NCBI GenBank assembly: GCA_964019335.1
Contig: OZ025696.1
Location: forward strand, 62,001-126,000
Source of the DNA: Diplonema japonicum
Lineage: Eukaryota > Protista > Euglenozoa: Diplonemea
Direction of reading: 5' to 3'
Length of the DNA: 64,000 nucleotides
Shown: in pieces, positions 1-64,000 of the stretch
How positions within the stretch are numbered: position 1 is the stretch's first letter
Layout: each line of letters begins with the position of its first letter
Translations under genes and position numbers: made by a program
The notes under the pieces: generated by a model
Told to the model about the DNA's origin: nothing
Seen by the model: only the letters and a program-made list of their open reading frames with translations
Databases searched by the model: none

Positions 1-1220
1 CATGGCTGCATCCCGAATTCCATGAGGAATGAGGTGAAAGCAATCGCACATCTTCTTTTCTTCTCTTTTTTCTTTTTCTTTTTTTCTGCTTCTTCATAAC
101 AAGGAACAACTTCCGCACCCGCTCACAAAGAAACCACCATACCTCCCTTATTTGTCAAAACCAAATTGCACCAGTTGTCGGGAAAATAGTTTTTTGACTT
201 AAGAGATATGGGTCGTTATAAAAAAGAAAAGAGAAAAAAAAAAAGGAGAAAATACTATATATAATCAGCATTTAGTAAAACATCTTCTGAGGGAGGGTGC
301 GTGGGGGAGAAAGCACAGGCAAGCTATAACCGCGAAAACACTTCGCGAAGGAGGAAAGGGGGGGGGGGGGGGGTCATAAGGGTGCCGTTTTTTTTTCTTT
401 TTTTTCCAGTTTTTTTGCTAAGGGTATTTTAGGCCCTTAAAAAGACTCTAACCACCCCCCAAAAGTGCCCACAAATCGTTCAAACCCCTGTTTCCCGACG
501 GTTATGGACCCCAGAAGGGCCAGTATTGTGTTCTAATTTTTGGGGGCCCCCGTTTGGTACCAAAGGGTCCCAAAGGGGTGCCCCGTATATGTGTATTTCA
601 AACTACCTTAGCAAGCACCGTGAAAAACACAAAAAAAATAGGGGACAGGCGTAAAAAAGAGTGTTTTGTGGTACTGGGGGTGACTGGGGATTACGAAGTG
701 GGTGAACACTTGAAATCAGCAGCGTTTCCATAGGTATCTGAAAAATAAGGAAACGGAAACGTTTCCCCGTTTCTTGCCAGCATAGCCCTGGGGGGGGGGG
801 GGGGGGTAAATAGGGGGATAAAGCCATTTTCTTTCCATATTTTCATATGGGGCCGGAAATTCGCCAGAAATGTTTGTAAAAAAGACATTCTATAAAAGGA
901 CCCACGACTTCGTGAATGTTTGCGTTCCCACAAAAAAATATGGCATTTATTCCCCCGTAGGTAATCCACCCAATACGGATGCGAGAATCAGTAGCGGACC
1001 TGCACCCAGCAATGATTATTGATAAGGGGGGGGGGGGGGGGGGGGGCACCCTCTAAAAATCGTTAAAGGGTGGGGGGGAAAAAAAAAAGAAGAAGAAACA
1101 ACGTTGATTTAACCACCTGGTGGAAAGAAAAAAAAAGAGTCGGCTGCTTGTTGTTTGTCCACCGTTTTCACCTACAGTAGGGGAAACGAACAAGGCTGCC
1201 TCTACTCTAACATTCTTCGC

Positions 1221-4200
1221 TCACGCCAGCATCCCCATAACGCTGAGAGTGTACCCCATATCGAAGGTCACAGCGCGAACCATCGTGTTGTAGGTGGGAG
1301 GCCCACAGATAACGACATGGTTGAACTCAGAAGGTGATTCGAAGGCCTCCTCCATGTGAGCTGCTACAACACTGTTAGCCATGAACGGCTTTATAGAAGA
1401 AGGGAACTCAGCCGACCGAGTAAAAAGGTACTTCAACACAAACCTGTCACCACCGATATCAGAAAGCTCCTCAAACTCCTCATGGTAGGGCACATGGCTG
1501 AAAGTGTTAAAACACACAAACAATACAACTCGGCACCCGTCTCTCAAAGCAGCCCTAGCAATCGATATCAAAGGCGTACATCCGGTCCCCGCACCGCATA
1601 GATACAACTCCTGGTGAATACCCTTTCGGTACTGGTACTCAGACAACAGCAGACCCCTCCCTTCAACGTTGGAGGCAACTGTAAGACTTGATAACAGCGC
1701 GCTGCTTGTTCTGTCATTGTTTAATTTTATCATAAACGTGATCTCGTCGCCCTTGTGGTGAAGGATACTATAAGGCCGGGAGAGCCTGCTGTTGAACCGT
1801 ATGCTGACATGGCTGCCGGGGGGTACGTGCTGTTTTGAGATGTTGTCGGCCTTGAAGGTAAAAGCGTATGTCGATTTGGCGCGTTGTTCCTTCTTGACGA
1901 AGACGATCTTCCTGTACTCGCCCACGACGAGGGCGTCGGTGCTGTTGGCTGCGTCGTCGGTGGCCACGCCGTCCTTTGCGTGTTGGATGATCTTCCCTAT
2001 GCACTGCATCCATGCGTACTTCACCTGAGGGGTGTACTTTTCCTGCAGTGCTTGCATGAACGTGTCGTCGAAGGCCTCGCCCATGATGTCGAACATCTGC
2101 CTTTGTATGCCAAACCGGATGTGTGTCTTCCCCAGCTCGTGCAGGGTGTGTGCTACCTCGTTGGCTTTTGACAGGTCCGTTACTGCCTTGTCAACCGCTG
2201 TCATCACCTGCATCCCGTGGTCTTGCAGACCCTTCTCGTACACATTGCCCTGTCTGCCCCACGGGAACAGCAGCTTGAACTCCGGGTTCCTTTCGAAGAC
2301 GTTTTTAAACAGCAGGACGCCTATGTCGTTCAGCCCTGCCGATCGCAGTTCCTTCCAAGAATCGCGGACTATCATCATGTTGCTCTCGTTTGTGGACAGG
2401 CCGTTCGTCTTAAACACGCGTAGTGTCCTCAGTATCTCCGAAGCATAAGCGCTGTGGCCGTGGCTCCCTTCACCGTGGAAGACGTCGGTGATATCCTTAC
2501 CAAAAAAGGGTCTGAAGCACCCCCTCCCTCCTGGGTGTGAGTGTATGAACGTTGCCACATCGTGTGCCCAGCCCTCCATGTACACGAGCTCGGCTGTTGC
2601 TGATCTTGACGCTGCTGTGGTGCGCTTCCAGGCCTCTTCTAGGTCCTCCTTAGAGGTATCGCTCGTCTTCACCGTCTGCCCTGAGATAAATTCCGTTCGT
2701 GTGAGCTGTTTGCCTTTTGTTCGTACGATCCTCGCTGCGATGCTGTCGCCTGGGTCCCTCTTCACCACCCGTTCCATCAGATCGAGGTTGCCTATCTTTG
2801 CAGCCTCGTAGGCCTCCTTGAACTCCGGGTCGAACCACGGCATACCCTCTCCCTGCATGCCGTACATCAGGTCCCACTTCTCGACACCCTCAAGTCCCTC
2901 CACGAAGAGTTCGCTTACTTCGATGAACGCCTGCCAACGCATGCCCGAGATGGGCCACCTGTCGATAGGGCGCAGCAGCCAGGCAATGGACGCCACATTC
3001 GCCACGATTGAGCCCGGTACCAGGCAGCACACGTCGACCTGCTCAGCGGCCTCAGCAAGGGCGCCAGAGAGCTCCACCGGTGACCCGATGCACGTCACAT
3101 AGTGCCTGTCGTCGCCAGGGTGCGTGATGCCTAGCATGACACCGCCTGTTGCGAGGCCCATGTGCATCTTCATCTTCGTGCCATCGAATTCCTCGTAAAG
3201 CGAGCCTGCGAAGCTGACTGCCTGGATGGCGTGCTGCTGGCAGATCCACACTATTGTGACAGTGGTGCCGACAGTGTTCAGCACAATGCCGAACGTCTTT
3301 CTTGCCAGCGTGCAGATAATGCCCAGAGCGGGTGGCAGCCTGTCGAGGTTGGGGCCCAGCCTGATCTGCGAAACGCTGGCGCTAAAAGAGCGCAACTCAT
3401 CCGAAGCCATGAACCCCTCGACGGCGGCCTTGATGATTGGGTCCGACAGCACCCTGTCGTTGTACAGGTCGCGCAAGAGAGAGCGCAGGAACCGTGGCCG
3501 CGCACCAGAGCCCGGCGTGAGCTGGCTGATGATGTTAGAGCCGCTGCGGGAGCCAGGGGATGCAGACCCCTGTTGGGATCGGGTGTGTCTGGAGGGAGCG
3601 AGAGTAGCACCACGGAGGGATATCTCGGTGGGCACGATGCCTGAGAGCTCGACCTTGCCGACCCCGCGAAGGGTGATCTGACCGAGATGGACCACAGAGG
3701 CATGCACAGTCGTTGTGCCGAGGCATTTCAGGACCGCTTCTGACGCGACGATGCTGCCCCCTGACCCTGCAGACTCGACGCGTGCTGCCGTGTTGACGGT
3801 GTGGCCGTAGTAGTCGCTGCGGTTGGAGACGGGGTCGACCTCCACAGTGACACTGCCCGTGTGCACGCCCATGCGGACACGCATACCTCGGAACACAAGC
3901 TGGTCGTCTTTGTAGATGGCTGTGCACACCGGGTCGTCAAGGATGGCGTGCGGCCAGGGCTGCTTCAGGAGGTCCACTTGTGCGTCGATGCAGAACCGCA
4001 GGGCGTCTGCAGAGTTGCTGAAGGTGAGCATGAAAGCGTCCCCGATGGTCTTCACCTCGTAGCCGCCGTACTGCGAGTACGCCCTTCGGATCACGTTGTT
4101 GTGCAGCCGCATTGCGATCTTCATCTCGTCAGGGTGCTTGCGCCATAAGACAGACGAGCATTCGATATCGGTGAACACAAAGGTAACGACGCCCACAGGG

Positions 4201-4616
4201 GCTGCAACGCTGACAGGCGCGAAGAGTTCTTGGCTGTCTTCCTCATCGATGACACCGTCACAGAAGGATAAGGGATTCGACACCACAGGCACGCAGGGGT
4301 CGGGGAGTGCAACACGGTACCTTTCCTCTGGGGGGTCGGGGGGGCAGGAGAAGGGTGACCTGGGTTGGGAAGACGCGCTGTGATGTCCATTCTCCATGAG
4401 ATCGTCTTCGTGGACTGACAGCTGCTTCACCTCTGTGCCCTTTCTTTGGTGTAGAATTAAGAGCACGAAGATCGCGACGACACTAGTGCACAGCCAGGCC
4501 GTCAATGCAGCCCATGAACCGCCCCCCACCGCTGCAGTCCCTTGCAACGCTGCAAACACCACGGCCCCCGTAACCACTGGAGGTGCAACAGCTTGTAATA
4601 CCCCGTGTCGTATCAT
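1221..4616 (-). CDS. Membrane-anchored class III adenylate cyclase fused to a degenerate second cyclase domain, cytochrome b5, globin and FNR-type FAD/NAD(P)H reductase (1131 aa)
   Basis: N-terminal hydrophobic helices (~4450-4600). Cyclase motifs FTDIE, VKTIGDAFM, RVRMGVHTG, DYYGHTVNTAARVE (~3630-4195). Degenerate cyclase MHMGLATG...IGSPV (~2900-3400). Cyt b5 HPGG...GKDITDVF...GHS (~2420-2590). Globin SW...NPEFKLLF...HG..V...LGKTH...AW (~1970-2395). Reductase RPYS, GAGTGCTP, ICGPP (~1224-1900). Confidence 0.9.
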   Translation of the reverse strand: MIRHGVLQAVAPPVVTGAVVFAALQGTAAVGGGSWAALTAWLCTSVVAIFVLLILHQRKGTEVKQLSVHEDDLMENGHHSASSQPRSPFSCPPDPPEERYRVALPDPCVPVVSNPLSFCDGVIDEEDSQELFAPVSVAAPVGVVTFVFTDIECSSVLWRKHPDEMKIAMRLHNNVIRRAYSQYGGYEVKTIGDAFMLTFSNSADALRFCIDAQVDLLKQPWPHAILDDPVCTAIYKDDQLVFRGMRVRMGVHTGSVTVEVDPVSNRSDYYGHTVNTAARVESAGSGGSIVASEAVLKCLGTTTVHASVVHLGQITLRGVGKVELSGIVPTEISLRGATLAPSRHTRSQQGSASPGSRSGSNIISQLTPGSGARPRFLRSLLRDLYNDRVLSDPIIKAAVEGFMASDELRSFSASVSQIRLGPNLDRLPPALGIICTLARKTFGIVLNTVGTTVTIVWICQQHAIQAVSFAGSLYEEFDGTKMKMHMGLATGGVMLGITHPGDDRHYVTCIGSPVELSGALAEAAEQVDVCCLVPGSIVANVASIAWLLRPIDRWPISGMRWQAFIEVSELFVEGLEGVEKWDLMYGMQGEGMPWFDPEFKEAYEAAKIGNLDLMERVVKRDPGDSIAARIVRTKGKQLTRTEFISGQTVKTSDTSKEDLEEAWKRTTAASRSATAELVYMEGWAHDVATFIHSHPGGRGCFRPFFGKDITDVFHGEGSHGHSAYASEILRTLRVFKTNGLSTNESNMMIVRDSWKELRSAGLNDIGVLLFKNVFERNPEFKLLFPWGRQGNVYEKGLQDHGMQVMTAVDKAVTDLSKANEVAHTLHELGKTHIRFGIQRQMFDIMGEAFDDTFMQALQEKYTPQVKYAWMQCIGKIIQHAKDGVATDDAANSTDALVVGEYRKIVFVKKEQRAKSTYAFTFKADNISKQHVPPGSHVSIRFNSRLSRPYSILHHKGDEITFMIKLNNDRTSSALLSSLTVASNVEGRGLLLSEYQYRKGIHQELYLCGAGTGCTPLISIARAALRDGCRVVLFVCFNTFSHVPYHEEFEELSDIGGDRFVLKYLFTRSAEFPSSIKPFMANSVVAAHMEEAFESPSEFNHVVICGPPTYNTMVRAVTFDMGYTLSVMGMLA

Positions 4617-5343
4617 CCTTTCGTTGTGTAAAATTTGTAAAACCTAGAAAAAGATGAAATATTTTTTCTCTCTCCTTGATAAAAAAAAAAAAAAAAAAAA
4701 AGACGACAAATATAAAAAGGAAAAAAAAAAAAAAGTGTAAAAAAAAAAAAGGTGTAAATGAAAGGCGAGGGAGAGAGAGAAGAAAAAAAAAGAGGAAGAG
4801 GGAGAATAGAAAAAGAAAAAAAAAAAAAAAAAGAACGCAGTTAAGAAGGAGAGAAGTTTATTAATGGGGAAGGGTCGGGATCTTTCTGAAGAAAGGTTTC
4901 CAAGGGGGATCCTGTCGAGATAAAGCGACCTTGCCACACCGGCCAAAATTGACCGGGTGGGAGAAGAGAAAGAAGTTCATTTGCACCCGACAGATGGCAT
5001 GATGTGCCGACTGATTCTTTTTTTTTTTTTTGGACAACGTGAAACCTTTATAGTACATCACATAAGAACCTAAGTAGAAGAAAGAGAGAAAAGAAGAAAC
5101 AATCTGATGTGTGAAACAAGCACATAGTTTGCCTTTGCTTTCTTTTTTTTTTTAAAAATGCAAGGCTTGCAATCTTTTTTTTTTTTTTTGCATCCTTTTA
5201 TAAAATCTTTTTTGTTTTTTTAACCGATGGACACTCGGGTCCGTTGTCATCTTCTTTTCATTTTTTATTTTTTTTTCCCGCCTCCCCTTCCCTTCCCTTC
5301 TTCTGTATTTTTTTTCCTTATTTTTTTTTTTTTTTTTACGTGC

Positions 5344-5383
<40 letters not shown>

Positions 5384-5995
5384 AACACCAACAACAACAC
5401 ACTTATAAACTTTATTATGTGATAAATCTTCCCCTCTCTTAAAGAAATTTAAGAAAAGATGGACGGGAGGAGGGGGGGGGGGGGGGGAAGGAAAGAATCG
5501 GAAAAGATTGTCGTTCCGAAGTTCTTTTTTTCTTTTCCTCTTCTTTCTCCTTTTTTTCGTTTTTCTTTTTTTCTGATGACTACATTGATGGCAAGTGTTT
5601 ATTTCTCTGCTTTTCTTTTGTCATTAAATCAAAAAAAAAATCGAAAAGCCAAACACAAGTTCATTGTTTCTTTTTTTCTTTTTTTAAAAAAAGGAAAGCT
5701 GCAAAAAAAAAAAAAAGAAATTCTTTGCAGTTATTCGATTCTGGTGAAGCTGTGCACGGTAAAAAAAAAGTGCCGTCAAAGACGCATCAGAAATCGAATT
5801 TCCGCTCAAAAAAAAAAAAAAAAAAAAAAAGGGATGTTATAAAAAAAAAGAAAATAGAAAAGAAAAGCTTTATTTTGTTGCTTTTCTTTTTTTTTTTTTT
5901 AAATAAAAACTGGCCATTTTCTTTTTTTTTTTTCTTTTTGTTAAAAAAAATCGCACGGAGAAGGGTTGTCTTTCTTCTACAATAGATTAAAAAGC

Positions 5996-6028
<33 letters not shown>

Positions 6029-7171
6029 CATTTAAGGGTACCTGCGGTATGTGGCAGGACGCCTTTAAAAAAAAGAGAGTCGGCTTTTAGCAAAAAAACT
6101 GGCATTGTTAGTAATGCTGTGTTAACAAAAAAAAAAAAAATGATACGCAAAAAAAAGAGAGTCGGGCTAGTCACCAATTCCTGCAGCTAAAGAGCCAACA
6201 AAAGTGCAAAAGCAACTACTGCCCTTCCCTTTTTTTTTTCACTTTTTCTTTTCTTTTCTTTTTAAAAATTTTCGTTTCGTCCTGCTGACTTGTCTGGGAA
6301 CCTTATAAAGGAATGGCTGGGGCATAGATATATGTTTTAATCTTTTTTTTAAAAAAAAAGGGAAAAATTATCAGGGAGAAAAAAAAAATAATGGAAAAAG
6401 GGAAATGAGAGAAAACAAGAGAAAGAAAGGACGCAGCTTGAGGTGTCCCGTGTTTCATGCTCCCTAGTTTTCTTTCTTTTTCTTTTTTCTTCTTCTTCTT
6501 TTTTTTTTTCTCCCTTTTTTCCCTTTTTTTTTTTTAAAATTCTCTTTGCATTCTTTCCCCACCCTTTTGTGTTCTACCTTAACTAAGTCTTCGCAGGGCA
6601 TTTATTTAAAAAAAAAAATGGGAAAAACAAAATTAGAAAAAGTTAGGAAACATGCAGAAAAAAAGCAGTTTGGATTTTCCCCTGGAAGGAGAACGGAGGT
6701 AAACACGAGAAAGAGAGTGATGAATAAAACAATGAAAGCAAAAAATTATGCAAAAGAGAGAACGGGGGGGGGAAGGGGGCGGGGAAAAAAAAAAAAAACC
6801 AAAATCAAAAAAGAACAACCATTTCTTTGTCGTTCACCTTTTTATTTTTTTTTTAAATCATTCTTATTATTTTTTTCTCCCCCTCCCCCTTTTTCTTTTC
6901 TTTTCCTTCTACAGGACTGTCCTTTTCTTTTCTTTTTTAACCCCCAGTTTTACATAAAACCAGTTAGAAAAAAAAAAAAAAAAAGGACGGGGGAAGGGGA
7001 GGGGGAAAGAAAAAAATAAATAAAAAAACATAAAAAATAAAAATAAAAAGAGAGGTTGGATTATATTCTTTTCGAAAAATGTTTTTTTTTTTTTTTTGCG
7101 GGAAAAAAAAAAAAAAAAATGAGCCTCCCTCTGGGGATTCCCCCGGGGGGCCATAAAAAAAGCAATCCCTC

Positions 7172-7576
7172 TCAAGGGGGTGGTAAGTCGGAATCCCAAG
7201 CATATGGGTTATGGGTAAATCGAGCCACTACTGCGGTGTCCGTCGCTGGGGCCCTGGTAGGCGAAGTCTTTGCCGTTGGGGCAGTGTGAGTTTGCCCTAT
7301 AAGTTCAGGGCCGTGTACTTTTATGCGCTCTTCCAGTGACACTTTTCTGTGAAACACATGTAACTTTCCACAGGAATCGCCTGTTAGGCAGACACCAGAG
7401 TCAAAGGACGCACACCTCAGTCCATGCCACACCATTTCTACAGGTACTCTCCACTGCTTCTGGCACGTGCGGCACCTAAGGGTCATTCTTCCCTTGCACA
7501 CCCGTACGTTGTCCCACAAATTGTGCTCACAGCACCTCATCTCAAGGGCACGCTTCATGACATCCGAAAGCGACAT
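7172..7576 (-). CDS. Small zinc-ribbon + CCCH-type zinc-finger protein (134 aa), paralog 1
   Basis: ATG at 7576 follows an A-run; the longer ORF start at 7735 lies inside a piggyBac end. Motifs CEHNLWD...LRCRTCQ and C-x7-C-x5-C-x3-H, then K.SLEER...HG, shared with the genes at 16115 and 20374. Confidence 0.75.
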   Translation of the reverse strand: MSLSDVMKRALEMRCCEHNLWDNVRVCKGRMTLRCRTCQKQWRVPVEMVWHGLRCASFDSGVCLTGDSCGKLHVFHRKVSLEERIKVHGPELIGQTHTAPTAKTSPTRAPATDTAVVARFTHNPYAWDSDLPPP

Positions 7577-7659
7577 GTTTTTTTTTTTTTTTTTGTATAA
7601 CCTTGTTGGGGGGGGGGGTGATATTTCTTTTGAAAAATATAAAAATCTTTTTTTTTTAA

Positions 7660-9433
7660 CCCATAACACTCCAAGGCGCAAATATTTGTCGTTTTGAAAA
7701 ATCGTTTTTTTCTCTAAGTACTTTTTCGTCCCCACGACCCCTGGATCTCCAAGAACGACTATAGTGAGGAGTTATTTTCAACTGCAATTAATGCTGCGCT
7801 GCGTCACTTTACCTTGTTATCCACCCACCAAGTGGGTCCCAAATCCGAGTAGATAGGCTAAAAACGCAAAATAACGGGTGTGCATACTGTGCCCAAATTG
7901 TTCCCAAAAAACGCAAAGGTAAAGTCAAAACAGCTACGGACGAGGTCTAACCTTCATGGGTAAGGGAGTTGGTACCCATAGAGACCATACAATAGGCCAG
8001 TGGGGAGAAAAAAAGCTGTCCCGTGGTACGCAGAAACCTGACGACGCAAAATGGTTATTCCTTCGGTTTTTTTATAAGAAGCTCACAGACGTCATCCAAG
8101 AAGAGACAAACAAGCAAAAGGACGCTGAGATTGATAAAATTTCGACCCAGGACTCCACCGCTTACTCGGATTGAGCATTGCGATGGGTTTACGGCGTGCC
8201 CAGAATCAGCAGTCGTATTGGTCCATAGGACCCATGAAAATCCCCCTTTTCAGTAACACGATGCCCAGGAGATGCTACTGGGAAATCAAAAGTAGCCTCC
8301 ACTTCACTCACACAGAAGGGTCAAACGGTGATGTGTTGTGAAGATACGAGGGTTTCTGGACAGAATTGGTGACAAGTGGGCAAAAGCAGCAGTGCCAGGA
8401 AAATAATTAAGCATTGACGAGACACTCGTACCTTCACGGGGCAATTGGGGGGCTGCGGGTCTACTGTCCTCTCAAGCGTAAAAGATATGGCATAAAAATC
8501 TACTGCCTAAACTGCGCGAGCACGGGTTATCTTTTGCGTTTTCACATCCACGCCACCAAAATCGAGGGGCACGCACTTGAAGATTTCAGTGTTGTGGAAA
8601 AAGCGGGGCTGGGGTTAACAGAGCCTTTCCGGGGAAATGACAACACGGTAGTTTGCGATAGCTACTTTTTGACTGTGGGTCTGGCCGAAGCCCTGTGAAA
8701 GAACTGTGAGGGGCTTGGATTTCGTTGGGTGTTGCGGACTCTTCTGGTGGACCCTAGAAGACAATACTTAACTGCCATGCACTTCAAATAAAATATGGTT
8801 CAGGGATGCCAAAGAGATACACAACCCTGGCTGCTTTTAAAGAGCGCTTTCGAGAGAGCCTAATTGATGGGTCCAGCGTTGCAAAAACACCACTCCCGGC
8901 ACCCAACTAGTGGTGCACACACCCCCTATACCCCAGATAACACCAAACGTGACCGCTAGCCACTCAAAGGGGGTCTGCAGGTTGAAAGGATGCACAAAAC
9001 GCTCAATCTACAAATGCTACACCTGAAACCAACACCTCTGTCCAAATAAGTGCTTTTTTCGTACCACTCTTCCATCACCCCCAAAAAGGCCTCTTGACGA
9101 TTTCGAGGCCGATATTCCACCCGCAAATAGGCACTTCTCTCGGTCTGAGACATCTGAGGGGTCCTGATGCTGCCTTTTTTGACCCAGGATGCTCAATCTA
9201 CACCCCCCCGTGCACAACCCATTTTGACATGGTCGTTTTTGAGCACCCTACGGCCATTCAACTCTTCACCCCCTTTGTATTTTTATTAATTTTTGAACTT
9301 TTTTTTTAATTTTCCTGGTCCAAAGAACCCGTTTTACCTGCAAACGGGGGTTAAATGCTGCCATTTTCCCCTCAAATTATGAAAAGGAGCAAAAAAGGGA
9401 CCCCTATGTAGATAGGCCCCGGAGTGTTATGGG
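7660..9433 (+). mobile_element. piggyBac-superfamily DNA transposon, family 1, decayed (1774 bp)
   Basis: Perfect 13-bp TIRs CCCATAACACTCC / GGAGTGTTATGGG, flanked by TTAA at 7656-7659 and 9434-9437. Internal transposase remnant. Confidence 0.92.
8414..8698 (+). pseudogene. piggyBac transposase fragment
   Basis: YCPLKRKRYGIKIYCLNCASTGYLLRF...LTEPFRG...VVCDSYFLTVGLAEAL matches the piggyBac core (YxPxKPxKYGIK...GY...DN(F/Y)FTS.LA..L). Bounded by stops. Confidence 0.85.
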
Positions 9434-9705
9434 TTAATATAAAAATAAATAAAAGTTGGTGGGTGGTCACTGTTCACAAAAACAAAACAAAAAAAAAAAA
9501 AGAATTCACACTTTTATTCGGTTGGCCACCGTTGCTTTTGGTACCCTTGTTTTTGTGAGGATTTGGGCGAGGAACCATTATGCTAGGTATGGGGGGGGGG
9601 GGGGGGGGGGGAGGGTTTAACAGCAGGACGATAGCACAGACGGTCTTCTCATAAACCTGTAGGGGCCGGCATAGGTCAGAAGAAAAAGAAAAGGGAAATA
9701 AAAAA

Positions 9706-10051
9706 TATATATGAGTTAAAGGAAGTCTTTGTGAGACGCCCCCTTGTTCTCATCTTCTACCTGCACCTATCCCCTTTCAGCAGCGGTTTCTCCTCCTTTG
9801 GTGGTCTTGCCGGCCTTCTCCCCAGCCTGGCCGCATTTTCCCTTCGTTCTCTTGCCCATTGTCCTTTCAACGCCTCTAGGTCATGCTTGGTCTTCGGTGA
9901 TGCAAATATAGCCCTCCTGTTCCATCCGATCACCGCCTTTGTCCTCCCGATGGATCGTAGTGTGTGCACCCTTGTGCTCGGCTCAGCTGGGAAGGCCCTC
10001 CTTCCTTTCACCTTCTTCAGTACCCTCCCTAGCTCCCATGTGTGCCAGATC
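9706..10051 (-). mobile_element. 5'-truncated non-LTR retrotransposon 3' fragment, subfamily A
   Basis: Encodes ...RAFPAE...LRSIG...IGWNRR...KPLLKGDRCR*, homologous to the end of the 10182 ORF. Short 3' UTR ending CCTTTAACTCATATATAT. Confidence 0.8.
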
Positions 10052-10060
10052 TTAAAAAAG

Positions 10061-10106
10061 AACACATCTGATGTACTTCTTATATTTCCATGTTATCCCC
10101 ACCACC
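10061..10106 (-). repeat. 5' fragment (P1 strand + J1/2) of the ribozyme-headed SINE-like family
   Basis: GGTGGTGGGGATAACATGGAAATATAAGAAGTACATCAGATGTGTT, identical to the head of the copy ending at 14410. Confidence 0.8.
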
Positions 10107-10139
10107 TAAAAAAAAAAAAAAAAAAAAAAAATTAAAGAG

Positions 10140-11800
10140 GTAAAAGGAAATCCCTGATCTGGGACGTCCTGTCTTGTTCTTCTACCTGCCCCTATCTCCC
10201 TTCAGCGGCTTCGGTCTTTCCTTTTTGGGCTGAGCCCGCTCCCTCATGGCGCTCACCCGCTCCTTCTGCCACTGCTGTCTCAGTTTCTGGAGGTCCTTCT
10301 TCGTCTGTTCCGAGACGTGCAGCGGTCTTCTGTCCCAGCCCAAGACCTTTCTCCCCCCTATGGTCCTCAGGCCGTGGTTCCGCCGTTGCTCCGCCGGTAT
10401 GGCTCTGTGTCCCCTGACCTTCCTCCTTATCCGCGCGTCCTGCCAGCCTTCCTGCAGCCTCACCAGCAGGCCATGTAGCCGTCTCGCCTTTTTACCTATT
10501 AGTGTCAGGTCTCCACGTTCACCCACCAGCGACTTCATTGTGCTGTTCTCGAAGTCCAGCGCAAGCTCTATTGTCGTGACCGTTGTTCTCCTCGGGCCCC
10601 GGTACCACTTGAGCTGCCCTAGCCATTTGACGATCTCCTGTCCGTACTGTTTCATGAGCCCCCCCCCTACATGTTGTCGTAGTTCTCTCCATGTCGGTGT
10701 CGGGTGTCTTTTTCCTTCTGTGATCACTTCCCACGGATGAGTCGTGTACCTCTCCAGTGCCCTCTTTTCCTGCAGGCGGCGGTCTCGTTCTGTTACCACC
10801 TCCAGGAGGTAGAGCTGCAGGCTCTTGAGATGCTCTTTGTCGTGTCCTCGCGGCAGCACTCCGTGCAGCTGCATGCACCTCGGCATGGCCGTCCGTTCCT
10901 CCACCACTGCTCTGTTAGCTTCCTTGTTTTGTATTTCCCTTGCCAACTCGCAGTCCCACAGCGCGTGCTTGAGCATGTCGTGCTCATGCACCTCGTGTTC
11001 ACATATGTCACAGTTGACGTACTGTGCTGGCTGCCGCCTCGTGGGTCGCGTCATTTCCTCTTCTTCTTCCTCTTCTTCCTCTTCTGAGGTGGTGTCCTCT
11101 CCCTCCTTCGGCGGTTCGATGTTCTTCTTGGCGTCCGTGTGCCACCCCCTGGGGTTGATGTAGAAAACTCCCCCGGTTATCACCCGCTGTAAGGCCCTGG
11201 CTGCTATCGGATCGTTGCTCTTCCTCAGCCGCTGCCAGAGCTCGTTCGTACTCGGGTCCGCTCCTTCCCCCAGGTCTCGCATCGACCTCCTCACCTGTTC
11301 GATGCTTTTTGAACGTCCCACCCTCAGCCTCTCCCGCATTTCGTGCGCGAAACGTTCCTTCCCTTCCTTCAGCTTCTGTGTGAACCCCGTCCAGCCGAGA
11401 CCCACTTTCGGAAGCCACCTTCGCAGCATATTGCCTACCGGACCTAGCGGTGTTGTTCTTCCTTCCTCGCGGTATGCTACTGCCAGCCTTTCACATCTTT
11501 CCCACACTGTCCCCTTCTTCTGGTGCACCCTGTGGAATAGAGCCATTGCGCGGTATGGCGAGGCCACCTCCGGGTCGTATGTGTGTCCTTTATGGAGGAT
11601 TGATAGCACTGCCGCCGGGTTTCGTGTCCTGTACCTCGGTCCCCACAAGGCACGCGACGCCACTTCGTCAGTTTTGCGAGATATCCATCCGATGGTGGGG
11701 AGAAGGCTACGTCGTACAGGCAGCTCGGTATTACAGTGGTCTGCAGTACCTCCCCCCTCTGCTCATAGCTTAGCGGCGTGATCGCGAGTCTCTCCAGCCT
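10140..11800 (-). mobile_element. 5'-truncated non-LTR retrotransposon (LINE), subfamily B, ~1.65 kb
   Basis: Post-RT region RLERLAITPL...VIPSCLY (11800-11670), a frameshift, then ORF 10182-11663 with ALWG...KGH.YDP, the CCHC knuckle CDIC...HALWDC and a C-terminal WLGQLKW...IELALDFE domain. RT core absent. T-tracts at both ends on the sense strand. Confidence 0.8.
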
Positions 11801-11802
11801 GG

Positions 11803-11833
<31 letters not shown>

Positions 11834-12085
11834 AAACACCGAAGTCAGACACAAATCGAAACGATTTTTGGTAACTTCTGCTGAACGGGGGCTTTGAGAA
11901 TGCGGAAAAAAAAAAGAAAAAAACTCTTGACAAATACCCAATACTTGGCCATATGTGAGTGGAAGGAGGTCATTGTGGCACCCCCTTATTAAAAAAGAAA
12001 AAGAAAATCTAGAAGAACAACAGGTCGGTTGAAATCTGGATTTCTTTTTTTTTTTTTTTTTTTGCACGTTGAAAGATCCGTTCTC

Positions 12086-12123
<38 letters not shown>

Positions 12124-12667
12124 GTTGACGTTGAAAAAAAAAGGGGAAGGGGGGGGAATCGTGCAATGCCTTTGGGGGGGCAAGAGGCTGCACATAAACA
12201 TAAAAGAGGAACTGGCCGCTGGTTCTATCGGCCTTAAACCTAACCCGTAAACACGTTGCCAATGTTCCCCTTTTGTTGGCCAAGACTCGTTCTTGCGAAA
12301 AAAGTAAATAAAGGAAGAAAAAAAAAGTGGTATTCAACTCGTGTAGCGACAAAATAAAAATATTGCTAAGAATAGGCGGGATATTCTTTGCTTATTTCTT
12401 TTGCGTAACGGTTACAAAAATCCCTTTCCCCCCCCCAAAAGATGACATTATTTGTAAAGCGTAACACTGCCGACATACAGTGCCCCCCCGGTCTAAGCAA
12501 TTCTTTTTTGAATTTCTTGAGGCCTTATTTTTATTTTTCTTTTGAAAAAAAGGGTGGAGAAAAAAGAAAGAACAAAAAAAAAGAAAGTTAAAAAAAAAAA
12601 AAACGTGTAAGTTGGTGGTACAATATAAAAAGAAAAAGAAAAAGAAAAAAAAAAAGAAATAAAGAAG

Positions 12668-12943
12668 TAAAAGGAAATCCCTGATCTGGGACGTCCTGTC
12701 TTGTTCTTCTACCTGCCCCTATCTCCCTTCAGCGGCTTCGGTCTTTCCTTTTTGGGCTGAGCCCGCTCCCTCATCCCGCTCCTTCTGCCACTGCTGTCTC
12801 AGTTTCTGGAGGTCCTTCTTCGTCTGTTCCGAGACGTGCAGCGGTCTTCTGTCCCAGCCCAAGACCTTTCTCCCCCCTATGGTCCTCAGGCCGTGGTTCC
12901 GCCGTTGCTCCGCCGGTACGGCTCTGTGTCCCCTGACCTTCCT
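12668..12943 (-). mobile_element. Short 3' fragment of LINE subfamily B
   Basis: Near-identical to 10140-10424 (one small deletion). Same 3' end, different 5' truncation. Confidence 0.9.
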
Positions 12944-12957
12944 AAAAAAGAAAAAAA

Positions 12958-13108
12958 ATATATATAAGCGTTAAAGTGCGCTCGTGCAGTTGCTGCCTGT
13001 TCGTCACCCTGAGCATCTGCAATACGTTCGGGCGCTACCGGTGATGACCGACGAGGAGGTCAACACCGAACAACACATCTGATGTACTTCTTATATTTCC
13101 ATGTTGTC
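12958..13108 (-). repeat. Internally deleted ribozyme-SINE copy (ribozyme core joined almost directly to the tail)
   Basis: Keeps ACCTCCTCGTCGGTCATCACCGG and GACGAACAGGCAGC. The 5' P1 strand is missing. Ends in a TTTAACGCTTATATATAT tail. Confidence 0.8.
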
Positions 13109-14139
13109 AAAAAAAAAAAAAAAAAAAAAAAGGCAATAGAAGGACGCTAAGGGGAAAAAAGGCAATAAAAGGACGCAAGGGAGCACTATAGAATAACTCT
13201 ATGAAGTCTCACACAATACCATAATACCACAAATAAAGATTAAGAATATGTTTCATTCATCTTTGGTATCAGGGGGGGGTAGGGGGGGAGTCAAAGGGGT
13301 TGAAATTTCCAAAATCAAATCTTGCACATATGTGACACAAAGGCGCAAAAAACCACCAATCCCAAAGATCGCCCAAAAACCCATTTCCCGGCCGAGTTTC
13401 AACGAACTATGCAAAGCGGGATACAAGCCGGGGCCGTTGGGTGCCAGAAGGGTCAGGCGGTCACGCCCCTTTGCCTGCAAACAAAAAAACCCCCGAATAG
13501 CGGCGGAAAGTAGTTTCTTTTTTGGTATGTGGGTAATCTTGTGGTACAATTTACCCAGAAGGTGCGTTTTCTGAAAAACACGAATTTCGAGATTTTTTAG
13601 GCACGGTGCCCCCCCTAGGGCTATGTTAGGGCAAGGAAAACGCGTTTCCAAGCTTTTTTTTTTTTTTTTTTGAAAATAAGGAAACGTTTTCTAATTCCTT
13701 TGGGGGGGGGAATTCTGCATATGTTCTAAAAGAAAGGGCAGAGCTTACCTTTTGATTACTGCAATGGTTTCGTGTTCATTATGGAAAAAAAAAAAAAAAA
13801 AAGAGCAACTATTTACTACCGACAAGTAATGACTTTACCTTTTTGCTCCGCTTAAGAGCTGCACAGGGAATAAGACCCCCCCAAAAAACAAAAGAGGTTG
13901 ATTGTTTGTGCAGCCGTGGTCACCTATTTTAGGATTAACGGACAAGGTGCCTCTACTTTTTTTTTGCAATGCCAGCAAAAAGAGTAATAAAAAAAAAAGA
14001 AGAAAAGGAAGCCACAAGCATTGTCTACTTGATTGCTGCAGCTTCTTCTGCATTCCATCTTCAAAAAAAAAAAAAAAAAAAAAATGGGGCTTTGATTGCA
14101 ACACTAGGTGGCGTTAAGCGTGCAATGAAGCACGAACTA

Positions 14140-14410
14140 CCTACTTGATTACAGGGGGCGCTCCTCGGCCGAGTTGTAGCTTCTTCTGCGTTCCGCGTCG
14201 TGTCCTTAATGCGTGCGGTGTGCTCAACCCTAGCCGGGGCGTCCCGGGTAACCAAGATTCTGCGTTCGTGCAGTTTGCTGCCTGTTCGTCACCCTGAGCA
14301 TCTGCGTTACGTTCTTCCACTCGGGCGCTACCGGTGATGACCGACGAGGAGGTCAACAGCGAACAACACATCTGATGTACTTCTTATATTTCCATGTTAT
14401 CCCCACCACC
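14140..14410 (-). mobile_element. SINE-like non-autonomous retroelement with 5' HDV-like ribozyme (best-preserved head)
   Basis: Homologous to 23734-24059 and 31616-31884. No credible ORF. Starts immediately after a sense-strand T-tract. Confidence 0.85.
14277..14410 (-). ncRNA. HDV-like (nested double-pseudoknot) self-cleaving ribozyme, predicted
   Basis: P1 GGUGGUG(14410-14404)/CAUCACC(14339-14333). P2 GCUGUUG(14360-14354)/CAG[G]CAGC(14284-14277). P3 ACC/GGU. L3 UCCUCGUC. P1.1 CC/GG(14332-14331). P4 CGCCCGAGU/GCUC[A]GGGUG. J4/2 CGAA with catalytic C at 14288. Confidence 0.85.
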
Positions 14411-14433
14411 CTTAAAAAAAAAAAACCGTAAAA

Positions 14434-14504
14434 AGAGATAAAGGAGGCCAGTGTTGAAGGGCATCCTGCACAAGCACTGTCAACTTGATGCAGGGGGGGC
14501 GCAC
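14434..14504 (-). repeat. Diverged 3' fragment of the SINE-like family
   Basis: aaggaggccagtgttg...cctgcacaag...acttgatgcaggggg..gcgcac aligns to 23741-23810. Confidence 0.65.
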
Positions 14505-14736
14505 TTCGAAAAAAGACAAATCAGAAAAAAAGAAAAAGAATTAAAAAAAAGAAAATGTAGAAAAATGTACAGTGTTGTCAAACACGCAACAAAGCGTGTG
14601 GGGGCTTGACACCCTCGCTAGTGCACTCTAAGAACCCGAAAACTGCTCTAATCAAATTCGAGTGCAGGGTGAGAAATAAATATTTGCCCTGTGCAGCTCT
14701 TTGAATAAAAAGAAATGACTTTTTGAAAATTACCTC

Positions 14737-14771
<35 letters not shown>

Positions 14772-15105
14772 AGCAAAATCAGACGTATCCCACTGTGAAT
14801 GGTGTTCTTTTCGTCATTTCTTTTTTTTGTTTCTTTACTTCTGGAAACCCCCCTTAAAAAAAAAAACTTACTTTACGTGGTTCCTTTATCAATTTGAAAT
14901 ATGTGCCCCCCCCCCATTTATTTTTTCGTTCTAGCATTGGGTCGCGGCTTTATGCTTCCCTACTGCTTCAATTTTCACATTTCTTTTTTTTTTTTGTGCT
15001 CATAAATAATTACACCAGAATTAAAAAAAGAAAAAAAAAAAAGAAAATCGATGCCAGAATAAACTCACTATTTCTTTTTTTTTTGTGTCACAAAAACTTA
15101 TACTA

Positions 15106-15198
15106 ATATATGAGTTAAAGGAAGTCTTTGTGAGACGCCCCCTTGTTCTCATCTTCTACCCTGCACCTATCCCCTTTCAGCAGCGGTTTCTCCTCCTA
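15106..15198 (-). mobile_element. Very short 3' fragment of LINE subfamily A
   Basis: Near-identical to 9707-9797. Confidence 0.85.
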
Positions 15199-16072
15199 CT
15201 AAAAAAATCAAGACCTTTGGCACCAATGGCGACCGCTTTGCTGCATTACATTTTTCGTCGAAAAAAAAAAAAAAAAAAAAGTTCTTGTGACAAAAGAATA
15301 GTAAGAGTAAATTGACCATAGGGGAGAGAAAAGAAAAGAAAAAAAAAAAAAAATAAGAAGACACAACCATTAATTATTTCTGCCCAGCACAAAGTGTGAC
15401 AAGTTTCTAGTTTATCATTTTTCTTCCCCCGCATAGCTGCAAGGAGGAACTGTCTGTGGAGTAGCTTATAAATTCTTATTTGCCAACTTTCCCCTTACAA
15501 GTCAAAAGCTTTGTTTGTTACTGTAAAAACGAAAAAAATCTGGAAGAGAAAAACTACCGGCATTCTTCCATGTGCATGGGTGCAAACAGATTGTTGTCAC
15601 TCCGGCATTTCTTTCTCTCCAGGACTTTTTTCGCTTTACAGTATTTATTATGTTATTATTAAATAATGGTTCAATTTTATTTCACTTTTTTCGTCATTTG
15701 AGTCACTCACTCTTCACGGCCGGAATGGCATCAGATGGCTAAAAATAGACAAAATACCCCCCCCCCCCACCCCAAAAGAAATTCAAGGGGGTTGTATTAT
15801 TCTTATGACTTATGTCTTGTTGTTCGCACGAGTAAAGGGAAAAAAAAAAAAAAAAGGAAAAAAAAAAAAAAGAAAAAAAAAAAAAAGCCGCATTAGCCTT
15901 TTTTTTTTCTTTTTTTTTTTTTTTTTCTCTTTTTTTTTTTTTTAGCTCGGCACAAGTTTGCATAAGGTAAATAAAAATTCGTTTGAAAAAAAAAAAAAAA
16001 AAAAAAAAAAAAAGCATAACCTAAATAATTCTGCCTTTTAGGGGGGGGGGGTATTATCGCACGAATGAAGAT

Positions 16073-16105
<33 letters not shown>

Positions 16106-16114
16106 GCCTTTCAC

Positions 16115-16468
16115 TCATCTCTCATCCCAATCGCTCAACAGTCTTTCAAGTTCCAGCTCTATCATATTTTCCTTTGCGCAGAACGAGGACAGCTCCCTAG
16201 GGACGTTCTCAAGCACCCGAGACCCATGGATGCTGTACCTCTCCTCAAGGCTCTGCTTATGCTGATTCACGTGCAATGTGTCACAGCCCTTCGCTCCACA
16301 CTTCCCAGTCTGGTAGAAGTCCTCACATCTGGTCTCCACAACCTCCGATTGCACCTTTTTAATCTGAACCTGGCAGTCCCTGCACCTCAACGTCGCTATG
16401 CCCTTCTTGTTGATCCTGGCAGTCTCCCAGTTGTTGTGAGTGCAACCTAAATCTGGGGATTGGACCAT
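16115..16468 (-). CDS. Small zinc-ribbon + CCCH-type protein (117 aa), paralog 2
   Basis: CTHNNWE...LRCRDCQ...CEDFYQTGKCGAKGCDTLH...KQSLEER. Confidence 0.8.
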   Translation of the reverse strand: MVQSPDLGCTHNNWETARINKKGIATLRCRDCQVQIKKVQSEVVETRCEDFYQTGKCGAKGCDTLHVNQHKQSLEERYSIHGSRVLENVPRELSSFCAKENMIELELERLLSDWDER

Positions 16469-16599
16469 GTTACCTTCTTCCCCCCCCTCACCCCTTCCTG
16501 TTTACATACTTCGCAAACCCGCATTTTACAAAAGAAACATAAAGAGAAAATAAAACGAAGGTGTAAAAAAAAAAAAGAAGGGTACTATGGATAGCTTTT

Positions 16600-16635
<36 letters not shown>

Positions 16636-16789
16636 AGAATGTAAAAGACACGCAAAAACCGTTTCTTTTTTTTTCTGTTGAGGGGGGAGGGGGGGGAAGG
16701 AGAAAAAGTTAAAAAAAAAGGTTGTTTAACCGGGGCCCCTGGGTTTCCTTTTTTTTTTTTTTTTCTCTCTCCTCCACCCCTCAAGGGGG

Positions 16790-16828
<39 letters not shown>

Positions 16829-16875
16829 ATTAAGGAATTTTGCTTTGTTTAACTTTTATTTTTTTCTCGTTGTGT

Positions 16876-16908
<33 letters not shown>

Positions 16909-19900
16909 TTATCCTTTTTCCATAGTACCATAAAAAAATTAAAAAAAAAAAAAAAAAAAAAAGGAGAGAGGAATAAAGTTAAAATGTTGTGTAGCAGTAC
17001 TAAGTTGTTACGGGTGTAAAAAAAAAAAAAAAATCACTATGATAGGAACGAAGTGGTTAGCAACGGCCCGCCAAAAAAAAAAAAGAAGAGGAAGGTAAGG
17101 GCAGTTGCATGCCAGAGGGGGGAGGGGTAGAAACACGTTGTCAACGGTCCCCTGTCCCCTGTCCCCATTTTAGTTCGGACAAGTCAAAAAAAAACAGAAC
17201 TCGTTCCTTTTTATACGCACGTCAGAAACCCCTTTAAATAATAAAGTTTCAGATAAAGAGTACTTTTCTGCAGAGAATCTGTGATGAGAATTAGTAGAGA
17301 CAATAAAAAAAACAGAACCCAAGGAAATGTCAAATTCTTTTTTTTTCTTCTTTCCTTCTCCTCCCCCTTTTTCTATTTCTTTTTTTCTTTTCTTTCCTTC
17401 TTTTTTAAATTTATTTTTTTTTTTTCTCACCTGAAAAACCTTCTTCTAGCGCGGAGGAATAAAGGAAGAAAAAAAAAAAGAAGGGGAAAAAAAAAAAAAG
17501 AAAAGAAAATATGGGAGAGGGGAAAAAGAGAGAGAAAGTACAGGGTTGTGAAAAAAAAATGAAAAAAAAATACAGTAAATCATTTTGGAGACCAAATATA
17601 ACACTTATAATAGGTGGTAACAAATGTTCAGATAGATAGCCTAAAGGACAAGAGGGTAAAAAAAAAAAATTAAAAAAAATGAAAGGAGAGGTCCTTTCTT
17701 TTTTTTTTTTTTTCGTTTCCCCTTTTTTTTCTTTTTTTTTTTTTTTTTTTTTTTTCTTGAGAAGCAAATACCGTGAGCAATTTATGCACGAGCCAAACAA
17801 TCTGAAGGGAAGTTTTGAAAAAAAAAACAATTTTCTTTTCATTGTTTTCTTCATCTTTGACTCAGGGGAAAAAAAAACAAAAAAAAAAAAAAAACGGGGG
17901 CAAGAAAAATGAAAAAAAGAAGACAAGAAGATGTATCAAATACACCTTTGGACAATCATCTTTTTCTCTTCAGCGACTCATTTGTCGTCACTTTGTAACA
18001 CCCAGACATAGGGTAGACGGGGATGCTTCTTCTTTCTTTTTTTTCCCCCCTCCCTTTTCAACTGACCCCGAATAAAAACCATAAAAGGTGACAGAGGAAT
18101 GAGTCACCCCCAAAAAAAAAAAAAGTAAATTTGGCGCGGGGGGGGGGGAGTTTTTTTATTCTGGGTCGTAAAATTTTGCGAGCAACCCCGAAAAAAAACC
18201 CCCCCCCAAAAAACTGCCTTATAACAAAAAAAAAAAAAAAAAAAGGAAATGGTGTACACGAAACAGAAACAACTGGCATTAAATGGCCATAGAGGCGAAG
18301 AAGAGAGCTTCGATACAAAAAGAAAAATGGAACATAAAAGAAGTCTTTCGTAAAAGAACTATTCTACCGTGCTGGTTCTTTTTCTTTTCTTCATTTCTTT
18401 TTTTCTTTCCTTCTTTTTTTTATTGCTCTCTGTATCGATAGAATTTACCCACACACATCAAAAACTTAAAATAAAAGGGGGGGGGGGGGGGGGGGCGGAA
18501 CGGAAGAGGTAGTAAAAATTTCGACTGACTAATAGTAATGTTACTTACTAGGTTATATGTTGTTAACCCTTAAGGACAGGGTGAAAGAAAAATGAGTTCA
18601 TCGGCTTAAGAAGTGCCCTAAAAAAGAAAATTTAAAAAAAAAAAAAAAGAAACTTCAATTTCTTTGAACATATTTCTTCAAGACGCAGAAGACGTTGTAA
18701 GTCGAAAAAAAAAAAAAGGAAAAAATAATATTTCCATGCAAAAAAAAAAAAAAAAAAGAAGAAGAAAAAAAGGCGGCCATCGCTGGCCGAAAGAAAAAGA
18801 GGAGAAGAAAATATCAGAGGTTAAAAAAGAAAAAGAAAAAAAAGAAAACTTTGAGGTTAGGTACTCAGCTTTTCTTACGTGATTTGTTAACCAAATAGTT
18901 AGTGGCTGAACAAACAAAAAAAAAATATAAAAAAATAGCGTTGTTTTCTTTCTTTTTTCTTTTTTTTCTTTTTTTTTTTTCTTTTTCTTTCTTTTCTTTT
19001 TGGTCAGTGTGATCAACAAAAAGGAAACAAGAATGCGACCACCTCTAAAAATTAACCCATCTAGTTAATCCTGAACTTGTTCTAAGGTGTGCCTCACAGG
19101 GGATTTTGGAAAACCCTTACGGGTTTGCGGTCATTTCTTTCTGAAAGAAATAGCAAACTTCTGTGTCCTCCGGCACAGGGGATGCTAAAGGGTGATAGAG
19201 ATGTGGGCCGTGTGAGGTGAAATAAACACTATTACAAATTCAATTCAATTTTGTCAATTGTATTCTTTTCTTTTCAACAAGGACTACCGTTGCTGTCTCA
19301 TTGACGAAGAGATATACCCTCCCCCCCCCCCCCACAGTTCCACCTTTTTAAATAAAAAAAAAAGTGATCTTCTCTCAAAAAAAAAGGGTCCGGCGTGGAC
19401 CACAAATGGGAGAACGGACCATAAAAAATGTTTTTTTCTTTTTTTTTTTTTTTTGGAATTGAAAAAAAAAAAAAAAAAAAAAACTGATTTGTACGTACAC
19501 CAAGAAGGAGACGGGGGAGGGAGGGAATGGGGAAAACGAACAGAAATGAAATGCAGGCGGTAGAAAAAGAAAAAAGAAAAAAAAAAGGGTTAAAAAACTG
19601 TGGGTTAGTAATAGCACCCTCGAGACGGGTAAAAGTCCATCCCACACTTAAAAGACCTAGTCAAAATTCCTCCATTTCTCCTTGCATAAACAAGACATTG
19701 ATGGCGGAGTGGCGGCCTGTTGCTGATTGTATGCAAATATTCTAAAGGGGAATAAACGCAGGGAGGATTCACATACGCCTTTCGCTTACCGGAGTAAGAG
19801 AGGAATCTTTACTGACAAAAATAAGAGAAAGGCATGCTGATTCCTCCCTTTGATCTTCTTCCTCCCTTATTCTTTTTTCTCTTTTTTCTTTCTATTTTCT

Positions 19901-20289
19901 TTTAGCTAACAAGATAAAAAAAAAAAAGAAGGAAAGAAAATAATAGGTATCGCTTTTTTTTTTTTTTTTTTTTTTTTTTTGCATTGTTTGAGTAATAAAA
20001 AAAAAAACAAAAAAAGAACCATTCATCAGGTTTCAGTCAAAACAAAAAAGCAAACAAAAAAAGGGGGGAGGGGGGGGGAAATGTAAAGAGCCCTACTGGT
20101 CATTAGATCCTTGGGGTTTTTTTTTCTTTTTTTTTTTGCCTCTTTTTTTTTTTTTTTTTTTTTTGGTTTTTTTGCTATTTTTCTTTTTTTTCCCTTTTTT
20201 TTTTTTTGTTCGGGTTCCATTAATAATATGGATAAAAAAAGGTTTTCTTTTTTTTTTTTTTTTTTTTTTTTTTTTGAAAAAAGAAATCT

Positions 20290-20328
<39 letters not shown>

Positions 20329-20373
20329 AGAAAAAGAAACCACCCCTTCCTTTATTTCACTTTCTTTTCTGCT

Positions 20374-20733
20374 TCACTCCCAGTCACTCAATAACTTCTC
20401 CAATTCATACACGATGTCATGCTGTGCAATTCCCTCACAGTGAGGCTGGGAAGAAACCTTCTTGGGGACGTTCTCAAGCACCCGAGACCCATGGATGCTG
20501 TACCTCTCCTCAAGGCTCTGCTTATGCTGATTCACGTGCAATGTGTCACAGCCCTTCGCTCCACACTTCCCAGTCTGGTAGAAGTCCTCACATCTGGTCT
20601 CCACAACCTCCGATTGCACCTTTTTAATCTGAACCTGGCAGTCCCTGCACCTCAACGTCGCTATGCCCTTCTTGTTGATCCTGGCAGTCTCCCAGTTGTT
20701 GTGACCACAGTCAGTCGCCAGAGAGACGTGCAT
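20374..20733 (-). CDS. Small zinc-ribbon + CCCH-type protein (119 aa), paralog 3
   Basis: 80-aa core identical to paralog 2; termini differ. Confidence 0.8.
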   Translation of the reverse strand: MHVSLATDCGHNNWETARINKKGIATLRCRDCQVQIKKVQSEVVETRCEDFYQTGKCGAKGCDTLHVNQHKQSLEERYSIHGSRVLENVPKKVSSQPHCEGIAQHDIVYELEKLLSDWE

Positions 20734-20884
20734 GGTTTTTATTTTTTTTTCTTTTTTTTTGTTACGGAGAAAGAAAAAGAGAGAAAGAGAGGAGAGAGAG
20801 GAAAGAAGAAGGAGAGAGGAAACAACAACCTATTTTTTTTTTTTTGTCGGTTTTCTTTGGACAATTTTAAAAAAAAAGAAAACT

Positions 20885-21427
20885 CAAAGTGCAGGACAAA
20901 CCCCCTCATGGAGGGCCGCCCTTGGGTGGGTTGGGGGGGGCTATCTATTTATACTCCCCTTCTGGAGCATTGCTTTTGTTCCAATCGAGGCCCTGAGCGT
21001 CTTGTGGAGTCGTGTGATGCGGTCGCTTGTAGGCGGCTTCAGTTCCATCAGCTTGTCGTGCGTGTGGAGTGGGTGGCGAAGATGGGCCTTCTGGCGAAAC
21101 CCATAGCCGTCTTCCCACCTATTGCGATGAGGGCTTCACTCTCTTCTGTTCATCCGCTGGGAAGGGGCGTGGCTTCTTCCGTGCCCTGCATGCCGCGTTC
21201 AGCTTCCTTATCAGTGCTTTGATCTTGCGAGCCCTATCTTCCAGCAGACCTCCCAATAACCTGCCTGTCGTCCATTCGAAGTCGATGGCCAATTCCACCG
21301 CTGACACTTCAAAGCTGGTGTCCTCCTTCACCCATCGTAGCTGTGACAATCACTGCAGCATCAGGAACTCTGCGACGATTCCACCCACTCCTTCGAGCTC
21401 CCCCGCCGTTGGCACGAGGCATCTCCT
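20885..21427 (-). mobile_element. Decayed 3' fragment of a third LINE subfamily (C); boundaries approximate
   Basis: LSQLRW...VSAVELAIDFE...RARKIKALIRKL...RPFPADEQ is homologous to WLGQLKW...IELALDFE...KARRLHGLL...RAIPAEQ of the 10182 ORF. Confidence 0.7.
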
Positions 21428-21491
21428 AAAAAAAAAAGGAAATCCCATAAATCCCAAAACGAGACTCTGTAAAGAGTATCAGTCTGGCCTG

Positions 21492-21787
21492 TTAAAAGGC
21501 CGGAGGGGTACCAGGTGAGCCCTCCGAGCCTGACTGGCCTAACCGGCTGCTTCCTTGATCAGAGGCCACCTTCAGGATGTTCATACTTATGCCTCGCTTC
21601 ACAGCCCGGCGCTTGTGGGTGCCACCAGGTAGGATAGGCTGGGGATCGGCGGGTGCCTTACTCTGGCTTTCAGACTTATGTTTAAAATAACGTGCTCGCA
21701 TTATTCCTAGCAGCACTGCAAAAACAAGGAACAGGGACCCCAGTACGAGTAGCTTCGTCATTCTCGTGTCAGTGCCAGAGTCAGAAT

Positions 21788-21794
<7 letters not shown>
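21492..21794 (-). CDS. Small single-pass membrane protein (100 aa), hypothetical
   Basis: ATG after an A-run, coding-like GC content, one TM helix (LLVLGSLFLVFAVLLGIM) followed by basic residues. Confidence 0.6.
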
Positions 21795-21818
<24 letters not shown>

Positions 21819-22976
21819 CCCCTAAGAGGGTTTCGCGAAGATGAGAAAAAAAAAAGAAGAAGAAAAAAAAAAAAGAAAAAAGAAAGATAACCAGAGAGAA
21901 TGAAAAAAGAAAGAAAAGAAAAATCAAAAAAAAGAAATACTCGTAGTAAATCTTTTTCTTCTTGTTGAAACAGGATAAAAACGAAAACAAAAAAAAAAGA
22001 AACTCAGGGGATGTGGGAGAAAAAAAAAGGGGGGGATAAAAAAAAGTCCAGCAGAAGTGGCAGAATAAATTATTTTTTTCATGGTTATTACAGCCGTTTT
22101 CTTTTCTTTTCTTTTTTTTTCTCTTTTTTTTTTGTAAAACCTCTTTGGAGAATTGGTTTGACAATTGGGCCTTTTCGAAGGTGAGGTTTTTTTTTTTTTT
22201 TTTTTTTTTCTTTCTCCTCCTCTTCCGTGTTCGCCCCGTGCTCTTGCGCTACATTTCTTTATAGCGTCAAGAATAGACCAAGTTCAAAAAAGAAATACAA
22301 AACTAAAGTAGAACACTCCTTTACGTTTTATTCAGGTGTTATCGCTGTCTAAACTTAAGAAAGCGTCTTAATGGGCTAGGCCAAGAGGGGCAGAGCCGGT
22401 GATAAAATAAGTGGGGCAGAAAAAAAAATGGGAAGGGGAGAGGAACAAAAAAGTTGTCTCGATTTGATGTTTTTCTCTTTGCACTTCTCTTGTTTCTATT
22501 CTTTACTGTTCTTTTCCTTTTTTTTTCCCCATCAGCTTCATCCAAGGATGTCTGGGGCATGGTGCCCCCCAATGTCAATTGTGTTGAAAAGAGTAGGGAA
22601 AACAAAAAGAAAACGTAAAAGGGAGACATAGACAAGAAGAACAAAAAAAAAAAGAATCGCCAGATGCAGAAAGGAGAGAGCTGGTCTAGGTACTTTCGCT
22701 GGTTTACAAATAGCTACACAAAGGCCTGCTTTTGTAGCTATCACAAACATAAAACCTTTAAAAGAAAAAAAAAAGAAATGCTGAAAGTAGTCTAGAATGC
22801 AAAACACATTAAAATGTGAATCAAAAAAAAAAAAAAAAGAAAAGTGAGGCAAAGGGAAAGGAATGCTTTATTCCCCCCTTTGTCTCTGCTTAAGATAGTT
22901 TTCTTTTTTTAAAAGTTTTACTTTAAAAAAAAGAGTGATGAAAACGGTATATTTTTTTATTTTTTTTATTATTTTT

Positions 22977-23447
22977 TTAAACTTTTTCTTCTTCACCTTG
23001 CTCTTCATGGGTGGGTACAACTGTATACCCAGGTTGAACAGAACCGCATGCAAAGACGTTTTTTGGGGTGAGACCTTGGGCAGTTAGCTCTCGGTGGTTC
23101 TGTGCCAGAGCGCAAGGAGTCCAGTTCAAGAGTGTGCAGAGGTCGCTTCCTCCACATGTCCCGAAAACGTCGCTAGCTTCAAGTGAGAACCTGGTTCTTA
23201 TTTCACGCCTTTGGTCCACCATTACCTGCAGGCAGTATGGCGCGAAGAGAAGGGAGAGGCAGCACACGCCCCAATCGAAATTGTCCTTTCCTTCCAAAGC
23301 CGCCTGATGCCTTCCAAGCAGACACGGCTGGCAACACCACGCTTCAAAACTCACCTGATCGCAAATCATGGCCGTTAAAGGTACTGCAAAAAGCTGAACC
23401 TGCACCTCGGTCTCCATTTCGCAAGGCTTCTGCTGCTGGGAGCTCAT
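22977..23447 (-). CDS. PLAC8/cornifelin-family Cys-rich protein (156 aa)
   Basis: AWCCQPCLLGR...RREIRTRFSLE...DLC...WTPCALAQNHREL fits the PLAC8 pattern. Confidence 0.85.
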   Translation of the reverse strand: MSSQQQKPCEMETEVQVQLFAVPLTAMICDQVSFEAWCCQPCLLGRHQAALEGKDNFDWGVCCLSLLFAPYCLQVMVDQRREIRTRFSLEASDVFGTCGGSDLCTLLNWTPCALAQNHRELTAQGLTPKNVFACGSVQPGYTVVPTHEEQGEEEKV

Positions 23448-23733
23448 TTTTTTTTTTTTTAAAAAAAGAAAGTTTGAGAAAAGCTGGGGGTGGGTTAGAA
23501 AGAATTAAAATAGGGGGGGGGGAATTATAACGTAACTCTTTTAAAAAAAAGAAGAGGGGGGGGAAAAAGAAATACTGGTGAGAGGACGGCTCTCTTCTTT
23601 TTTTTTTTTTTTTTTTCCTATCGCATTTTTCTTTTTTTTTTTTGTGTTTATAATGCGTTATTTGAGGTGTAACCAGTAGGTGTTTGGGTGGAAATCTGGA
23701 GAAGAATTAGTTTATAAAAACTCGGAAAAAGAA

Positions 23734-24059
23734 ATATATAAGAGTTAAAGGAGGGCCGGTGTTGGCGGCGCCCTGCACAAGAACTGTCTACTTGATTACA
23801 GGGGGCGCACCGCGGCCGAGTTGTAGCTTCTTCTGCGTTCCGCGTCGTGTCCTTCATGCGTGCGGTGTACAGCTCAACCCCAGCCGGGGCGACCCGGGTA
23901 ACTAAGATTCGGCGCTTGTGCAGTTTGCTGCTTGTTCGTCACCCTGAGCATCTGCATTATGTTCTTCCACGCGGGCGCTACCGGTGATGACCGACGAGGA
24001 GGTCAACAGCGAACAACATCTGATGTTTTTTCTTATATTTTCATGTTATCCCCGCTACC
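23734..24059 (-). mobile_element. Full-length SINE-like element (~325 bp) with HDV-like ribozyme head (23927-24059) and LINE-type tail
   Basis: Core ACCTCCTCGTCGGTCATCACCGG, J4/2 CGAA and P2' CAAGCAGC are intact; P1 has two mismatches. 3' end CCTTTAACTCTTATATAT. Confidence 0.85.
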
Positions 24060-24352
24060 TGAAAAAAAAAAAAAAAAAAAAAAAAACGTTCCCTCGTTTG
24101 TTTAGACAAGTCAAGCGAGTCAGCGTTATTCCGACATCCTCAGCAGTGGCCCCGCATACAGTGTCCCGAACTGTCTTAACGTAAATAAAAAGAAGAGGGG
24201 GGGGAAAAGAAATTAATCCCCAATTAAAGGTATAAGAACAAACAAAATTCTTTAAATTGGGGAGATAGGCAGGGCCAAAAAAATTACTACTATTTTCTTT
24301 AAACAGCAAAATCGCGGCGCTACCCCGAGCTAGCAAAACAATTTTTTTTCTT

Positions 24353-24383
<31 letters not shown>

Positions 24384-24384
<1 letters not shown>

Positions 24385-25043
24385 CACTCATCACTATTTA
24401 ATGACTGCAACACAAAATCAGATTGCACGGGAGGCTCGTGCACCTCCATTCGCACAAGGTAGATCAAAGCAAAGTACACTGGGATGATAGATGTAAACAG
24501 TTGCATGATCAAGCCGAAGATGGCCAACCCAGAGAACCCCATAGCAGTGCTGGACGAGGGCGCATCACTACAGTCCTCAGTGGCCCACGCCTCACAGCTA
24601 ACGTTGGAGGCCTGGTTGAAGGCACCGATATCATCACGGGTACACCTGCTGTCAGAGAGACAAGACAGGACAGCTGTGTCGCATCCTTTGAAGAAGCCCT
24701 GCCCCACCTGGCACGAGGCGGCAACCATGACTGTGGATACGACTGTGAGAAGCACCTTTCCCATACCTGCAAGAAGGCCATACAGCACATAGACAGAAAC
24801 AACACCCCTGTTTTCACGGGTTATCCCATACACAGCGAAAGGTACCGCTGACCACAGGACTACCAGCCCTGCCGTCTCCGCGTCCCTCACCCCCTCTGGC
24901 TTGTCCGTTGTAGCATGCAAGATGAGCACAATAGATGTGTTGATTATGTACGAAAAGATCAGGTTTTCCATAAAGAAGTAGCGGAGTTCCTCGGTTTCCA
25001 GCCTTTTGTTGGTTATCCATGACTTGAAGCAGTGGGTCCTCAT
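24384..25043 (-). CDS. Four-TM membrane protein with Cys-rich loop (219 aa), hypothetical
   Basis: Three N-terminal hydrophobic segments, a loop with six Cys, and a fourth TM (tetraspanin-like topology, but no CCG motif). Confidence 0.7.
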
Positions 25044-25356
25044 GTTTTTTTTTTTTCTTCTTTTTTTTTTTTGAAACCCTTTGGGAAAAAGAAAGAAAGA
25101 AAAAAAGGTTTAAAAAAATAAAAAAAATAAATATCACTTCAGCACTGTACTCCCCCCCCCCCCCCCCACAATATCTTTTGGTCAGCTTGGAAAAAAAAAA
25201 ATTCTTTTTTACTTTTTATTTCACGGAGGGTAAAAAAAAAAAAAAAAATAGATCTTATTTTCTTGTCACTTCTATTTTCACCCGAGTGACAATAAGTAAG
25301 CTATTTTTTTCTTCTTTTTTTTTTGTGTGGTGTGGGGGCTATTAAACTATCTTCGG

Positions 25357-25390
<34 letters not shown>

Positions 25391-25793
25391 AATCACCGCA
25401 GGGAGGGGGTAACGTTATAAATATAAGACGCTTTAAGAAAAATATGATATCCTTTTGACAAAATCCCAACGAAGCGCAATAGTGTAGCACAGTCTTTCTC
25501 GCCTACTACTACTGCACCCAGTGAAACGGTGCCGCTGTTTTTCTTTCTTTTTTTTTCTCTTCTAAAGCAGTGGGAATGGGGGAGGGGGGGCTTTTTTTTC
25601 TTTCTTTCTCTTTAGGCCCCACAGGAAATGATAAAAACCTTCTTCTCTTTTTTTTTTTCTTTCTTTCTTTTTTTAAACGTTTCTTTTTTTTTTTTTTTTT
25701 TTCCTTTTTTTTTGTTTTCATATGGCAACGATGTGTCTTGCACCATAATTAATCAAAAAATCAAAAAAAAAAAGAAAAAAAAATTCTTTTTTC

Positions 25794-26690
25794 TTAAATC
25801 GCACGCATCCCGACAGCCTTACGAAGCTGCTCAAACACAAGGAAAGTGACAATGGTGTGGGGCCCGAGCCTCATCCACCCAGGAACCCACCCGGAGTACA
25901 GTGCCATAACACCCTCCGACTTCACAGTCTTCAAGAGACAATCAACAGTACCTTTGTAAGGCATGGACCCGTCAGCAAGCGGCTTGGAAGACATAACTCT
26001 AGTCTTGATGAGGTCGATGGGGGCAGTGACGGTCACAGCGACGATACCTGCGAAGAAGGAAGAGCAGAGGTGAAGGAGGATGCCTTCGTTAAGAATGTTA
26101 AGGTTCTTCAAGGTGTGCTTGGAATGGTCATACGCAGGTGCTTGGCACGAACCGAGAATACCAGCACGCTGCACAGTCTGCCCCACACCAACGTAAAGCC
26201 CTCTGAGACCCTCTGTCTGGAAGATTTTGTAAAACGCTTGGAAAACGTTTCTGTACATTTTCCCGGACACATCAGACTGCATCCTGATCTTGACAAGATC
26301 GCATGGGTTTGCAATGGCACTGCCCACCATTCCTGCTGACGCACCTGCAGCTAGCTTCTTGTATAACGGGGTGTTCTTTGGGTCGGTGGCGCCGTAAAGC
26401 TCCTTGAAACTCTCGTAGGCGCCGAACCTGATACCCGAGTAGCTCATCTCCCTGCATAGGGAAGCGCCAAGCCCCTTGTACAGCCCCCTAGCGCCTTCTG
26501 TTCTCGCGATGTCCTTCATCCCTGAAAACATGCCGGGGTACTTGTGCTTCTCGACCTGCATCCTGATCTTTACCACGTCCACTGGGTTCGTCACACTTGC
26601 ACCGCAGCACGCCGAGGATCCCGCCAACAAGATTCTGAACCCAGTTGAAGAAGTGACCGACGAGGTCGTGGACGAGGAGGAAGAGGACAT
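25794..26690 (-). CDS. Mitochondrial carrier (SLC25), UCP/dicarboxylate-oxoglutarate-like (298 aa)
   Basis: Three Px[DE]xxKxR signatures (PVDVVKIR, PCDLVKIR, PIDLIKTR); REMSYSGIRFG and WMRLGPH. ATG at 26690 after an A-run. Confidence 0.92.
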   Translation of the reverse strand: MSSSSSSTTSSVTSSTGFRILLAGSSACCGASVTNPVDVVKIRMQVEKHKYPGMFSGMKDIARTEGARGLYKGLGASLCREMSYSGIRFGAYESFKELYGATDPKNTPLYKKLAAGASAGMVGSAIANPCDLVKIRMQSDVSGKMYRNVFQAFYKIFQTEGLRGLYVGVGQTVQRAGILGSCQAPAYDHSKHTLKNLNILNEGILLHLCSSFFAGIVAVTVTAPIDLIKTRVMSSKPLADGSMPYKGTVDCLLKTVKSEGVMALYSGWVPGWMRLGPHTIVTFLVFEQLRKAVGMRAI

Positions 26691-27304
26691 TTTTTTTTTT
26701 TTTTTCCCTTCAAAATTTTGGCGTTCTGTATGGGTAGGAGAGTCAAATAGTTGAAATAGAAGGGGGGGGGGGGGGAAAGGAATTGATAAAGGTTTCATTC
26801 ATCGGTCAGCGTGTTTGCATGTGAGGGAAGGGGAGAAAAACTATATGCACTCTTTACTCCATACCGCAGCCTTCTTTCTTTGGTTTGACTGCGCACGTTC
26901 CGCGACAGATGAGAATCACTGTCAAAGAAATACAACTCGCCTCTTTTTCCACCTATGCTTTCAGCCCGCAAACATCGCTTTGACTAACAAAAAAAAAGAA
27001 AAGAAAAAAAGACCCGGGGGGGGGGGGGGGGGGAAGAACTAAGTCCAAACTTCACCAACCTCCGGTCGTAATGCCAGAATGTAAGAATGGAAACGCGGGG
27101 GAAGCAGTATGCACTTTCACCTTCTCAGGGAAGCCGGGTGGAGAAAAAAAAATGGGAAAGACCCCCTGAACAAAGGGGACACTAGATCGAAGCTAATCAG
27201 CTTCACATCTTTTTCTTTTAACGTTGAAAGGAAACCTGCTGTATGTGACAGGATCGCCTAAATACTAATTTAGGGTAAAACCTTAAAAATTGCATTTTGA
27301 ATGA

Positions 27305-27337
<33 letters not shown>

Positions 27338-27624
27338 AGTATCCGGAACACGGGAGGAAAAGATGCATCACTTCTCACCACAACAGTGCTTTTTTTTTTT
27401 TTTTTTTTTAAATCTAACTCGTAAATGAGTCGCTTTGTTGCTCTTGGGACGCTTCTAAGACCTGTGCCCTCACACGTATGTAGGGGTTCCCCTGCTGCTT
27501 CGTTTCCCACAGGCTTTTGTGGCTATTGTCTCCTATTTTTGCTTATTGAATCCCCCGAGGCACCACCCCCAGGGTCTTTTTTTTTTTTTTTTTTTTTTTT
27601 TTATATTCTATTCTATTTTACTCT

Positions 27625-30600
27625 TTATTCTGTTTTCTGAGCCTCATCCACAACAGCTTTTCCTTCCTTGATGAGGACTTGTAATGCGTCGTTGTGTTTG
27701 TTTGCAATCGCCCTGCTACACGGGGTAGCACCCTTGTTGCTTGTCTTGTTCACATCGGCCTTTCCTTCTTTGATTAGAACGCGCAAGGCTTCGGATTTTC
27801 CGTTTTCTGCAGCTATGTAACAAGGGGTACAACCGTTTTTGGTTACTTTGTTAACATCGGCCTTTCCTTCCTTGATGAGGACGCGCAATGCGTCGGGGTT
27901 CCCATTTTGTGCCGCCATGTAACACGGGGTAGCATCACTGTTGTTGCCCTTGTTAACATCGGCCTTTCCTTCCTTGATGAGGGAGTGCAGTACGTTGGCG
28001 TGTCCATTTTGAGCCGCTATGAAACACGGGGTAGAACCGTTGTTGTTGGCTGCGTCCACATCGGCTTTTTTTTCCGTGATGAGGATTCGTAATGCGTTGG
28101 CGTGTCCATTTTGAGCCGCCATGTAACACGGGGTAGAACCCTTGTCGTTGGCTTTGTTCACATCAGCCTTTCCTTCTTTGATGATGACACGCAATGCGTT
28201 AGAGCGACCCGTTTCAGCAGCCACTAAACACGGGGTAGAACCGTTGGTTATGGGTTTGTTAATATCGGCCTTTCCTTCTGTGATCAGGATTCGCAATGCG
28301 TCGGCATGTCCGTTTTGAGCCGCCATGAAACACGGGGTAGTATTGTTGTCGTTTGCCGCGTTCACATCAGCCTTTCCTTCCGTGATGATGATGCGTAATG
28401 CGTCGGCATGTCCATTCTGAGCCGCTTTGAAACAAGGAGTAGCCTTGTCGTTCTTGGCCTTGTTCACATCTGCCTTTCCTTCATTGATGAGAATTCGTAA
28501 TGCGTTGGTGTGTCCATTCTGAGCCGCCATTAAACACGGGGTGGCACCACCCTTGTTGGCCGTGTCCACATTGGCTTTTCCTTCTAAGATGAGGACACGC
28601 AATGAGTCGGTGTGTCCAGTTTCAGCCGCCATCAAACACGGGGTAGAACCGTTGGTTATGGGCTTGTTCACATCGGCCTTTCCTTCCTTGATGAGGTCGT
28701 GCAATATGTCAGCATGTCCATTCTGAGCCGCTATGTAACAAGGGGTACAACTGTTCTTGTTGCCCTTGTTCACATCAGCCTTTCCTTCCTTGATGAGGAC
28801 GCGCAATGCGTCAGTATGTCCGTTTTGAGATGCCTTGTAACACGGGGTAATACCAGAGTTGCTGGCCTTGTTCACATCGGCCTTTCCTTCCTTGATGAGG
28901 ATGCGCAAGGCGTCTGCGGAGTCGTGTTCAGCGGCGACAGAGCACACAGTGTTGCCATACACATCCGCCGTGTCAACCGATAGCTTGCCACAGAGGAGTA
29001 CATCCTTCTTCAGAAGGTCAGCACGATTCCTTGCGGCCGCTGCATGCAGCACTGTCCACCCTTTCCGCGGTCCCTCTTCCTTGTTCGCTCCCCAGAAGGT
29101 GTTGCCAAGGGTGTGCATCACCTTGTCAAACACAGCCCGCTTGCAAGCACACGCAATCAGCCCGACACTTACCGTGTGCAGCTCCTTTGGTACCCCCGTA
29201 AGGTCCGCTCCCTTGCTCAGCAGCACCGCCGCGCTGTTGTCGTGGCTCCCTTCCTTGTTCAACCGCAACACTGCCGCAAGCGAAGCGTTCAGAGCCTCCG
29301 AGTGACCCGTGGGCGCCAGGTTGGCACAGCACAGCGACACCACCTGCTCGTTGTGCTCCAACTCAGCCGCCTCCTGCAGTAGCGTCTTGCCGTCCACAAC
29401 TGGCATTCCCGTGCTGAGAGGGAAAGACACAAACCTTCCCTCGCGCGTCACCGGGTGGAGCTCGAAGCGGCTCTCTACCGTGAGCTTCTTCTTGATCGTG
29501 TCGAGCAGCTTCGCGTTGCGCACCCGCTCCACTTGTGTCATCACATCCGCAAGCCTGCCCCAGTGATTGAAGTCGATCTCCTGCAGCTCCACCACCACCA
29601 CGCGACGCATGCTTGTGTCGAGAGCCACCTCCAGCAGACGCATCACACCGACGTCAGGGCGCCCCACCACACGGAACTGGGTGTTCGCCGCGATCAGAAC
29701 CTCCTTCTCCTCGGGGAAGCGACTGAACCGAGCGATGCTCCGTCCCGTCAGCACCCGCAGCACGAGGATCGTCCCCTGCACCTCGTTGTCGTCGCCCTGC
29801 GTCCCCAGGAAGTCCTTCACCACCTCAGGGTTCTCACTTGCGCTCGTGGGGTGCGGCATCGTCACCACCGCCCCCACAGAGTACAGCGACTCGCTCACCC
29901 GGAAGTCCATTGCACGGAACACGGTCCCCTCGTACTTCGGCTGCGACATCATTGCTCGGTGCAGGGAATAGGCGAAGTCCTTCATCGGCTCGTAGCTCTG
30001 TCGCTGTCCACGGAAAGCCACCTCACGCATCGCCGCGTTCACCCCGTAGCACAAGGGGCTCTCCAGCGTGTAGAGACGAAGGTACGGCTCGGTGGCCCCT
30101 TCCACCTGCTTCACCGCCCACTCCGCAGTCATCTTCTTGAATGCCCCACCAGCACTCCGCTGCTCCGGCTTCAGCTTCCCGCACTTCGCAAGATGACGCT
30201 CCTTGCTCCCCGCATTCAGCGCAATCCCACACGCGGTGCACGTCACGTATCCCTCGCACTCCTTCCCCATCGCAGCCTCCACCGTCATCAACATCGGCTT
30301 TGCACACGACGCACCACTCTCGAAGAACTCGTTCCACCCGCGGTCCACGTCGATCTCGCGCACCCCGTCGCTGTACCGGCTCACCACTCCCTTGTCCTCG
30401 GGCATCACTCCTCCTCCATTCACCTTGAACGCCTTCACCGCCTGCTGAAGCTCTTTACGCGCCTCCGACACCAGCGATGACACGCAGTCTCCCGCACCAC
30501 GCTCCTTGCTGCGCTTCAGGAACTTCTGCATCATAGCAATCACATTGTGACACAGTGCGTCGTGCCACTTCCCCAGTGCCGTGTCCAGTTCCACCTTCAG

Positions 30601-30753
30601 CTCCTTTTTTCGTTTCTCTGGCGTGGCGGCGCCGCCCGTGAACTTTCCACGCAGCTGCTCCACTGCTTCCCAAGCTACTTCTACAGCCCTCTCTGCTGGA
30701 GGAGGCGACGTCAGGGACTTCACAGCCTGCACACCTGATCCTGCTGTTGTCAT
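27625..30753 (-). CDS. Zn-finger + R-S-E (arginine-type) ADP-ribosyltransferase + 14 ankyrin repeats (1042 aa), copy 1
   Basis: CTACG...HLAKC; LRLYT...VNAAMR...VFRAM...TSAS...GTIL...SRFPEEKEVL...FRV; 34-aa repeats TPCxxAAQNGHxDALRxLIxEGKADVN. Start chosen at MTTAG after an A-rich leader. Confidence 0.88.
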   Translation of the reverse strand: MTTAGSGVQAVKSLTSPPPAERAVEVAWEAVEQLRGKFTGGAATPEKRKKELKVELDTALGKWHDALCHNVIAMMQKFLKRSKERGAGDCVSSLVSEARKELQQAVKAFKVNGGGVMPEDKGVVSRYSDGVREIDVDRGWNEFFESGASCAKPMLMTVEAAMGKECEGYVTCTACGIALNAGSKERHLAKCGKLKPEQRSAGGAFKKMTAEWAVKQVEGATEPYLRLYTLESPLCYGVNAAMREVAFRGQRQSYEPMKDFAYSLHRAMMSQPKYEGTVFRAMDFRVSESLYSVGAVVTMPHPTSASENPEVVKDFLGTQGDDNEVQGTILVLRVLTGRSIARFSRFPEEKEVLIAANTQFRVVGRPDVGVMRLLEVALDTSMRRVVVVELQEIDFNHWGRLADVMTQVERVRNAKLLDTIKKKLTVESRFELHPVTREGRFVSFPLSTGMPVVDGKTLLQEAAELEHNEQVVSLCCANLAPTGHSEALNASLAAVLRLNKEGSHDNSAAVLLSKGADLTGVPKELHTVSVGLIACACKRAVFDKVMHTLGNTFWGANKEEGPRKGWTVLHAAAARNRADLLKKDVLLCGKLSVDTADVYGNTVCSVAAEHDSADALRILIKEGKADVNKASNSGITPCYKASQNGHTDALRVLIKEGKADVNKGNKNSCTPCYIAAQNGHADILHDLIKEGKADVNKPITNGSTPCLMAAETGHTDSLRVLILEGKANVDTANKGGATPCLMAAQNGHTNALRILINEGKADVNKAKNDKATPCFKAAQNGHADALRIIITEGKADVNAANDNNTTPCFMAAQNGHADALRILITEGKADINKPITNGSTPCLVAAETGRSNALRVIIKEGKADVNKANDKGSTPCYMAAQNGHANALRILITEKKADVDAANNNGSTPCFIAAQNGHANVLHSLIKEGKADVNKGNNSDATPCYMAAQNGNPDALRVLIKEGKADVNKVTKNGCTPCYIAAENGKSEALRVLIKEGKADVNKTSNKGATPCSRAIANKHNDALQVLIKEGKAVVDEAQKTE

Positions 30754-31427
30754 GGTTTTTTTTTCTTTTCTTGTTTGCAAGTAGGAAATCTGTGCGGAGT
30801 GTATGTTATGAATCATGTGAACAAACAAACTGAAGAACTGAGGAGGGGGAAGAGGGGGAGAGGAGGAGGTGTTGGAAAACGGGGCAGGGACCACAACTAG
30901 AGCACGGAGGGCAGTGGTAGCAACCCTGACCCGACACATCTTTCTTTTTTTTTAAAAAAAATGAAAAAGAAGTCGGCACTGTACAAATCCTGAGATAAGT
31001 ACATCACACATCACTAGAGAAAGCGTGACTTAAGAAAATTCAAAAAAGAAAAAAAGAAATTGATGAAGTTTCAACGTGCAAACGTAAGCCGTCCGCACTT
31101 TCTTCTTTCTGCTGCATTCGCCTTCCATGCGCACGGCGCAGTGGAAAATGGCAGGCCACACCCCCAAGAAAGGTCTCGGACAACGCTTTTGCTGGGCATG
31201 TGGGTGAGTGCTGTGGTGGGATATGTAAGGTTATGTCAAAAAAAAGCAAAGCGAACGAGTGAGTACGCGCTCAAGTACGCGAAGGGAGCCCCATCACTGG
31301 GGACACCTTGTGTTTTCTTTATCATGTTAACACATGTTTCGCGTCCAATACCCACTCAGGGAATCCTGGTTCGTACACGCTTATGTATAATATTATGAAA
31401 AAAGAAAGAAAGGTGAATGATGTAGAA

Positions 31428-31487
31428 TATACGAGTTAGAGGAGGACCTTGTGAGGTGCCCTTGTTCTCATCAGCTACCTGCACAAG
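31428..31487 (-). repeat. Diverged 3' tail of LINE subfamily A
   Basis: gagttagaggagg..cttgtgaggtgcccttgttctcatcagctacctgcac aligns to 9712-9766. Confidence 0.65.
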
Positions 31488-31615
31488 TATTGGTTGTAAG
31501 ATGTTTTTATATAAGTTCCTTCTTTAAAAATACACGAACAAACGAAAAATATTTGGACATGGAAAAAATGTAATTTAGGGGCAACGGGCTCAAGAAAACT
31601 ACAAACATGACAATA

Positions 31616-31884
31616 ATATATAAAGAGTTAAAGGAGGGCCGGTGTTGGCGGCGCCCTGCACAAGAACCGTCTGCTTGATTACAGGGGGTGCACCACTTAA
31701 TGCGTGCGGTGTACAGCTCAACCCCAGCCGGAACGACCCGGGTAACTAAGATTCTGCGCTTGTTAGTCACCCTGAGCATCTGCGTTATGATCTTCCACTC
31801 GGGCGCTACGGTTATGACCGACGAGGAGGTCAACAGCGAAACAACTCATCTGATGTACTTCTATTTCTTGTTATCCCCGCCACC
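31616..31884 (-). mobile_element. SINE-like element with degenerate HDV-like head
   Basis: Homologous to 23734-24059 with internal deletions. J4/2 reads CUAA (C at 31766). Confidence 0.85.
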
Positions 31885-31945
31885 TTTAAATAATCCGGCG
31901 ACGGAACAAAATTCGGACTTTGAAACTTCTTCCATTTCATATTAA

Positions 31946-32412
31946 CCCATAACACCCCAAGGCGCAAATATTTGTCGTTTTGAAAAATCGTTTTTTTCTC
32001 TACCTGAAACGAACACCTCTGTCCAAATAAGCGCTTTTTTCGTACCACTCTTCCGTCACCCCAAAAAGGCCTCTTGACGATTTCGAGGCCGATATTCCAC
32101 CCGCAAATAGGCACTTCTCTCGGTCTGAGACATCTGAGGGGTCCTGATGCTGCCTTTCTTGTCCCAAGATGCTCAATCTACACCCCCGTGCACAACCCAT
32201 TTTGACATGGTCATTTTTGAGCACCCTACGGCCATTCAACTCTTCATCCCCTTTGTATTCTTATTAATTTCTGAACTTTTTATTTAATTCTCCTGGTCCA
32301 AAAAACCCGTTTTACCTGCAAACGGGGGTTAAATGCTGCCATTTTCCCCCTCAAATTATGAAAAGGAGCAAAAAAGGGACCCCTATGAAGATAGACCCCG
32401 GAGTGTTATGGG
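31946..32412 (+). mobile_element. piggyBac family 1 MITE (467-bp internal-deletion derivative)
   Basis: First ~55 bp match 7660-7715 and the rest matches ~9021-9433. TIRs CCCATAACACCCC / GGAGTGTTATGGG; TTAA on the left, TTTAA on the right. Confidence 0.9.
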
Positions 32413-33722
32413 TTTAAAAAAAAAAAAAAAAGAACCTTGCGTTCCACGTATGGTTCCCATTCAGAATGTAAGAATGGGAAGCGGGGGAAGCTACGCCCTC
32501 TACCTGTATCTGTCGCGCCTCATCCTTGCCTTTGCTAGCACCTTTTCAGGGAAGCTCCAAAGAGAGGTGAATAGAGGGAGGGGTGGGAATGAAATACAAC
32601 AAAGGGCAAAAGGGAAATGTGTCCAAACAAGGAGACTCCATAACCCTAATATCCTCCATAAGACAAAAAAAAAGAAAACTCAAAGCCGTGTATAAAATTC
32701 AGCGTGGTGCGTGCTCACTGTTCAAGGGCACTCTTGCATGGGAGGAATGATTTAAAAAAAAAAAAAAGAAAGGCGCGAGAGACCAGAAGACAAAAAGAGT
32801 TCTTTTAAGGTATGTTTCTTGCTTGGGGGCCCCATGTCCACCAGATCACAGACCTACGGTATAACCTTAGGGGCAACTTTATTATATTTTCTTGTGTTTA
32901 CAGGTTCGTTTTTTAACATTGTGAAGCCACCCGGTCCTCCGGGCGCTCATACTTCTGCCGAGTAACTTTCTCTTTGTAAGCATCGTATTTAAAAAAGTTC
33001 CCTTAATTATCCCCTCTCCCCCCCTTCCCTTCCCCCCAATGGGGGGGGGGGGGGGGGGAATGGGACTGAGAGGCTCTTCGTTTTTACAGTAGTTTAAAAA
33101 AAAGCAAAGCTATTCGGCCCAGTGTATAAAATTCAAAAAAAAAACGGATAAGGTTTCAAGTGTTCAAGGAGGGGGAGTGCTCACTGCCCAAGAAAGAAAC
33201 TCACACCAAGCGGTCACTAGTTCTGCATGGAAGGAATGATTAAAAAAAAAGAGGTGGGAGGGACAGAAGAAAAAAAAAAACTCTTTTAAGGTGCATGGTT
33301 CAAGTAGTGGATATTGAGAGGCTCCGGAGGCTTCGTTTAACAGTAGTTGAAAAAAAAGATAATAGATATTCTGTTTTCAATTGTGCCACCTCACCTTTGC
33401 TGGGAACCTCCTTCACAATAACCTTTCCTACCTTTTCCACAGTCTTAAAAAAGAGAAAAAAAAGAGATGAGATAAAGGAGGTTCCTGTTTGGAACGTCCC
33501 CCTTTGTCTCTACTTATCTACCCAAAAAAAAAAAAAAAAAAAAAAAATGATAAATTTCGGTGTGCGGGTGGGTGCTCACTGTTCAGTTTATAGGTTAAAA
33601 AAAAATGGGTGACAAAAAAGAAAAGAAAAAAAAAAACTGGGGTATGTATTTTTGCTGGGTAGAAAACAGGGAACGGGGTTTCAAGCAATCCCTCTCAGTT
33701 TTAAACCGCCACATCACGTGCT

Positions 33723-36548
33723 TTATTCTTTTTTCTTTTGTGGTTCTTCCACAACAGCTTTTCCTTCCTTGATGAGGACTTGTAATGCGTCGTTGTGTTT
33801 GTTTGCAGTCGCCCTGCTAACCGGGGAAGAACCCTGGTTGCTTTTCTTGTTCACATCGGCTTTTCCTTCCTTGATGAGGATTCGCAATGAAATGGCCTTT
33901 CCGTTTTCTGCAGCTATGTAACACGGGGTACAACCGTTCTTGTTTGCCTTGTTCACATCGGCCTTTCCTTCCTTGACGAGGACACGCAGTGCGTTAGACC
34001 TTCCGTTTTGAGCCGCTATGTAACAAGGGGTAACATCATTCTTGCCGCTTTTGTTAACATCGGCCTTTCCTTCCGTGATTAGGACACGCAATGCGTCGGC
34101 ATGTCCGTTTTGAGCCGCCACGTAGCACGGAGTAGCATTGGTGTCACTTGCCGCGTTCACATCAGCCTTTCCTTCCGTGATGATGATGCGTAATGCGTCG
34201 GTATGTCCATTCTGAGCCGCTTTGTAACAAGGAGTAGCCTTGTCGTTCTTGGCCTTGTTCACATCTGCCTTTCCTTCATTGATGAGAATTCGTAATGCGT
34301 TGGTGTGTCCATTCTGAGCCGCCATTAAACACGGGGTGGCACCACCCTTGTTGGCCGTGTCCACATTGGCTTTTCCTTCTAAGATGAGGACACGCAATGA
34401 GTCGGTGTGTCCAGTTTCAGCCGCCATCAAACACGGGGTAGAACCGTTGGTTATGGGCTTGTTCACATCGGCCTTTCCTTCCTTGATGAGGTCGTGCAAT
34501 ATGTCAGCATGTCCATTCTGAGCCGCTATGTAACAAGGGGTACAACTGTTCTTGTTGCCCTTGTTTACATCGGCCTTTCCTTCCTTGATGAGGACGCGCA
34601 ATGCGTCAGTATGTCCGTTTTGAGATGCCTTGTAACACGGGGTAATACCAGAGTTGCTGGCCTTGTTCACATCGGCCTTTCCTTCCTTGATGAGGATGCG
34701 CAAGGCGTCTGCGGAGTCGTGTTCAGCGGCGACAGAGCACGCAGTTTCACCATACACATCCGCCGTGTCCACCGATAGCTTGCCACAGAGGAGTACATCC
34801 TTCTTCAGAAGGTCAGCACGATTCCTTGCGGCCGCTGCGTGCAGCACTGTCCACCCTTTCCGCGGTCCCTCTTCCTTGTTCGCTCCCCAGAAGGTGTTGC
34901 CAAGGGTGTGCATCACCTTGTCAAACACAGCCCGCTTGCAAGCACACGCAATCAGCCCGACACCTACCGTGTGCAGCTCCTTTGGTACCCCCGCAAGGTC
35001 GGCTCCCTTGCTCAGCAGCACCGCCGCGCTGTTGTCGTGGCTCCCTTCCTTGTTCAACCGCAACACTGCCGCAAGCGAAGCGTTCAGAGCCTCCGAGTGA
35101 CCCGTGGGCGCCAGGTTGGCACAGCACAGCGACACCACCTGCTCGTTGTGCTCCAACTCAGCCGCCTCCTGCAGTAGCGTCTTGCCGTCCACAACTGGCA
35201 TTCCCGTGCTGAGAGGGAAAGACACAAACCTTCCCTCGCGCGTCACCGGGTGGAGCTCGAAGCGTTTATCCACCGTGAGCTTCTTCTTGATCGTGTCGAG
35301 CAGCTTCGCGTTGCGCACCCGCTCCACTTGTGTCATCACATCCGCAAGCCTGCCCCAGTGATTGAAGTCGATCTCCTGCAGCTCCACCACCACCACGCGA
35401 CGCATGCTTGTGTCGAGAGCCACCTCCAGCAGACGCATCACACCGACGTCAGGGCGCCCCACCACACGGAACTGGGTGTTCGCCGCGATCAGAACCTCCT
35501 TCTCCTCGGGGAAGCGACTGAACCGAGCGATGCTCCGTCCCGTCAGCACCCGCAGCACGAGGATCGTCCCCTGCACCTCGTTGTCGTCGCCCTGCGTCCC
35601 CAGGAAGTCCTTCACCACCTCAGGGTTCTCACTTGCGCTCGTGGGGTGCGGCATCGTCACCACCGCCCCCACAGAGTACAGCGACTCGCTCACCCGGAAG
35701 TCCATTGCACGGAACACGGTCCCCTCGTACTTCGGCTGCGACATCATTGCTCGGTGCAGGGAATAGGCGAAGTCCTTCATCGGCTCGTAGCTCTGTCGCT
35801 GTCCACGGAAAGCCACCTCACGCATCGCCGCGTTCACCCCGTAGCACAAGGGGCTCTCCAGCGTGTAGAGACGAAGGTACGGCTCGGTGGCCCCTTCCAC
35901 CTGCTTCACCGCCCACTCCGCAGTCATCTTCTTGAATGCCCCACCAGCACTCCGCTGCTCCGGCTTCAGCTTCCCGCACTTCGCAAGATGACGCTCCTTG
36001 CTCCCCGCATTCAGCGCAATCCCACACGCGGTGCACGTCACGTATCCCTCGCACTCCTTCCCCATCGCAGCCTCCACCGTCATCAACATCGGCTTTGCAC
36101 ACGACGCACCACTCTCGAAGAACTCGTTCCACCCGCGGTCCACGTCGATCTCGCGCACCCCGTCGCTGTACCGGCTCACCACTCCCTTGTCCTCGGGCAT
36201 CACTCCTCCTCCATTCACCTTGAACGCCTTCACCGCCTGCTGAAGCTCTTTACGCGCCTCCGACACCAGCGATGACACGCAGTCTCCCGCACCACGCTCC
36301 TTGCTGCGCTTCAGGAACTTCTGCATCATAGCAATCACATTGTGACACAGTGCGTCGTGCCACTTCCCCAGTGCCGTGTCCAGTTCCACCTTCAGCTCCT
36401 TTTTTCGTTTCTCTGGCGTGGCGGCGCCGCCCGTGAACTTTCCACGCAGCTGCTCCACTGCTTCCCAAGCTACTTCTACAGCCCTCTCTGCTGGAGGAGG
36501 CGACGTCAGGGACTTCACAGCCTGCACACCTGATCCTGCTGTTGTCAT
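33723..36548 (-). CDS. Zn-finger + ADP-ribosyltransferase + 11 ankyrin repeats (941 aa), copy 2
   Basis: Near-identical to copy 1 over ~2.5 kb (offset 5795), then diverges in the distal repeats. Confidence 0.88.
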   Translation of the reverse strand: MTTAGSGVQAVKSLTSPPPAERAVEVAWEAVEQLRGKFTGGAATPEKRKKELKVELDTALGKWHDALCHNVIAMMQKFLKRSKERGAGDCVSSLVSEARKELQQAVKAFKVNGGGVMPEDKGVVSRYSDGVREIDVDRGWNEFFESGASCAKPMLMTVEAAMGKECEGYVTCTACGIALNAGSKERHLAKCGKLKPEQRSAGGAFKKMTAEWAVKQVEGATEPYLRLYTLESPLCYGVNAAMREVAFRGQRQSYEPMKDFAYSLHRAMMSQPKYEGTVFRAMDFRVSESLYSVGAVVTMPHPTSASENPEVVKDFLGTQGDDNEVQGTILVLRVLTGRSIARFSRFPEEKEVLIAANTQFRVVGRPDVGVMRLLEVALDTSMRRVVVVELQEIDFNHWGRLADVMTQVERVRNAKLLDTIKKKLTVDKRFELHPVTREGRFVSFPLSTGMPVVDGKTLLQEAAELEHNEQVVSLCCANLAPTGHSEALNASLAAVLRLNKEGSHDNSAAVLLSKGADLAGVPKELHTVGVGLIACACKRAVFDKVMHTLGNTFWGANKEEGPRKGWTVLHAAAARNRADLLKKDVLLCGKLSVDTADVYGETACSVAAEHDSADALRILIKEGKADVNKASNSGITPCYKASQNGHTDALRVLIKEGKADVNKGNKNSCTPCYIAAQNGHADILHDLIKEGKADVNKPITNGSTPCLMAAETGHTDSLRVLILEGKANVDTANKGGATPCLMAAQNGHTNALRILINEGKADVNKAKNDKATPCYKAAQNGHTDALRIIITEGKADVNAASDTNATPCYVAAQNGHADALRVLITEGKADVNKSGKNDVTPCYIAAQNGRSNALRVLVKEGKADVNKANKNGCTPCYIAAENGKAISLRILIKEGKADVNKKSNQGSSPVSRATANKHNDALQVLIKEGKAVVEEPQKKKE

Positions 36549-36880
36549 GGTTTTTTTTTCTTTTCTTGTTTGCAAGTAGGAAATCTGTGCGGAGTGTATG
36601 TTATGAATCATGTGAACAAACAAACTGAAGAAATAGAAAATACTGTGCTAGCAAATGCTGAACAGGAGAAAGAGGGAGAGAGGAGGATAATTCTTGTTGA
36701 AAACGGGGCAGGGACGACCACCCAAACCCAGCCTTATTTCACTTTCTTTTGCGCCACTGTGTAAACAGAATCAGGGAAAAGAGAAAAAGAAGAAGATGCA
36801 ATGGTGCCTCTAGCTGACCTTTGTTCGTATCTTCTACTCTTTGCGGTAATCCTCTTTTATTGGCGTGGTCGCGGCCGCTC

Positions 36881-37030
36881 TTTTTCTCGTGTCTCCGGCG
36901 GCGCTACTCGTGAACTGTCCACGCAGCTGCTCCCGCTTCCCACGCCATTTCTAAAGCTCTCACTGTTGGAGGCGACGTCAGTGTGTCATGGTTTTCTTTT
37001 TTCATTCTTTTTTGCAAGTAAGAAATCTGA
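36881..37030 (-). pseudogene. Decayed 5' fragment of a third ART-ankyrin copy
   Basis: Aligns with indels to ~36400-36590 (gtgaact.tccacgcagctgctcc, ggaggcgacgtcag, gtcatggtttt, tgcaagta.gaaatctg). Confidence 0.65.
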
Positions 37031-37140
37031 ACAAGCGACCAACCTCGAAAAAAAAGATCAACTGGCCTTGCAGCTGTTTAGAAAAAAAACACTGGAGGGG
37101 GAGGGGGGGGTCTAAAAAAGGATAGAAGCAAGAAAAAAAA

Positions 37141-37270
37141 ATATATATGAGTTAAAGGAAGTCTTTGTGAGACGCCCCCTTGTTCTCATCTTCTACCTGC
37201 ACCTATCCCCTTTCAGCAGCGGTTTCTCCTTCTTCGGTGGTCGTGCCGGCCTCCTCCCCAGCTGGGCTAC
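37141..37270 (-). mobile_element. Short 3' fragment of LINE subfamily A
   Basis: Near-identical to 9706-9790, then diverging. Begins ~27 bp downstream of the 37297 stop codon. Confidence 0.85.
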
Positions 37271-37296
37271 TTAAAAAAACCACCTCTCTTATAAAT

Positions 37297-38055
37297 CTAG
37301 CGCCCACCACGCAGCTTGTCGAGCATCGCCTCGATATCTCGCTCGCTTATACCACGGAAACGGTGCTTGGAGGACGCGTTAGGGTTGGGGCCCAACGTAG
37401 TCATCATCCGTTCGAAGAGCTCATCATCGCACCACTTTGCCAAGTGCTCGAGGGTCAATGCGCTTACAACTGCAGATGTTACATGGCGGGGTTGGCTCCG
37501 AAGCGGCTCAAACAACGCCAATGCTGTCAGCATCCTGTCAACACACTGGGAACGGCAGGCAACAGAAAGGCTTTTGAGACTATCCCCGTGCTCGGTGGTC
37601 AGGTCCTTGTAAGGGATCCTCAACACATCACCAAGCCGGTCAGCCACAGACACATTAAAATCAATCTCAGCCTCGACCTGTGCCAGGCCTTTGCACTTCT
37701 CCTTTACCTTATCAATAGTCATCTCAGACGAGTCGCCGTGAAGCTTCATGAGGTCCTTGTTCTCGATTGCAGCGGTTTTGCTTAGATACACGTTCTTTCG
37801 CAGGGTTTTCTCGGCGAGCTTCACCTGCACCATGACTTCTTCCCACGGCTCGCTCTCGCCTTCTACGAGCTTCATCATCAACCAGTTCAGGAAGTAGGGG
37901 AGTATCGCAAGCCCGACCATCAGCAGCACGCCGACCTCTTTGTTCTCAGTCAGGTACTCCACGGAGTTCTCGCCAAACAGCATCTTCACCATGGACGGCA
38001 GGCTCAGCGGGTGGTCGTCGTGGTGGTCTGCATGGTCGTCATCGAAGTATGACAT
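37297..38055 (-). CDS. Hypothetical single-TM protein with His/Asp-rich N-terminus (252 aa)
   Basis: Coding-like composition; DDDHADHHDDH; TM VGVLLMVGLAILPYFLNWLMM. No family recognised. Confidence 0.7.
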   Translation of the reverse strand: MSYFDDDHADHHDDHPLSLPSMVKMLFGENSVEYLTENKEVGVLLMVGLAILPYFLNWLMMKLVEGESEPWEEVMVQVKLAEKTLRKNVYLSKTAAIENKDLMKLHGDSSEMTIDKVKEKCKGLAQVEAEIDFNVSVADRLGDVLRIPYKDLTTEHGDSLKSLSVACRSQCVDRMLTALALFEPLRSQPRHVTSAVVSALTLEHLAKWCDDELFERMMTTLGPNPNASSKHRFRGISERDIEAMLDKLRGGR

Positions 38056-38358
38056 TTGCTGAAGAGGGCTGAGGGGGCTGGGGATATAATATACTGCACT
38101 AAAGCGAAACGAAATGAAAAAGAAAGGTGTTTAAGGGCAAATATCACATGCGACGCTAACTGGCGCCACGTGTAGGGTGGGCTCTCCACCCCCGTCCAGG
38201 TTTCCCCACGTGTACGGCTTAAGAACGAGAGTTTCCATTTCGCTTGTGTCTCCCCTCCCGCAATTAGTTACCAGGAACCTCCACAAGGATGTTGAACGTG
38301 TGTATCCAAAAAGAAAAAGAGAGAAAAGAACCCTTTCCTTGTAAAAAGAAAGCGCTTT

Positions 38359-40047
38359 TCAGGATATGACCAACGTATCTTCCGCTGGAGGCCCCTGCTT
38401 GACGAGGGCCCGTATGATCTCTGTTGCCGGGGTGCTTTCAGTGAAATGAAGCGCCTTGCCCAGCAGGTACTGCATCCCAAGGGTATTGTAAGCTTGGAAC
38501 TGAGCCACCCCGGGGTACGGCTCGTACATCCACTCTTCATCGTCAGGGGTAACCTCAGGTGTGACGCTGAAGAGAAAAACGTGTGCAATGCGGCCTCGTG
38601 GGCTTTCCTTGTACACCCACCGCCGAAGGAGGATCTGCGTTGTGTACAGCTTCTCTGCTACATACTGTACCTCGGCAGTGCACAGTAGTTTTCTTTCGAT
38701 CTCCCTACATACCCGTTCCACTGCATACGTCACGCCAAGTAGGTCCCCCACAATGCTGAACTTCCTCATGGTCGCCGTCCCGAGGTCCCCGCAGTGCGCC
38801 ACACCACTGCAAACTGCTGCTGTCGTGCCCTCCGCCACCTTCGCATGATTCATCACCGCAAACCGCATGCCAGCTAGTTCATGCTCCGGACAAGGCTGTG
38901 CCGCGTTGAAGGACAGAGCTAGTTTGTTACCTGTGAATGTGTCGAGGATCCCCCTGCACTCCTTCGCCGCCTTCACCACCCCCTCCACTATTTCGCTGTG
39001 GCGAGTTTGGTAGTGACCCTTGTCGTCCTGAGGCAGGTCGACGTTGATCACGCACAGTGTAGTGATGCACCTTTTCAGAATCTTTTTGTATTTCGTCTTT
39101 TGTACTGAATTTATAGCATTGGGGCATGGCTTGGAAGAGGTGGTCGCAAGCGAGCCTCCTATCTTGGACCTCATTGAGGAGAGTGACGACATCGTTTTGG
39201 AGGTGTTTGAACTGTCGCTATGGACGAAGCACGACATCGGGAGATACGGCCGGTAGTTGTGAAGGTTGTGGACAAGCACAAGGAGCAGACGCTTCAGCTC
39301 GTCTGGGAGGTTGTTCTCCTTGTACAAATGCGATGTCGCCATGTCCAGGTTGAAGTCAGCCATGCACTGCGCCACCTCATGCGTCGTGATGATTGCCGCT
39401 TCCACTTTCCTCTGTTCGCTGTCCACCTTCATCGCAAACCCTCTTGTGAAGTACAGGTCAAATATAAATACGTTTATCTGAATGAGGCTGGAAGTAAGAG
39501 ACCTATTCAAATCTTTTTTGCAAGGAAGGTGATCACAGTCACAGAAGTTCTTCTTCCTGTCTTCATACAAAGGTACCTCGGAGAGGTCATAGAACCCAAA
39601 GCGAAATGAGTCCTCAATACTGAGAAAGAAAAGCCACAGGCAGGCAGTGATGACAACTACTATTGTGGCGTACTGCCTGCCCTTCATCACCAGAAGGCAG
39701 TCAATGAGCACTACGAAACAGGGCCATGCTCGTGCTGTGCCATCGAGGATGCTGTAGTAGTCTGTGACCAAGATGGGGACAATCAACGAGATGGCGCAGA
39801 ACTCGACCAAAAGGTCAGGCGCGCGCTTCGTGACCACCAGTGTGGTAAACATGATGCCACAGCTGATGATTGTCCACACGATAACCGCGAGAATTGCATC
39901 GTGTTGTGGCACGAAGCAGGCTATTGTGCTAGCTATCAAGGAAACCGAAGTCGCCAACGACAGCAGTTTCTTGCGTAAAACCTGTACAGAGTCATCGTCG
40001 GACCTGATCAGGTACCTCCAGAGTGCTTCGTAACAGCAGCACTTCAT
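38359..40047 (-). CDS. Multi-TM receptor-like protein with degenerate class III cyclase domain, paralog 1 (562 aa)
   Basis: About six TM helices, CDCDHLPC loop, NL.NYRPYLP linker, RGILDTFTGNKLALSFNA, AVCSG...GDLG...KFSIVG. Confidence 0.85.
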   Translation of the reverse strand: MKCCCYEALWRYLIRSDDDSVQVLRKKLLSLATSVSLIASTIACFVPQHDAILAVIVWTIISCGIMFTTLVVTKRAPDLLVEFCAISLIVPILVTDYYSILDGTARAWPCFVVLIDCLLVMKGRQYATIVVVITACLWLFFLSIEDSFRFGFYDLSEVPLYEDRKKNFCDCDHLPCKKDLNRSLTSSLIQINVFIFDLYFTRGFAMKVDSEQRKVEAAIITTHEVAQCMADFNLDMATSHLYKENNLPDELKRLLLVLVHNLHNYRPYLPMSCFVHSDSSNTSKTMSSLSSMRSKIGGSLATTSSKPCPNAINSVQKTKYKKILKRCITTLCVINVDLPQDDKGHYQTRHSEIVEGVVKAAKECRGILDTFTGNKLALSFNAAQPCPEHELAGMRFAVMNHAKVAEGTTAAVCSGVAHCGDLGTATMRKFSIVGDLLGVTYAVERVCREIERKLLCTAEVQYVAEKLYTTQILLRRWVYKESPRGRIAHVFLFSVTPEVTPDDEEWMYEPYPGVAQFQAYNTLGMQYLLGKALHFTESTPATEIIRALVKQGPPAEDTLVIS

Positions 40048-40154
40048 TTACCCGTCCTTTTGAAAATGTGGCGAGGGGTGAAAAAAGAAATCAAAATAAA
40101 CAATGCAAACAAGGCAAGGCTATCCCTTGGTAAAGGGATAAAAAGAAAATAACA

Positions 40155-40470
40155 TAAAAGGAAAAAGGATGCCAGTGTTGGTCTGTCTACTTGATTACAG
40201 GGGGCGCACCTCGGCCGAGTTATAGCTTATTCTGTATTCCGGTGTGCAGCTCAGCCCCAGCCGGAGCGCCCCGTGCTCTTGCAGTTGGCTGCCTCATACA
40301 CCACCTACATCTCTCTCCCTTCAACAGCGGTTTCTCCTTCTTCTGTAGTCTTGCCTGCTTCCCCAGCTTGGCTGCTGTTCCCTTCCTCCTGCTCCACCGC
40401 TCGATCACCGCCACGTCCCCCCCCGATGGATCGCAGCAACGTATGTTACCAGGTGTCCCTAAACCTGCCA
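40155..40470 (-). mobile_element. Composite retroelement remnant: LINE ORF C-terminus joined to the SINE 3' half
   Basis: 40300-40400 encodes AAKLGKQARLQKKEKPLLKGERCR; 40155-40294 aligns to the SINE body and tail. Confidence 0.7.
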
Positions 40471-40552
40471 AAATAAATAATAATACATAGCCAGTTCAGG
40501 ACTACATGGCTGTGCTTAAGATCTTCTTGTACAGTATTCTTTTGGATCATTC

Positions 40553-42202
40553 CTAGATTTCGAAACAAACACGTTCAGGGGGAACCTTTTCAGCAATGGC
40601 CCTGCTGAGCAGTTCTACCTCAGCAGAAGAGCTTGCATCCTTAATGTTCAAGTCACCATGTCCAAGCAAGTACCGCTTCCCTATGGCGTTGTACTCCTCA
40701 TACATCCTTGCGGCTTCATCTATCTGGTACACCCATTCCGACTCATCTGCTTCATCGGGAACCGATGGTGTCACACAGTACAGATACACTCGTGTAAATT
40801 CAGAATTATCATCCATCTCACTTTTGAACAGCCACTCCTGAAGAACGAGTCGTGTCTGATATATGTGTTCCACTTCCCTTTGAGCTGTTTCGTTACAAAG
40901 CAACGTGAAATCCATCTTCCTGCACACCCGTTCCATGGCATACGTCAAGCCAAGGAGGTCCCCGATGATGCTGAACTTCCTTAAGGTCGCTGTCCCGAGA
41001 TCACCACAGTGAACCACACCGCTGCAAACTGCTGCTGTGCCCTCTCCCACAACTAAGAGACAGAGGACGGTGCACTTCATACACGACAGAGCATGCTGCG
41101 AGCAAGCCTGTGCTGCATTGAAGGACAGGATCAGCTTGTTTCCAACAAAGGTGTCGAGGATCCCCCTGCACTCCGTTGCCATTCTCACCACCTCCTCCAC
41201 CATCTCTCCGTGGCGTGCTTGGTACTGTGTTTTGTTAGTCTGTGATATCTGAACGTTGATCAGACACAGTGATGCTACGCACTTGCTCAGCGCTTTCTTC
41301 CTTGTTAGGGAAGAGGAATCTGTGAAATTACGCCGGACGGCAACAGTATGCTCAGATGAAAGACTGCATTGGTTGGGAACGAAGCAGGACATGGGGAGGT
41401 AGGGGCGGTAGTTCCGAAGGTTGCTGACCAGCACAAGCAGCACGCCCTTCAGTTCACCGGGGATGCTGTTCTCTTTATCCAGATGCTCAGAAGCAGTATC
41501 AAGGTCGAAGTCAGCCATGCACTGCGCCACCTCATGCGTGGTGGCGATGGCTGCTTCAACCTTCCGCTGCTCTGACAAGGCCTTAGTCGCAAACCCTCTT
41601 GTGAAGTAGAAGTCGAAAAGGAAAGCGCACAGCTGCAGGCCATAATTCCCGAAAGCAACACTCGCGCTTTTCTTGCAAGGCAGATGATCACAATCGCAAA
41701 GGTTCGTCTTCCTAGTCTCGTGCGAAGTTGTGAAGCTAAGGTCATAGAACCCAAAGCGAAGCATATCCTCAATACTGAGAAAGAAAAGCCACAGGCAGGC
41801 AGTGATGACAACTACTATTGTGGCGTACTGCCTGCCCTTCATCACCAGAAGGCAGTCAATGAGCACTACGAAACAGGGCCATGCTCGTGCTGTGCCATCG
41901 AGGATGCTGTAGTAATCTGAAACGAGGGTGGGAACCAAGAAAGTAATAGCGGTGAACTCGACCAAATAGTCTGGCGCACGCTTTGTGATTAACAGAACAG
42001 AAAGAACAATGAGGCCACTCAGCATGCTCCACAAGATCATTAAAGTAAGCACCATATTCTTGTTGAATATCATTACTACACAGCAAATGATCACTGTCAC
42101 AATGGACGACAAGCTCAAGAGCTTCTTGCGAAGGATCTGAAGCGAACTGTCATCAGGGCGTATGAGGTACCGCCACAACGATTCAGAACACCTGCAAGCC
42201 AT
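40553..42202 (-). CDS. Multi-TM degenerate cyclase, paralog 2 (549 aa)
   Basis: Same architecture as paralog 1; first ATG at 42202. Confidence 0.85.
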   Translation of the reverse strand: MACRCSESLWRYLIRPDDSSLQILRKKLLSLSSIVTVIICCVVMIFNKNMVLTLMILWSMLSGLIVLSVLLITKRAPDYLVEFTAITFLVPTLVSDYYSILDGTARAWPCFVVLIDCLLVMKGRQYATIVVVITACLWLFFLSIEDMLRFGFYDLSFTTSHETRKTNLCDCDHLPCKKSASVAFGNYGLQLCAFLFDFYFTRGFATKALSEQRKVEAAIATTHEVAQCMADFDLDTASEHLDKENSIPGELKGVLLVLVSNLRNYRPYLPMSCFVPNQCSLSSEHTVAVRRNFTDSSSLTRKKALSKCVASLCLINVQISQTNKTQYQARHGEMVEEVVRMATECRGILDTFVGNKLILSFNAAQACSQHALSCMKCTVLCLLVVGEGTAAVCSGVVHCGDLGTATLRKFSIIGDLLGLTYAMERVCRKMDFTLLCNETAQREVEHIYQTRLVLQEWLFKSEMDDNSEFTRVYLYCVTPSVPDEADESEWVYQIDEAARMYEEYNAIGKRYLLGHGDLNIKDASSSAEVELLSRAIAEKVPPERVCFEI

Positions 42203-42236
42203 CACTCACCTGTAAGAAATACTGCATTGTACTTAA

Positions 42237-43809
42237 CTCATAAAGGACCGGAGCTGAATATTCAGCTAAAAAAGATTTTTTAAATTCTGCTAAGGCATTT
42301 TAGTGCTCTGCATGCCCACTCTTTAAAGAGGGGCCTTATTGCGCGACTTTTTTTATACTGAACGCCTAAATCGCCCGTAAATCTTTGCATCCAAACTGCA
42401 AGGGGAGAGGAAAAATAGTGGCACAGACATTGTTTTTTTTACACCCCATAAGGAGTAGTGCCGAAAGCACTTCTGAAGAAGGGTCAGTGTCACCGGATGA
42501 TGAGGATATCCCGGATATGGAATGGGATGACAAAATCGAGAAGGTGGGGAGGAAAATATTTCGCAAGGTACAGGTCCAAGTGTACCAGTAGTGGGTCTCA
42601 ACGGGCTGGAGGTTTTTCCTTTGTTTTTGATAGGGCGGCCCTCCAGCAGGGGGTTTGTCCTGTACTTTTGAGTTGTTTTTCACTCCTGCGGCTCTACAAG
42701 GCTATCGTGGGGTGGGCAGCAAGCCATTCGAGTGGTGTAGAGGCGGCGCAATCTTATAAATCTTGTGGTTCCTTCTTGGTCATCCCTGTATGTACCCAAG
42801 CGAAACCTTGCTGTAGATGAACCATCAAATGCTGTAGAAGCGTGTCGGGTTCATTGTTTATGAGTCGAAGAAGAGGAAGCGTTATGGGTTCAAAATGCAA
42901 ATCAGACACCGGTTACACTCCAAACATGATTGTTTGTACCGGCGCGGGCACCCGGGGGAAAGAGGCAGAGCTGCTCACCGAATATCAGCACCAGAATTAC
43001 TGGATTGTCTTGACAACTGCTTTCGCTTGTCCCATTGTTGATACGGATTTACAATGCGGATTTCCACTGCATGGGGACCATCAGGAAAACCCGGAAATTG
43101 CTCCCAGAATACCCATTCAGTGTCAGCAAGTGTGTGGCAAAGAAATCTTGTCAAACAACATCATCGCAAAAGGGTGGCACCCACATCAAGTGTTCCCCGC
43201 CGGAGCCGAAGATACCTACCCCTCAGGGTGCACCTTCACGTACCAAGGGTGCGCCTTCAATGTGTCCTGAAAAGACGCAAAAGGCACGGAATTGCACTGT
43301 GTGCAACAAATTAGAGAAAAAACGACCAGACCATGTTCTCGTGCAGAGATTGCAACGCAGCAATGTGCCCTGTGCCCTGTTTCGAATTTTTTCACATTAA
43401 CGACACCTTAAAAAACCACCTGAAAACCTCTTGAAAACCACTTGAAAATAGAAATACGTTTAAATTGGACAAGTCGCATATCTGCGGCACCTCAGACCTT
43501 GTGTTCAAAGAACGGCCATAAGTGGTGAAAAAAGAATAACCAGCCCACCCTGCACGCTGCTTGCCGAAACCATGGAACCTCTGGATAGCATGTGCCCTTT
43601 GCAAGAGGTTGTTTCTCTCAAATGCTGCTCTACCACCAAAGTTTGGGCGCGTCTGGGCTGAAATGCAGGCCGCTTCGCGCTCCAGAAATGGGGTAGTGAA
43701 AATAATATAGGTACACACCCTCTAACTCCACCCTCGCCATTTTATTTTGGTATTTGAACGAAAAGTTCAAAATCGACTTTTTAGACGAAAAATAGCGGTC
43801 CTTTATGGG
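42237..43809 (+). mobile_element. piggyBac-superfamily transposon, family 2, decayed/internally deleted (1573 bp)
   Basis: 14-bp TIRs CTCATAAAGGACCG / CGGTCCTTTATGGG (1 mismatch); TTAA at 42233-42236 and 43810-43813. Frameshifted Cys-rich C-terminus RNCTVC...MFSCRDCNAAMCPVPCFEFFH (~43285-43395). Empty site at 50517-50520. Confidence 0.93.
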
Positions 43810-43877
43810 TTAAGAAACATGACATTTAAGATGCATCTCAAAAAAGCTGCCTGTAAAGACAGCCCACTACAATCCCA

Positions 43878-45560
43878 TCAGTAGCACAGTGTCCTCACAG
43901 AAGGAGGAGGTACCTTGTCCTCCAAACAGGTTCTCAGGTGCTTCTCGTCAGGGGTCTCAGCCTCCTTCATCTCAAGGCCAGTGTGCCCAAGTAAATACCG
44001 CTTCCCAATCATGTTGTACTGCTCATACTTCTTTGTGACCTCATCTATCTGGTACATCCATTCCGTTTCCTCTGCTTCTTTTGGAACAGCTGGTGTCACA
44101 CTGTACAAGAACACCTGTGTGTCCTCAGAGGTGGACTCGTTCTTCAACAACCATTCCTGAAGAATAAGAAGTGTCTGATACACGTGCTCTACTTCCTTTC
44201 GGACCAAATCGTTGCACAGCAACCTGAACCCCATCTTCCTGCACACCCGTTCCATGGCACAACCAAGGTTCGGAAGGTCCCCGATGATGCTGAACTTCCT
44301 CATGGTTGCTGTCCCGAGATCACCACAGTGAACCACACCACCATACACAGCTGCTGTCGTGCCCTCTCCCACAGCCAAGAGACAGAGGACGGTGCACTTC
44401 ATACACGACAGAGCATGCTGCGAGCAAGCCTGTGCTGCATTGAAGGACAGGATCAGCTTGTTCCCAACAAAGGTGTCGAGGATCCCCCTGCATTCCGTTG
44501 CCGCTCTCACTACCTCCTCCACCACCTCTCCGTGGCGTGCTTGGTACCGTACCTTGTCCTCTTGTGACATCTGAAAACTGATGAGGCTCATGGTCACACA
44601 GGATCTCCTCAGTTCCAACCTTTTGAAATTAGCCACAAGATGTTCGCTTGTGGATGATTCGCCGTTACTGCTGACCGCAGTGTTCCGACGAGACAGCTTG
44701 TTGCAAGGGGAACGATCCTGATCACTGGAGCGATCGGCTTCCTCACTGTTGACAAAGCAGGACATGGGGAGGTAGGGGCGGTAGTTCCGAAGGTTGCCGA
44801 CCAACGAGAAGAGCACGCACTTCAGTTCATCCGGAATGTTGTTCTCGTTGTGAAGGCGCAACGCTGCCGTGTCGAGATCGAAGTCAGCCATGCACTGCGC
44901 CACCTCATGCGTGGTGGCGATGGCTGCTTCAACCTTCCGCTGCTCTGACAAGGCCTTCCTTGAAAACCCTCTTGTGAAGTAGAAGTCGAGGAGGAACACA
45001 CTAAGTTGGAACACTGCCGAGAAGAAAACCTCAGAGACAGCCTTAGGGCAAGGAAGGTGTTCACAGTCACAAAACACTTCTCTCCTTTCTTCGTAAGAAG
45101 GTCCGATGTCGAGGTCGTAGAACCCAAAGCGCAGCCATACCTCGAAACCGTTGAGGACAATCCAAAAACAGGCAAAGGACACCACCACGATGGATGCGTA
45201 CGGCCTACACTGAAGAACAAGGAGCAAATCGACAAAGATGATGAGACAGGGCCACATCCTGCCGGAGTTTGTAAGGGAGGTTAAGTAGTCATAGAAGAAT
45301 ACGAAGGGCACAACTGTTATCATAACGAACTCAATTAGAACATCTGGCACCGTCTTCTTGAGAATTATGTACATCACAGAACCAAAGTTAATGAGCCCAA
45401 TGATGGCCATGGATGCTGCCCTCAGGGGGCTTTCTTCTACGCCCATTGCTAAGAACATAATGCATACTGCCACCGTAAAAGATAAAGCAGGCACCATCAG
45501 TTTCTTACGGAAGATCTGTATCTTTGAGTCATCCCAGTTCAACAGACATTGGTGGACCAT
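43878..45560 (-). CDS. Multi-TM degenerate cyclase, paralog 3 (560 aa)
   Basis: Same architecture; C-terminal ~1.1 kb nearly identical to paralog 5. Confidence 0.87.
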   Translation of the reverse strand: MVHQCLLNWDDSKIQIFRKKLMVPALSFTVAVCIMFLAMGVEESPLRAASMAIIGLINFGSVMYIILKKTVPDVLIEFVMITVVPFVFFYDYLTSLTNSGRMWPCLIIFVDLLLVLQCRPYASIVVVSFACFWIVLNGFEVWLRFGFYDLDIGPSYEERREVFCDCEHLPCPKAVSEVFFSAVFQLSVFLLDFYFTRGFSRKALSEQRKVEAAIATTHEVAQCMADFDLDTAALRLHNENNIPDELKCVLFSLVGNLRNYRPYLPMSCFVNSEEADRSSDQDRSPCNKLSRRNTAVSSNGESSTSEHLVANFKRLELRRSCVTMSLISFQMSQEDKVRYQARHGEVVEEVVRAATECRGILDTFVGNKLILSFNAAQACSQHALSCMKCTVLCLLAVGEGTTAAVYGGVVHCGDLGTATMRKFSIIGDLPNLGCAMERVCRKMGFRLLCNDLVRKEVEHVYQTLLILQEWLLKNESTSEDTQVFLYSVTPAVPKEAEETEWMYQIDEVTKKYEQYNMIGKRYLLGHTGLEMKEAETPDEKHLRTCLEDKVPPPSVRTLCY

Positions 45561-45977
45561 TTCTTTTTCCCCCCCTTTGAGTAGAAGTTCAGGCTTTTAA
45601 AAAAGAACGAACAAAGTTTCGTACGTCACGCATCCCGGGGCCTGGGAGGGCCGTCCATGCGCTCGTAATTTGTGCATACGATAAACCAAAAAAGAGGGGA
45701 ATAAAAAGGAGAGGTAGAGAACGTAGGGGAAAAAAAAAAAAAAAAGAAAAGAAAAAGGGGGAAATCAGAGGCATTCTGTTTTTTTCTCCTTTTTTCTGTT
45801 ACAAATATATATCTTTCAAAAAAGAAAAAAAATGATTTTATAACTATATGTGTTTCAGAACACCTCATGTTTTCACGAAAAGAAAATCCGTGTCTGTCCC
45901 CACTTTATCTTTTTCTTTTCTTTCTTCTTTTTTTTTCATCTTTTCTTTTTTTTCTTTTTTTTTGTCAGTGTTTCCCT

Positions 45978-47543
45978 TCAAGCAAACGGGCCCCAGAACC
46001 CTTGGTAGACCCCAAGAGCAGCTTCGCAAGCTGTTGGATCAGGGGAACCACGATCGGGGGAGAATAGCCCCTTGGACTGCAAGTCCATTCTGTCTTTCAA
46101 CTGCTTCCAAACTTCGGGGTGGGTAGGCGCAAGGTTGATATGCTCGGTGGGGTCGCTGAATATATCATAAAGGCACCCTGTAGAAGCTGTGTCACCACAT
46201 TCCTGGACGGCCTGCGAGGAATTCCATGTGGTCGTGGCATTGGGGTACAGAGGCCCAGGCCAGCCTGCTTGACTCACACTACCGATTAGAATCTTGTAAC
46301 GTCCCTTTATGAGCCCGCCAAGCTTTGTTGGAGAAGGCACGAGAATAGTGTCGGAGGAGCCGAGCAAGATTTCATCCCTTGGGGATACAACTGACGTGGT
46401 AGTGAGGTAGTCCCACATATCGATGGAGTCTATTGGAGGAAGGCCTGCTTTTTCCGCTTTCTCGTCGCGAGGGTCCACGCCGGCAAGATTTGCTAATGTT
46501 GCGTACCAATCCCATGCTGTAATGAGGCCTTCCAGTCTGGTCCCTTTGGCCTTCGGGGGGAGGTGTCCGCCTGAGATGAAGGCGTTGGTGCGGATCCCGC
46601 CCTCCCAGTTCGACATTTTCCCGCCTTTCAACGGGTAGTTGTTGCCCGCGTCTCCAGGATACAACGCACCACCGTTGTCAGTGTGCACAATGACCACCGT
46701 TGAGTCCCATAAACCGTTCTGTTTCAAAGAATCTGTTACGTTGCCTATGGCTTCGTCGATGTAGTACGTCATTGCATGGTATATCCTACGCAGGGGGTCA
46801 GATATGAACGAAAACCGATCGAGGTAGCTCTGCGGCACCGCGTAAGGGTTGTGGACAATGTGCGCAGACCAGAACACAAAGAACGGCCTCGCTGGGTTAT
46901 TGATGACGTTGAGGACCCGGTTTGTAAACAGCTCCTCCTCGTAAACACAGTGACGATGCTGCGCTTGCTGCGAACAATCGTCCGTGTTGTTGAGACCCCT
47001 CGCCGGCATATTGGTCTCCCATAGGTCGACCACCCCTGTCCCGTTGCACTCCCCGATTGTCATGTTCCAGTAATCGTTCATGTGGTGGAAGTAGTGAAGT
47101 GAATCGTCATAACCCCTGCCTTGAGGGGTGTGTTCGACAGTTGCCATCCCCGCGTCCCACTTCCCGTACATATGTGTGGAGTAACCTCCTGATTTCATTA
47201 CTTCAGCAAGGCCCGTCATGTTTCTTGGGATCCCGGTGTAGCCGGATATTGTGTCGTTGGGGTTTCGGTAGTCTACGCCAAGGTTCAGGACGTTCACGTG
47301 GACGGGGTTCCTCCCGCTCTGCACTGCGCACCTCGTCGGGCTGCAGAATTTGTACGTGTAGTGTCTATCGAGCTCTATGCCTTCCTTGACAAGTTTGTTC
47401 ATGTGTGGTGTTTGCACATCGGTGTATCCTTGCGGCCTGTGCCACCCTGCATCCGCCCATCCATAGTCGTCTAACAATATGTACAAGATGTTCGGCCGCA
47501 CAGCAGCGAGAGCTGCTAGAAGCACGGTCGGTAACGCCAACAT
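45978..47543 (-). CDS. Secreted/lysosomal formylglycine-dependent sulfatase, arylsulfatase B-like (521 aa)
   Basis: Signal peptide, PNILYILLDDYGW, CSPTR (CxPxR), GKWD, TDNG, GNNYPLKGGK...EGG. Confidence 0.92.
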   Translation of the reverse strand: MLALPTVLLAALAAVRPNILYILLDDYGWADAGWHRPQGYTDVQTPHMNKLVKEGIELDRHYTYKFCSPTRCAVQSGRNPVHVNVLNLGVDYRNPNDTISGYTGIPRNMTGLAEVMKSGGYSTHMYGKWDAGMATVEHTPQGRGYDDSLHYFHHMNDYWNMTIGECNGTGVVDLWETNMPARGLNNTDDCSQQAQHRHCVYEEELFTNRVLNVINNPARPFFVFWSAHIVHNPYAVPQSYLDRFSFISDPLRRIYHAMTYYIDEAIGNVTDSLKQNGLWDSTVVIVHTDNGGALYPGDAGNNYPLKGGKMSNWEGGIRTNAFISGGHLPPKAKGTRLEGLITAWDWYATLANLAGVDPRDEKAEKAGLPPIDSIDMWDYLTTTSVVSPRDEILLGSSDTILVPSPTKLGGLIKGRYKILIGSVSQAGWPGPLYPNATTTWNSSQAVQECGDTASTGCLYDIFSDPTEHINLAPTHPEVWKQLKDRMDLQSKGLFSPDRGSPDPTACEAALGVYQGFWGPFA

Positions 47544-47621
47544 TTTGTTGTTGTCGTCTTATGGAAAAGAAACCTGCAAAGGGGGGTGGAAGGGAAAGAA
47601 AGGGGGGAAAAGAACATCTCA

Positions 47622-48548
47622 CTACAACAAGCATCCTTTTCTAGTCGCATTTGGGGCCGTGCAACCAGCGTTCACCTCTTCGTCGGACGCCCAGCTCCGC
47701 AGCCGCTCGCGAAAAAATGCGCATTTTCCAGCTTGCGACGATATCGTAATCTTCCTCGGTCCGCTCTCACAGCATGCTGCATTGAGCACAGCATCCATCT
47801 CTGCTTGGGGAACGTTGTGGTACCCATTGTAATGTATGCCGTCTGGTGTGCGGGCTGAGGTAGTGAGAGTGATATCTGAAATATCGATGTGACCGGTAAC
47901 ACCTGGGTGGCAGAAGGGGAGAGATGCAAGAACGCTACGGTAGGCGGCTACCTTCCGCGGGTAGTTGCACTCATAGCATAGTGTTTGTTCAGCACAAACT
48001 GTTCGCGCGTGAATAGTACGCAAGCCGAGAATGTAGAGGCTAGCGGTGGGGGGCATGGAACTACGCAGCTCGGTGACGCGGCTCATTGTTTGCGTGAAGA
48101 ATGCGCTGATACCGCATGACCTCTCACCCATGTCCCACAACCCGGGGTTTATAATCACTACGTTTGCAGTCATGAGTGCCGAGATGTACTGCGGATGTTT
48201 CCTGATTGCAGCAAATTCGTGGCCTTCGGGGACTCCTACCATTGGATCGTGGTAGTACTCCAGTCCAGCCGTTTCCCCTGTGTCGTTCCTGTCTCCTCTA
48301 AAAGCGAATCCTTTACTCCCGCCGCTTATGAATCTGGCCATGTTGCGGATTGCTTTGTCCCCTATACTCCCTGCCACCTCATACATTACACTGTCTCCGA
48401 TCAACACGATCTTCCGCTGTTTCAGGCACGTTCTCACCTCCTCTGTTCTGTACTTTCTTATGCTGTTTACCTCCTCCTCCGTCATCATCATGCCGGTGGT
48501 TACAAGTACCGCCATTGCGGCTGCCATCACCTTCGTCGATCTATGCAT
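47622..48548 (-). CDS. SGNH/PC-esterase-like hydrolase or O-acyltransferase (308 aa)
   Basis: N-terminal signal/anchor, LIGDSV, NPGLWD, PDGIHY (DxxH). Start chosen at MHRST. Confidence 0.78.
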   Translation of the reverse strand: MHRSTKVMAAAMAVLVTTGMMMTEEEVNSIRKYRTEEVRTCLKQRKIVLIGDSVMYEVAGSIGDKAIRNMARFISGGSKGFAFRGDRNDTGETAGLEYYHDPMVGVPEGHEFAAIRKHPQYISALMTANVVIINPGLWDMGERSCGISAFFTQTMSRVTELRSSMPPTASLYILGLRTIHARTVCAEQTLCYECNYPRKVAAYRSVLASLPFCHPGVTGHIDISDITLTTSARTPDGIHYNGYHNVPQAEMDAVLNAACCESGPRKITISSQAGKCAFFRERLRSWASDEEVNAGCTAPNATRKGCLL

Positions 48549-48790
48549 ATCTGTTTCCTTTTTTGTTCCTTTTATCTTCCGATCTGTGCATTTCTCTTTT
48601 TTTTCTTTGTTCCCCTCCTCTTTTTGTATTGCGCTTTTGAGTGTAAAGCATAGTCTTCCACAACGAAGCTTATTGAAATAACTTTCTTTTTTTAAATCTT
48701 TTATGACCACCACATCTTTGTACTCGCTCCATTCACTTTGAGAAAACCCAAATTCTTGACTGCCTGTAAAGACAGCCCACTACAATCCCA

Positions 48791-50488
48791 TCAGTAGCAC
48801 AGTGTCCTCACAGAAGGAGGAGGTACCTTGTCCTCCAAACAGGTTCTCAGGTGCTTCTCGTCAGGGGTCTCAGCCTCCTTCATCTCAAGGCCAGTGTGCC
48901 CAAGTAAATACCGCTTCCCAATCATGTTGTACTGCTCATACTTCTTTGTGACCTCATCTATCTGGTACATCCATTCCGTTTCCTCTGCTTCTTTTGGAAC
49001 AGCTGGTGTCACACTGTACAAGAACACCTGTGTGTCCTCAGAGGTGGACTCGTTCTTCAACAACCATTCCTGAAGAATAAGAAGTGTCTGATACACGTGC
49101 TCTACTTCCTTTCGGACCAAATCGTTGCACAGCAACCTGAACCCCATCTTCCTGCACACCCGTTCCATGGCACAACCAAGGTTCGGAAGGTCCCCGATGA
49201 TGCTGAACTTCCTCATGGTTGCTGTCCCGAGATCACCACAGTGAACCACACCACCATACACAGCTGCTGTCGTGCCCTCTCCCACAGCCAAGAGACAGAG
49301 GACGGTGCACTTCATACACGACAGAGCATGCTGCGAGCAAGTTTGTGCTGCATTGAAGGACAGGATCAGCTTGTTCCCAACAAAGGTGTCGAGGATCCCC
49401 CTGCATTCCGTTGCCACTCTCACTACCTCCTCCACCACCTCTCCGTGGCGTGCTTGGTACCGTACCTTGTCCTCCTGTGATAACTTAAAACTGATGAGGC
49501 TCATGGTCACACAGGACTTCCTTAGTTCCGACATTTTGCTACTAGCCATGATGAAACGCTCGCTTGTGGACTTTGTGGATGATTCGAAAATACTGTTCTC
49601 AGGGCTCTTGCGACGAGACAGTATCATGTTGTCACTGGAGCGACTGGATTCGTCACTGTTGACAAAGCAGGACATGGGGAGGTAGGGGCGGTAGTTCCGA
49701 AGGTTGCCGACCAACGAGAAGAGCACGCACTTCAGTTCATCCGGAATGTTGTTCTCGTTGTGAAGGCGCAACGCTGCCGTGTCGAGATCGAAGTCAGCCA
49801 TGCACTGCGCCACCTCATGCGTGGTGGCGATGGCTGCTTCAACCTTCCGCTGCTCTGACAAGGCCTTCCTCGAAAACCTTTTTGTCAAGTAGAAGTCGAA
49901 AAGGAAAACGCACATCTGCAGGCCATAATTTTCAATAGCAATACTTGCGCTTTTCTTGCAAGGCAGATGATCACAATCGCAAAGGTCGGTCTTCCTAGTC
50001 TCGTGCGAAGTTGTGAAGCTAAGGTCATAGAACCCAAAGCGAAGCATATCCTCAATACAGAGAAAGAAAAGCCACAGGCAGGCAGTGATGGCAACTACCT
50101 TTATGGCGTACTGCCTGCCCTTCATCAACAAAAGGCAGTCAATGAGCACTACGAAAGCGGGCCATCCTCGTGTCGTGCCCTCAATGACGCTGTAGTAATC
50201 TGTAACGAGGGTGGGAACAATGAAAGTAAGGGCGGAGAACTCGACCAAATAGTCTGGCGCACGCTTTGTGATTAACAGAACAGAAAGAATGATAGTCGCG
50301 CTCGCCAAGCCCCACAAGGACATTAAAGTAAGCACCATATTCCTGTAGGATATCATACCTACACAGCAAACGATCACTGTTATAATAGTTGCCCAACCCA
50401 AGAGCTTCTTGCGAATGATCTGAATCGAACTGTCATCAGGGCGTATGAGGTACCGCCACAACGATTCAAGACGCTTGCAAGCCATCAT
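48791..50488 (-). CDS. Multi-TM degenerate cyclase, paralog 4 (565 aa), chimeric
   Basis: N-terminal half resembles paralog 2; C-terminal half is nearly identical to paralogs 3 and 5. Confidence 0.87.
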   Translation of the reverse strand: MMACKRLESLWRYLIRPDDSSIQIIRKKLLGWATIITVIVCCVGMISYRNMVLTLMSLWGLASATIILSVLLITKRAPDYLVEFSALTFIVPTLVTDYYSVIEGTTRGWPAFVVLIDCLLLMKGRQYAIKVVAITACLWLFFLCIEDMLRFGFYDLSFTTSHETRKTDLCDCDHLPCKKSASIAIENYGLQMCVFLFDFYLTKRFSRKALSEQRKVEAAIATTHEVAQCMADFDLDTAALRLHNENNIPDELKCVLFSLVGNLRNYRPYLPMSCFVNSDESSRSSDNMILSRRKSPENSIFESSTKSTSERFIMASSKMSELRKSCVTMSLISFKLSQEDKVRYQARHGEVVEEVVRVATECRGILDTFVGNKLILSFNAAQTCSQHALSCMKCTVLCLLAVGEGTTAAVYGGVVHCGDLGTATMRKFSIIGDLPNLGCAMERVCRKMGFRLLCNDLVRKEVEHVYQTLLILQEWLLKNESTSEDTQVFLYSVTPAVPKEAEETEWMYQIDEVTKKYEQYNMIGKRYLLGHTGLEMKEAETPDEKHLRTCLEDKVPPPSVRTLCY

Positions 50489-50584
50489 CTCACCTGTAAG
50501 AAGTACTGTATTGTACTTAAGAAACATGACATTTAAGATGCATCTCAAAAAGCTGCCTGTAAAGACAGCCCACTACAAAACCCA

Positions 50585-52264
50585 TCAGTAGCACAGTGTC
50601 CTCACAGAAGGAGGAGGTACCTTGTCCTCCAAACAGGTTCTCAGGTGCTTCTCGTCAGGGGTCTCAGCCTCCTTCATCTCAAGGCCAGTGTGCCCAAGTA
50701 AATACCGCTTCCCAATCATGTTGTACTGCTCATACTTCTTTGTGACCTCATCTATCTGGTACATCCATTCCGTTTCCTCTGCTTCTTTTGGAACAGCTGG
50801 TGTCACACTGTACAAGAACACCTGTGTGTCCTCAGAGGTGGACTCGTTCTTCAACAACCATTCCTGAAGAATAAGAAGTGTCTGATACACGTGCTCTACT
50901 TCCTTTCGGACCAAATCGTTGCACAGCAACCTGAACCCCATCTTCCTGCACACCCGTTCCATGGCACAACCAAGGTTCGGAAGGTCCCCGATGATGCTGA
51001 ACTTCCTCATGGTTGCTGTCCCGAGATCACCACAGTGAACCACACCACCATACACAGCTGCTGTCGTGCCCTCTCCCACAGCCAAGAGACAGAGGACGGT
51101 GCACTTCATACACGACAGAGCATGCTGCGAGCAAGTTTGTGCTGCATTGAAGGACAGGATCAGCTTGTTCCCAACAAAGGTGTCGAGGATCCCCCTGCAT
51201 TCCGTTGCCACTCTCACTACCTCCTCCACCACCTCTCCGTGGCGTGCTTGGTACCGTACCTTGTCCTCTTGTGACATCTGAAAACTGATGAGGCTCATGG
51301 TCACACAGGATCTCCTCAGTTCCAACCTTTTGAAATTAACCACAAGATGTTCGCTTGTGGATGATTCGCCGTTACTGCTGACCGCAGTGTTCCGACGAGA
51401 CAGCTTGTTGCAAGGGGAACGATCCTGATCACTGGAGCGATCGGCTTCCTCACTGTTGACAAAGCAGGACATGGGGAGGTAGGGGCGGTAGTTCCGAAGG
51501 TTGCCGACCAACGAGAAGAGCACGCACTTCAGTTCATCCGGAATGTTGTTCTCGTTGTGAAGGCGCAACGCTGCCGTGTCGAGATCGAAGTCAGCCATGC
51601 ACTGCGCCACCTCATGCGTGGTGGCGATGGCTGCTTCAACCTTCCGCTGCTCTGACAAGGCCTTAGTCGCAAACCCTCTTGTGAAGTAGAAGTCGAGGAG
51701 GAACACAGCTATCTGGAACACTGCCGAAAAAGATGCCTGAGTGACAGGCTTCGAGCAAGGAAGGTGATCGCAGCCACAAACGTCAGCCCTCCTTTCTTCG
51801 TAAGAAGGTCCGATGTCGAGGTCGTAGAACCCAAAGCGCAGCCATACCTCGAAACCGTTGAGGACAATCCAAAAACAGGCAAAGGACACCAACATGATGG
51901 TTGCGTACGGCCTACACTGAAGAACAAGGAGATAATCAACAAAGAGAATTAAGAGGGGCCATGTCCTTTCCGAGTTACGCAAAATGTTATGGTAATCATA
52001 AAAACACACGAGGGGAACCATCACCAGGACCAGGAGCTCTGTTACAAGGTCTGGCGCTGCTTTCACGAAACCAACATACAGCAGAGTACCAAGATTGAAA
52101 CATGTCACAGTTGAATACAAAGATGCTATCACGAGGTTCGGTGACAACGGTAGTGACAACCCTGCAGTTGCCACTGAGAACAAGCATGTTACCAGTATCA
52201 ATTTCTTGCGGTATATCTGCAGCTCAGAGTCACCCGGGTTGAATAGGTGGCTTAGTAAACCCAT
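50585..52264 (-). CDS. Multi-TM degenerate cyclase, paralog 5 (559 aa)
   Basis: Same architecture; first ATG at 52264 (MGLL). Confidence 0.87.
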   Translation of the reverse strand: MGLLSHLFNPGDSELQIYRKKLILVTCLFSVATAGLSLPLSPNLVIASLYSTVTCFNLGTLLYVGFVKAAPDLVTELLVLVMVPLVCFYDYHNILRNSERTWPLLILFVDYLLVLQCRPYATIMLVSFACFWIVLNGFEVWLRFGFYDLDIGPSYEERRADVCGCDHLPCSKPVTQASFSAVFQIAVFLLDFYFTRGFATKALSEQRKVEAAIATTHEVAQCMADFDLDTAALRLHNENNIPDELKCVLFSLVGNLRNYRPYLPMSCFVNSEEADRSSDQDRSPCNKLSRRNTAVSSNGESSTSEHLVVNFKRLELRRSCVTMSLISFQMSQEDKVRYQARHGEVVEEVVRVATECRGILDTFVGNKLILSFNAAQTCSQHALSCMKCTVLCLLAVGEGTTAAVYGGVVHCGDLGTATMRKFSIIGDLPNLGCAMERVCRKMGFRLLCNDLVRKEVEHVYQTLLILQEWLLKNESTSEDTQVFLYSVTPAVPKEAEETEWMYQIDEVTKKYEQYNMIGKRYLLGHTGLEMKEAETPDEKHLRTCLEDKVPPPSVRTLCY

Positions 52265-52370
52265 CTTTCCATTCAGGTGCTGCAGAAAAAGTGGGGAGGA
52301 CAAGAAAACTCTGCTTTGAAATGAAGCGATTAACACTAACTAGAGAGGGAAAAAAAAGAAGCAAATGGGG

Positions 52371-52397
52371 CTAAGACAAGCAACAGCACCCAGGATT
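52371..52397 (-). pseudogene. Tiny remnant of a third Ubl-LRR copy (NPGCCCLS*)
   Basis: ctaagacaagcaacagcacccaggatt encodes the same C-terminus as 52458-52484. Confidence 0.55.
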
Positions 52398-52457
52398 TTA
52401 AGCAACTTTTCAGAGGGCTCACCTCATTTGAGGAGATCCTCGTAAACGGTGGTTAAG

Positions 52458-53600
52458 CTAAGACAGGCAGCAGCACCCAGGGTTAGCAACACGATCTTTC
52501 TCAGGGACCCCCGTATCAGCAAGAAAATCACCGCCAATTTCAACATTTTTCAGAGGCCTCAGATCAATCTCTCTAAGAGCCTCGCAACCAGCTAAAAAGT
52601 CGTCCCCAATACGCCTCACCCCCGCTAAAGGAGCCAGATCAATTGAGGAGATCTTCGTATATGTGAGAAACCCGTTCCCGATTGTCTCCACGCGACGCAG
52701 CTGCGAGAGGTCGATGGTGGTGAGGAGCGAGCCTGAGAAGAAGGAGTTGCCGATTTCCCTCAAGTTCGTCAGAGAACTCAAATCAACTGTTTTGACCCCG
52801 CTCATGCTTAAAAAAAAATCCCCTATGCTCCGTACATTCTTGAGAGGGGATAAATCGACCTTCTTCATACCGCGACTGTGAGATAGGAACCCGTTTGAGA
52901 TCTTACGGAGAGAAGGCGGGAGAACGACGGAGGTGAGACAAGAGTGAAAAAGGAACTGATCCCCCACAGAGGTCACACTCGTGAGACCCGAGAGATCCAC
53001 TGTGTCCACGTTTAAGTCAACCCTGCCTTCTGGACCAGTGAAACATGATGCAAGGAAATTACTGCCTATACTGGTGACCTTTGGAAGATCAAAGGAAATA
53101 TTGAGGGGTTTAGTCGCAAATGGACTTAAACTGTACATCCATTCCTCGGTATCTCTCGAACCCATTGCAGAAATAGAAGTCACCTGACCCATAGGGTCTG
53201 TCAGTTTGAGGTTCCGCACTGTGAGTATATATGAAAACACGATGGCCAAGTCAAGCACACCGCCAGCAACGTTTGATGCATTCACCACAACAAGGAGGTT
53301 GGGATCGCTTTCCACACGTGTCATGATCATGTTCTTTTGGATCGGTAGATGTTCCAAACGGATGTGAAGCCCAATCATGTCACTCAATGTTAACTCGCAC
53401 TCATTCGAAAGACCAGTGTCCTGTATTTGTTTTCCCGGGTCGCTTTCCAGCTCCGCTCCCTCGTAGTACAGCACAAAGGACCCGTCAGCAAAACCAGTTG
53501 CATTCGCTGTTTTCCTGTACAAATGCTGCAGTGTCTCATCACCAGGAAGGTCCAAGGAGTGGACCCCTTGAAGCGTTCTCACGGTCACGGTGATGCTCAT
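52458..53600 (-). CDS. Ubiquitin-like domain + BspA/LRR_5-type repeats + C-terminal CaaX (380 aa)
   Basis: MSITVTVRTLQG...LYYEGAEL...IQDTGL is a ubiquitin-fold pattern; ~7-8 repeats xDLSxLxxVxxIGxxFL; ends GCCCLS. Confidence 0.82.
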   Translation of the reverse strand: MSITVTVRTLQGVHSLDLPGDETLQHLYRKTANATGFADGSFVLYYEGAELESDPGKQIQDTGLSNECELTLSDMIGLHIRLEHLPIQKNMIMTRVESDPNLLVVVNASNVAGGVLDLAIVFSYILTVRNLKLTDPMGQVTSISAMGSRDTEEWMYSLSPFATKPLNISFDLPKVTSIGSNFLASCFTGPEGRVDLNVDTVDLSGLTSVTSVGDQFLFHSCLTSVVLPPSLRKISNGFLSHSRGMKKVDLSPLKNVRSIGDFFLSMSGVKTVDLSSLTNLREIGNSFFSGSLLTTIDLSQLRRVETIGNGFLTYTKISSIDLAPLAGVRRIGDDFLAGCEALREIDLRPLKNVEIGGDFLADTGVPEKDRVANPGCCCLS

Positions 53601-53927
53601 TTTCCGTTTTTACTTTCTCTTTAGAGGGGGCAGGAGGGGCTATGTTGGCAGGTAAACGCGTTTCTTTTTTTTTCTTTGGAGCTGTTTCCTTAACGAGAAA
53701 GAACAATGGGAAGATTCGCTGCCCTCTGACCTTCTTCTGAATGCACTTGTGTACGCTTCCAGCTTTCTCTTCGAGAAGCCGGTCCCGTTTTGCCACCACT
53801 GAAAAATAAAAAAGCTCAAATGAAAACAAACAAAGGGCTGCAGAAAAGGGGAAAACGAAGCAAAATCGCAAAAGGGTCAACTTATTACACTAAAAGTGAA
53901 CTGGGGGGGTGGTTAAGCTACGACAAG

Positions 53928-55059
53928 CTAAGACAGGCAGCAGCACCCAGGGTTAGCAACACGATCTTTCTCAGGGACCCCCGTATCAGCAAGAAAATCA
54001 CCGCCAATTTCAACATTTTTCAGAGGCCTCAGATCAATCTCTCTAAGAGCCTCGCAACCAGCTAAAAAGTCGTCCCCAATACGCCTCACCCCCGCTAAAG
54101 GAGCCAGATCAATTGAGGAGATCTTCGTATATGTGAGAAACCCGTTCCCGATTGTCTCCACGCGACGCAGCTGCGAGAGGTCGATGGTGGTGAGGAGCGA
54201 GCCTGAGAAGAAGAAGTCGCCGATTTCCCTCAAGTTCGTCAGAGAACTCAAATTAACTGTTCTGACCTTGCTATAGCTGAAAAAACCATCCCCTATGCTC
54301 TGAACATTCTTGAGAGGGGATAAATCGACCTCATTCACAGCAGTGCTGTTAGCCATGAACTCATTTGAGATCTTACGGAGAGAAGGCGGGAGAACGACGG
54401 AGGTGAGAGAAGATTGAACAAGGAACTCCTCCCCCACAGAGGTCACACCCGTGAGACCCGAGAGATCTACCGTGTTTATGTTCAAGTCAACGTCGCCTTC
54501 TGGACCAATGAAACACGATGTAAGGAAATTACTGCCTATACTGGTGACCTTTGGAAGATCAAAGGAAATATTGAGGGGTTTAGTCGCAAATGGGCTGAAA
54601 CAGTACATCCATTACTGGATGCCTCGAACCCATTGCAGAAATACCCATAGGGTCTGTCAGTTTGAGGTTCCGCACTGTGAGTATATATGAAAACACGATG
54701 GCCAAGTCAAGCACACCGCAGCAACCTTTGATGTATTCACCACAACAAGGAGGTTGGGATCGCTATCCACACGTTTCATGATCATGTTCTTTTGGATCGG
54801 TAGATGTTCCAAACGGATGTGAAGCCCAATCATGTCACTCAATGTTAACTCGCACTCATTCGAAAGACCAGTGTCCTGTATTTGTTTTCCCGGGTCGCTT
54901 TCCAGCTCCGCTCCCTCGTAGTACAGCACAAAGGACCCGTCAGCAAAACCAGTTGCATTCGCTGTGTTTTCCTGTACAAATGCTGCAGTGTCTCATCACC
55001 AGGAAGGTCCAAGGAGTGGACCCCTTGAAGCGTTCTCACGGTCACGGTGATTTACTCAT
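53928..55059 (-). pseudogene. Frameshifted tandem copy of the Ubl-LRR-CaaX gene
   Basis: Homology split over ORFs 54845-55045, 54657-54929 and 53928-54608. The 3' ~280 bp are identical to copy 1. Assembly error is not excluded. Confidence 0.75.
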
Positions 55060-55340
55060 TTTCATATGAGTTAAAATTATATGGAACGAATCCCACTCAC
55101 TGGCTGCCTTGCTTCGTCCACCAAGGTACCTCGGTCGTGAATCAAATCTCGCCATCTGATTGCTTGTCTTACTTCAGAAATCTGGTGAAAAGAGAATGAA
55201 AAAGAATGAGACGTTGTAGAGGTAAAGCTAAAGAAGGAAAGAACTGAAGCTTATGTGCTTCACAGTTCACGTTAAGTTAAAAAATAACAAAAAAAAAAAA
55301 AGAGACATTTAAAAAAAAAAAAAGGTTATCGGCTGCAAAG

Positions 55341-56250
55341 AAAAAATAATATCGCAGAACGACTGAGCAGAGAGAGAGAAAAAAAAAATAGTTCTTTATG
55401 ACTTATGAGCGAAAAAAAAAAACTTTTTTAAAAAGCCGCTCGGCTCAAGTTGCATATAGTTATAAAATCATCCTTTTGAAAGATATATACTTGAAACAAA
55501 AAAAAAATAAAAGGTGTCTTTGAAGGGAACCTGCAGTATGTGACAGGACCGCCGTAACATAATCAATTCATTCTAATAAAAGAGGGAACAGTCTTTTTTT
55601 TCTTTTCCATCCCGTCCCTGTTCCCACATTCTGTTTTCGAAAACTGGCCCTACCACCTCATGGGACCCCATCTTCTGCTGATAAGACAAACAAATAAACA
55701 AAAAAGAGGAATAATAATATCGAGAGCAAAAAAAAAAAATAATTCTTTATGACTTATACGTCCTTGTTGTTTGCACGAGCGAGAAGATCATAAGGAGCTA
55801 CGAGGGTCTAAATAAAAGGGGACAGTCTTTGTTTTTGTCATTCTGTTTTCGAAAACTGGCCCTACCACCTCATGGGACCCCATCTTCTGCTGATAAGACA
55901 GACAAATAAAAAAAGAGGGGGGGGAAAGAAGTGGCGAGTTATTCTTTTGTTTGCGAAGAAAATAATATCGCAGCAGATTGAGCTGTAAAAGAGGAAAAAA
56001 AACAAAAAAGAAATAATAATTCTTTATGACTTATATGTCCTTGTTGTTTGCACGAGCGAGAAGATCATAAAAAGCTACGAAGGTCTTTTTGCTCGGCTCA
56101 AGTTGCATATAGTTATAAAATCACCCTTTTGAAAGAAGTATTGAAACAAAATAAAAGAGGGGGAAAAAATCTTTTTCACCCCGCCCTGTCCCCACATTCA
56201 GATAGTTTTCGAGAACTCATCCAATGGGACCCCATCTTCAGATAAAACAA
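55341..56250. repeat. Degenerate tandem repeat, ~3 units of 250-350 bp
   Basis: Recurring blocks aataatatcg, ttctttatgacttat, gcacgagcgagaagatcataa, gctcggctcaagttgcatatagttataaaatca, atgggaccccatcttc. Confidence 0.75.
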
Positions 56251-56580
56251 TCATAAAAAAAGAGAAAAAGAAAGAGCCGGCTGATTCACCAACAGTAGGG
56301 ATAAGCGGACAAAAAGGCTCAACTCCTTTTTTTTTTTTTTTTGTCGGACGGAAAAAAACCTGGACACCAAGGAAACCCGGATATTTTCCCGTCGAAGAAG
56401 TTTTCTTTACATATGGGGGAGAGGACAAAGATGCAGAAAGAGAACCCAGATACCCGTTTGCAGCCCAGGCCAGTATGTAGGTGGTAGTGGACCAGGCCCC
56501 CCTGACGACCTTTACAAAAAGAATTCCTCGGACATTTTTCCGTCCGGGAGTTTTTCGTTTTACAGTAATTATTTTATGGT

Positions 56581-56625
<45 letters not shown>

Positions 56626-56691
56626 TTTAAAAAGCTGCGAGAGTAGAGTATTGTCAGCCCGAAAATACATGCCTAAAACGAAAAATCAACA

Positions 56692-59600
56692 CTAGAAAAA
56701 CGAGGCCGTCTCACTTCGAAACCTTTCGGGTAGATGTTCCACGATCGCTTGGAACTCTATGTCGAAGATTTCTGCAAACAAACCGGTCAGCTGATCCTTA
56801 AGACAGCCCTCATTCCGTTCGATTCGACGTGCTGGCTCGAATGAATATACCGCCTCACCGTCTTGATCAATATCATCACATCCATCAGAAGGGATATCGT
56901 AAGCAGCGTTCAGCCTCTCGATGAACGAATCTTTTAAGTTCGTCAACACTCTGCTATAGTAAGTGCCGACGGCAGGCAGCTCAGCGGCGTTTAGTACAAT
57001 GTAGTCCATTATGCTGGTCAATGAAGTACCTCTCGCTGGCCCGCGGTTCGGAGAAACGGGGAGAAGAGCATTGATACCAGTGCAGATGGCAGTGTGATTA
57101 CCTTTTTTTGAACCATGCTTCGTCACGCTGGACGCGAATACATTCCATGAACTTGAAAAGTGCGCAGGGGAACACACTGAATTATTCTCCAACAGTGCAT
57201 TGCAATCGGATATTTTGTACCTAGCCTGTTTTGTCACACAGTTGAGCTTCAGATTCCTCTCGCCGATCCCCAGCTCGTTACGAACGGTATCATCGCGAAC
57301 ATGCCCGGCAAGCTCGTCTTCTCTAACAATTACGTTAATCCTATAGCCGGTGTTGTTCGTCTTTACATGTATATCGCCCACATCTGCATTGTTCAAATAT
57401 GCTTTCATTGTCGATATATCGATGTGTTGTTTCGATCTGCTTTTTGTCGGGATGTGGATCCACAATGAGCGCTCTCCCCGTCCGTCTTCGGTCTGATTGT
57501 ATGTGGATGTCTGCTGCAGCCGCTTCTCCTTGTTCACCGCCGCGTGAAGCAGCATCAGCAACACGTAATCGTAGTCGGTAATTTTCATTTCGCCGATTTC
57601 TTTCTTTATGCTGTTCATCAACTTCGTAGATGTCACCTTGTTGCTCCCAAGTACCTCTTCGGGGAGGGATGGACATAATGGACGGAAGCGATGCAGCTCG
57701 TGGCGTGCGTGGCATATCTTGCGAAGGCCGTCTTCTAAGGCCTTTATGTCAAGCATGTAATGTGCTCTTTCGGGATTCTTGCAGTAAGCAGTGAGCACCT
57801 CTGTACAGGCAACTACGTCGCTTTTGAAGCTACGGCAGTGCTGTGATTTGAACTTACCAGTGTCGAGAGATTGCCTTATGGTGTATGCGTCATAGAAGGG
57901 GATGGTCTGCAGCACAGCAAAGATGACAGCTGCCTTGCCCATGGTGTGGTCCGCCGAGCAGGCTTTGATCACAAAAACAGCAGAAGACACGTCAAAAGGC
58001 AGCCTGCTAATGAGCCTCCCAGTGGGCGTCAAAACGTAGCGTCCGTTTTCCTTGCGAAGCGCTTCAAGCCGAACAAGCTTTTCAATCGTATTGTTAATGT
58101 CTTCACGGGTGGGACTATTCAGGCACGCTTCGAGAATGTCAATAGGTGTGAATGGGAGGTTGTCCCTCCCGTCGCATCTGTTGTACACGTTGAGCACAGT
58201 GTCTTCAAGTGCGTCAGTCTTCATGTTGGGGGTTTTGAAGGTTTTCATTAAGCCCCCCTTCCACTCATAGTCCGTCAGCATCCTGTAACAGGTCCCGGGT
58301 GATGTGCGTCCCACACGCCCAGCTCTTTGAATGATCGCGTCCTTCGTCGCGAAGCAGTAGTCAAGCTTTTTATGGGGTTCGTCATTGTTCCGCAATACGG
58401 GTGCTTTCTGAAGACACCTGTCTACTACGACTGTTGCGTTCTCGATAGTGATGCTGCTCTCTGCTATGTTGTTCGCCAGGATCACACGACGCCTAGCCGT
58501 GCACCGCATGGCCGCCTCATGCTTCTCCACGGGGATCCTTGAATGCAGAACTGACACATCGACGTCAAGCTGCTTTTTAAGCTCAATGGACCAGTCACTC
58601 AGCAAATCCCACGCAGGGAGGAACACAAGCACCACCTCGTTCCTGTCCTCACGCTTTGCTGCCTCGATCAATTCCACAATAAGGGAGTAGCAGAAGTCGT
58701 CTCTGACACTGCATAGCTCAGAATCGAAGTAGCACCGCATTCCCAGCCATTCTTCCGTTGCTCTTTGTGCAGCCATCATTTCCTGGCGCTTCCGTATGTC
58801 GGAAAGGGTATAGGTAGCGACATTGAAGTTCTCCTTGTGGGTCGACCGGTACTCTGAGAAGGCGCGGGCAGGCCAGGGGTTTGTCGTCGGGGTGAGGTCG
58901 TAGCGTGCCACACAATCGGGCGAGGCTCCGCACCTTTTAATGACATAGTCCTGCAGCTCGTCGCACATTCCGTCCAACGTAGCAGACATGATTACTAGTT
59001 TCTTGCCTGTTGTTAAGTACTCTGGCGAACACAGCAGACTGAGCAGCATCTCGTATTCTACAGTCATCTCGTGTACCTCGTCCAGTACAATGACGTCCCA
59101 TGCCTCCTCCTCATTGTGAATGAGCTGCTTCACAAGAACCCCTGCTGTGCAGAACACGATGGGTGTCGTTGCGGTGCAGTGCGCGTCGCCGCTGATGTGA
59201 TACCCTACCTCCGCCTCGCCGCTGAGCTTCCAGTCGAAGTCTTTGCATTCCCTTTCGAACTGAGTCCGCGAGTACAGCTCCCTGCAGGCAATCCGTCTTG
59301 GCTCTGCCACGATCACCCTCGGCCTGCGGGCAATTACTCCATTAACCTTCGACTTCATCAATTTTTCGTAGCACTGCAGATCATAGAAAATCTGAGGTAC
59401 CTGCGTCGACTTGCCGCAGCCCGTCCTCCCGTTCACGATGCTAACGGAAACGTTCTTTTCCACTATGTCCGATATCATCTTTTGCAAGCCTGGATTGCAT
59501 AGGAGTTCGGGTACAACCTTGTTATTGATAGTGGTGCCTAGCTTCTTGTACTCAGGCAGGACGGCGTCTACCGCGGCTTGGAGGTCGTGAGAGAAGGGTG

Positions 59601-60177
59601 TTGCAAGTATGGTATTTAGTGGAATGGAAGGCCCGCTGGCGAATTCTTCGATATCGATGATGGAGGCGGGAAGGGCCTCGAGCTTACGCGATAGCTGGTA
59701 CTTCCACGCGCAGATCCAGATGCGGATGAGTGGTTCCTCGCGCGACGTGCTCTTTCGAATGTTCCTGTAAAGAGTGTCAGCATGGTCACCATCGCCCGAC
59801 AAAAGGACGATAACAAGAGGTGCGTAGCTATTCCTGCTGGTACGGATGTTCTTGTTGATGAGGGCCTGGATCTTGGAGTCTACCTTCCCAGACTGTCTTC
59901 CATTGACGGAGTCGTAGCCTAGCAGATCGAAATGCTTCTTCACCTCGCTGTCTAGATTGGGCAACGTTTCGGTGCTGTCCACCCAATACCATCCTAAGCA
60001 GTTTCTTTCGCCCCTCTTCGACACCAACGGTCCTTCCTCACATTCGCACAGCTTGTGTATCAGCCTCTTGTAGTCAACACTGCCTGCGTGCGTGACGTGT
60101 GCTCCATCAGCTATAACTAAGGACGGCTGGCGTAGATAAGCTGGTCTGGTGAACCAGGAGTCATCCATGCACCCCAT
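56692..60177 (-). CDS. NYN (PIN-like) nuclease fused to DEAH/RHA RNA helicase (1161 aa)
   Basis: NYN-type VIADG...QSGKVD...IVLLSGDGD...W...SRKL. Helicase motifs GRTGCGKST, PRRIA, DEVH, SAT, NIAESSITI, QRAGRVGR, and an HA2-like LTPTGRLISRLP. The upstream ATG at 60264 runs through a poly-T tract. Confidence 0.88.
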   Translation of the reverse strand: MGCMDDSWFTRPAYLRQPSLVIADGAHVTHAGSVDYKRLIHKLCECEEGPLVSKRGERNCLGWYWVDSTETLPNLDSEVKKHFDLLGYDSVNGRQSGKVDSKIQALINKNIRTSRNSYAPLVIVLLSGDGDHADTLYRNIRKSTSREEPLIRIWICAWKYQLSRKLEALPASIIDIEEFASGPSIPLNTILATPFSHDLQAAVDAVLPEYKKLGTTINNKVVPELLCNPGLQKMISDIVEKNVSVSIVNGRTGCGKSTQVPQIFYDLQCYEKLMKSKVNGVIARRPRVIVAEPRRIACRELYSRTQFERECKDFDWKLSGEAEVGYHISGDAHCTATTPIVFCTAGVLVKQLIHNEEEAWDVIVLDEVHEMTVEYEMLLSLLCSPEYLTTGKKLVIMSATLDGMCDELQDYVIKRCGASPDCVARYDLTPTTNPWPARAFSEYRSTHKENFNVATYTLSDIRKRQEMMAAQRATEEWLGMRCYFDSELCSVRDDFCYSLIVELIEAAKREDRNEVVLVFLPAWDLLSDWSIELKKQLDVDVSVLHSRIPVEKHEAAMRCTARRRVILANNIAESSITIENATVVVDRCLQKAPVLRNNDEPHKKLDYCFATKDAIIQRAGRVGRTSPGTCYRMLTDYEWKGGLMKTFKTPNMKTDALEDTVLNVYNRCDGRDNLPFTPIDILEACLNSPTREDINNTIEKLVRLEALRKENGRYVLTPTGRLISRLPFDVSSAVFVIKACSADHTMGKAAVIFAVLQTIPFYDAYTIRQSLDTGKFKSQHCRSFKSDVVACTEVLTAYCKNPERAHYMLDIKALEDGLRKICHARHELHRFRPLCPSLPEEVLGSNKVTSTKLMNSIKKEIGEMKITDYDYVLLMLLHAAVNKEKRLQQTSTYNQTEDGRGERSLWIHIPTKSRSKQHIDISTMKAYLNNADVGDIHVKTNNTGYRINVIVREDELAGHVRDDTVRNELGIGERNLKLNCVTKQARYKISDCNALLENNSVCSPAHFSSSWNVFASSVTKHGSKKGNHTAICTGINALLPVSPNRGPARGTSLTSIMDYIVLNAAELPAVGTYYSRVLTNLKDSFIERLNAAYDIPSDGCDDIDQDGEAVYSFEPARRIERNEGCLKDQLTGLFAEIFDIEFQAIVEHLPERFRSETASFF

Positions 60178-60799
60178 ATTGTGTAACGTCGAAAGATGTG
60201 AGGTGATACCAGATTGCCAGAAAGAGAAAAAAAAGAAAAAGACAACATCAAAGAAAGAACCCATCGAACGAATAAAGAAAAATTGAGTGAACGAGACGAG
60301 GAGCTAGGAAATTCCCTCGTCTTTTGAGTGTGTCGGGGTGGGGGGGGAAAGGGGGGATAACACTATCCAGTCAGAAGCTAGGGAAACAAGACAAAACTGA
60401 GTCACGATATTACTCTATAAAAAAAGACCGGACTTTAACTATCTCGTCCAATACATCTCAAAGGCGCACCTGCAACGACAAACGTGCACACCCATTGGCG
60501 CGCACGCCTCCCATCTCGCTTTGGGTGTTGCAACTACTTGGGGCTAGAACTTTTGGCCGCCCAGGGCCTCATTTTAGTTTGCTCCCGAATAAAAAGAGAA
60601 AAAAACGATTTCTTAGTCTTGACTTATGTCGTTGTTTTTCGCACGAGTTTTTCTCGGCACAAGGTCGCATGTAATAAAGAGATTTCTCTTTTTTCTGAAA
60701 ATATGAAAAGAACGAAGAGAAACCCCAAAAAGCAGAAAGAAAGAAAAAGGGGGTTATGTTCAAGGGTAGCTAGGTTAAGGGGAGACGTCCTTCGTTCAC

Positions 60800-63508
60800 C
60801 TAACAGTACATCGCCTGCAGGCTGGAGGACAGCTTGCTGTCACTCGTCTCATCTTCGCAAGCTTTTCTAATGCTCTGCATGGATATCGACGTGTTGCTAC
60901 TAAGGGCAGTCTCAGCTGCTGCACGGTACATCGCATTCTTAATCTCAGCACCTGTGAGGGGCTGCTCGGCGAGTGTGCCGAAATCAATGGAAGGAGAAAG
61001 AGGTGCGGTAGGGGGTGCAGCCGCTTCCCACAGCCGCTTGCGTGTTTGCTTAGTAGGCAGGGCAAAGGGGATCTCGAACTTCGGACGCAGGGAAGGGCGG
61101 GGCCCTGATGTGGACAAGATGACTAACCCACCAGCACGCTCAGCGTGGAAAAGAAGGTAGGCGGCAAAGGACTTGTAAGATTCCCCTTCCAGCTGCTCGA
61201 CCCCCTCCAGAAGCAGCACCACATTGTTGTCTCTCGCATCTGAAAACAATGTTGCCACGTTCTTTGTGACAGTCCTGTACGCAGACATGATCTCCATGAC
61301 GCTCATCACCTGCATCGGCCTAGCTAGCTCGTAAGCCACCACCTCTGCCGCAAGTGTCTTCCCTGTTCCCTTAGGACCCGCAAACACAACAACAGTGCCC
61401 GTGTTGTCTTTGAACCCCCACTGTGAACGCATGATGCCTCTCGCTTTCTCGTACCCGATCACCTCCTTGATGCCCTTCTCTGTTTCCGGTTCTGTGATGA
61501 GCTGTGCGATGCCCACTGTCGGCGCGATACGTGACTTGGTGATCGCTTGCAACCTGCCTCGGACCTGTTGTTGGCACGCTTCGTCCAAGTCGGCTCCGGA
61601 CACGACAGGGTGCGCCCTGTCACGCGACACCGCTTTTGTGATCGCGTTGACAACAGCGTTCTTGATGAAACCACCGCTGAGCTCGTAGTTGACTGATAGC
61701 TCGCTCCAATTGATGTCCTTGGTGTCCAGCTTGTGGGGGATGTGCGACCTCCAGATCTTCTCTCGGAGCGTGGCATCAGGGTGTGGGAAATCGACGGAGA
61801 GCGTGATGCGGCGAAGGAGCGCCTCATCGAGGGTCGCAGCACGGTTGGTAGCCAATATGAGAAGCCCGTCAAATCGCTCCAGCTCCGTGAGGAGCAAGGT
61901 GACCGCTTTAGAGTTGTCGCGCGTCTCGAGCATCGCATCGCACTCATCGAAGAAAACAAGCGCGTTTTGTATAGACGCTTCACGGAACACCTGCCGCATG
62001 GTCTCCGGTGGACAGTCCCCGAACATGGGCACCGTTACCAGTAAAAGACGCTTCTCGAGCTGTTTCGCAAGAGCGTTGGCCATCATAGTCTTACCTGTCC
62101 CAGGCGGGCCGTGGAACAGAAGGATGACACCTGTCCCGTACCCGCCTGTCGCATCGTGGAAACCGATATCTTGGCGGAACTGCAGGGCGGCCTCGTGGTT
62201 CTCGACTGTGTCGGTGATACTCTTTTTCATCGCTTCAGGAAGAATGACACTGGAGAGGTCGACCTTCGGGGTGTAAAGGTTCGCTGCGTCGATGATATCT
62301 GAGAACTTTGTGTCGAGGCCGACGAAGTAGTCAAGCATGCGGCGGTCGATCTCCACCACACAGTCCATCAGGTCGTTTCCGCCAATCATCCGACGGTCAG
62401 AGACGCTGACTATCCCCGACGTGACCAGAGGACTCTGTTTGTGAAACGATTTTCTGTTCTCCATCTGCGATCTCAAAGACCCTATGCAGTGCACACCGAG
62501 GAGCGTTCCTACATCAAACCCAACTGTTCCCTGCGCGCGGATGGAGCTTCCAATGCGTCGCACGTCTTGAGAAACAATCCCGCTGAGAAGGGTGACAACG
62601 GTCCACAGTTCGAAATCGTTGAAGTTCTTTTGTTTTCTAACGGTCTCCAGGCGGGGCAGGCTTGTTTTCGATGTGAGCGAGAGACGAACCTCACATTTTC
62701 GGAGCGCGGCTCTTTCAACACTTTGTAGTTCTCTCATTTGCGACTCGGGACGCTGCTTTTCAAAACGACGGTCATCGTCGTCTTTCATACCCAGGTTGTA
62801 CAGCTTTAAACGAGCGGCAACAACCTCAAAACGATCTGACAGATAGTCCAAGTCATCTTTGTAAGCGCATAGTGTGTCAGGTTCGTCACGTTCCGGGGTT
62901 CTTTCTGGCTCTTCGGGGGAAGCATCTTCTTCTTCTAATGCTAAGTCAAGAACACCTTCTTCGTTGTCGTCAGCGAGAAGCGGTTGATACCGGCCTGTTT
63001 CCTCTAATACCTCCGACAAGGACGTGTCGGAGATTTTTAGGTATTCTGAGGGTGCGATGCGGACTCCAAGGAATCCTGCCAGAACCTCTCGAGGCATTTT
63101 GAATGTTTGGCTGCGGATTGTGCCGTCAAAACCGTCCTCTACCTCGATCAGCCCTTCCTTCATGTGCCGCCTCTCAGGGGACAGAAAGGTCAGGAGCTGT
63201 CCAGGTGTCATCCCTGATGCCTTGCAAATGTTCAGTGAATCACACCTTGAATCGTAGAGCTTGTTGTTTTCTTCGAGCTGGCAACCCGTGTTGTGCAACA
63301 CTACCCAGTGCATGGCCCGGACCTCTTCTCTCGTCAGGTCTAGTTTTCTGCTTACCAATGTTAGTACTGGTCTCGGTTCCATTTCCTCCCTTTCCATTAG
63401 ACACTCTTCTCTTGCCTTGGCCCGCTCCTCCCAGTCACCTTGTATCCTGTCTTGAAGAACGCCTAGCGCACATTGCAGGTAGTGGTCATCACTCTTGAAA
63501 GGTTGCAT
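60800..63508 (-). CDS. AAA+ ATPase with two AAA modules (902 aa)
   Basis: D1: GPPGTGKT, FFDECD, LATNR...LDEALLRRI. D2: GPKGTGKT with degenerate Walker B (LLEGVE). Start chosen at MQPF after an A-run. Confidence 0.88.
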   Translation of the reverse strand: MQPFKSDDHYLQCALGVLQDRIQGDWEERAKAREECLMEREEMEPRPVLTLVSRKLDLTREEVRAMHWVVLHNTGCQLEENNKLYDSRCDSLNICKASGMTPGQLLTFLSPERRHMKEGLIEVEDGFDGTIRSQTFKMPREVLAGFLGVRIAPSEYLKISDTSLSEVLEETGRYQPLLADDNEEGVLDLALEEEDASPEEPERTPERDEPDTLCAYKDDLDYLSDRFEVVAARLKLYNLGMKDDDDRRFEKQRPESQMRELQSVERAALRKCEVRLSLTSKTSLPRLETVRKQKNFNDFELWTVVTLLSGIVSQDVRRIGSSIRAQGTVGFDVGTLLGVHCIGSLRSQMENRKSFHKQSPLVTSGIVSVSDRRMIGGNDLMDCVVEIDRRMLDYFVGLDTKFSDIIDAANLYTPKVDLSSVILPEAMKKSITDTVENHEAALQFRQDIGFHDATGGYGTGVILLFHGPPGTGKTMMANALAKQLEKRLLLVTVPMFGDCPPETMRQVFREASIQNALVFFDECDAMLETRDNSKAVTLLLTELERFDGLLILATNRAATLDEALLRRITLSVDFPHPDATLREKIWRSHIPHKLDTKDINWSELSVNYELSGGFIKNAVVNAITKAVSRDRAHPVVSGADLDEACQQQVRGRLQAITKSRIAPTVGIAQLITEPETEKGIKEVIGYEKARGIMRSQWGFKDNTGTVVVFAGPKGTGKTLAAEVVAYELARPMQVMSVMEIMSAYRTVTKNVATLFSDARDNNVVLLLEGVEQLEGESYKSFAAYLLFHAERAGGLVILSTSGPRPSLRPKFEIPFALPTKQTRKRLWEAAAPPTAPLSPSIDFGTLAEQPLTGAEIKNAMYRAAAETALSSNTSISMQSIRKACEDETSDSKLSSSLQAMYC

Positions 63509-64000
63509 CCTTTTTTTTTTTTCTTTCTTGTTTCCCCTGTTTTTTTCTGGGGGAACAGAATGTTCTGTACAAGAGCGGCCAAAACAAAGGAGGAAAAATA
63601 AAAAAAAAAAAAGAAAGAACAAAATAAAAAAAAAAAAAAAATACCAAGAAGGAAGAAAAGAAAGTCCACATATATTTTTTTGTTGCAAGGGAGTCCCCTC
63701 TTCTGGGAGGGTGGGGGGTGTTTGTTCACGGTTTAAGGAGGAAAAGAAAAAAAAAAGGGGGGGGGAAGGGTCCCTTTTTTTTCTCTTTTTTTTTCATCTT
63801 GTTTTTTTTTTTTCTTTCCTCTCTCTTCTTTTTCGTCTTTTTCTCGCTTATAAAAGAGGAAACTGGAGCAGCTGCATGTTCCGGGCCCTTTTGTATAGAC
63901 AAGTCAAAGACTTGTTTTTGCAGGATAAAAATAGAGAAATAATCCTTATGGTCTATAAAAAAAACTCCTCCCCTTCCTGCAGTACACGCATGGGGGATAA

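Follow-up and report, generated by a model that had tools for sequence, protein, structure and literature searches.

A diplonemid adenylate cyclase fused to cytochrome b5, globin and flavin reductase domains: a candidate haem sensor with its own reductase

Haem-based sensors require ferrous haem, and how eukaryotic signalling globins, neuroglobin and cytoglobin included, stay reduced is the question raised by a locus of Diplonema japonicum, a marine flagellate. Few heterotrophs of the deep and oxygen-poor ocean are as abundant as diplonemids, or as little understood. The stretch analysed (the window; 64,000 nt, positions 62,001 to 126,000 of contig OZ025696.1) contains a long reading frame that an initial annotation, made from the sequence, took for a fusion of adenylate cyclase, cytochrome b5, globin and flavin reductase. 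A candidate sensor, a two-step reductase and a second-messenger output would then lie together on one chain, and because they share it, a single recombinant protein could test b5/b5-reductase chemistry in sensing. Is the fusion real, and what might it do?

An intact gene on the minus strand

The ORF occupies positions 1221..4616 (minus strand; 1131 codons plus stop, with an ATG start and a TGA at 1221-1223), and its 3393-nt frame stays open throughout, giving a product of 1131 aa by ORF translation. GC content at codon positions 1, 2 and 3 is 0.57, 0.44 and 0.71, and the flanks have about 39% GC. Contigs from four runs in two studies cover approximately 1079-4670 with no differences, indels or joints. 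The single uninterrupted ORF described earlier is borne out, and the misassembly against which the initial annotation had cautioned did not occur: these gap-free contigs rule out both misassembly and two adjacent genes read as one, as does the recurrence of the fusion in other species and within individual transcripts assembled by Trinity. The contigs break within a low-complexity polypyrimidine tract 5′ of the ORF (4645..4840, minus strand, from reading the sequence), which ends in AG about 29 nt before the ATG and probably represents the usual euglenozoan trans-splice acceptor context. A bacterial or endosymbiont origin was rejected in view of this polypyrimidine/AG context, the eukaryotic neighbours on the chromosome contig (a mitochondrial carrier and an ankyrin-ART gene) and the trypanosome-type cyclase. 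Window positions 1221-4616 (minus strand) are a genuine, intact D. japonicum gene.

Domains of the predicted protein

Scanning of the whole protein with Pfam identified Guanylate_cyc at residues 140-323 (1.6e-28), Cyt-b5 at 678-733 (1.6e-6), Globin at 769-878 (2.8e-16) and NAD_binding_1 at 1007-1114 (1.6e-10), and FAD_binding_6 at 906-988 cleared the Pfam cut-off once the C-terminus was scanned alone. From N- to C-terminus the order is two hydrophobic helices, a cyclase domain (CHD1), a dead second cyclase domain (CHD2), cytochrome b5, globin and a FAD/NAD module; Pfam calls and fold search both match the order first proposed. The membrane anchor of that proposal survives as a hydrophobic N-terminus, judged by hydropathy, but with two helices in place of a single one. 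The putative transmembrane helices are residues 6-24 (4545..4601, minus strand; Kyte-Doolittle 19-mer mean 1.94) and residues 37-55 (4452..4508, minus strand; mean 2.54), which on hydropathy would make a hairpin and leave the enzyme cytosolic. At least one N-terminal hydrophobic 19-mer was found in all longer family sequences examined, and two in most; it is the hydrophobic feature that recurs among relatives, its sequence not being conserved.

CHD1 (residues 140-323; 3648..4199, minus strand; Pfam PF00211) aligned with the active Trypanosoma brucei cyclases GRESAG4.3/4.1 (7e-32) through the motifs FTDIE (D150), EVKTIGD (K189, D193), DYYG (D268) and VNTAAR (N275, R279), and has the trypanosome-type insert between its two conserved halves. 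The two metal Asp (D150, D193), the adenine Lys/Asp (K189, D268) and the transition-state Asn/Arg (N275, R279) are all present, in line with the complete catalytic set previously reported, and every one is kept in all Diplonema copies. Their retention over long divergence in these copies suggests that cAMP synthesis is under selection. CHD1 is an active-looking class III adenylate cyclase of trypanosome type, as judged from this alignment.

No domain was found by Pfam in the region that follows (residues 365-650; 2667..3524, minus strand), where CHD2, with a cyclase-fold core at approximately 409-570, is flanked by helices on its N-terminal side and by a helical subdomain on its C-terminal side. 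An AlphaFold2 model of residues 365-650 (pLDDT 90.5, pTM 0.90) was compared with the PDB using Foldseek, and all of the matches listed (49 of about 50 ranks) were class III cyclases, with E from 6e-11 and TM to target of 0.62-0.72. Profile-profile alignment by hhalign, at E 0.096, is not significant alone and was rejected as sole proof of cyclase identity; its register was nonetheless correct, and the fold search decided the matter. In that register the catalytic positions are replaced (D to R, K to N, D to T, N to E, R to G/A), so that the degenerate second cyclase previously suggested is, by model and alignment, a catalytically dead cyclase-fold domain. More than 35 further cyclases encoded in the D. 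japonicum genome have the same CHD1-then-CHD2 module, which gives this active-plus-dead tandem an interest of its own with regard to cyclase regulation.

Cytochrome b5 (residues 678-733; 2418..2585, minus strand; Pfam score above cut-off) aligned with b5 proteins of the PDB and with Scs7, placing the two axial His reported earlier at H694 (HPGG) and H721 (GHS), both invariant in the family; the b5 part of the structure model is of modest confidence (pLDDT 58-70). The 3/3 globin (residues 745-885; 1962..2384, minus strand), when aligned to neuroglobin (1oj6) and non-symbiotic haemoglobin, has F770 at B10, F784 at CD1, H800 at E7, V804 at E11 and H832 at F8, which upholds the earlier manual reading of PheB10/HisE7/ValE11/HisF8 rather than TyrB10/GlnE7. 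Its PDB matches were nsHb1 (7z1u, 1e-12), neuroglobin (1oj6, 3e-12) and, at just 4e-3, flavohaemoglobin, with no globin-coupled-sensor structure at E<0.01. The closest type in sequence is neuroglobin/plant non-symbiotic haemoglobin, and the combination of HisE7 and HisF8 in such a sequence is that of a hexacoordinate globin, with bis-His coordination putative.

The flavin module begins with a FAD-binding β-barrel (residues 906-988; 1653..1901, minus strand; FAD_binding_6, PF00970, 4.7e-5, 24.1 bits against a cut-off of 21.1; aligned to 2eix) containing R947-P-Y-S, and continues with an NAD(P)H-binding domain (residues 1007-1114; 1275..1598, minus strand; PF00175) containing G-A-G-T-G-C-T-P and C1104-G-P-P. 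All reductase motifs are there (R947-P-Y-S, S971, G1010-T-G-C-T-P1015, C1104-G-P-P). The model of the reductase fits b5 reductase 2eix with TM 0.82 and rmsd 2.6 Å, and its sequence matches were b5 reductases only, flavohaemoglobin being absent among them. The FNR-type reductase first described is recognisable in these matches, and sequence and model place it closest to NADH-cytochrome b5 reductase, not flavohaemoglobin. This fits the b5/b5-reductase logic of the initial annotation; b5 and b5 reductase reduce cytoglobin and neuroglobin (PMC13034514, PMC7475203), as does CYB5R4 (PMC13034514).

A flavin reductase linked to two successive haem domains could also form a metabolic redox sensor, in which both haems are electron-transfer centres whose oxidation, set by the NAD(P)H/NAD(P)+ ratio or an acceptor, tunes the cyclase without any gas. 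The globin is then taken as bis-His hexacoordinate, as in neuroglobin, a view to which HisE7, PheB10 and the closest similarity to hexacoordinate nsHb1 and neuroglobin lend support; hexacoordinate globins that serve in electron transfer are on record (PMC3106018). Hexacoordination is, however, not readable from sequence, and b5 alone would suffice as a reporter, as in older relatives, whereas the added globin suggests ligand chemistry. We regard this explanation as decidedly unlikely.

The diplonemid family and its expression

The D. japonicum genome encodes five full-architecture paralogs and one copy without the reductase. One full-architecture paralog (C37:19-22k) has a probable 34-nt GT..AG intron, an explanation favoured over the pseudogene status initially considered for it. 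The haem and flavin/nucleotide motifs (b5 His, globin F8/E7/B10/CD1, RxYS, GxGxxP, CGxP) are kept in every Diplonema paralog and ortholog at 50-57% identity, and three D. ambulator copies (P0001, P0003, P0004) each have all four Pfam domain types. Alignment or family HMMs also recovered all five regions in Paradiplonema papillatum and Sulcionema specki, although their globins are weaker and some motifs have degenerated: the alignment of P. papillatum P0121 spans 121-1126, its globin not being called by Pfam, and S. specki P0131 matches all five family HMMs, its globin weakly (7.8e-6). The fusion exists on single transcripts, as Trinity contig P0002 is identical to paralog L003 (100% over 1163 aa) and contains the entire fusion.

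The window copy was found neither in the D. japonicum EukProt transcriptome nor in a 15-billion-protein collection, nor among D. ambulator transcriptome proteins; none of the runs that hold it is recorded as RNA, and these, whose kind is unstated and whose contigs include very long ones, are probably DNA. It forms the longest branch in the Diplonema clade, has no D. ambulator partner, and deviates slightly in its motifs (D for G before S970/S971, A1009 in the GGTG motif, the shortest C-terminus). It might on these grounds have fallen silent or be decaying, or be a product of faulty assembly, with the other paralogs alone functional. Its open frame with a GC3 of 0.71, the retention of all of approximately 25 functional positions at about 55% overall identity, the identical contigs across the ORF and flanks with typical polypyrimidine/AG context make this highly improbable.

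The P. papillatum protein KAJ9472313.1 has lost the cyclase Asn and Arg (N to D, R to T) and keeps the b5 His, globin E7/F8 and flavin motifs, which hints, at the level of sequence, that the redox module may work alone. The protein might then be primarily an enzyme, a membrane-tethered NO dioxygenase or other NAD(P)H-dependent haem reductase built of a b5-reductase module and a neuroglobin-like globin, convergent to flavohaemoglobin, its cyclase being an accessory that reports turnover or a vestige. Flavohaemoglobins were indeed the top Foldseek matches to the whole module (1gvh, 6.4e-21, approximately 411 aligned columns), sharing the globin-FAD-NAD order; flavohaemoglobin-like rigid-body packing was not reproduced, since globin and reductase did not superpose in orientation (rmsd ~16 Å) in a model that, at a pTM of just 0.67, is weak on packing. 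Dedicated NO dioxygenases have a TyrB10/GlnE7 distal pocket, which this globin lacks, and the cyclase catalytic residues conserved throughout Diplonema argue for selection on cAMP synthesis. Moreover, older family members (P0126, P0269, Dj_C6) have cyclase and b5 without a reductase, suggesting that the redox parts were added to a protein whose core is the cyclase. A primarily enzymatic role is considered unlikely.

No description of the cyclase-b5-globin-reductase architecture was found in the literature searched, in agreement with the initial annotation, which knew it from no characterised protein; family sequences are nonetheless already public and unremarked (e.g. KAJ9472313.1, ‘Adenylate cyclase [Diplonema papillatum]’, and EukProt transcripts). 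Word-indexed searches with the 477-aa module and its profile, which weak relatives could escape, returned no b5-globin-reductase protein outside diplonemids. The ESM Atlas held just b5+reductase or globin+reductase clusters, all scoring <0.9, and exhaustive HMMER searching gave no non-diplonemid b5-globin-reductase relative among the best 150. The architecture is judged undescribed, a variant among haem-based sensor cyclases.

Proposed mechanism and comparison with known systems

The reading that we favour, at a probability of roughly 0.55, is that a membrane-anchored, cytosol-facing adenylate cyclase bears a C-terminal redox module of 470 residues through which O2, NO or redox state would be converted into cAMP. 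NAD(P)H would reduce FAD, and FAD would reduce the globin haem directly, via the adjacent b5, or both; the direct route is equally possible because the FAD domain follows the globin immediately, as it does in flavohaemoglobin. Kept ferrous in this way, the globin haem could take O2 or NO as a ligand or consume NO together with O2, and the state of the haem module, in ligand or redox terms, would be relayed through the helical subdomain and CHD2 to CHD1. Since CHD1 carries both active-site halves and CHD2 neither, cAMP synthesis would be expected to require the pairing of two CHD1 domains from separate chains, and CHD2 may hold or release CHD1 for this. As a tentative extension, cAMP synthesis might be gated not by ligand occupancy alone but by the flux of electrons along the internal NAD(P)H-FAD-b5-globin chain, by way of the pseudo-cyclase controlling catalytic pairing; NO dioxygenation and re-reduction after autoxidation are examples of such flux.

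Most characterised sensor cyclases have the sensor before the catalytic domain. Here the sensor module follows the cyclase, with a second domain in between, which counts against a sensor, as do the loss of Asn/Arg in the P. papillatum cyclase, the poor superposition on flavohaemoglobin, the modest b5 pLDDT and the absence of the window copy from transcriptomes. If the sensor reading is true, this would be the first known sensor cyclase bearing its own haem reductase, globin-cyclase signalling would have arisen twice in Euglenozoa, convergently and with opposite domain orders, and the protein would be a candidate for O2/NO/redox taxis or physiology in diplonemids.

The trypanosomatid oxygen-sensing cyclases (OACs), cytoplasmic O2 sensors termed a trypanosomatid innovation absent from Bodo, have an N-terminal globin and a C-terminal cyclase, with no b5 or reductase among their listed domains (PMC7719234), as had been claimed for Leishmania HemAC. 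Like HemAC-Lm (LmjF.28.0090), the diplonemid protein joins a haem globin and a kinetoplastid-type class III cyclase on one euglenozoan chain with cAMP as output, but its cyclase is N-terminal and membrane-anchored and is followed by dead CHD2, b5, globin and reductase, whereas globin-coupled sensors and OACs have the sensor globin first and the output after it. Since order, anchor and accessory domains differ, and the globin matches nsHb/neuroglobin and no globin-coupled sensor, the sequences indicate a fusion independent of the OACs. Flavohaemoglobin (Hmp/Yhb1, an NO dioxygenase) has globin, FAD barrel and NAD(P)H domain in the same order on one chain, yet its pocket is TyrB10/GlnE7/LeuE11 rather than PheB10/HisE7/ValE11, the globin similarity is weak, the diplonemid reductase belongs to the b5-reductase type, the domains are predicted to be oriented differently, and b5 and cyclase are extra.

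Raphidophyte NR2-2/2HbN resembles the diplonemid protein in that a haemoglobin occupies the hinge separating the b5 haem domain from the FAD/NADH domain of a b5-reductase-type module (PMC6128913), the order the initial annotation had cited; there a 2/2 truncated haemoglobin is joined to a molybdenum nitrate reductase, here a 3/3 globin to a cyclase. In Ncb5or (CYB5R4), as in other fusions of b5 with b5 reductase, an N-terminal b5 and a C-terminal b5-reductase domain likewise share one chain, and the b5R domain of Ncb5or matches the diplonemid reductase well in fold (6mv1/6mv2), but Ncb5or has a CS domain in its hinge in place of a globin, and no cyclase. Among solved structures, the cyclase domains of T. 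brucei GRESAG4.1/4.3 (PDB 1fx2/1fx4) come closest; their catalytic motifs are identical to those of the diplonemid protein, and the position of the insert is shared. In the T. brucei receptor cyclases a large receptor domain lies outside the cell (PMC7719234), and these enzymes have no described haem or flavin domains, whereas the diplonemid protein would have a two-helix anchor and its accessory domains inside the cell.

Gene and locus

A single minus-strand ORF (window 1221-4616; 1131 codons) encodes the protein, which reads, from N to C terminus, as two hydrophobic segments, a catalytic class III cyclase domain (CHD1), a degenerate cyclase-fold domain (CHD2, residues 365-650), a cytochrome b5, a globin and a FAD/NAD(P)H reductase. 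GC content by codon position is 0.57/0.44/0.71, and the flanks are ∼39% GC. A long polypyrimidine tract lies 5′ of the ORF, with its terminal AG 29 nt ahead of the ATG, and almost every large ORF in the window is on the minus strand; these are typical features of a euglenozoan polycistron. Contigs from four public runs in two studies cover positions ∼1079-4670 without a single substitution, indel or joint, and break only at the low-complexity tracts flanking the gene on both sides. Since none of the four runs is on record as RNA, this coverage confirms the DNA rather than its expression. In the 3′ flank the assemblies break at 1001-1134, where a C25 run is accompanied by a short segment that has 30-80 times the contig depth of the gene in all runs and is therefore a dispersed repeat; in the 5′ flank they break at 4671-4843, where ∼170 nt are almost purely T/C.

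The tandem cyclase domains

Pfam analysis of the whole protein placed Guanylate_cyc at residues 140-323 (1.6e-28). The closest solved relatives of CHD1 are the catalytic domains of T. brucei GRESAG4.3 and GRESAG4.1 (7e-32), with which it has the motifs FTDIE, EVKTIGD, VRMGVHTG and DYYGxTxNxAAR in common. The intact catalytic residues claimed in the initial annotation are borne out by this alignment, which puts D150 and D193 at the metal positions, K189 and D268 at the adenine positions, and N275 and R279 at those of the transition state. N-terminal to CHD1, hydropathy identified two hydrophobic 19-mers (residues 6-24 and 37-55). At least one such segment is present in all longer family sequences examined and two in most, without conservation of sequence. 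With hydropathy as the sole basis, the pair is read as a putative two-helix membrane hairpin that would leave the remainder of the protein cytosolic.

No Pfam domain was found between residues 341 and 660, and profile-profile comparison (hhalign) of CHD2 with the cyclase domain gave an E of 0.096, which is not significant, in a sensible register. An AlphaFold2 model of CHD2, made from an alignment that combined the paralogs with 13 further cyclases from the D. japonicum genome and seven diplonemid proteins, reached a pLDDT of 90.5 and a pTM of 0.90. When the PDB was searched with this model using Foldseek, all listed matches (49 of ∼50 ranks) were class III cyclases, led by bPAC/OaPAC (6e-11) and followed by CyaB, CyaC, Cya2, Rv1625c and AC9; among the matches listed, TM-scores to the ∼190-residue catalytic domains were 0.62-0.72 and identities 12-18%. 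The model and its matches thus uphold the proposal of a degenerate second cyclase. At its catalytic positions, in the hhalign register, the metal Asp residues are replaced by Arg and Thr, Lys by Asn, Asp by Thr, Asn by Glu, and Arg by Gly or Ala.

The active site of class III cyclases is built from two Asp of one partner and the Lys, Asp, Asn and Arg of the other. With neither set in CHD2, a CHD1:CHD2 pair cannot build an active site, and cAMP synthesis would therefore need CHD1 of a second chain. Given such pairing of CHD1 across chains, CHD2 would then be a scaffold or regulator. More than 35 other cyclases of the same genome match residues 143-556 or beyond, and the tandem of an active and a dead domain is therefore a general cyclase module of the organism rather than something peculiar to the haem protein. 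Diplonemids seem to use this 'pseudo-heterodimer-like' tandem as their standard cyclase unit, and no description of it was found in the literature searched. Several of the cyclase genes with the tandem lie in tandem arrays, for example on contigs C21 (193-224 kb), C50 (411-430 kb) and C37 (444-457 kb) of the same assembly. In two database proteins, P0122 of Namystynia karyoxenos (2037 aa) and P0125 from a metagenome (1418 aa), each chain contains four or five cyclase domains in tandem, all of which match the family catalytic-domain HMM (1e-24 to 1e-62).

The haem and flavin module

Downstream of CHD2, Pfam identified Cyt-b5 (residues 678-733, 1.6e-6), Globin (769-878, 2.8e-16) and NAD_binding_1 (1007-1114, 1.6e-10); FAD_binding_6 (906-988) was above cut-off when the C-terminus was scanned alone. 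The b5 region can be aligned to microsomal b5, mitochondrial b5 and the b5 domain of Scs7, which places H694 (HPGG) and H721 (GHS) at the axial positions and bears out the two ligands initially assigned. Among solved structures, the globin is closest to class 1 non-symbiotic haemoglobins (nsHb; 1e-12) and neuroglobins (3e-12); flavohaemoglobins match at 4e-3 at best, and no globin-coupled sensor was found among the solved-structure matches. Alignment to nsHb and neuroglobin gives F770 at B10, F784 at CD1, H800 at E7, V804 at E11 and H832 at F8, in exact agreement with the PheB10/HisE7/ValE11/HisF8 assignment made earlier by eye. Outside the diplonemids, the nearest relatives of the globin domain (P0128, P0142 and P0144) are multi-globin chains: 12 globins occur in a sea-urchin protein, and six, together with ankyrin repeats, in Prorocentrum, a dinoflagellate.

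The C-terminal 242 residues match NADH-cytochrome b5 reductases only (Physarum 2eix, yeast Cbr1 and CYB5R3), 2eix over the full length at 1.8e-9, and contain R947-P-Y-S, S971, G-T-G-C-T-P and C-G-P-P. A model of residues 655-1131 had a pLDDT of 79.8 (58-70 in the b5 part, 85-95 in the reductase), and superposed on b5 reductase and on the b5 reductase domains of nitrate reductase and Ncb5or with TM-scores of 0.7-0.8 and an rmsd of 2.5-3.5 Å. Flavohaemoglobins rank first by E-value for this model because globin and reductase both align in order, and their superposition has an rmsd of ∼16 Å. The topology is thus flavohaemoglobin-like and the modelled packing is not, in a model too uncertain (pTM 0.67) to settle the packing. 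In summary, a 3/3 globin occupies the hinge of what is otherwise a fusion of b5 with b5 reductase.

These parts are those of a haem protein that, with its cofactors bound as predicted, would reduce itself. The flavin domain would accept electrons from NAD(P)H, the adjoining b5 and globin would receive them via b5, directly from FAD, or both, and haem state would be coupled through CHD2 to dimerisation of CHD1. Reduction of cytoglobin and neuroglobin by the b5/b5-reductase system is documented (PMC7475203; PMC13034514). Globin-cyclases of the sister lineage have been linked to survival in hypoxia, according to PMC7719234, citing Sen Santara 2013; the best reading is therefore an adenylate cyclase that carries its own reductase and would be regulated by a gas or by redox state (probability roughly 0.55). 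A pure NAD(P)H/redox sensor, in which both haems would serve as electron-transfer centres, is a distinctly doubtful alternative.

Family members and known systems

The window's own assembly (G000; 62.5 Mb, 132 contigs) contains four further copies with the full architecture. Those on C104, C37 (151k) and C103 have 53-57% identity, and that at C37:19-22k has 61%. In the latter (L005, G000:C37:18371-23593, minus strand), a 34-nt stretch (GTATGC...ACAG) separates ORFs of 882 and 300 aa and falls precisely between the globin codons for RYTPQ and VRYAWM. Because reading frame and family motif would both be regained on its removal, this stretch is probably a GT-AG intron of very small size, in a gene family otherwise free of introns. 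A divergent paralog, L006 (G000:C6:144207-146507; 915 aa, 33% identity), ends after a divergent globin (LeuB10, ValE7). The EukProt transcript EP01064_Diplonema_japonicum_P004910 matches paralog L003 at 100% identity over 1163 aa, and another D. japonicum transcript matches paralog L002 at 99.9%, which identifies the genome as that of D. japonicum. The exact window protein was not found in a 15-billion-protein collection or in the EukProt transcriptome, as might be expected of a silent paralog; catalytic, haem-ligand and flavin-motif positions are all kept in every Diplonema copy, the window's included, at ∼55% overall identity, and silence is considered very unlikely.

The full set of Pfam domains is present in three D. 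ambulator transcripts. A maximum-likelihood tree (IQ-TREE) was computed from thirteen rows, leaving out the C-terminal piece of C37a and the proteins P0005 and P0182. In it, the Diplonema copies group as three pairs of D. japonicum with D. ambulator, and the window copy is on a separate longer branch of uncertain placement. Beyond Diplonema, the protein of Paradiplonema papillatum (P0121, KAJ9472313.1), which bears no annotation beyond 'Adenylate cyclase', has 35% identity to the window's protein across residues 121-1126, with no Pfam globin call at 0.001. It keeps the b5 His residues, the globin E7 and F8 His and the flavin motifs, and has VDIAAT for VNTAAR in the cyclase (transition-state Asn to Asp, Arg to Thr), so its cyclase may be dead while the redox module persists. 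Such decay favours a tethered NO dioxygenase or reductase to which the cyclase is secondary. By alignment, the window's globin shares its distal His and Phe with the hexacoordinate nsHb/neuroglobin group and lacks the Tyr/Gln of dedicated NO dioxygenases, and this alternative to the gas- or redox-regulated cyclase is judged unlikely. In Sulcionema specki (P0131) all five regions match family HMMs, the globin weakly (7.8e-6), and the FAD/NAD motifs are degenerate; P0126 and P0269 are cyclase-CHD2-b5 proteins without a reductase. The family thus ranges from cyclase-CHD2-b5, through cyclase-CHD2-b5 with a divergent globin, to the full five-domain form, which suggests stepwise accretion onto a cyclase-b5 core.

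Full-text literature searches, which covered the five-domain combination as well as cyclases and globins of diplonemids, found no description of the architecture, in keeping with the initial claim of an architecture new among characterised proteins. Haem-based sensor cyclases are a known class, and diplonemid family members are already in public databases, unremarked. No b5-globin-reductase protein was found outside diplonemids in word-indexed sequence searches, which have limited reach, in the atlas or in the best 150 of an exhaustive search. By every sequence test applied, the protein is a class III cyclase with b5, an nsHb/neuroglobin-like globin and a b5-reductase. Identity as a flavohaemoglobin was rejected, since distal pocket and reductase type both fail. 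Membership in the trypanosomatid oxygen-sensing globin-cyclases (OAC/HemAC) was likewise rejected: these have the opposite domain order and another globin type, and OACs are inferred to have arisen within trypanosomatids (PMC7719234). The raphidophyte nitrate reductase NR2-2/2HbN does have the b5-globin-FAD order ascribed to it, and thus the same b5-globin-reductase arrangement, but with a 2/2 globin in hinge 2 (PMC6128913).

What the first reader, a model, noticed from the sequence alone, without database searches (positions are those of the whole stretch)
14277..14410. Hidden HDV-like self-cleaving ribozyme at the exact 5' end of a dispersed non-coding repeat
Seen: on the minus strand every element of the HDV fold occurs in canonical order. 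P1 GGUGGUG/CAUCACC; a J1/2 insert that forms its own ~10-bp hairpin (GGAUAACAUG/UGUGUUGUUC); P2 GCUGUUG/CAG[G]CAGC; P3 ACC/GGU; L3 UCCUCGUC; P1.1 CC/GG; P4; and J4/2 C-G-A-A. The predicted cleavage site (5' of G14410) is also where homology between copies stops (10106, 24059, 31884). Changes in other copies are structure-compatible: P2 G-U becomes A-U (23734 copy), and J4/2 CGAA becomes CUAA (31616 copy), the known variable position. Established: HDV-like ribozymes process the 5' ends of R2 and of trypanosomatid L1Tc/NARTc/SIDER elements, and the ACC-UCCUCGU-GGU core resembles the Drosophila R2 ribozyme. Inference: this is a ribozyme family with no evident sequence similarity to the trypanosomatid 77-nt hallmark, possibly undescribed in this lineage.
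Basis: partly seen in the sequence, partly recalled or inferred. Interest (0 to 1): 0.92.

Follow-up and report, generated by a model that had tools for sequence, protein, structure and literature searches.

The report
HDV-like ribozyme heading a short retroposon
A 134-base stretch at the very start of an abundant short mobile element has every part of the hepatitis-delta-type self-cutting RNA fold. A related version heads a reverse-transcriptase element in the same genome, so this looks like the known "cut yourself out of a longer transcript" device, now seen in a Diplonema-like protist.

Summary
On the minus strand, 14410->14277 carries P1, a structured J1/2, P2, P3, L3, P1.1, P4 and J4/2 (C14288) in HDV order. 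My descriptor hits only this site in the window and nothing in 300 shuffles.

The copy is identical to the consensus of a ~326-nt repeat with more than 1,000 candidate copies. Homology starts exactly at G14410 in 30 of 30 copies.

Nine spliced-leader-headed retrocopies show that the ribozyme strand is the RNA strand.

A second, sequence-distinct HDV-like motif heads an L1Tc/ingi-like LINE (2A-APE-RT-RNase H) elsewhere in the genome:
- Thirteen copies start at its predicted cleavage site.
- It weakly hits Rfam HDV models (E=0.008).
- A model built from it alone finds 14410-14269 as the top window hit (E~1e-4).
- Compared with the window family it shows four compensatory pair changes.

Cleavage itself is untested, since no raw RNA reads were available.

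- The other window copies are damaged.
- The family is not an isolated invention.
- The host's spliced leader is Diplonema-like, not trypanosomatid.

Still unexplained: the element has T-tract flanks and no poly(A).

The scan's own notes already flag this family (s1-862150) and spliced-leader-headed repeats on other pieces.

Verdict: a new member of a known kind.

The parts
14085..14410 (-). Whole retroposon copy ('family A', 326 nt). It runs from GGTGGTGGGG to AATCAAAGCCCCA and is identical to the family consensus over its first 141 nt.
14277..14410 (-). Predicted HDV-like ribozyme (134 nt). Predicted cleavage is 5' of G14410.
14404..14410 (-). P1 5' strand, GGUGGUG.
14361..14403 (-). J1/2 insert with its own 10-bp hairpin (14402-14393 with 14370-14361).
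   Evidence: Common variants fall in its loop, or are G-C to G-U.
14354..14360 (-). P2 5' strand, GCUGUUG.
14340..14353 (-). P3 (ACC/GGU) enclosing L3 UCCUCGUC. L3 holds the CC of P1.1 and the conserved U and G.
   Evidence: Compare the HDV consensus line.
14333..14339 (-). P1 3' strand, CAUCACC.
14331..14332 (-). P1.1 GG, pairing with C14349 and C14348.
14290..14327 (-). P4 stem-loop.
   Evidence: in the MFE and centroid. Common variants lie in its loop.
14285..14288 (-). J4/2 CGAA. C14288 is the candidate catalytic cytosine.
14277..14284 (-). P2 3' strand, CAGGCAGC, with one bulged base.
14411..14425 (-). 5' flank: T(12) followed by AAG. These are variable junction bases, not part of the element. 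T-run + AG also makes a trans-splice acceptor.
14063..14084 (-). T(22) tract directly after the element's 3' end. There is no poly(A).
14433..14504 (-). 3' part of another subfamily's copy lying head-to-tail just upstream.
23734..24059 (-). Older copy of another subfamily. P1 has two mismatches. P2 shows G-U to A-U.
31616..31884 (-). Degraded copy with P1 mismatches, loss of a P1.1 G, J4/2 CUAA, and P2' deleted.
12977..13108 (-). 5'-truncated copy lacking the first ~10 nt, again preceded by a T tract.
10058..10106 (-). Fragment holding only the first ~49 nt of the element, preceded by a T tract.

Best explanation
Window 14410->14277 (minus strand) is the 5' head of a ~326-nt non-coding retroposon (family A). 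It encodes an HDV-like self-cleaving ribozyme.

Proposed mechanism:
- The element has no evident promoter of its own. It sits in T-rich intergenic tracts, mostly in the same orientation as the neighbouring genes, so it is transcribed as part of long read-through transcripts.
- The ribozyme folds into the nested double pseudoknot and cuts just 5' of G14410, with C14288 as the general acid. This releases an RNA whose first base is the first base of the element.
- A reverse transcriptase supplied in trans then copies that RNA into new sites. The genome holds hundreds of L1Tc/ingi-like LINEs, at least one family of which carries a related ribozyme at its own 5' end.

Shown here: the motif, its statistical rarity, the exact and universal 5' boundary, the RNA strand, the related LINE-head ribozyme, and helix-preserving variation.

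Inferred: that cleavage occurs, that read-through transcripts are the source, and which RT mobilises the element.
For: 1. All HDV elements are present in the right order at the stated coordinates. My descriptor hits only this site in the window and nothing in 300 shuffles.

2. The copy equals the consensus of a family with 1,291 first-look candidates. Many copies are 100% identical over the 141 nt, which indicates recent activity. 427 copies keep both outer anchors.

3. Homology starts exactly at G1 in 30 of 30 copies, preceded by a T tract plus 0-3 variable bases. Variable 5' junctions are also what R2 elements show when the ribozyme cuts at the element's 5' end (PMC3774820).

4. Nine retrocopies carry the spliced leader joined as ...TATTG|GTGGTGGGG and share the normal 3' end. 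The ribozyme strand is therefore the strand that is reverse-transcribed.

5. A sequence-distinct motif at L056:8302-8427 has P1 AGGGGUC/GGUCCCU, a structured J1/2, P2 GCUGCCC/GAGGCAGC, P3 ACC/GGU, L3 UCCACGGU, GG, GCAAC, P4 and CUGA.
   - Thirteen copies at 98-100% identity begin at its predicted cleavage site, plus or minus 1-4 nt.
   - They lie upstream of RT hits on the same strand.
   - The matching 5' UTR (L056:8900-9622) continues, in the 5'-truncated copy L053, into an ORF carrying the 2A-like motif and the APE endonuclease. The full 2A-APE-RT-RNase H order was measured on the neighbouring LINE ORF2, L056:3119-7327.
   - It and its degenerate tandem copy are the only things in the stretch to hit Rfam HDV models (RF02682 at E=0.0077 and 0.048; RF00094 at E=1.4), below the gathering score.

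6. A covariance model built from that LINE head alone finds 14410-14269 as the best hit in the window. It is full length, starts at G14410, and scores E~1.2e-4. The copy at 24059 comes second.

7. On the A/B alignment all 94 cells pair. Four pairs changed on both sides (three in P1, one in P2), and none did in the slid controls. P4 of B versus B' shows C-G to U-A.

8. In four public runs the nine common variants inside the ribozyme comprise seven in hairpin loops, one G-C to G-U change, and one at L3 position 4 (U to A). None breaks a helix (table 3).

9. 18 of 23 young copies, and 5 of 5 window copies, share the strand of the nearest long open frame.
Against: - No cleavage assay and no raw RNA reads. 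All available runs were contigs, so no 5' ends could be seen.
- Rfam HDV models do not hit family A, even in a trimmed search.
- Within family A there is almost no informative variation. The shared U6-to-C variant (GGUGGCG) is not compensated.
- Covariation rests essentially on one A-versus-B comparison, and B was found with a descriptor that demands pairing.
- The first P1 pair is G-C, not the G-U wobble of HDV.
- About 70% of copies have A at -1. T-run + AG is then also a trans-splice acceptor 1 nt away, and it is demonstrably used.
- Several spliced-leader-headed copies keep an apparently intact ribozyme, so cleavage cannot be complete.
- Extra 5' bases are partly subfamily-linked (CA), which is unexpected if every RNA starts at G1.
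- The element ends in a T tract rather than poly(A), so the mobilisation mechanism is unclear.
Confidence: 0.75

Rival explanations
1. Relic ribozyme. Family A descends from a LINE-head HDV-like ribozyme but no longer cleaves efficiently. Its 5' end is now set by something else: trans-splicing at the T-run + AG one base away, followed by loss of the leader, or another nuclease. The fold is conserved only because the family is young.
For: - Spliced-leader-headed copies, some with intact cores, show the acceptor is used and cleavage is not complete.
- The family is so young (99-100% identity) that conservation proves little.
- P1 starts with G-C, and P2 has a bulge and two G-U pairs.
- There is no Rfam hit for family A.
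Against: - Only 9 spliced-leader-headed copies were found, against several hundred to over a thousand that start at G1.
- Trans-spliced RNA would keep the leader, as those nine do.
- Subfamilies that differ by several substitutions and by a J1/2 insertion keep every helix.
- The boundary is at G1, not at G2 where the splice junction lies.
Confidence: 0.13
2. Opposite-strand retroposon. The element is really on the plus strand, ending ...CCCCACCACC followed by a poly(A) tail. The 'exact 5' end' is then just its 3' end, and the HDV-like fold on the other strand is incidental.
For: On the plus strand the copies are followed by A runs. The fragment at 10106 keeps only that end, as a 5'-truncated plus-strand copy would. 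LINEs of this genome use poly(A).
Against: - Nine copies have the spliced leader on the ribozyme strand and the same 3' boundary as ordinary copies.
- 1-3 variable bases sit between the A run and the element, and the other end is flanked by the same homopolymer.
- Copies truncated at the ribozyme end are again preceded by T tracts.
- Subfamilies share the ribozyme end and differ at the other end.
- The LINE-derived model aligns full length on the minus strand.
Confidence: 0.05
3. Chance resemblance. An ordinary repeat happens to contain complementary heptamers and an HDV-like loop.
For: The descriptor was written after seeing the candidate. Loosened versions do hit shuffles: 9 in 300 without P4, and 97 in 300 with P1 at 6 of 7 pairs.
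Against: - The strict descriptor gave 0 hits in 300 shuffles.
- The predicted cleavage site coincides with the repeat boundary in two independent families.
- Rfam HDV models hit the sister family.
- The model built from the sister family detects this site.
Confidence: 0.03

Closest known systems
L1TcRz / Pr77-hallmark HDV-like ribozymes of the trypanosomatid L1Tc/ingi clade (L1Tc, NARTc, ingi, RIME, SIDER)
   Same: - A ribozyme occupies the first bases of both a LINE and short non-autonomous elements in a euglenozoan with polycistronic transcription, and cuts just upstream of itself (PMC3185411, PMC4035085).
- The LINE here has the same make-up: 2A-like peptide, APE, RT, RNase H.
- L1Tc fragments rebuilt from published primers (+1 CCCTGGCTCAGCCGG; +27 TGGTGCCAGGGTCTAG...CTAAGCGCCTGCTG) show the same GGU-P1'-NN-UAG and CUAA layout.
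   Different: - 134 nt rather than 77 nt, with a 43-nt structured J1/2 and a long P4.
- A two-pair P1.1, where L1TcRz has a single pair.
- A different P1 sequence.
- The short element shares nothing with the LINE beyond the ribozyme core, and it ends in a T tract, not poly(A).
- The host has a Diplonema-like spliced leader.
- Promoter activity, as in Pr77, was not examined.
R2 retrotransposon ribozymes (insects and other animals)
   Same: [quoted passage not shown]
- J1/2 and P4 vary in length.
- 5' junctions are variable when cleavage is at the element's end.
- The active-site sequence is close to HDV's (PMC3774820).
   Different: R2 is site-specific in 28S rDNA and autonomous. Here the element is a dispersed, non-coding, T-tract-associated retroposon.
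Hepatitis delta virus ribozymes and Rfam HDV models (RF00094, RF02682)
   Same: The core compares as follows. HDV consensus: gCC-UCCuCGcU-GGc-P1'-GG-GCAAC...GGCuAA. Family A: ACC-UCCUCGUC-GGU-P1'-GG-UAG...GACGAA. Family B: ACC-UCCACGGU-GGU-P1'-GG-GCAAC...GGCUGA.
   Different: Family A does not reach E<=10 against any Rfam HDV model. Family B reaches only 26 bits against a gathering score of 44. Both have long J1/2 inserts.
Large HDV-like ribozymes with structured peripheral J1/2 domains (Webb et al. 2016)
   Same: A helical domain in J1/2 links the far ends of P1 and P2. It was reported to speed cleavage by pinching the helices together (PMC4908430). Families A and B both have a J1/2 hairpin of unrelated sequence.
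   Different: No kinetic data exist here.
Retrozymes (non-autonomous retroelements with hammerhead ribozymes that give circular RNAs)
   Same: Short non-coding elements, often head-to-tail, whose ribozymes could release unit-length RNA (PMC7761336 was listed and not read; this comparison rests on my own knowledge).
   Different: The ribozyme class differs. No LTR-like repeats were seen. Circular RNA has not been shown here.

Membership tests
HDV-like self-cleaving ribozymes | Nested double pseudoknot in the order P1, J1/2, P2, P3, L3, P3', P1', P1.1, (J1.1/4), P4, J4/2, P2', with P2/P3 and P3'/P1' abutting. | tested here: met
   Descriptor hit at 14410..14277(-). It is the only hit in the window, with 0 in 300 shuffles.
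HDV-like self-cleaving ribozymes | Catalytic cytosine at the start of J4/2 (C-N-R-A). | tested here: met
   CGAA at 14288-14285. The sister family has CUGA. Only presence was tested, not function.
HDV-like self-cleaving ribozymes | L3 with the conserved U and G, and two C's that pair with GG after P1' to form P1.1. | tested here: met
   UCCUCGUC plus GG. This matches the HDV model consensus UCCuCGcU. It is invariant in families A, B and B'.
HDV-like self-cleaving ribozymes | Helices supported by compensatory change. | tested here: inconclusive
   Within family A there is almost no variation, and one shared uncompensated P1 change. Between families A and B, four pairs changed on both sides, 100% of cells pair, and slid controls show 0. 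That is effectively one comparison. B versus B' shows C-G to U-A in P4.
HDV-like self-cleaving ribozymes | Recognised by curated covariance models (Rfam HDV families). | tested here: not met
   Family A gave no hit at gathering score or at E<=10. Sister family B scored RF02682 at 25.9 bits and E=0.0077, below the gathering score of 44. A model of B finds A at E~1e-4.
HDV-like self-cleaving ribozymes | [quoted passage not shown] | not testable with these tools
   Only contig-level runs were available. Indirect support: the repeat boundary falls at the predicted site in both families.
Retrotransposon 5'-processing ribozymes (R2 / L1Tc type) | The ribozyme occupies the first bases of the element on the strand that is reverse-transcribed. 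| tested here: met
   Boundary at G1 in 30 of 30 copies. Spliced-leader-headed retrocopies fix the RNA strand. The LINE family starts at its predicted site in 13 copies.
Trypanosomatid Pr77 hallmark (L1Tc/ingi clade) | Sequence homology to the conserved 77-79-nt hallmark. | tested here: inconclusive
   Only primer-derived pieces of L1Tc (+1-15 and +27-77) could be compared by eye. The layout is similar and the sequence largely different. No full Pr77 sequence was available to any tool.
Trypanosomatid Pr77 hallmark (L1Tc/ingi clade) | The short element is a deletion derivative of its LINE, with a poly(A) tail and short target-site duplications. | tested here: not met
   No similarity between the short element and 22 LINE loci. 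The 3' end is followed by T(n), not A(n). No consistent duplication was found.

The most novel reading that the evidence does not exclude
Family A may be a new kind of ribozyme-dependent retroposon in a diplonemid-like protist.
- It carries a U-tract rather than a poly(A) at its 3' end.
- It integrates specifically into T tracts in the sense orientation of polycistronic units, so read-through transcription is guaranteed.
- It may move through unit-length or circular RNAs, released when the HDV-like ribozymes of head-to-tail copies both cut. That would be a retrozyme-like cycle built on an HDV-type ribozyme instead of a hammerhead.

Such a cycle would account for the T tracts on both sides and the partly inherited 1-3 junction bases.
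Probability: 0.15. Interest if true: 0.8.

Novelty: new member of a known kind. Interest (0 to 1): 0.58.

Why it matters
If the RNA cleaves, ribozyme-headed retroelements extend beyond trypanosomatids to a Diplonema-like lineage. HDV-like 5' processing together with an L1Tc/ingi-type LINE (2A-APE-RT-RNase H) would then be older than kinetoplastids, or repeatedly acquired.

It would also give hundreds to over a thousand self-cleaving sites inside polycistronic transcripts. These could shape mRNA 3' ends, trans-splicing choices and transcript stability, as SIDER elements do in Leishmania.

The T-tract association and the lack of poly(A) point to an integration mechanism that is not yet described. 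A consensus-identical copy with clear mutants to make (C14288U, P1 swap) makes the bench test simple.

Tried and rejected
- Rfam on the whole window at gathering score, and on 501-nt and 99-nt sub-stretches at E<=10. No HDV hit for family A. A weak MIR5298 hit (E=0.028, 27.6 bits against a gathering score of 70) spans the T tract and was dismissed.
- RNA evidence. The one run search gave only Logan contigs.
- Idea: spliced-leader-headed copies survive only if the ribozyme is broken. Three of 9 are broken (L034, L039, L041), but at least 4 look intact. Not supported.
- Search for a LINE sharing the short element's sequence. There was no BLAST similarity to 22 LINE loci. Family A heads do not lie upstream of listed RT hits (by eye).
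- Within-family covariation. The family is too uniform.
- Fetching about 75 further copies.
- Metagenome scan with the shared core pattern. It gave 120 loci, dominated by a conserved bacterial coding motif, and none had a full HDV layout.
- Target-site duplications. None consistent could be read in the low-complexity flanks.
- Counting head-to-tail copies by BLAST. This was confounded by the T runs.
- My recollection that the spliced leader was Trypanoplasma's was wrong. The supplement of PMC3795323 assigns the near-identical leader to Diplonema sp..
- No paper in the held library links HDV-like ribozymes to Bodo or Trypanoplasma, and the D. papillatum genome paper does not contain the word ribozyme.

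Full report
**What is in the sequence.** On the minus strand, starting at G14410, the sequence reads as follows.
- GGUGGUG (P1).
- A 43-nt J1/2.
- GCUGUUG (P2), then ACC (P3).
- UCCUCGUC (L3), then GGU (P3').
- CAUCACC (P1'), then GG (P1.1) and UAG.
- A 38-nt P4 stem-loop, then A.
- CGAA (J4/2, with C14288), then CAGGCAGC (P2').

ViennaRNA's minimum-free-energy and centroid structures contain the J1/2 hairpin, P4 and most of P2. The overall z-score is unremarkable, as expected for a pseudoknotted fold. P2 can be drawn with a bulged G or, as in the sister family described below, with two G-U pairs and a bulged A.

**Is it more than chance?** I wrote a descriptor from the defining features of the family: a 7-bp P1, J1/2 up to 60 nt, a 7-bp P2 with at most one bulge, a 3-bp P3, L3 of the form U[CU]CNNGN(N), a 2-bp P1.1, a P4 stem of at least 5 bp, and J4/2 of the form CNRA.
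- It hits only 14410..14277(-) on both strands of the window.
- It hits nothing in 300 dinucleotide-preserving shuffles.
- Without P4 it gives 9 hits in 300 shuffles. With a 6-of-7 P1 and no P4 it gives 97 in 300.

The descriptor was written after seeing the candidate, so this is a calibrated plausibility check, not a blind test. Published HDV descriptors are similarly rare, for example 11 hits in 2.1 Gb of sea-urchin sequence (PMC4870747).

**The repeat.** The copy belongs to a family with 1,291 first-look candidates in a 62.5-Mb assembly.
- The 30 best copies are 99-100% identical over the 141-nt head, so the window copy equals the family consensus.
- 427 copies keep two outer anchors at the right spacing.
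- In all 30 copies homology begins exactly at GGTGGTG, preceded by a T tract and 0-3 variable bases.
- The same holds in about 75 further copies, of which about 70% have A at -1.
- The element is 326 nt and ends ...AATCAAAGCCCCA, followed by a T tract.
- Other subfamilies share the first ~290 nt but have different 3' ends, each again followed by T(n).
- The window holds five copies, all on the minus strand: 14410, 24059, 31884, a 5'-truncated one at 13108, and a 49-nt fragment at 10106. The copies at 24059 and 31884 are damaged in P1, and 31884 is also damaged in P1.1 and P2'.

**Which strand is the RNA?** The T tract could have been a poly(A) tail of a plus-strand element. Nine genomic copies argue against this. 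They carry the organism's spliced leader joined as ...CUUUAUUG|GUGGUGGGG, belong to several subfamilies, lie in different flanks, and share the usual 3' boundary. A spliced leader can only sit at the 5' end of an RNA, so the ribozyme strand is the strand that is reverse-transcribed.

These copies also show that T-run + AG just upstream works as a trans-splice acceptor 1 nt from the predicted cleavage site. At least four of them keep an intact-looking ribozyme, so cleavage is not complete. Spliced-leader-headed copies are themselves mostly preceded by T-rich tracts. The 5' T tract is therefore target DNA, not part of the RNA.

**A sister ribozyme at the head of a LINE.** Scanning the loci fetched around RT genes, the same descriptor found one further, sequence-distinct hit at L056:8302-8427 (= contig 14:772301-772426). 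It has P1 AGGGGUC/GGUCCCU, a CACACA/UGUGUG J1/2 hairpin, P2 GCUGCCC/GAGGCAGC, P3 ACC/GGU, L3 UCCACGGU, GG, GCAAC, P4 GCGCA/UGCGC and J4/2 CUGA. A degenerate tandem copy (B', 80% identical) lies 235 nt upstream.
- A genome search with L056:8200-8720 returned 13 copies at 98-100% identity. Their alignments all start at query position 99-104, and the predicted cleavage site is position 103.
- Many of these lie 1.2-4.2 kb upstream of RT hits on the same strand.
- In L056 the matching 5' UTR continues, as seen in the 5'-truncated copy L053, into an ORF with a 2A-like ETNPGP motif and an APE endonuclease. The neighbouring LINE ORF2 in L056 has 2A-APE-RT-RNase H. From my own knowledge, this is the L1Tc/ingi make-up.
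- These LINEs end in poly(A).
- Rfam's HDV models are the best hits to B and B' among 4,227 families: RF02682 at E=0.0077 and 0.048, and RF00094 at E=1.4. All are below gathering score. P3, L3, GGGCAAC, P4 and GGCU.A are aligned.

**Linking the two families.** A covariance model was built only from B and B', with P1, the J1/2 hairpin, P3 and P4 as structure. It was run over the window with filters off. Its best hit is 14410-14269(-), full length and starting at G14410, at E~1.2e-4 (rough calibration). The copy at 24059 is second at E=0.03.

Genome-wide, the same model returns the B and B' copies, four to five intermediate hits that may be a third family, and then family A variants.

On a five-sequence alignment of A, B and B', all 94 pair cells of P1, P2, P3 and P1.1 are standard pairs. 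Four pairs differ on both sides between the families: G-C/A-U, U-A/G-C and G-C/C-G in P1, and G-C/C-G in P2. Slid controls show none. This is essentially one evolutionary comparison, and B was ascertained by a pairing-based descriptor. Its independent support comes from the boundary evidence and the Rfam hits.

**Variation.** Contigs of four public runs were laid on 13000-16000. Two of the runs are labelled as other organisms and hold essentially only the repeats. Nine common variants fall inside the ribozyme, at element positions 19, 31, 32, 99, 101, 104, 105, 50 and 64.
- Seven lie in the J1/2 or P4 loops.
- One turns a hairpin G-C pair into G-U.
- One is U to A at the fourth L3 base. That gives UCCACGUC, the form also seen in family B.
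- None disrupts P1, P2, P3, P1.1 or J4/2 (table 3).

In run X2 the dominant form differs from the window copy at five ribozyme positions, all in loops.

**Host and context.** The spliced leader recovered from retrocopies is (A)ACCAACGATTCTAAAGCTACAGTTTCTGTACTTTATTG. It differs at two positions from the leader listed for Diplonema sp., and clearly from kinetoplastid leaders (PMC3795323 supplement). The organism is therefore probably a diplonemid or a close relative. This is an inference.

All long ORFs around the element are on the minus strand. 18 of 23 young copies share the strand of the nearest long open frame. This fits co-transcription with gene arrays.

**Mechanism proposed.**
1. Read-through transcription of a sense-oriented copy.
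2. Folding of the double pseudoknot.
3. Cleavage 5' of G1.
4. Reverse transcription in trans.
5. Integration into T tracts.

Step 1 is supported by orientation only. Steps 2 and 3 are predicted. Steps 4 and 5 are inferred from copy structure. The variable 5' junction bases resemble the junction variation of R2 elements whose ribozyme cuts at the element's end (PMC3774820).

**What remains odd.** The element has no poly(A) and both flanks are T tracts. The extra 5' bases are partly subfamily-linked: A, AA, AAA or AAG in the young subfamily, and CA or CCA in another. Several young copies sit directly behind another copy's 3' end. Priming by an A run on a U-rich 3' end, or unit-length or circular RNA from head-to-tail copies, could explain this. 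Neither idea was tested.

**Comparison and novelty.** HDV-like ribozymes at retrotransposon 5' ends are established for R2 and for the trypanosomatid L1Tc/ingi clade (PMC3185411, PMC4035085, PMC3774820). Structured J1/2 domains are known to activate large HDV-like ribozymes (PMC4908430).

I found no paper in the held library that reports such ribozymes in bodonids, and the first diplonemid genome paper does not mention ribozymes. I therefore file this as a new member of a known kind, with an unusual short element attached.

The scan's own notes already flag this family on this window (s1-862150) and flag spliced-leader-headed repeats elsewhere in the genome.

Noticed in passing
genome-wide, e.g. 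L032 (contig 2:150577) and L033 (contig 2:1000466): The spliced-leader 3' half plus GGT occurs 218 times, dispersed and often near contig ends. In L032 and L033 the full leader is fused to unrelated sequences, and in L032/L059 it lies about 3.8 kb upstream of an RT gene. Retrocopies of trans-spliced RNAs, and possibly leader-headed LINEs, seem common.
   Followed up: partly
L056:8067-8299: Short element B' consists of a degenerate HDV-like motif (L3 UCCCAGU, P1' shortened by one base) plus about 100 nt. It recurs at eight or more places in the genome, always as the pair of pieces. It may be a second ribozyme-headed short element, probably inactive in this copy.
   Followed up: partly
contig 51:146178-146320(+), contig 42:279181-279331(-), contig 45:81856-81991(+), contig 46:414238-414371(-): Intermediate-scoring hits (36-45 bits) of the LINE-head ribozyme model fall between families B/B' and A. 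They may be a third ribozyme family. The sequence could not be fetched.
   Followed up: no
window 15020-15221: A second unrelated high-copy repeat. Contig depth in all four public runs is of the same order as for family A (table 2).
   Followed up: no
contig 52:152010-168027: RT hits of the 1429-aa LINE family recur every ~7.65 kb on one strand, suggesting tandem LINE arrays.
   Followed up: no
L034:1513-1630: The spliced-leader-headed copy on contig 1 has a 23-nt deletion that removes L3, P3', P1' and P1.1. A second copy 600 nt downstream is 5'-truncated by about 30 nt and has a different P4 and no recognisable P2'.
   Followed up: partly
runs X1 and X2: Two runs labelled as other organisms hold families of this repeat at high depth, with different subfamily proportions (e.g. 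14312 T>A at 74% in X2 against under 1% in X3) but almost none of the unique flanks. The element may be shared by related species, or these may be RNA data sets.
   Followed up: no
L065-L184 (metagenome contigs): The motif GCTGCAGACCTCCTCGTAGGTNGGGTTGGG recurs in many soil and sediment contigs. It is evidently a conserved bacterial coding sequence, unrelated to the ribozyme.
   Followed up: no
window 1221-4616 and 27625-36548: Earlier notes of the scan flag an adenylate cyclase-cytochrome b5-globin-reductase fusion and duplicated ADP-ribosyltransferase-ankyrin genes in this window. I did not examine them.
   Followed up: no
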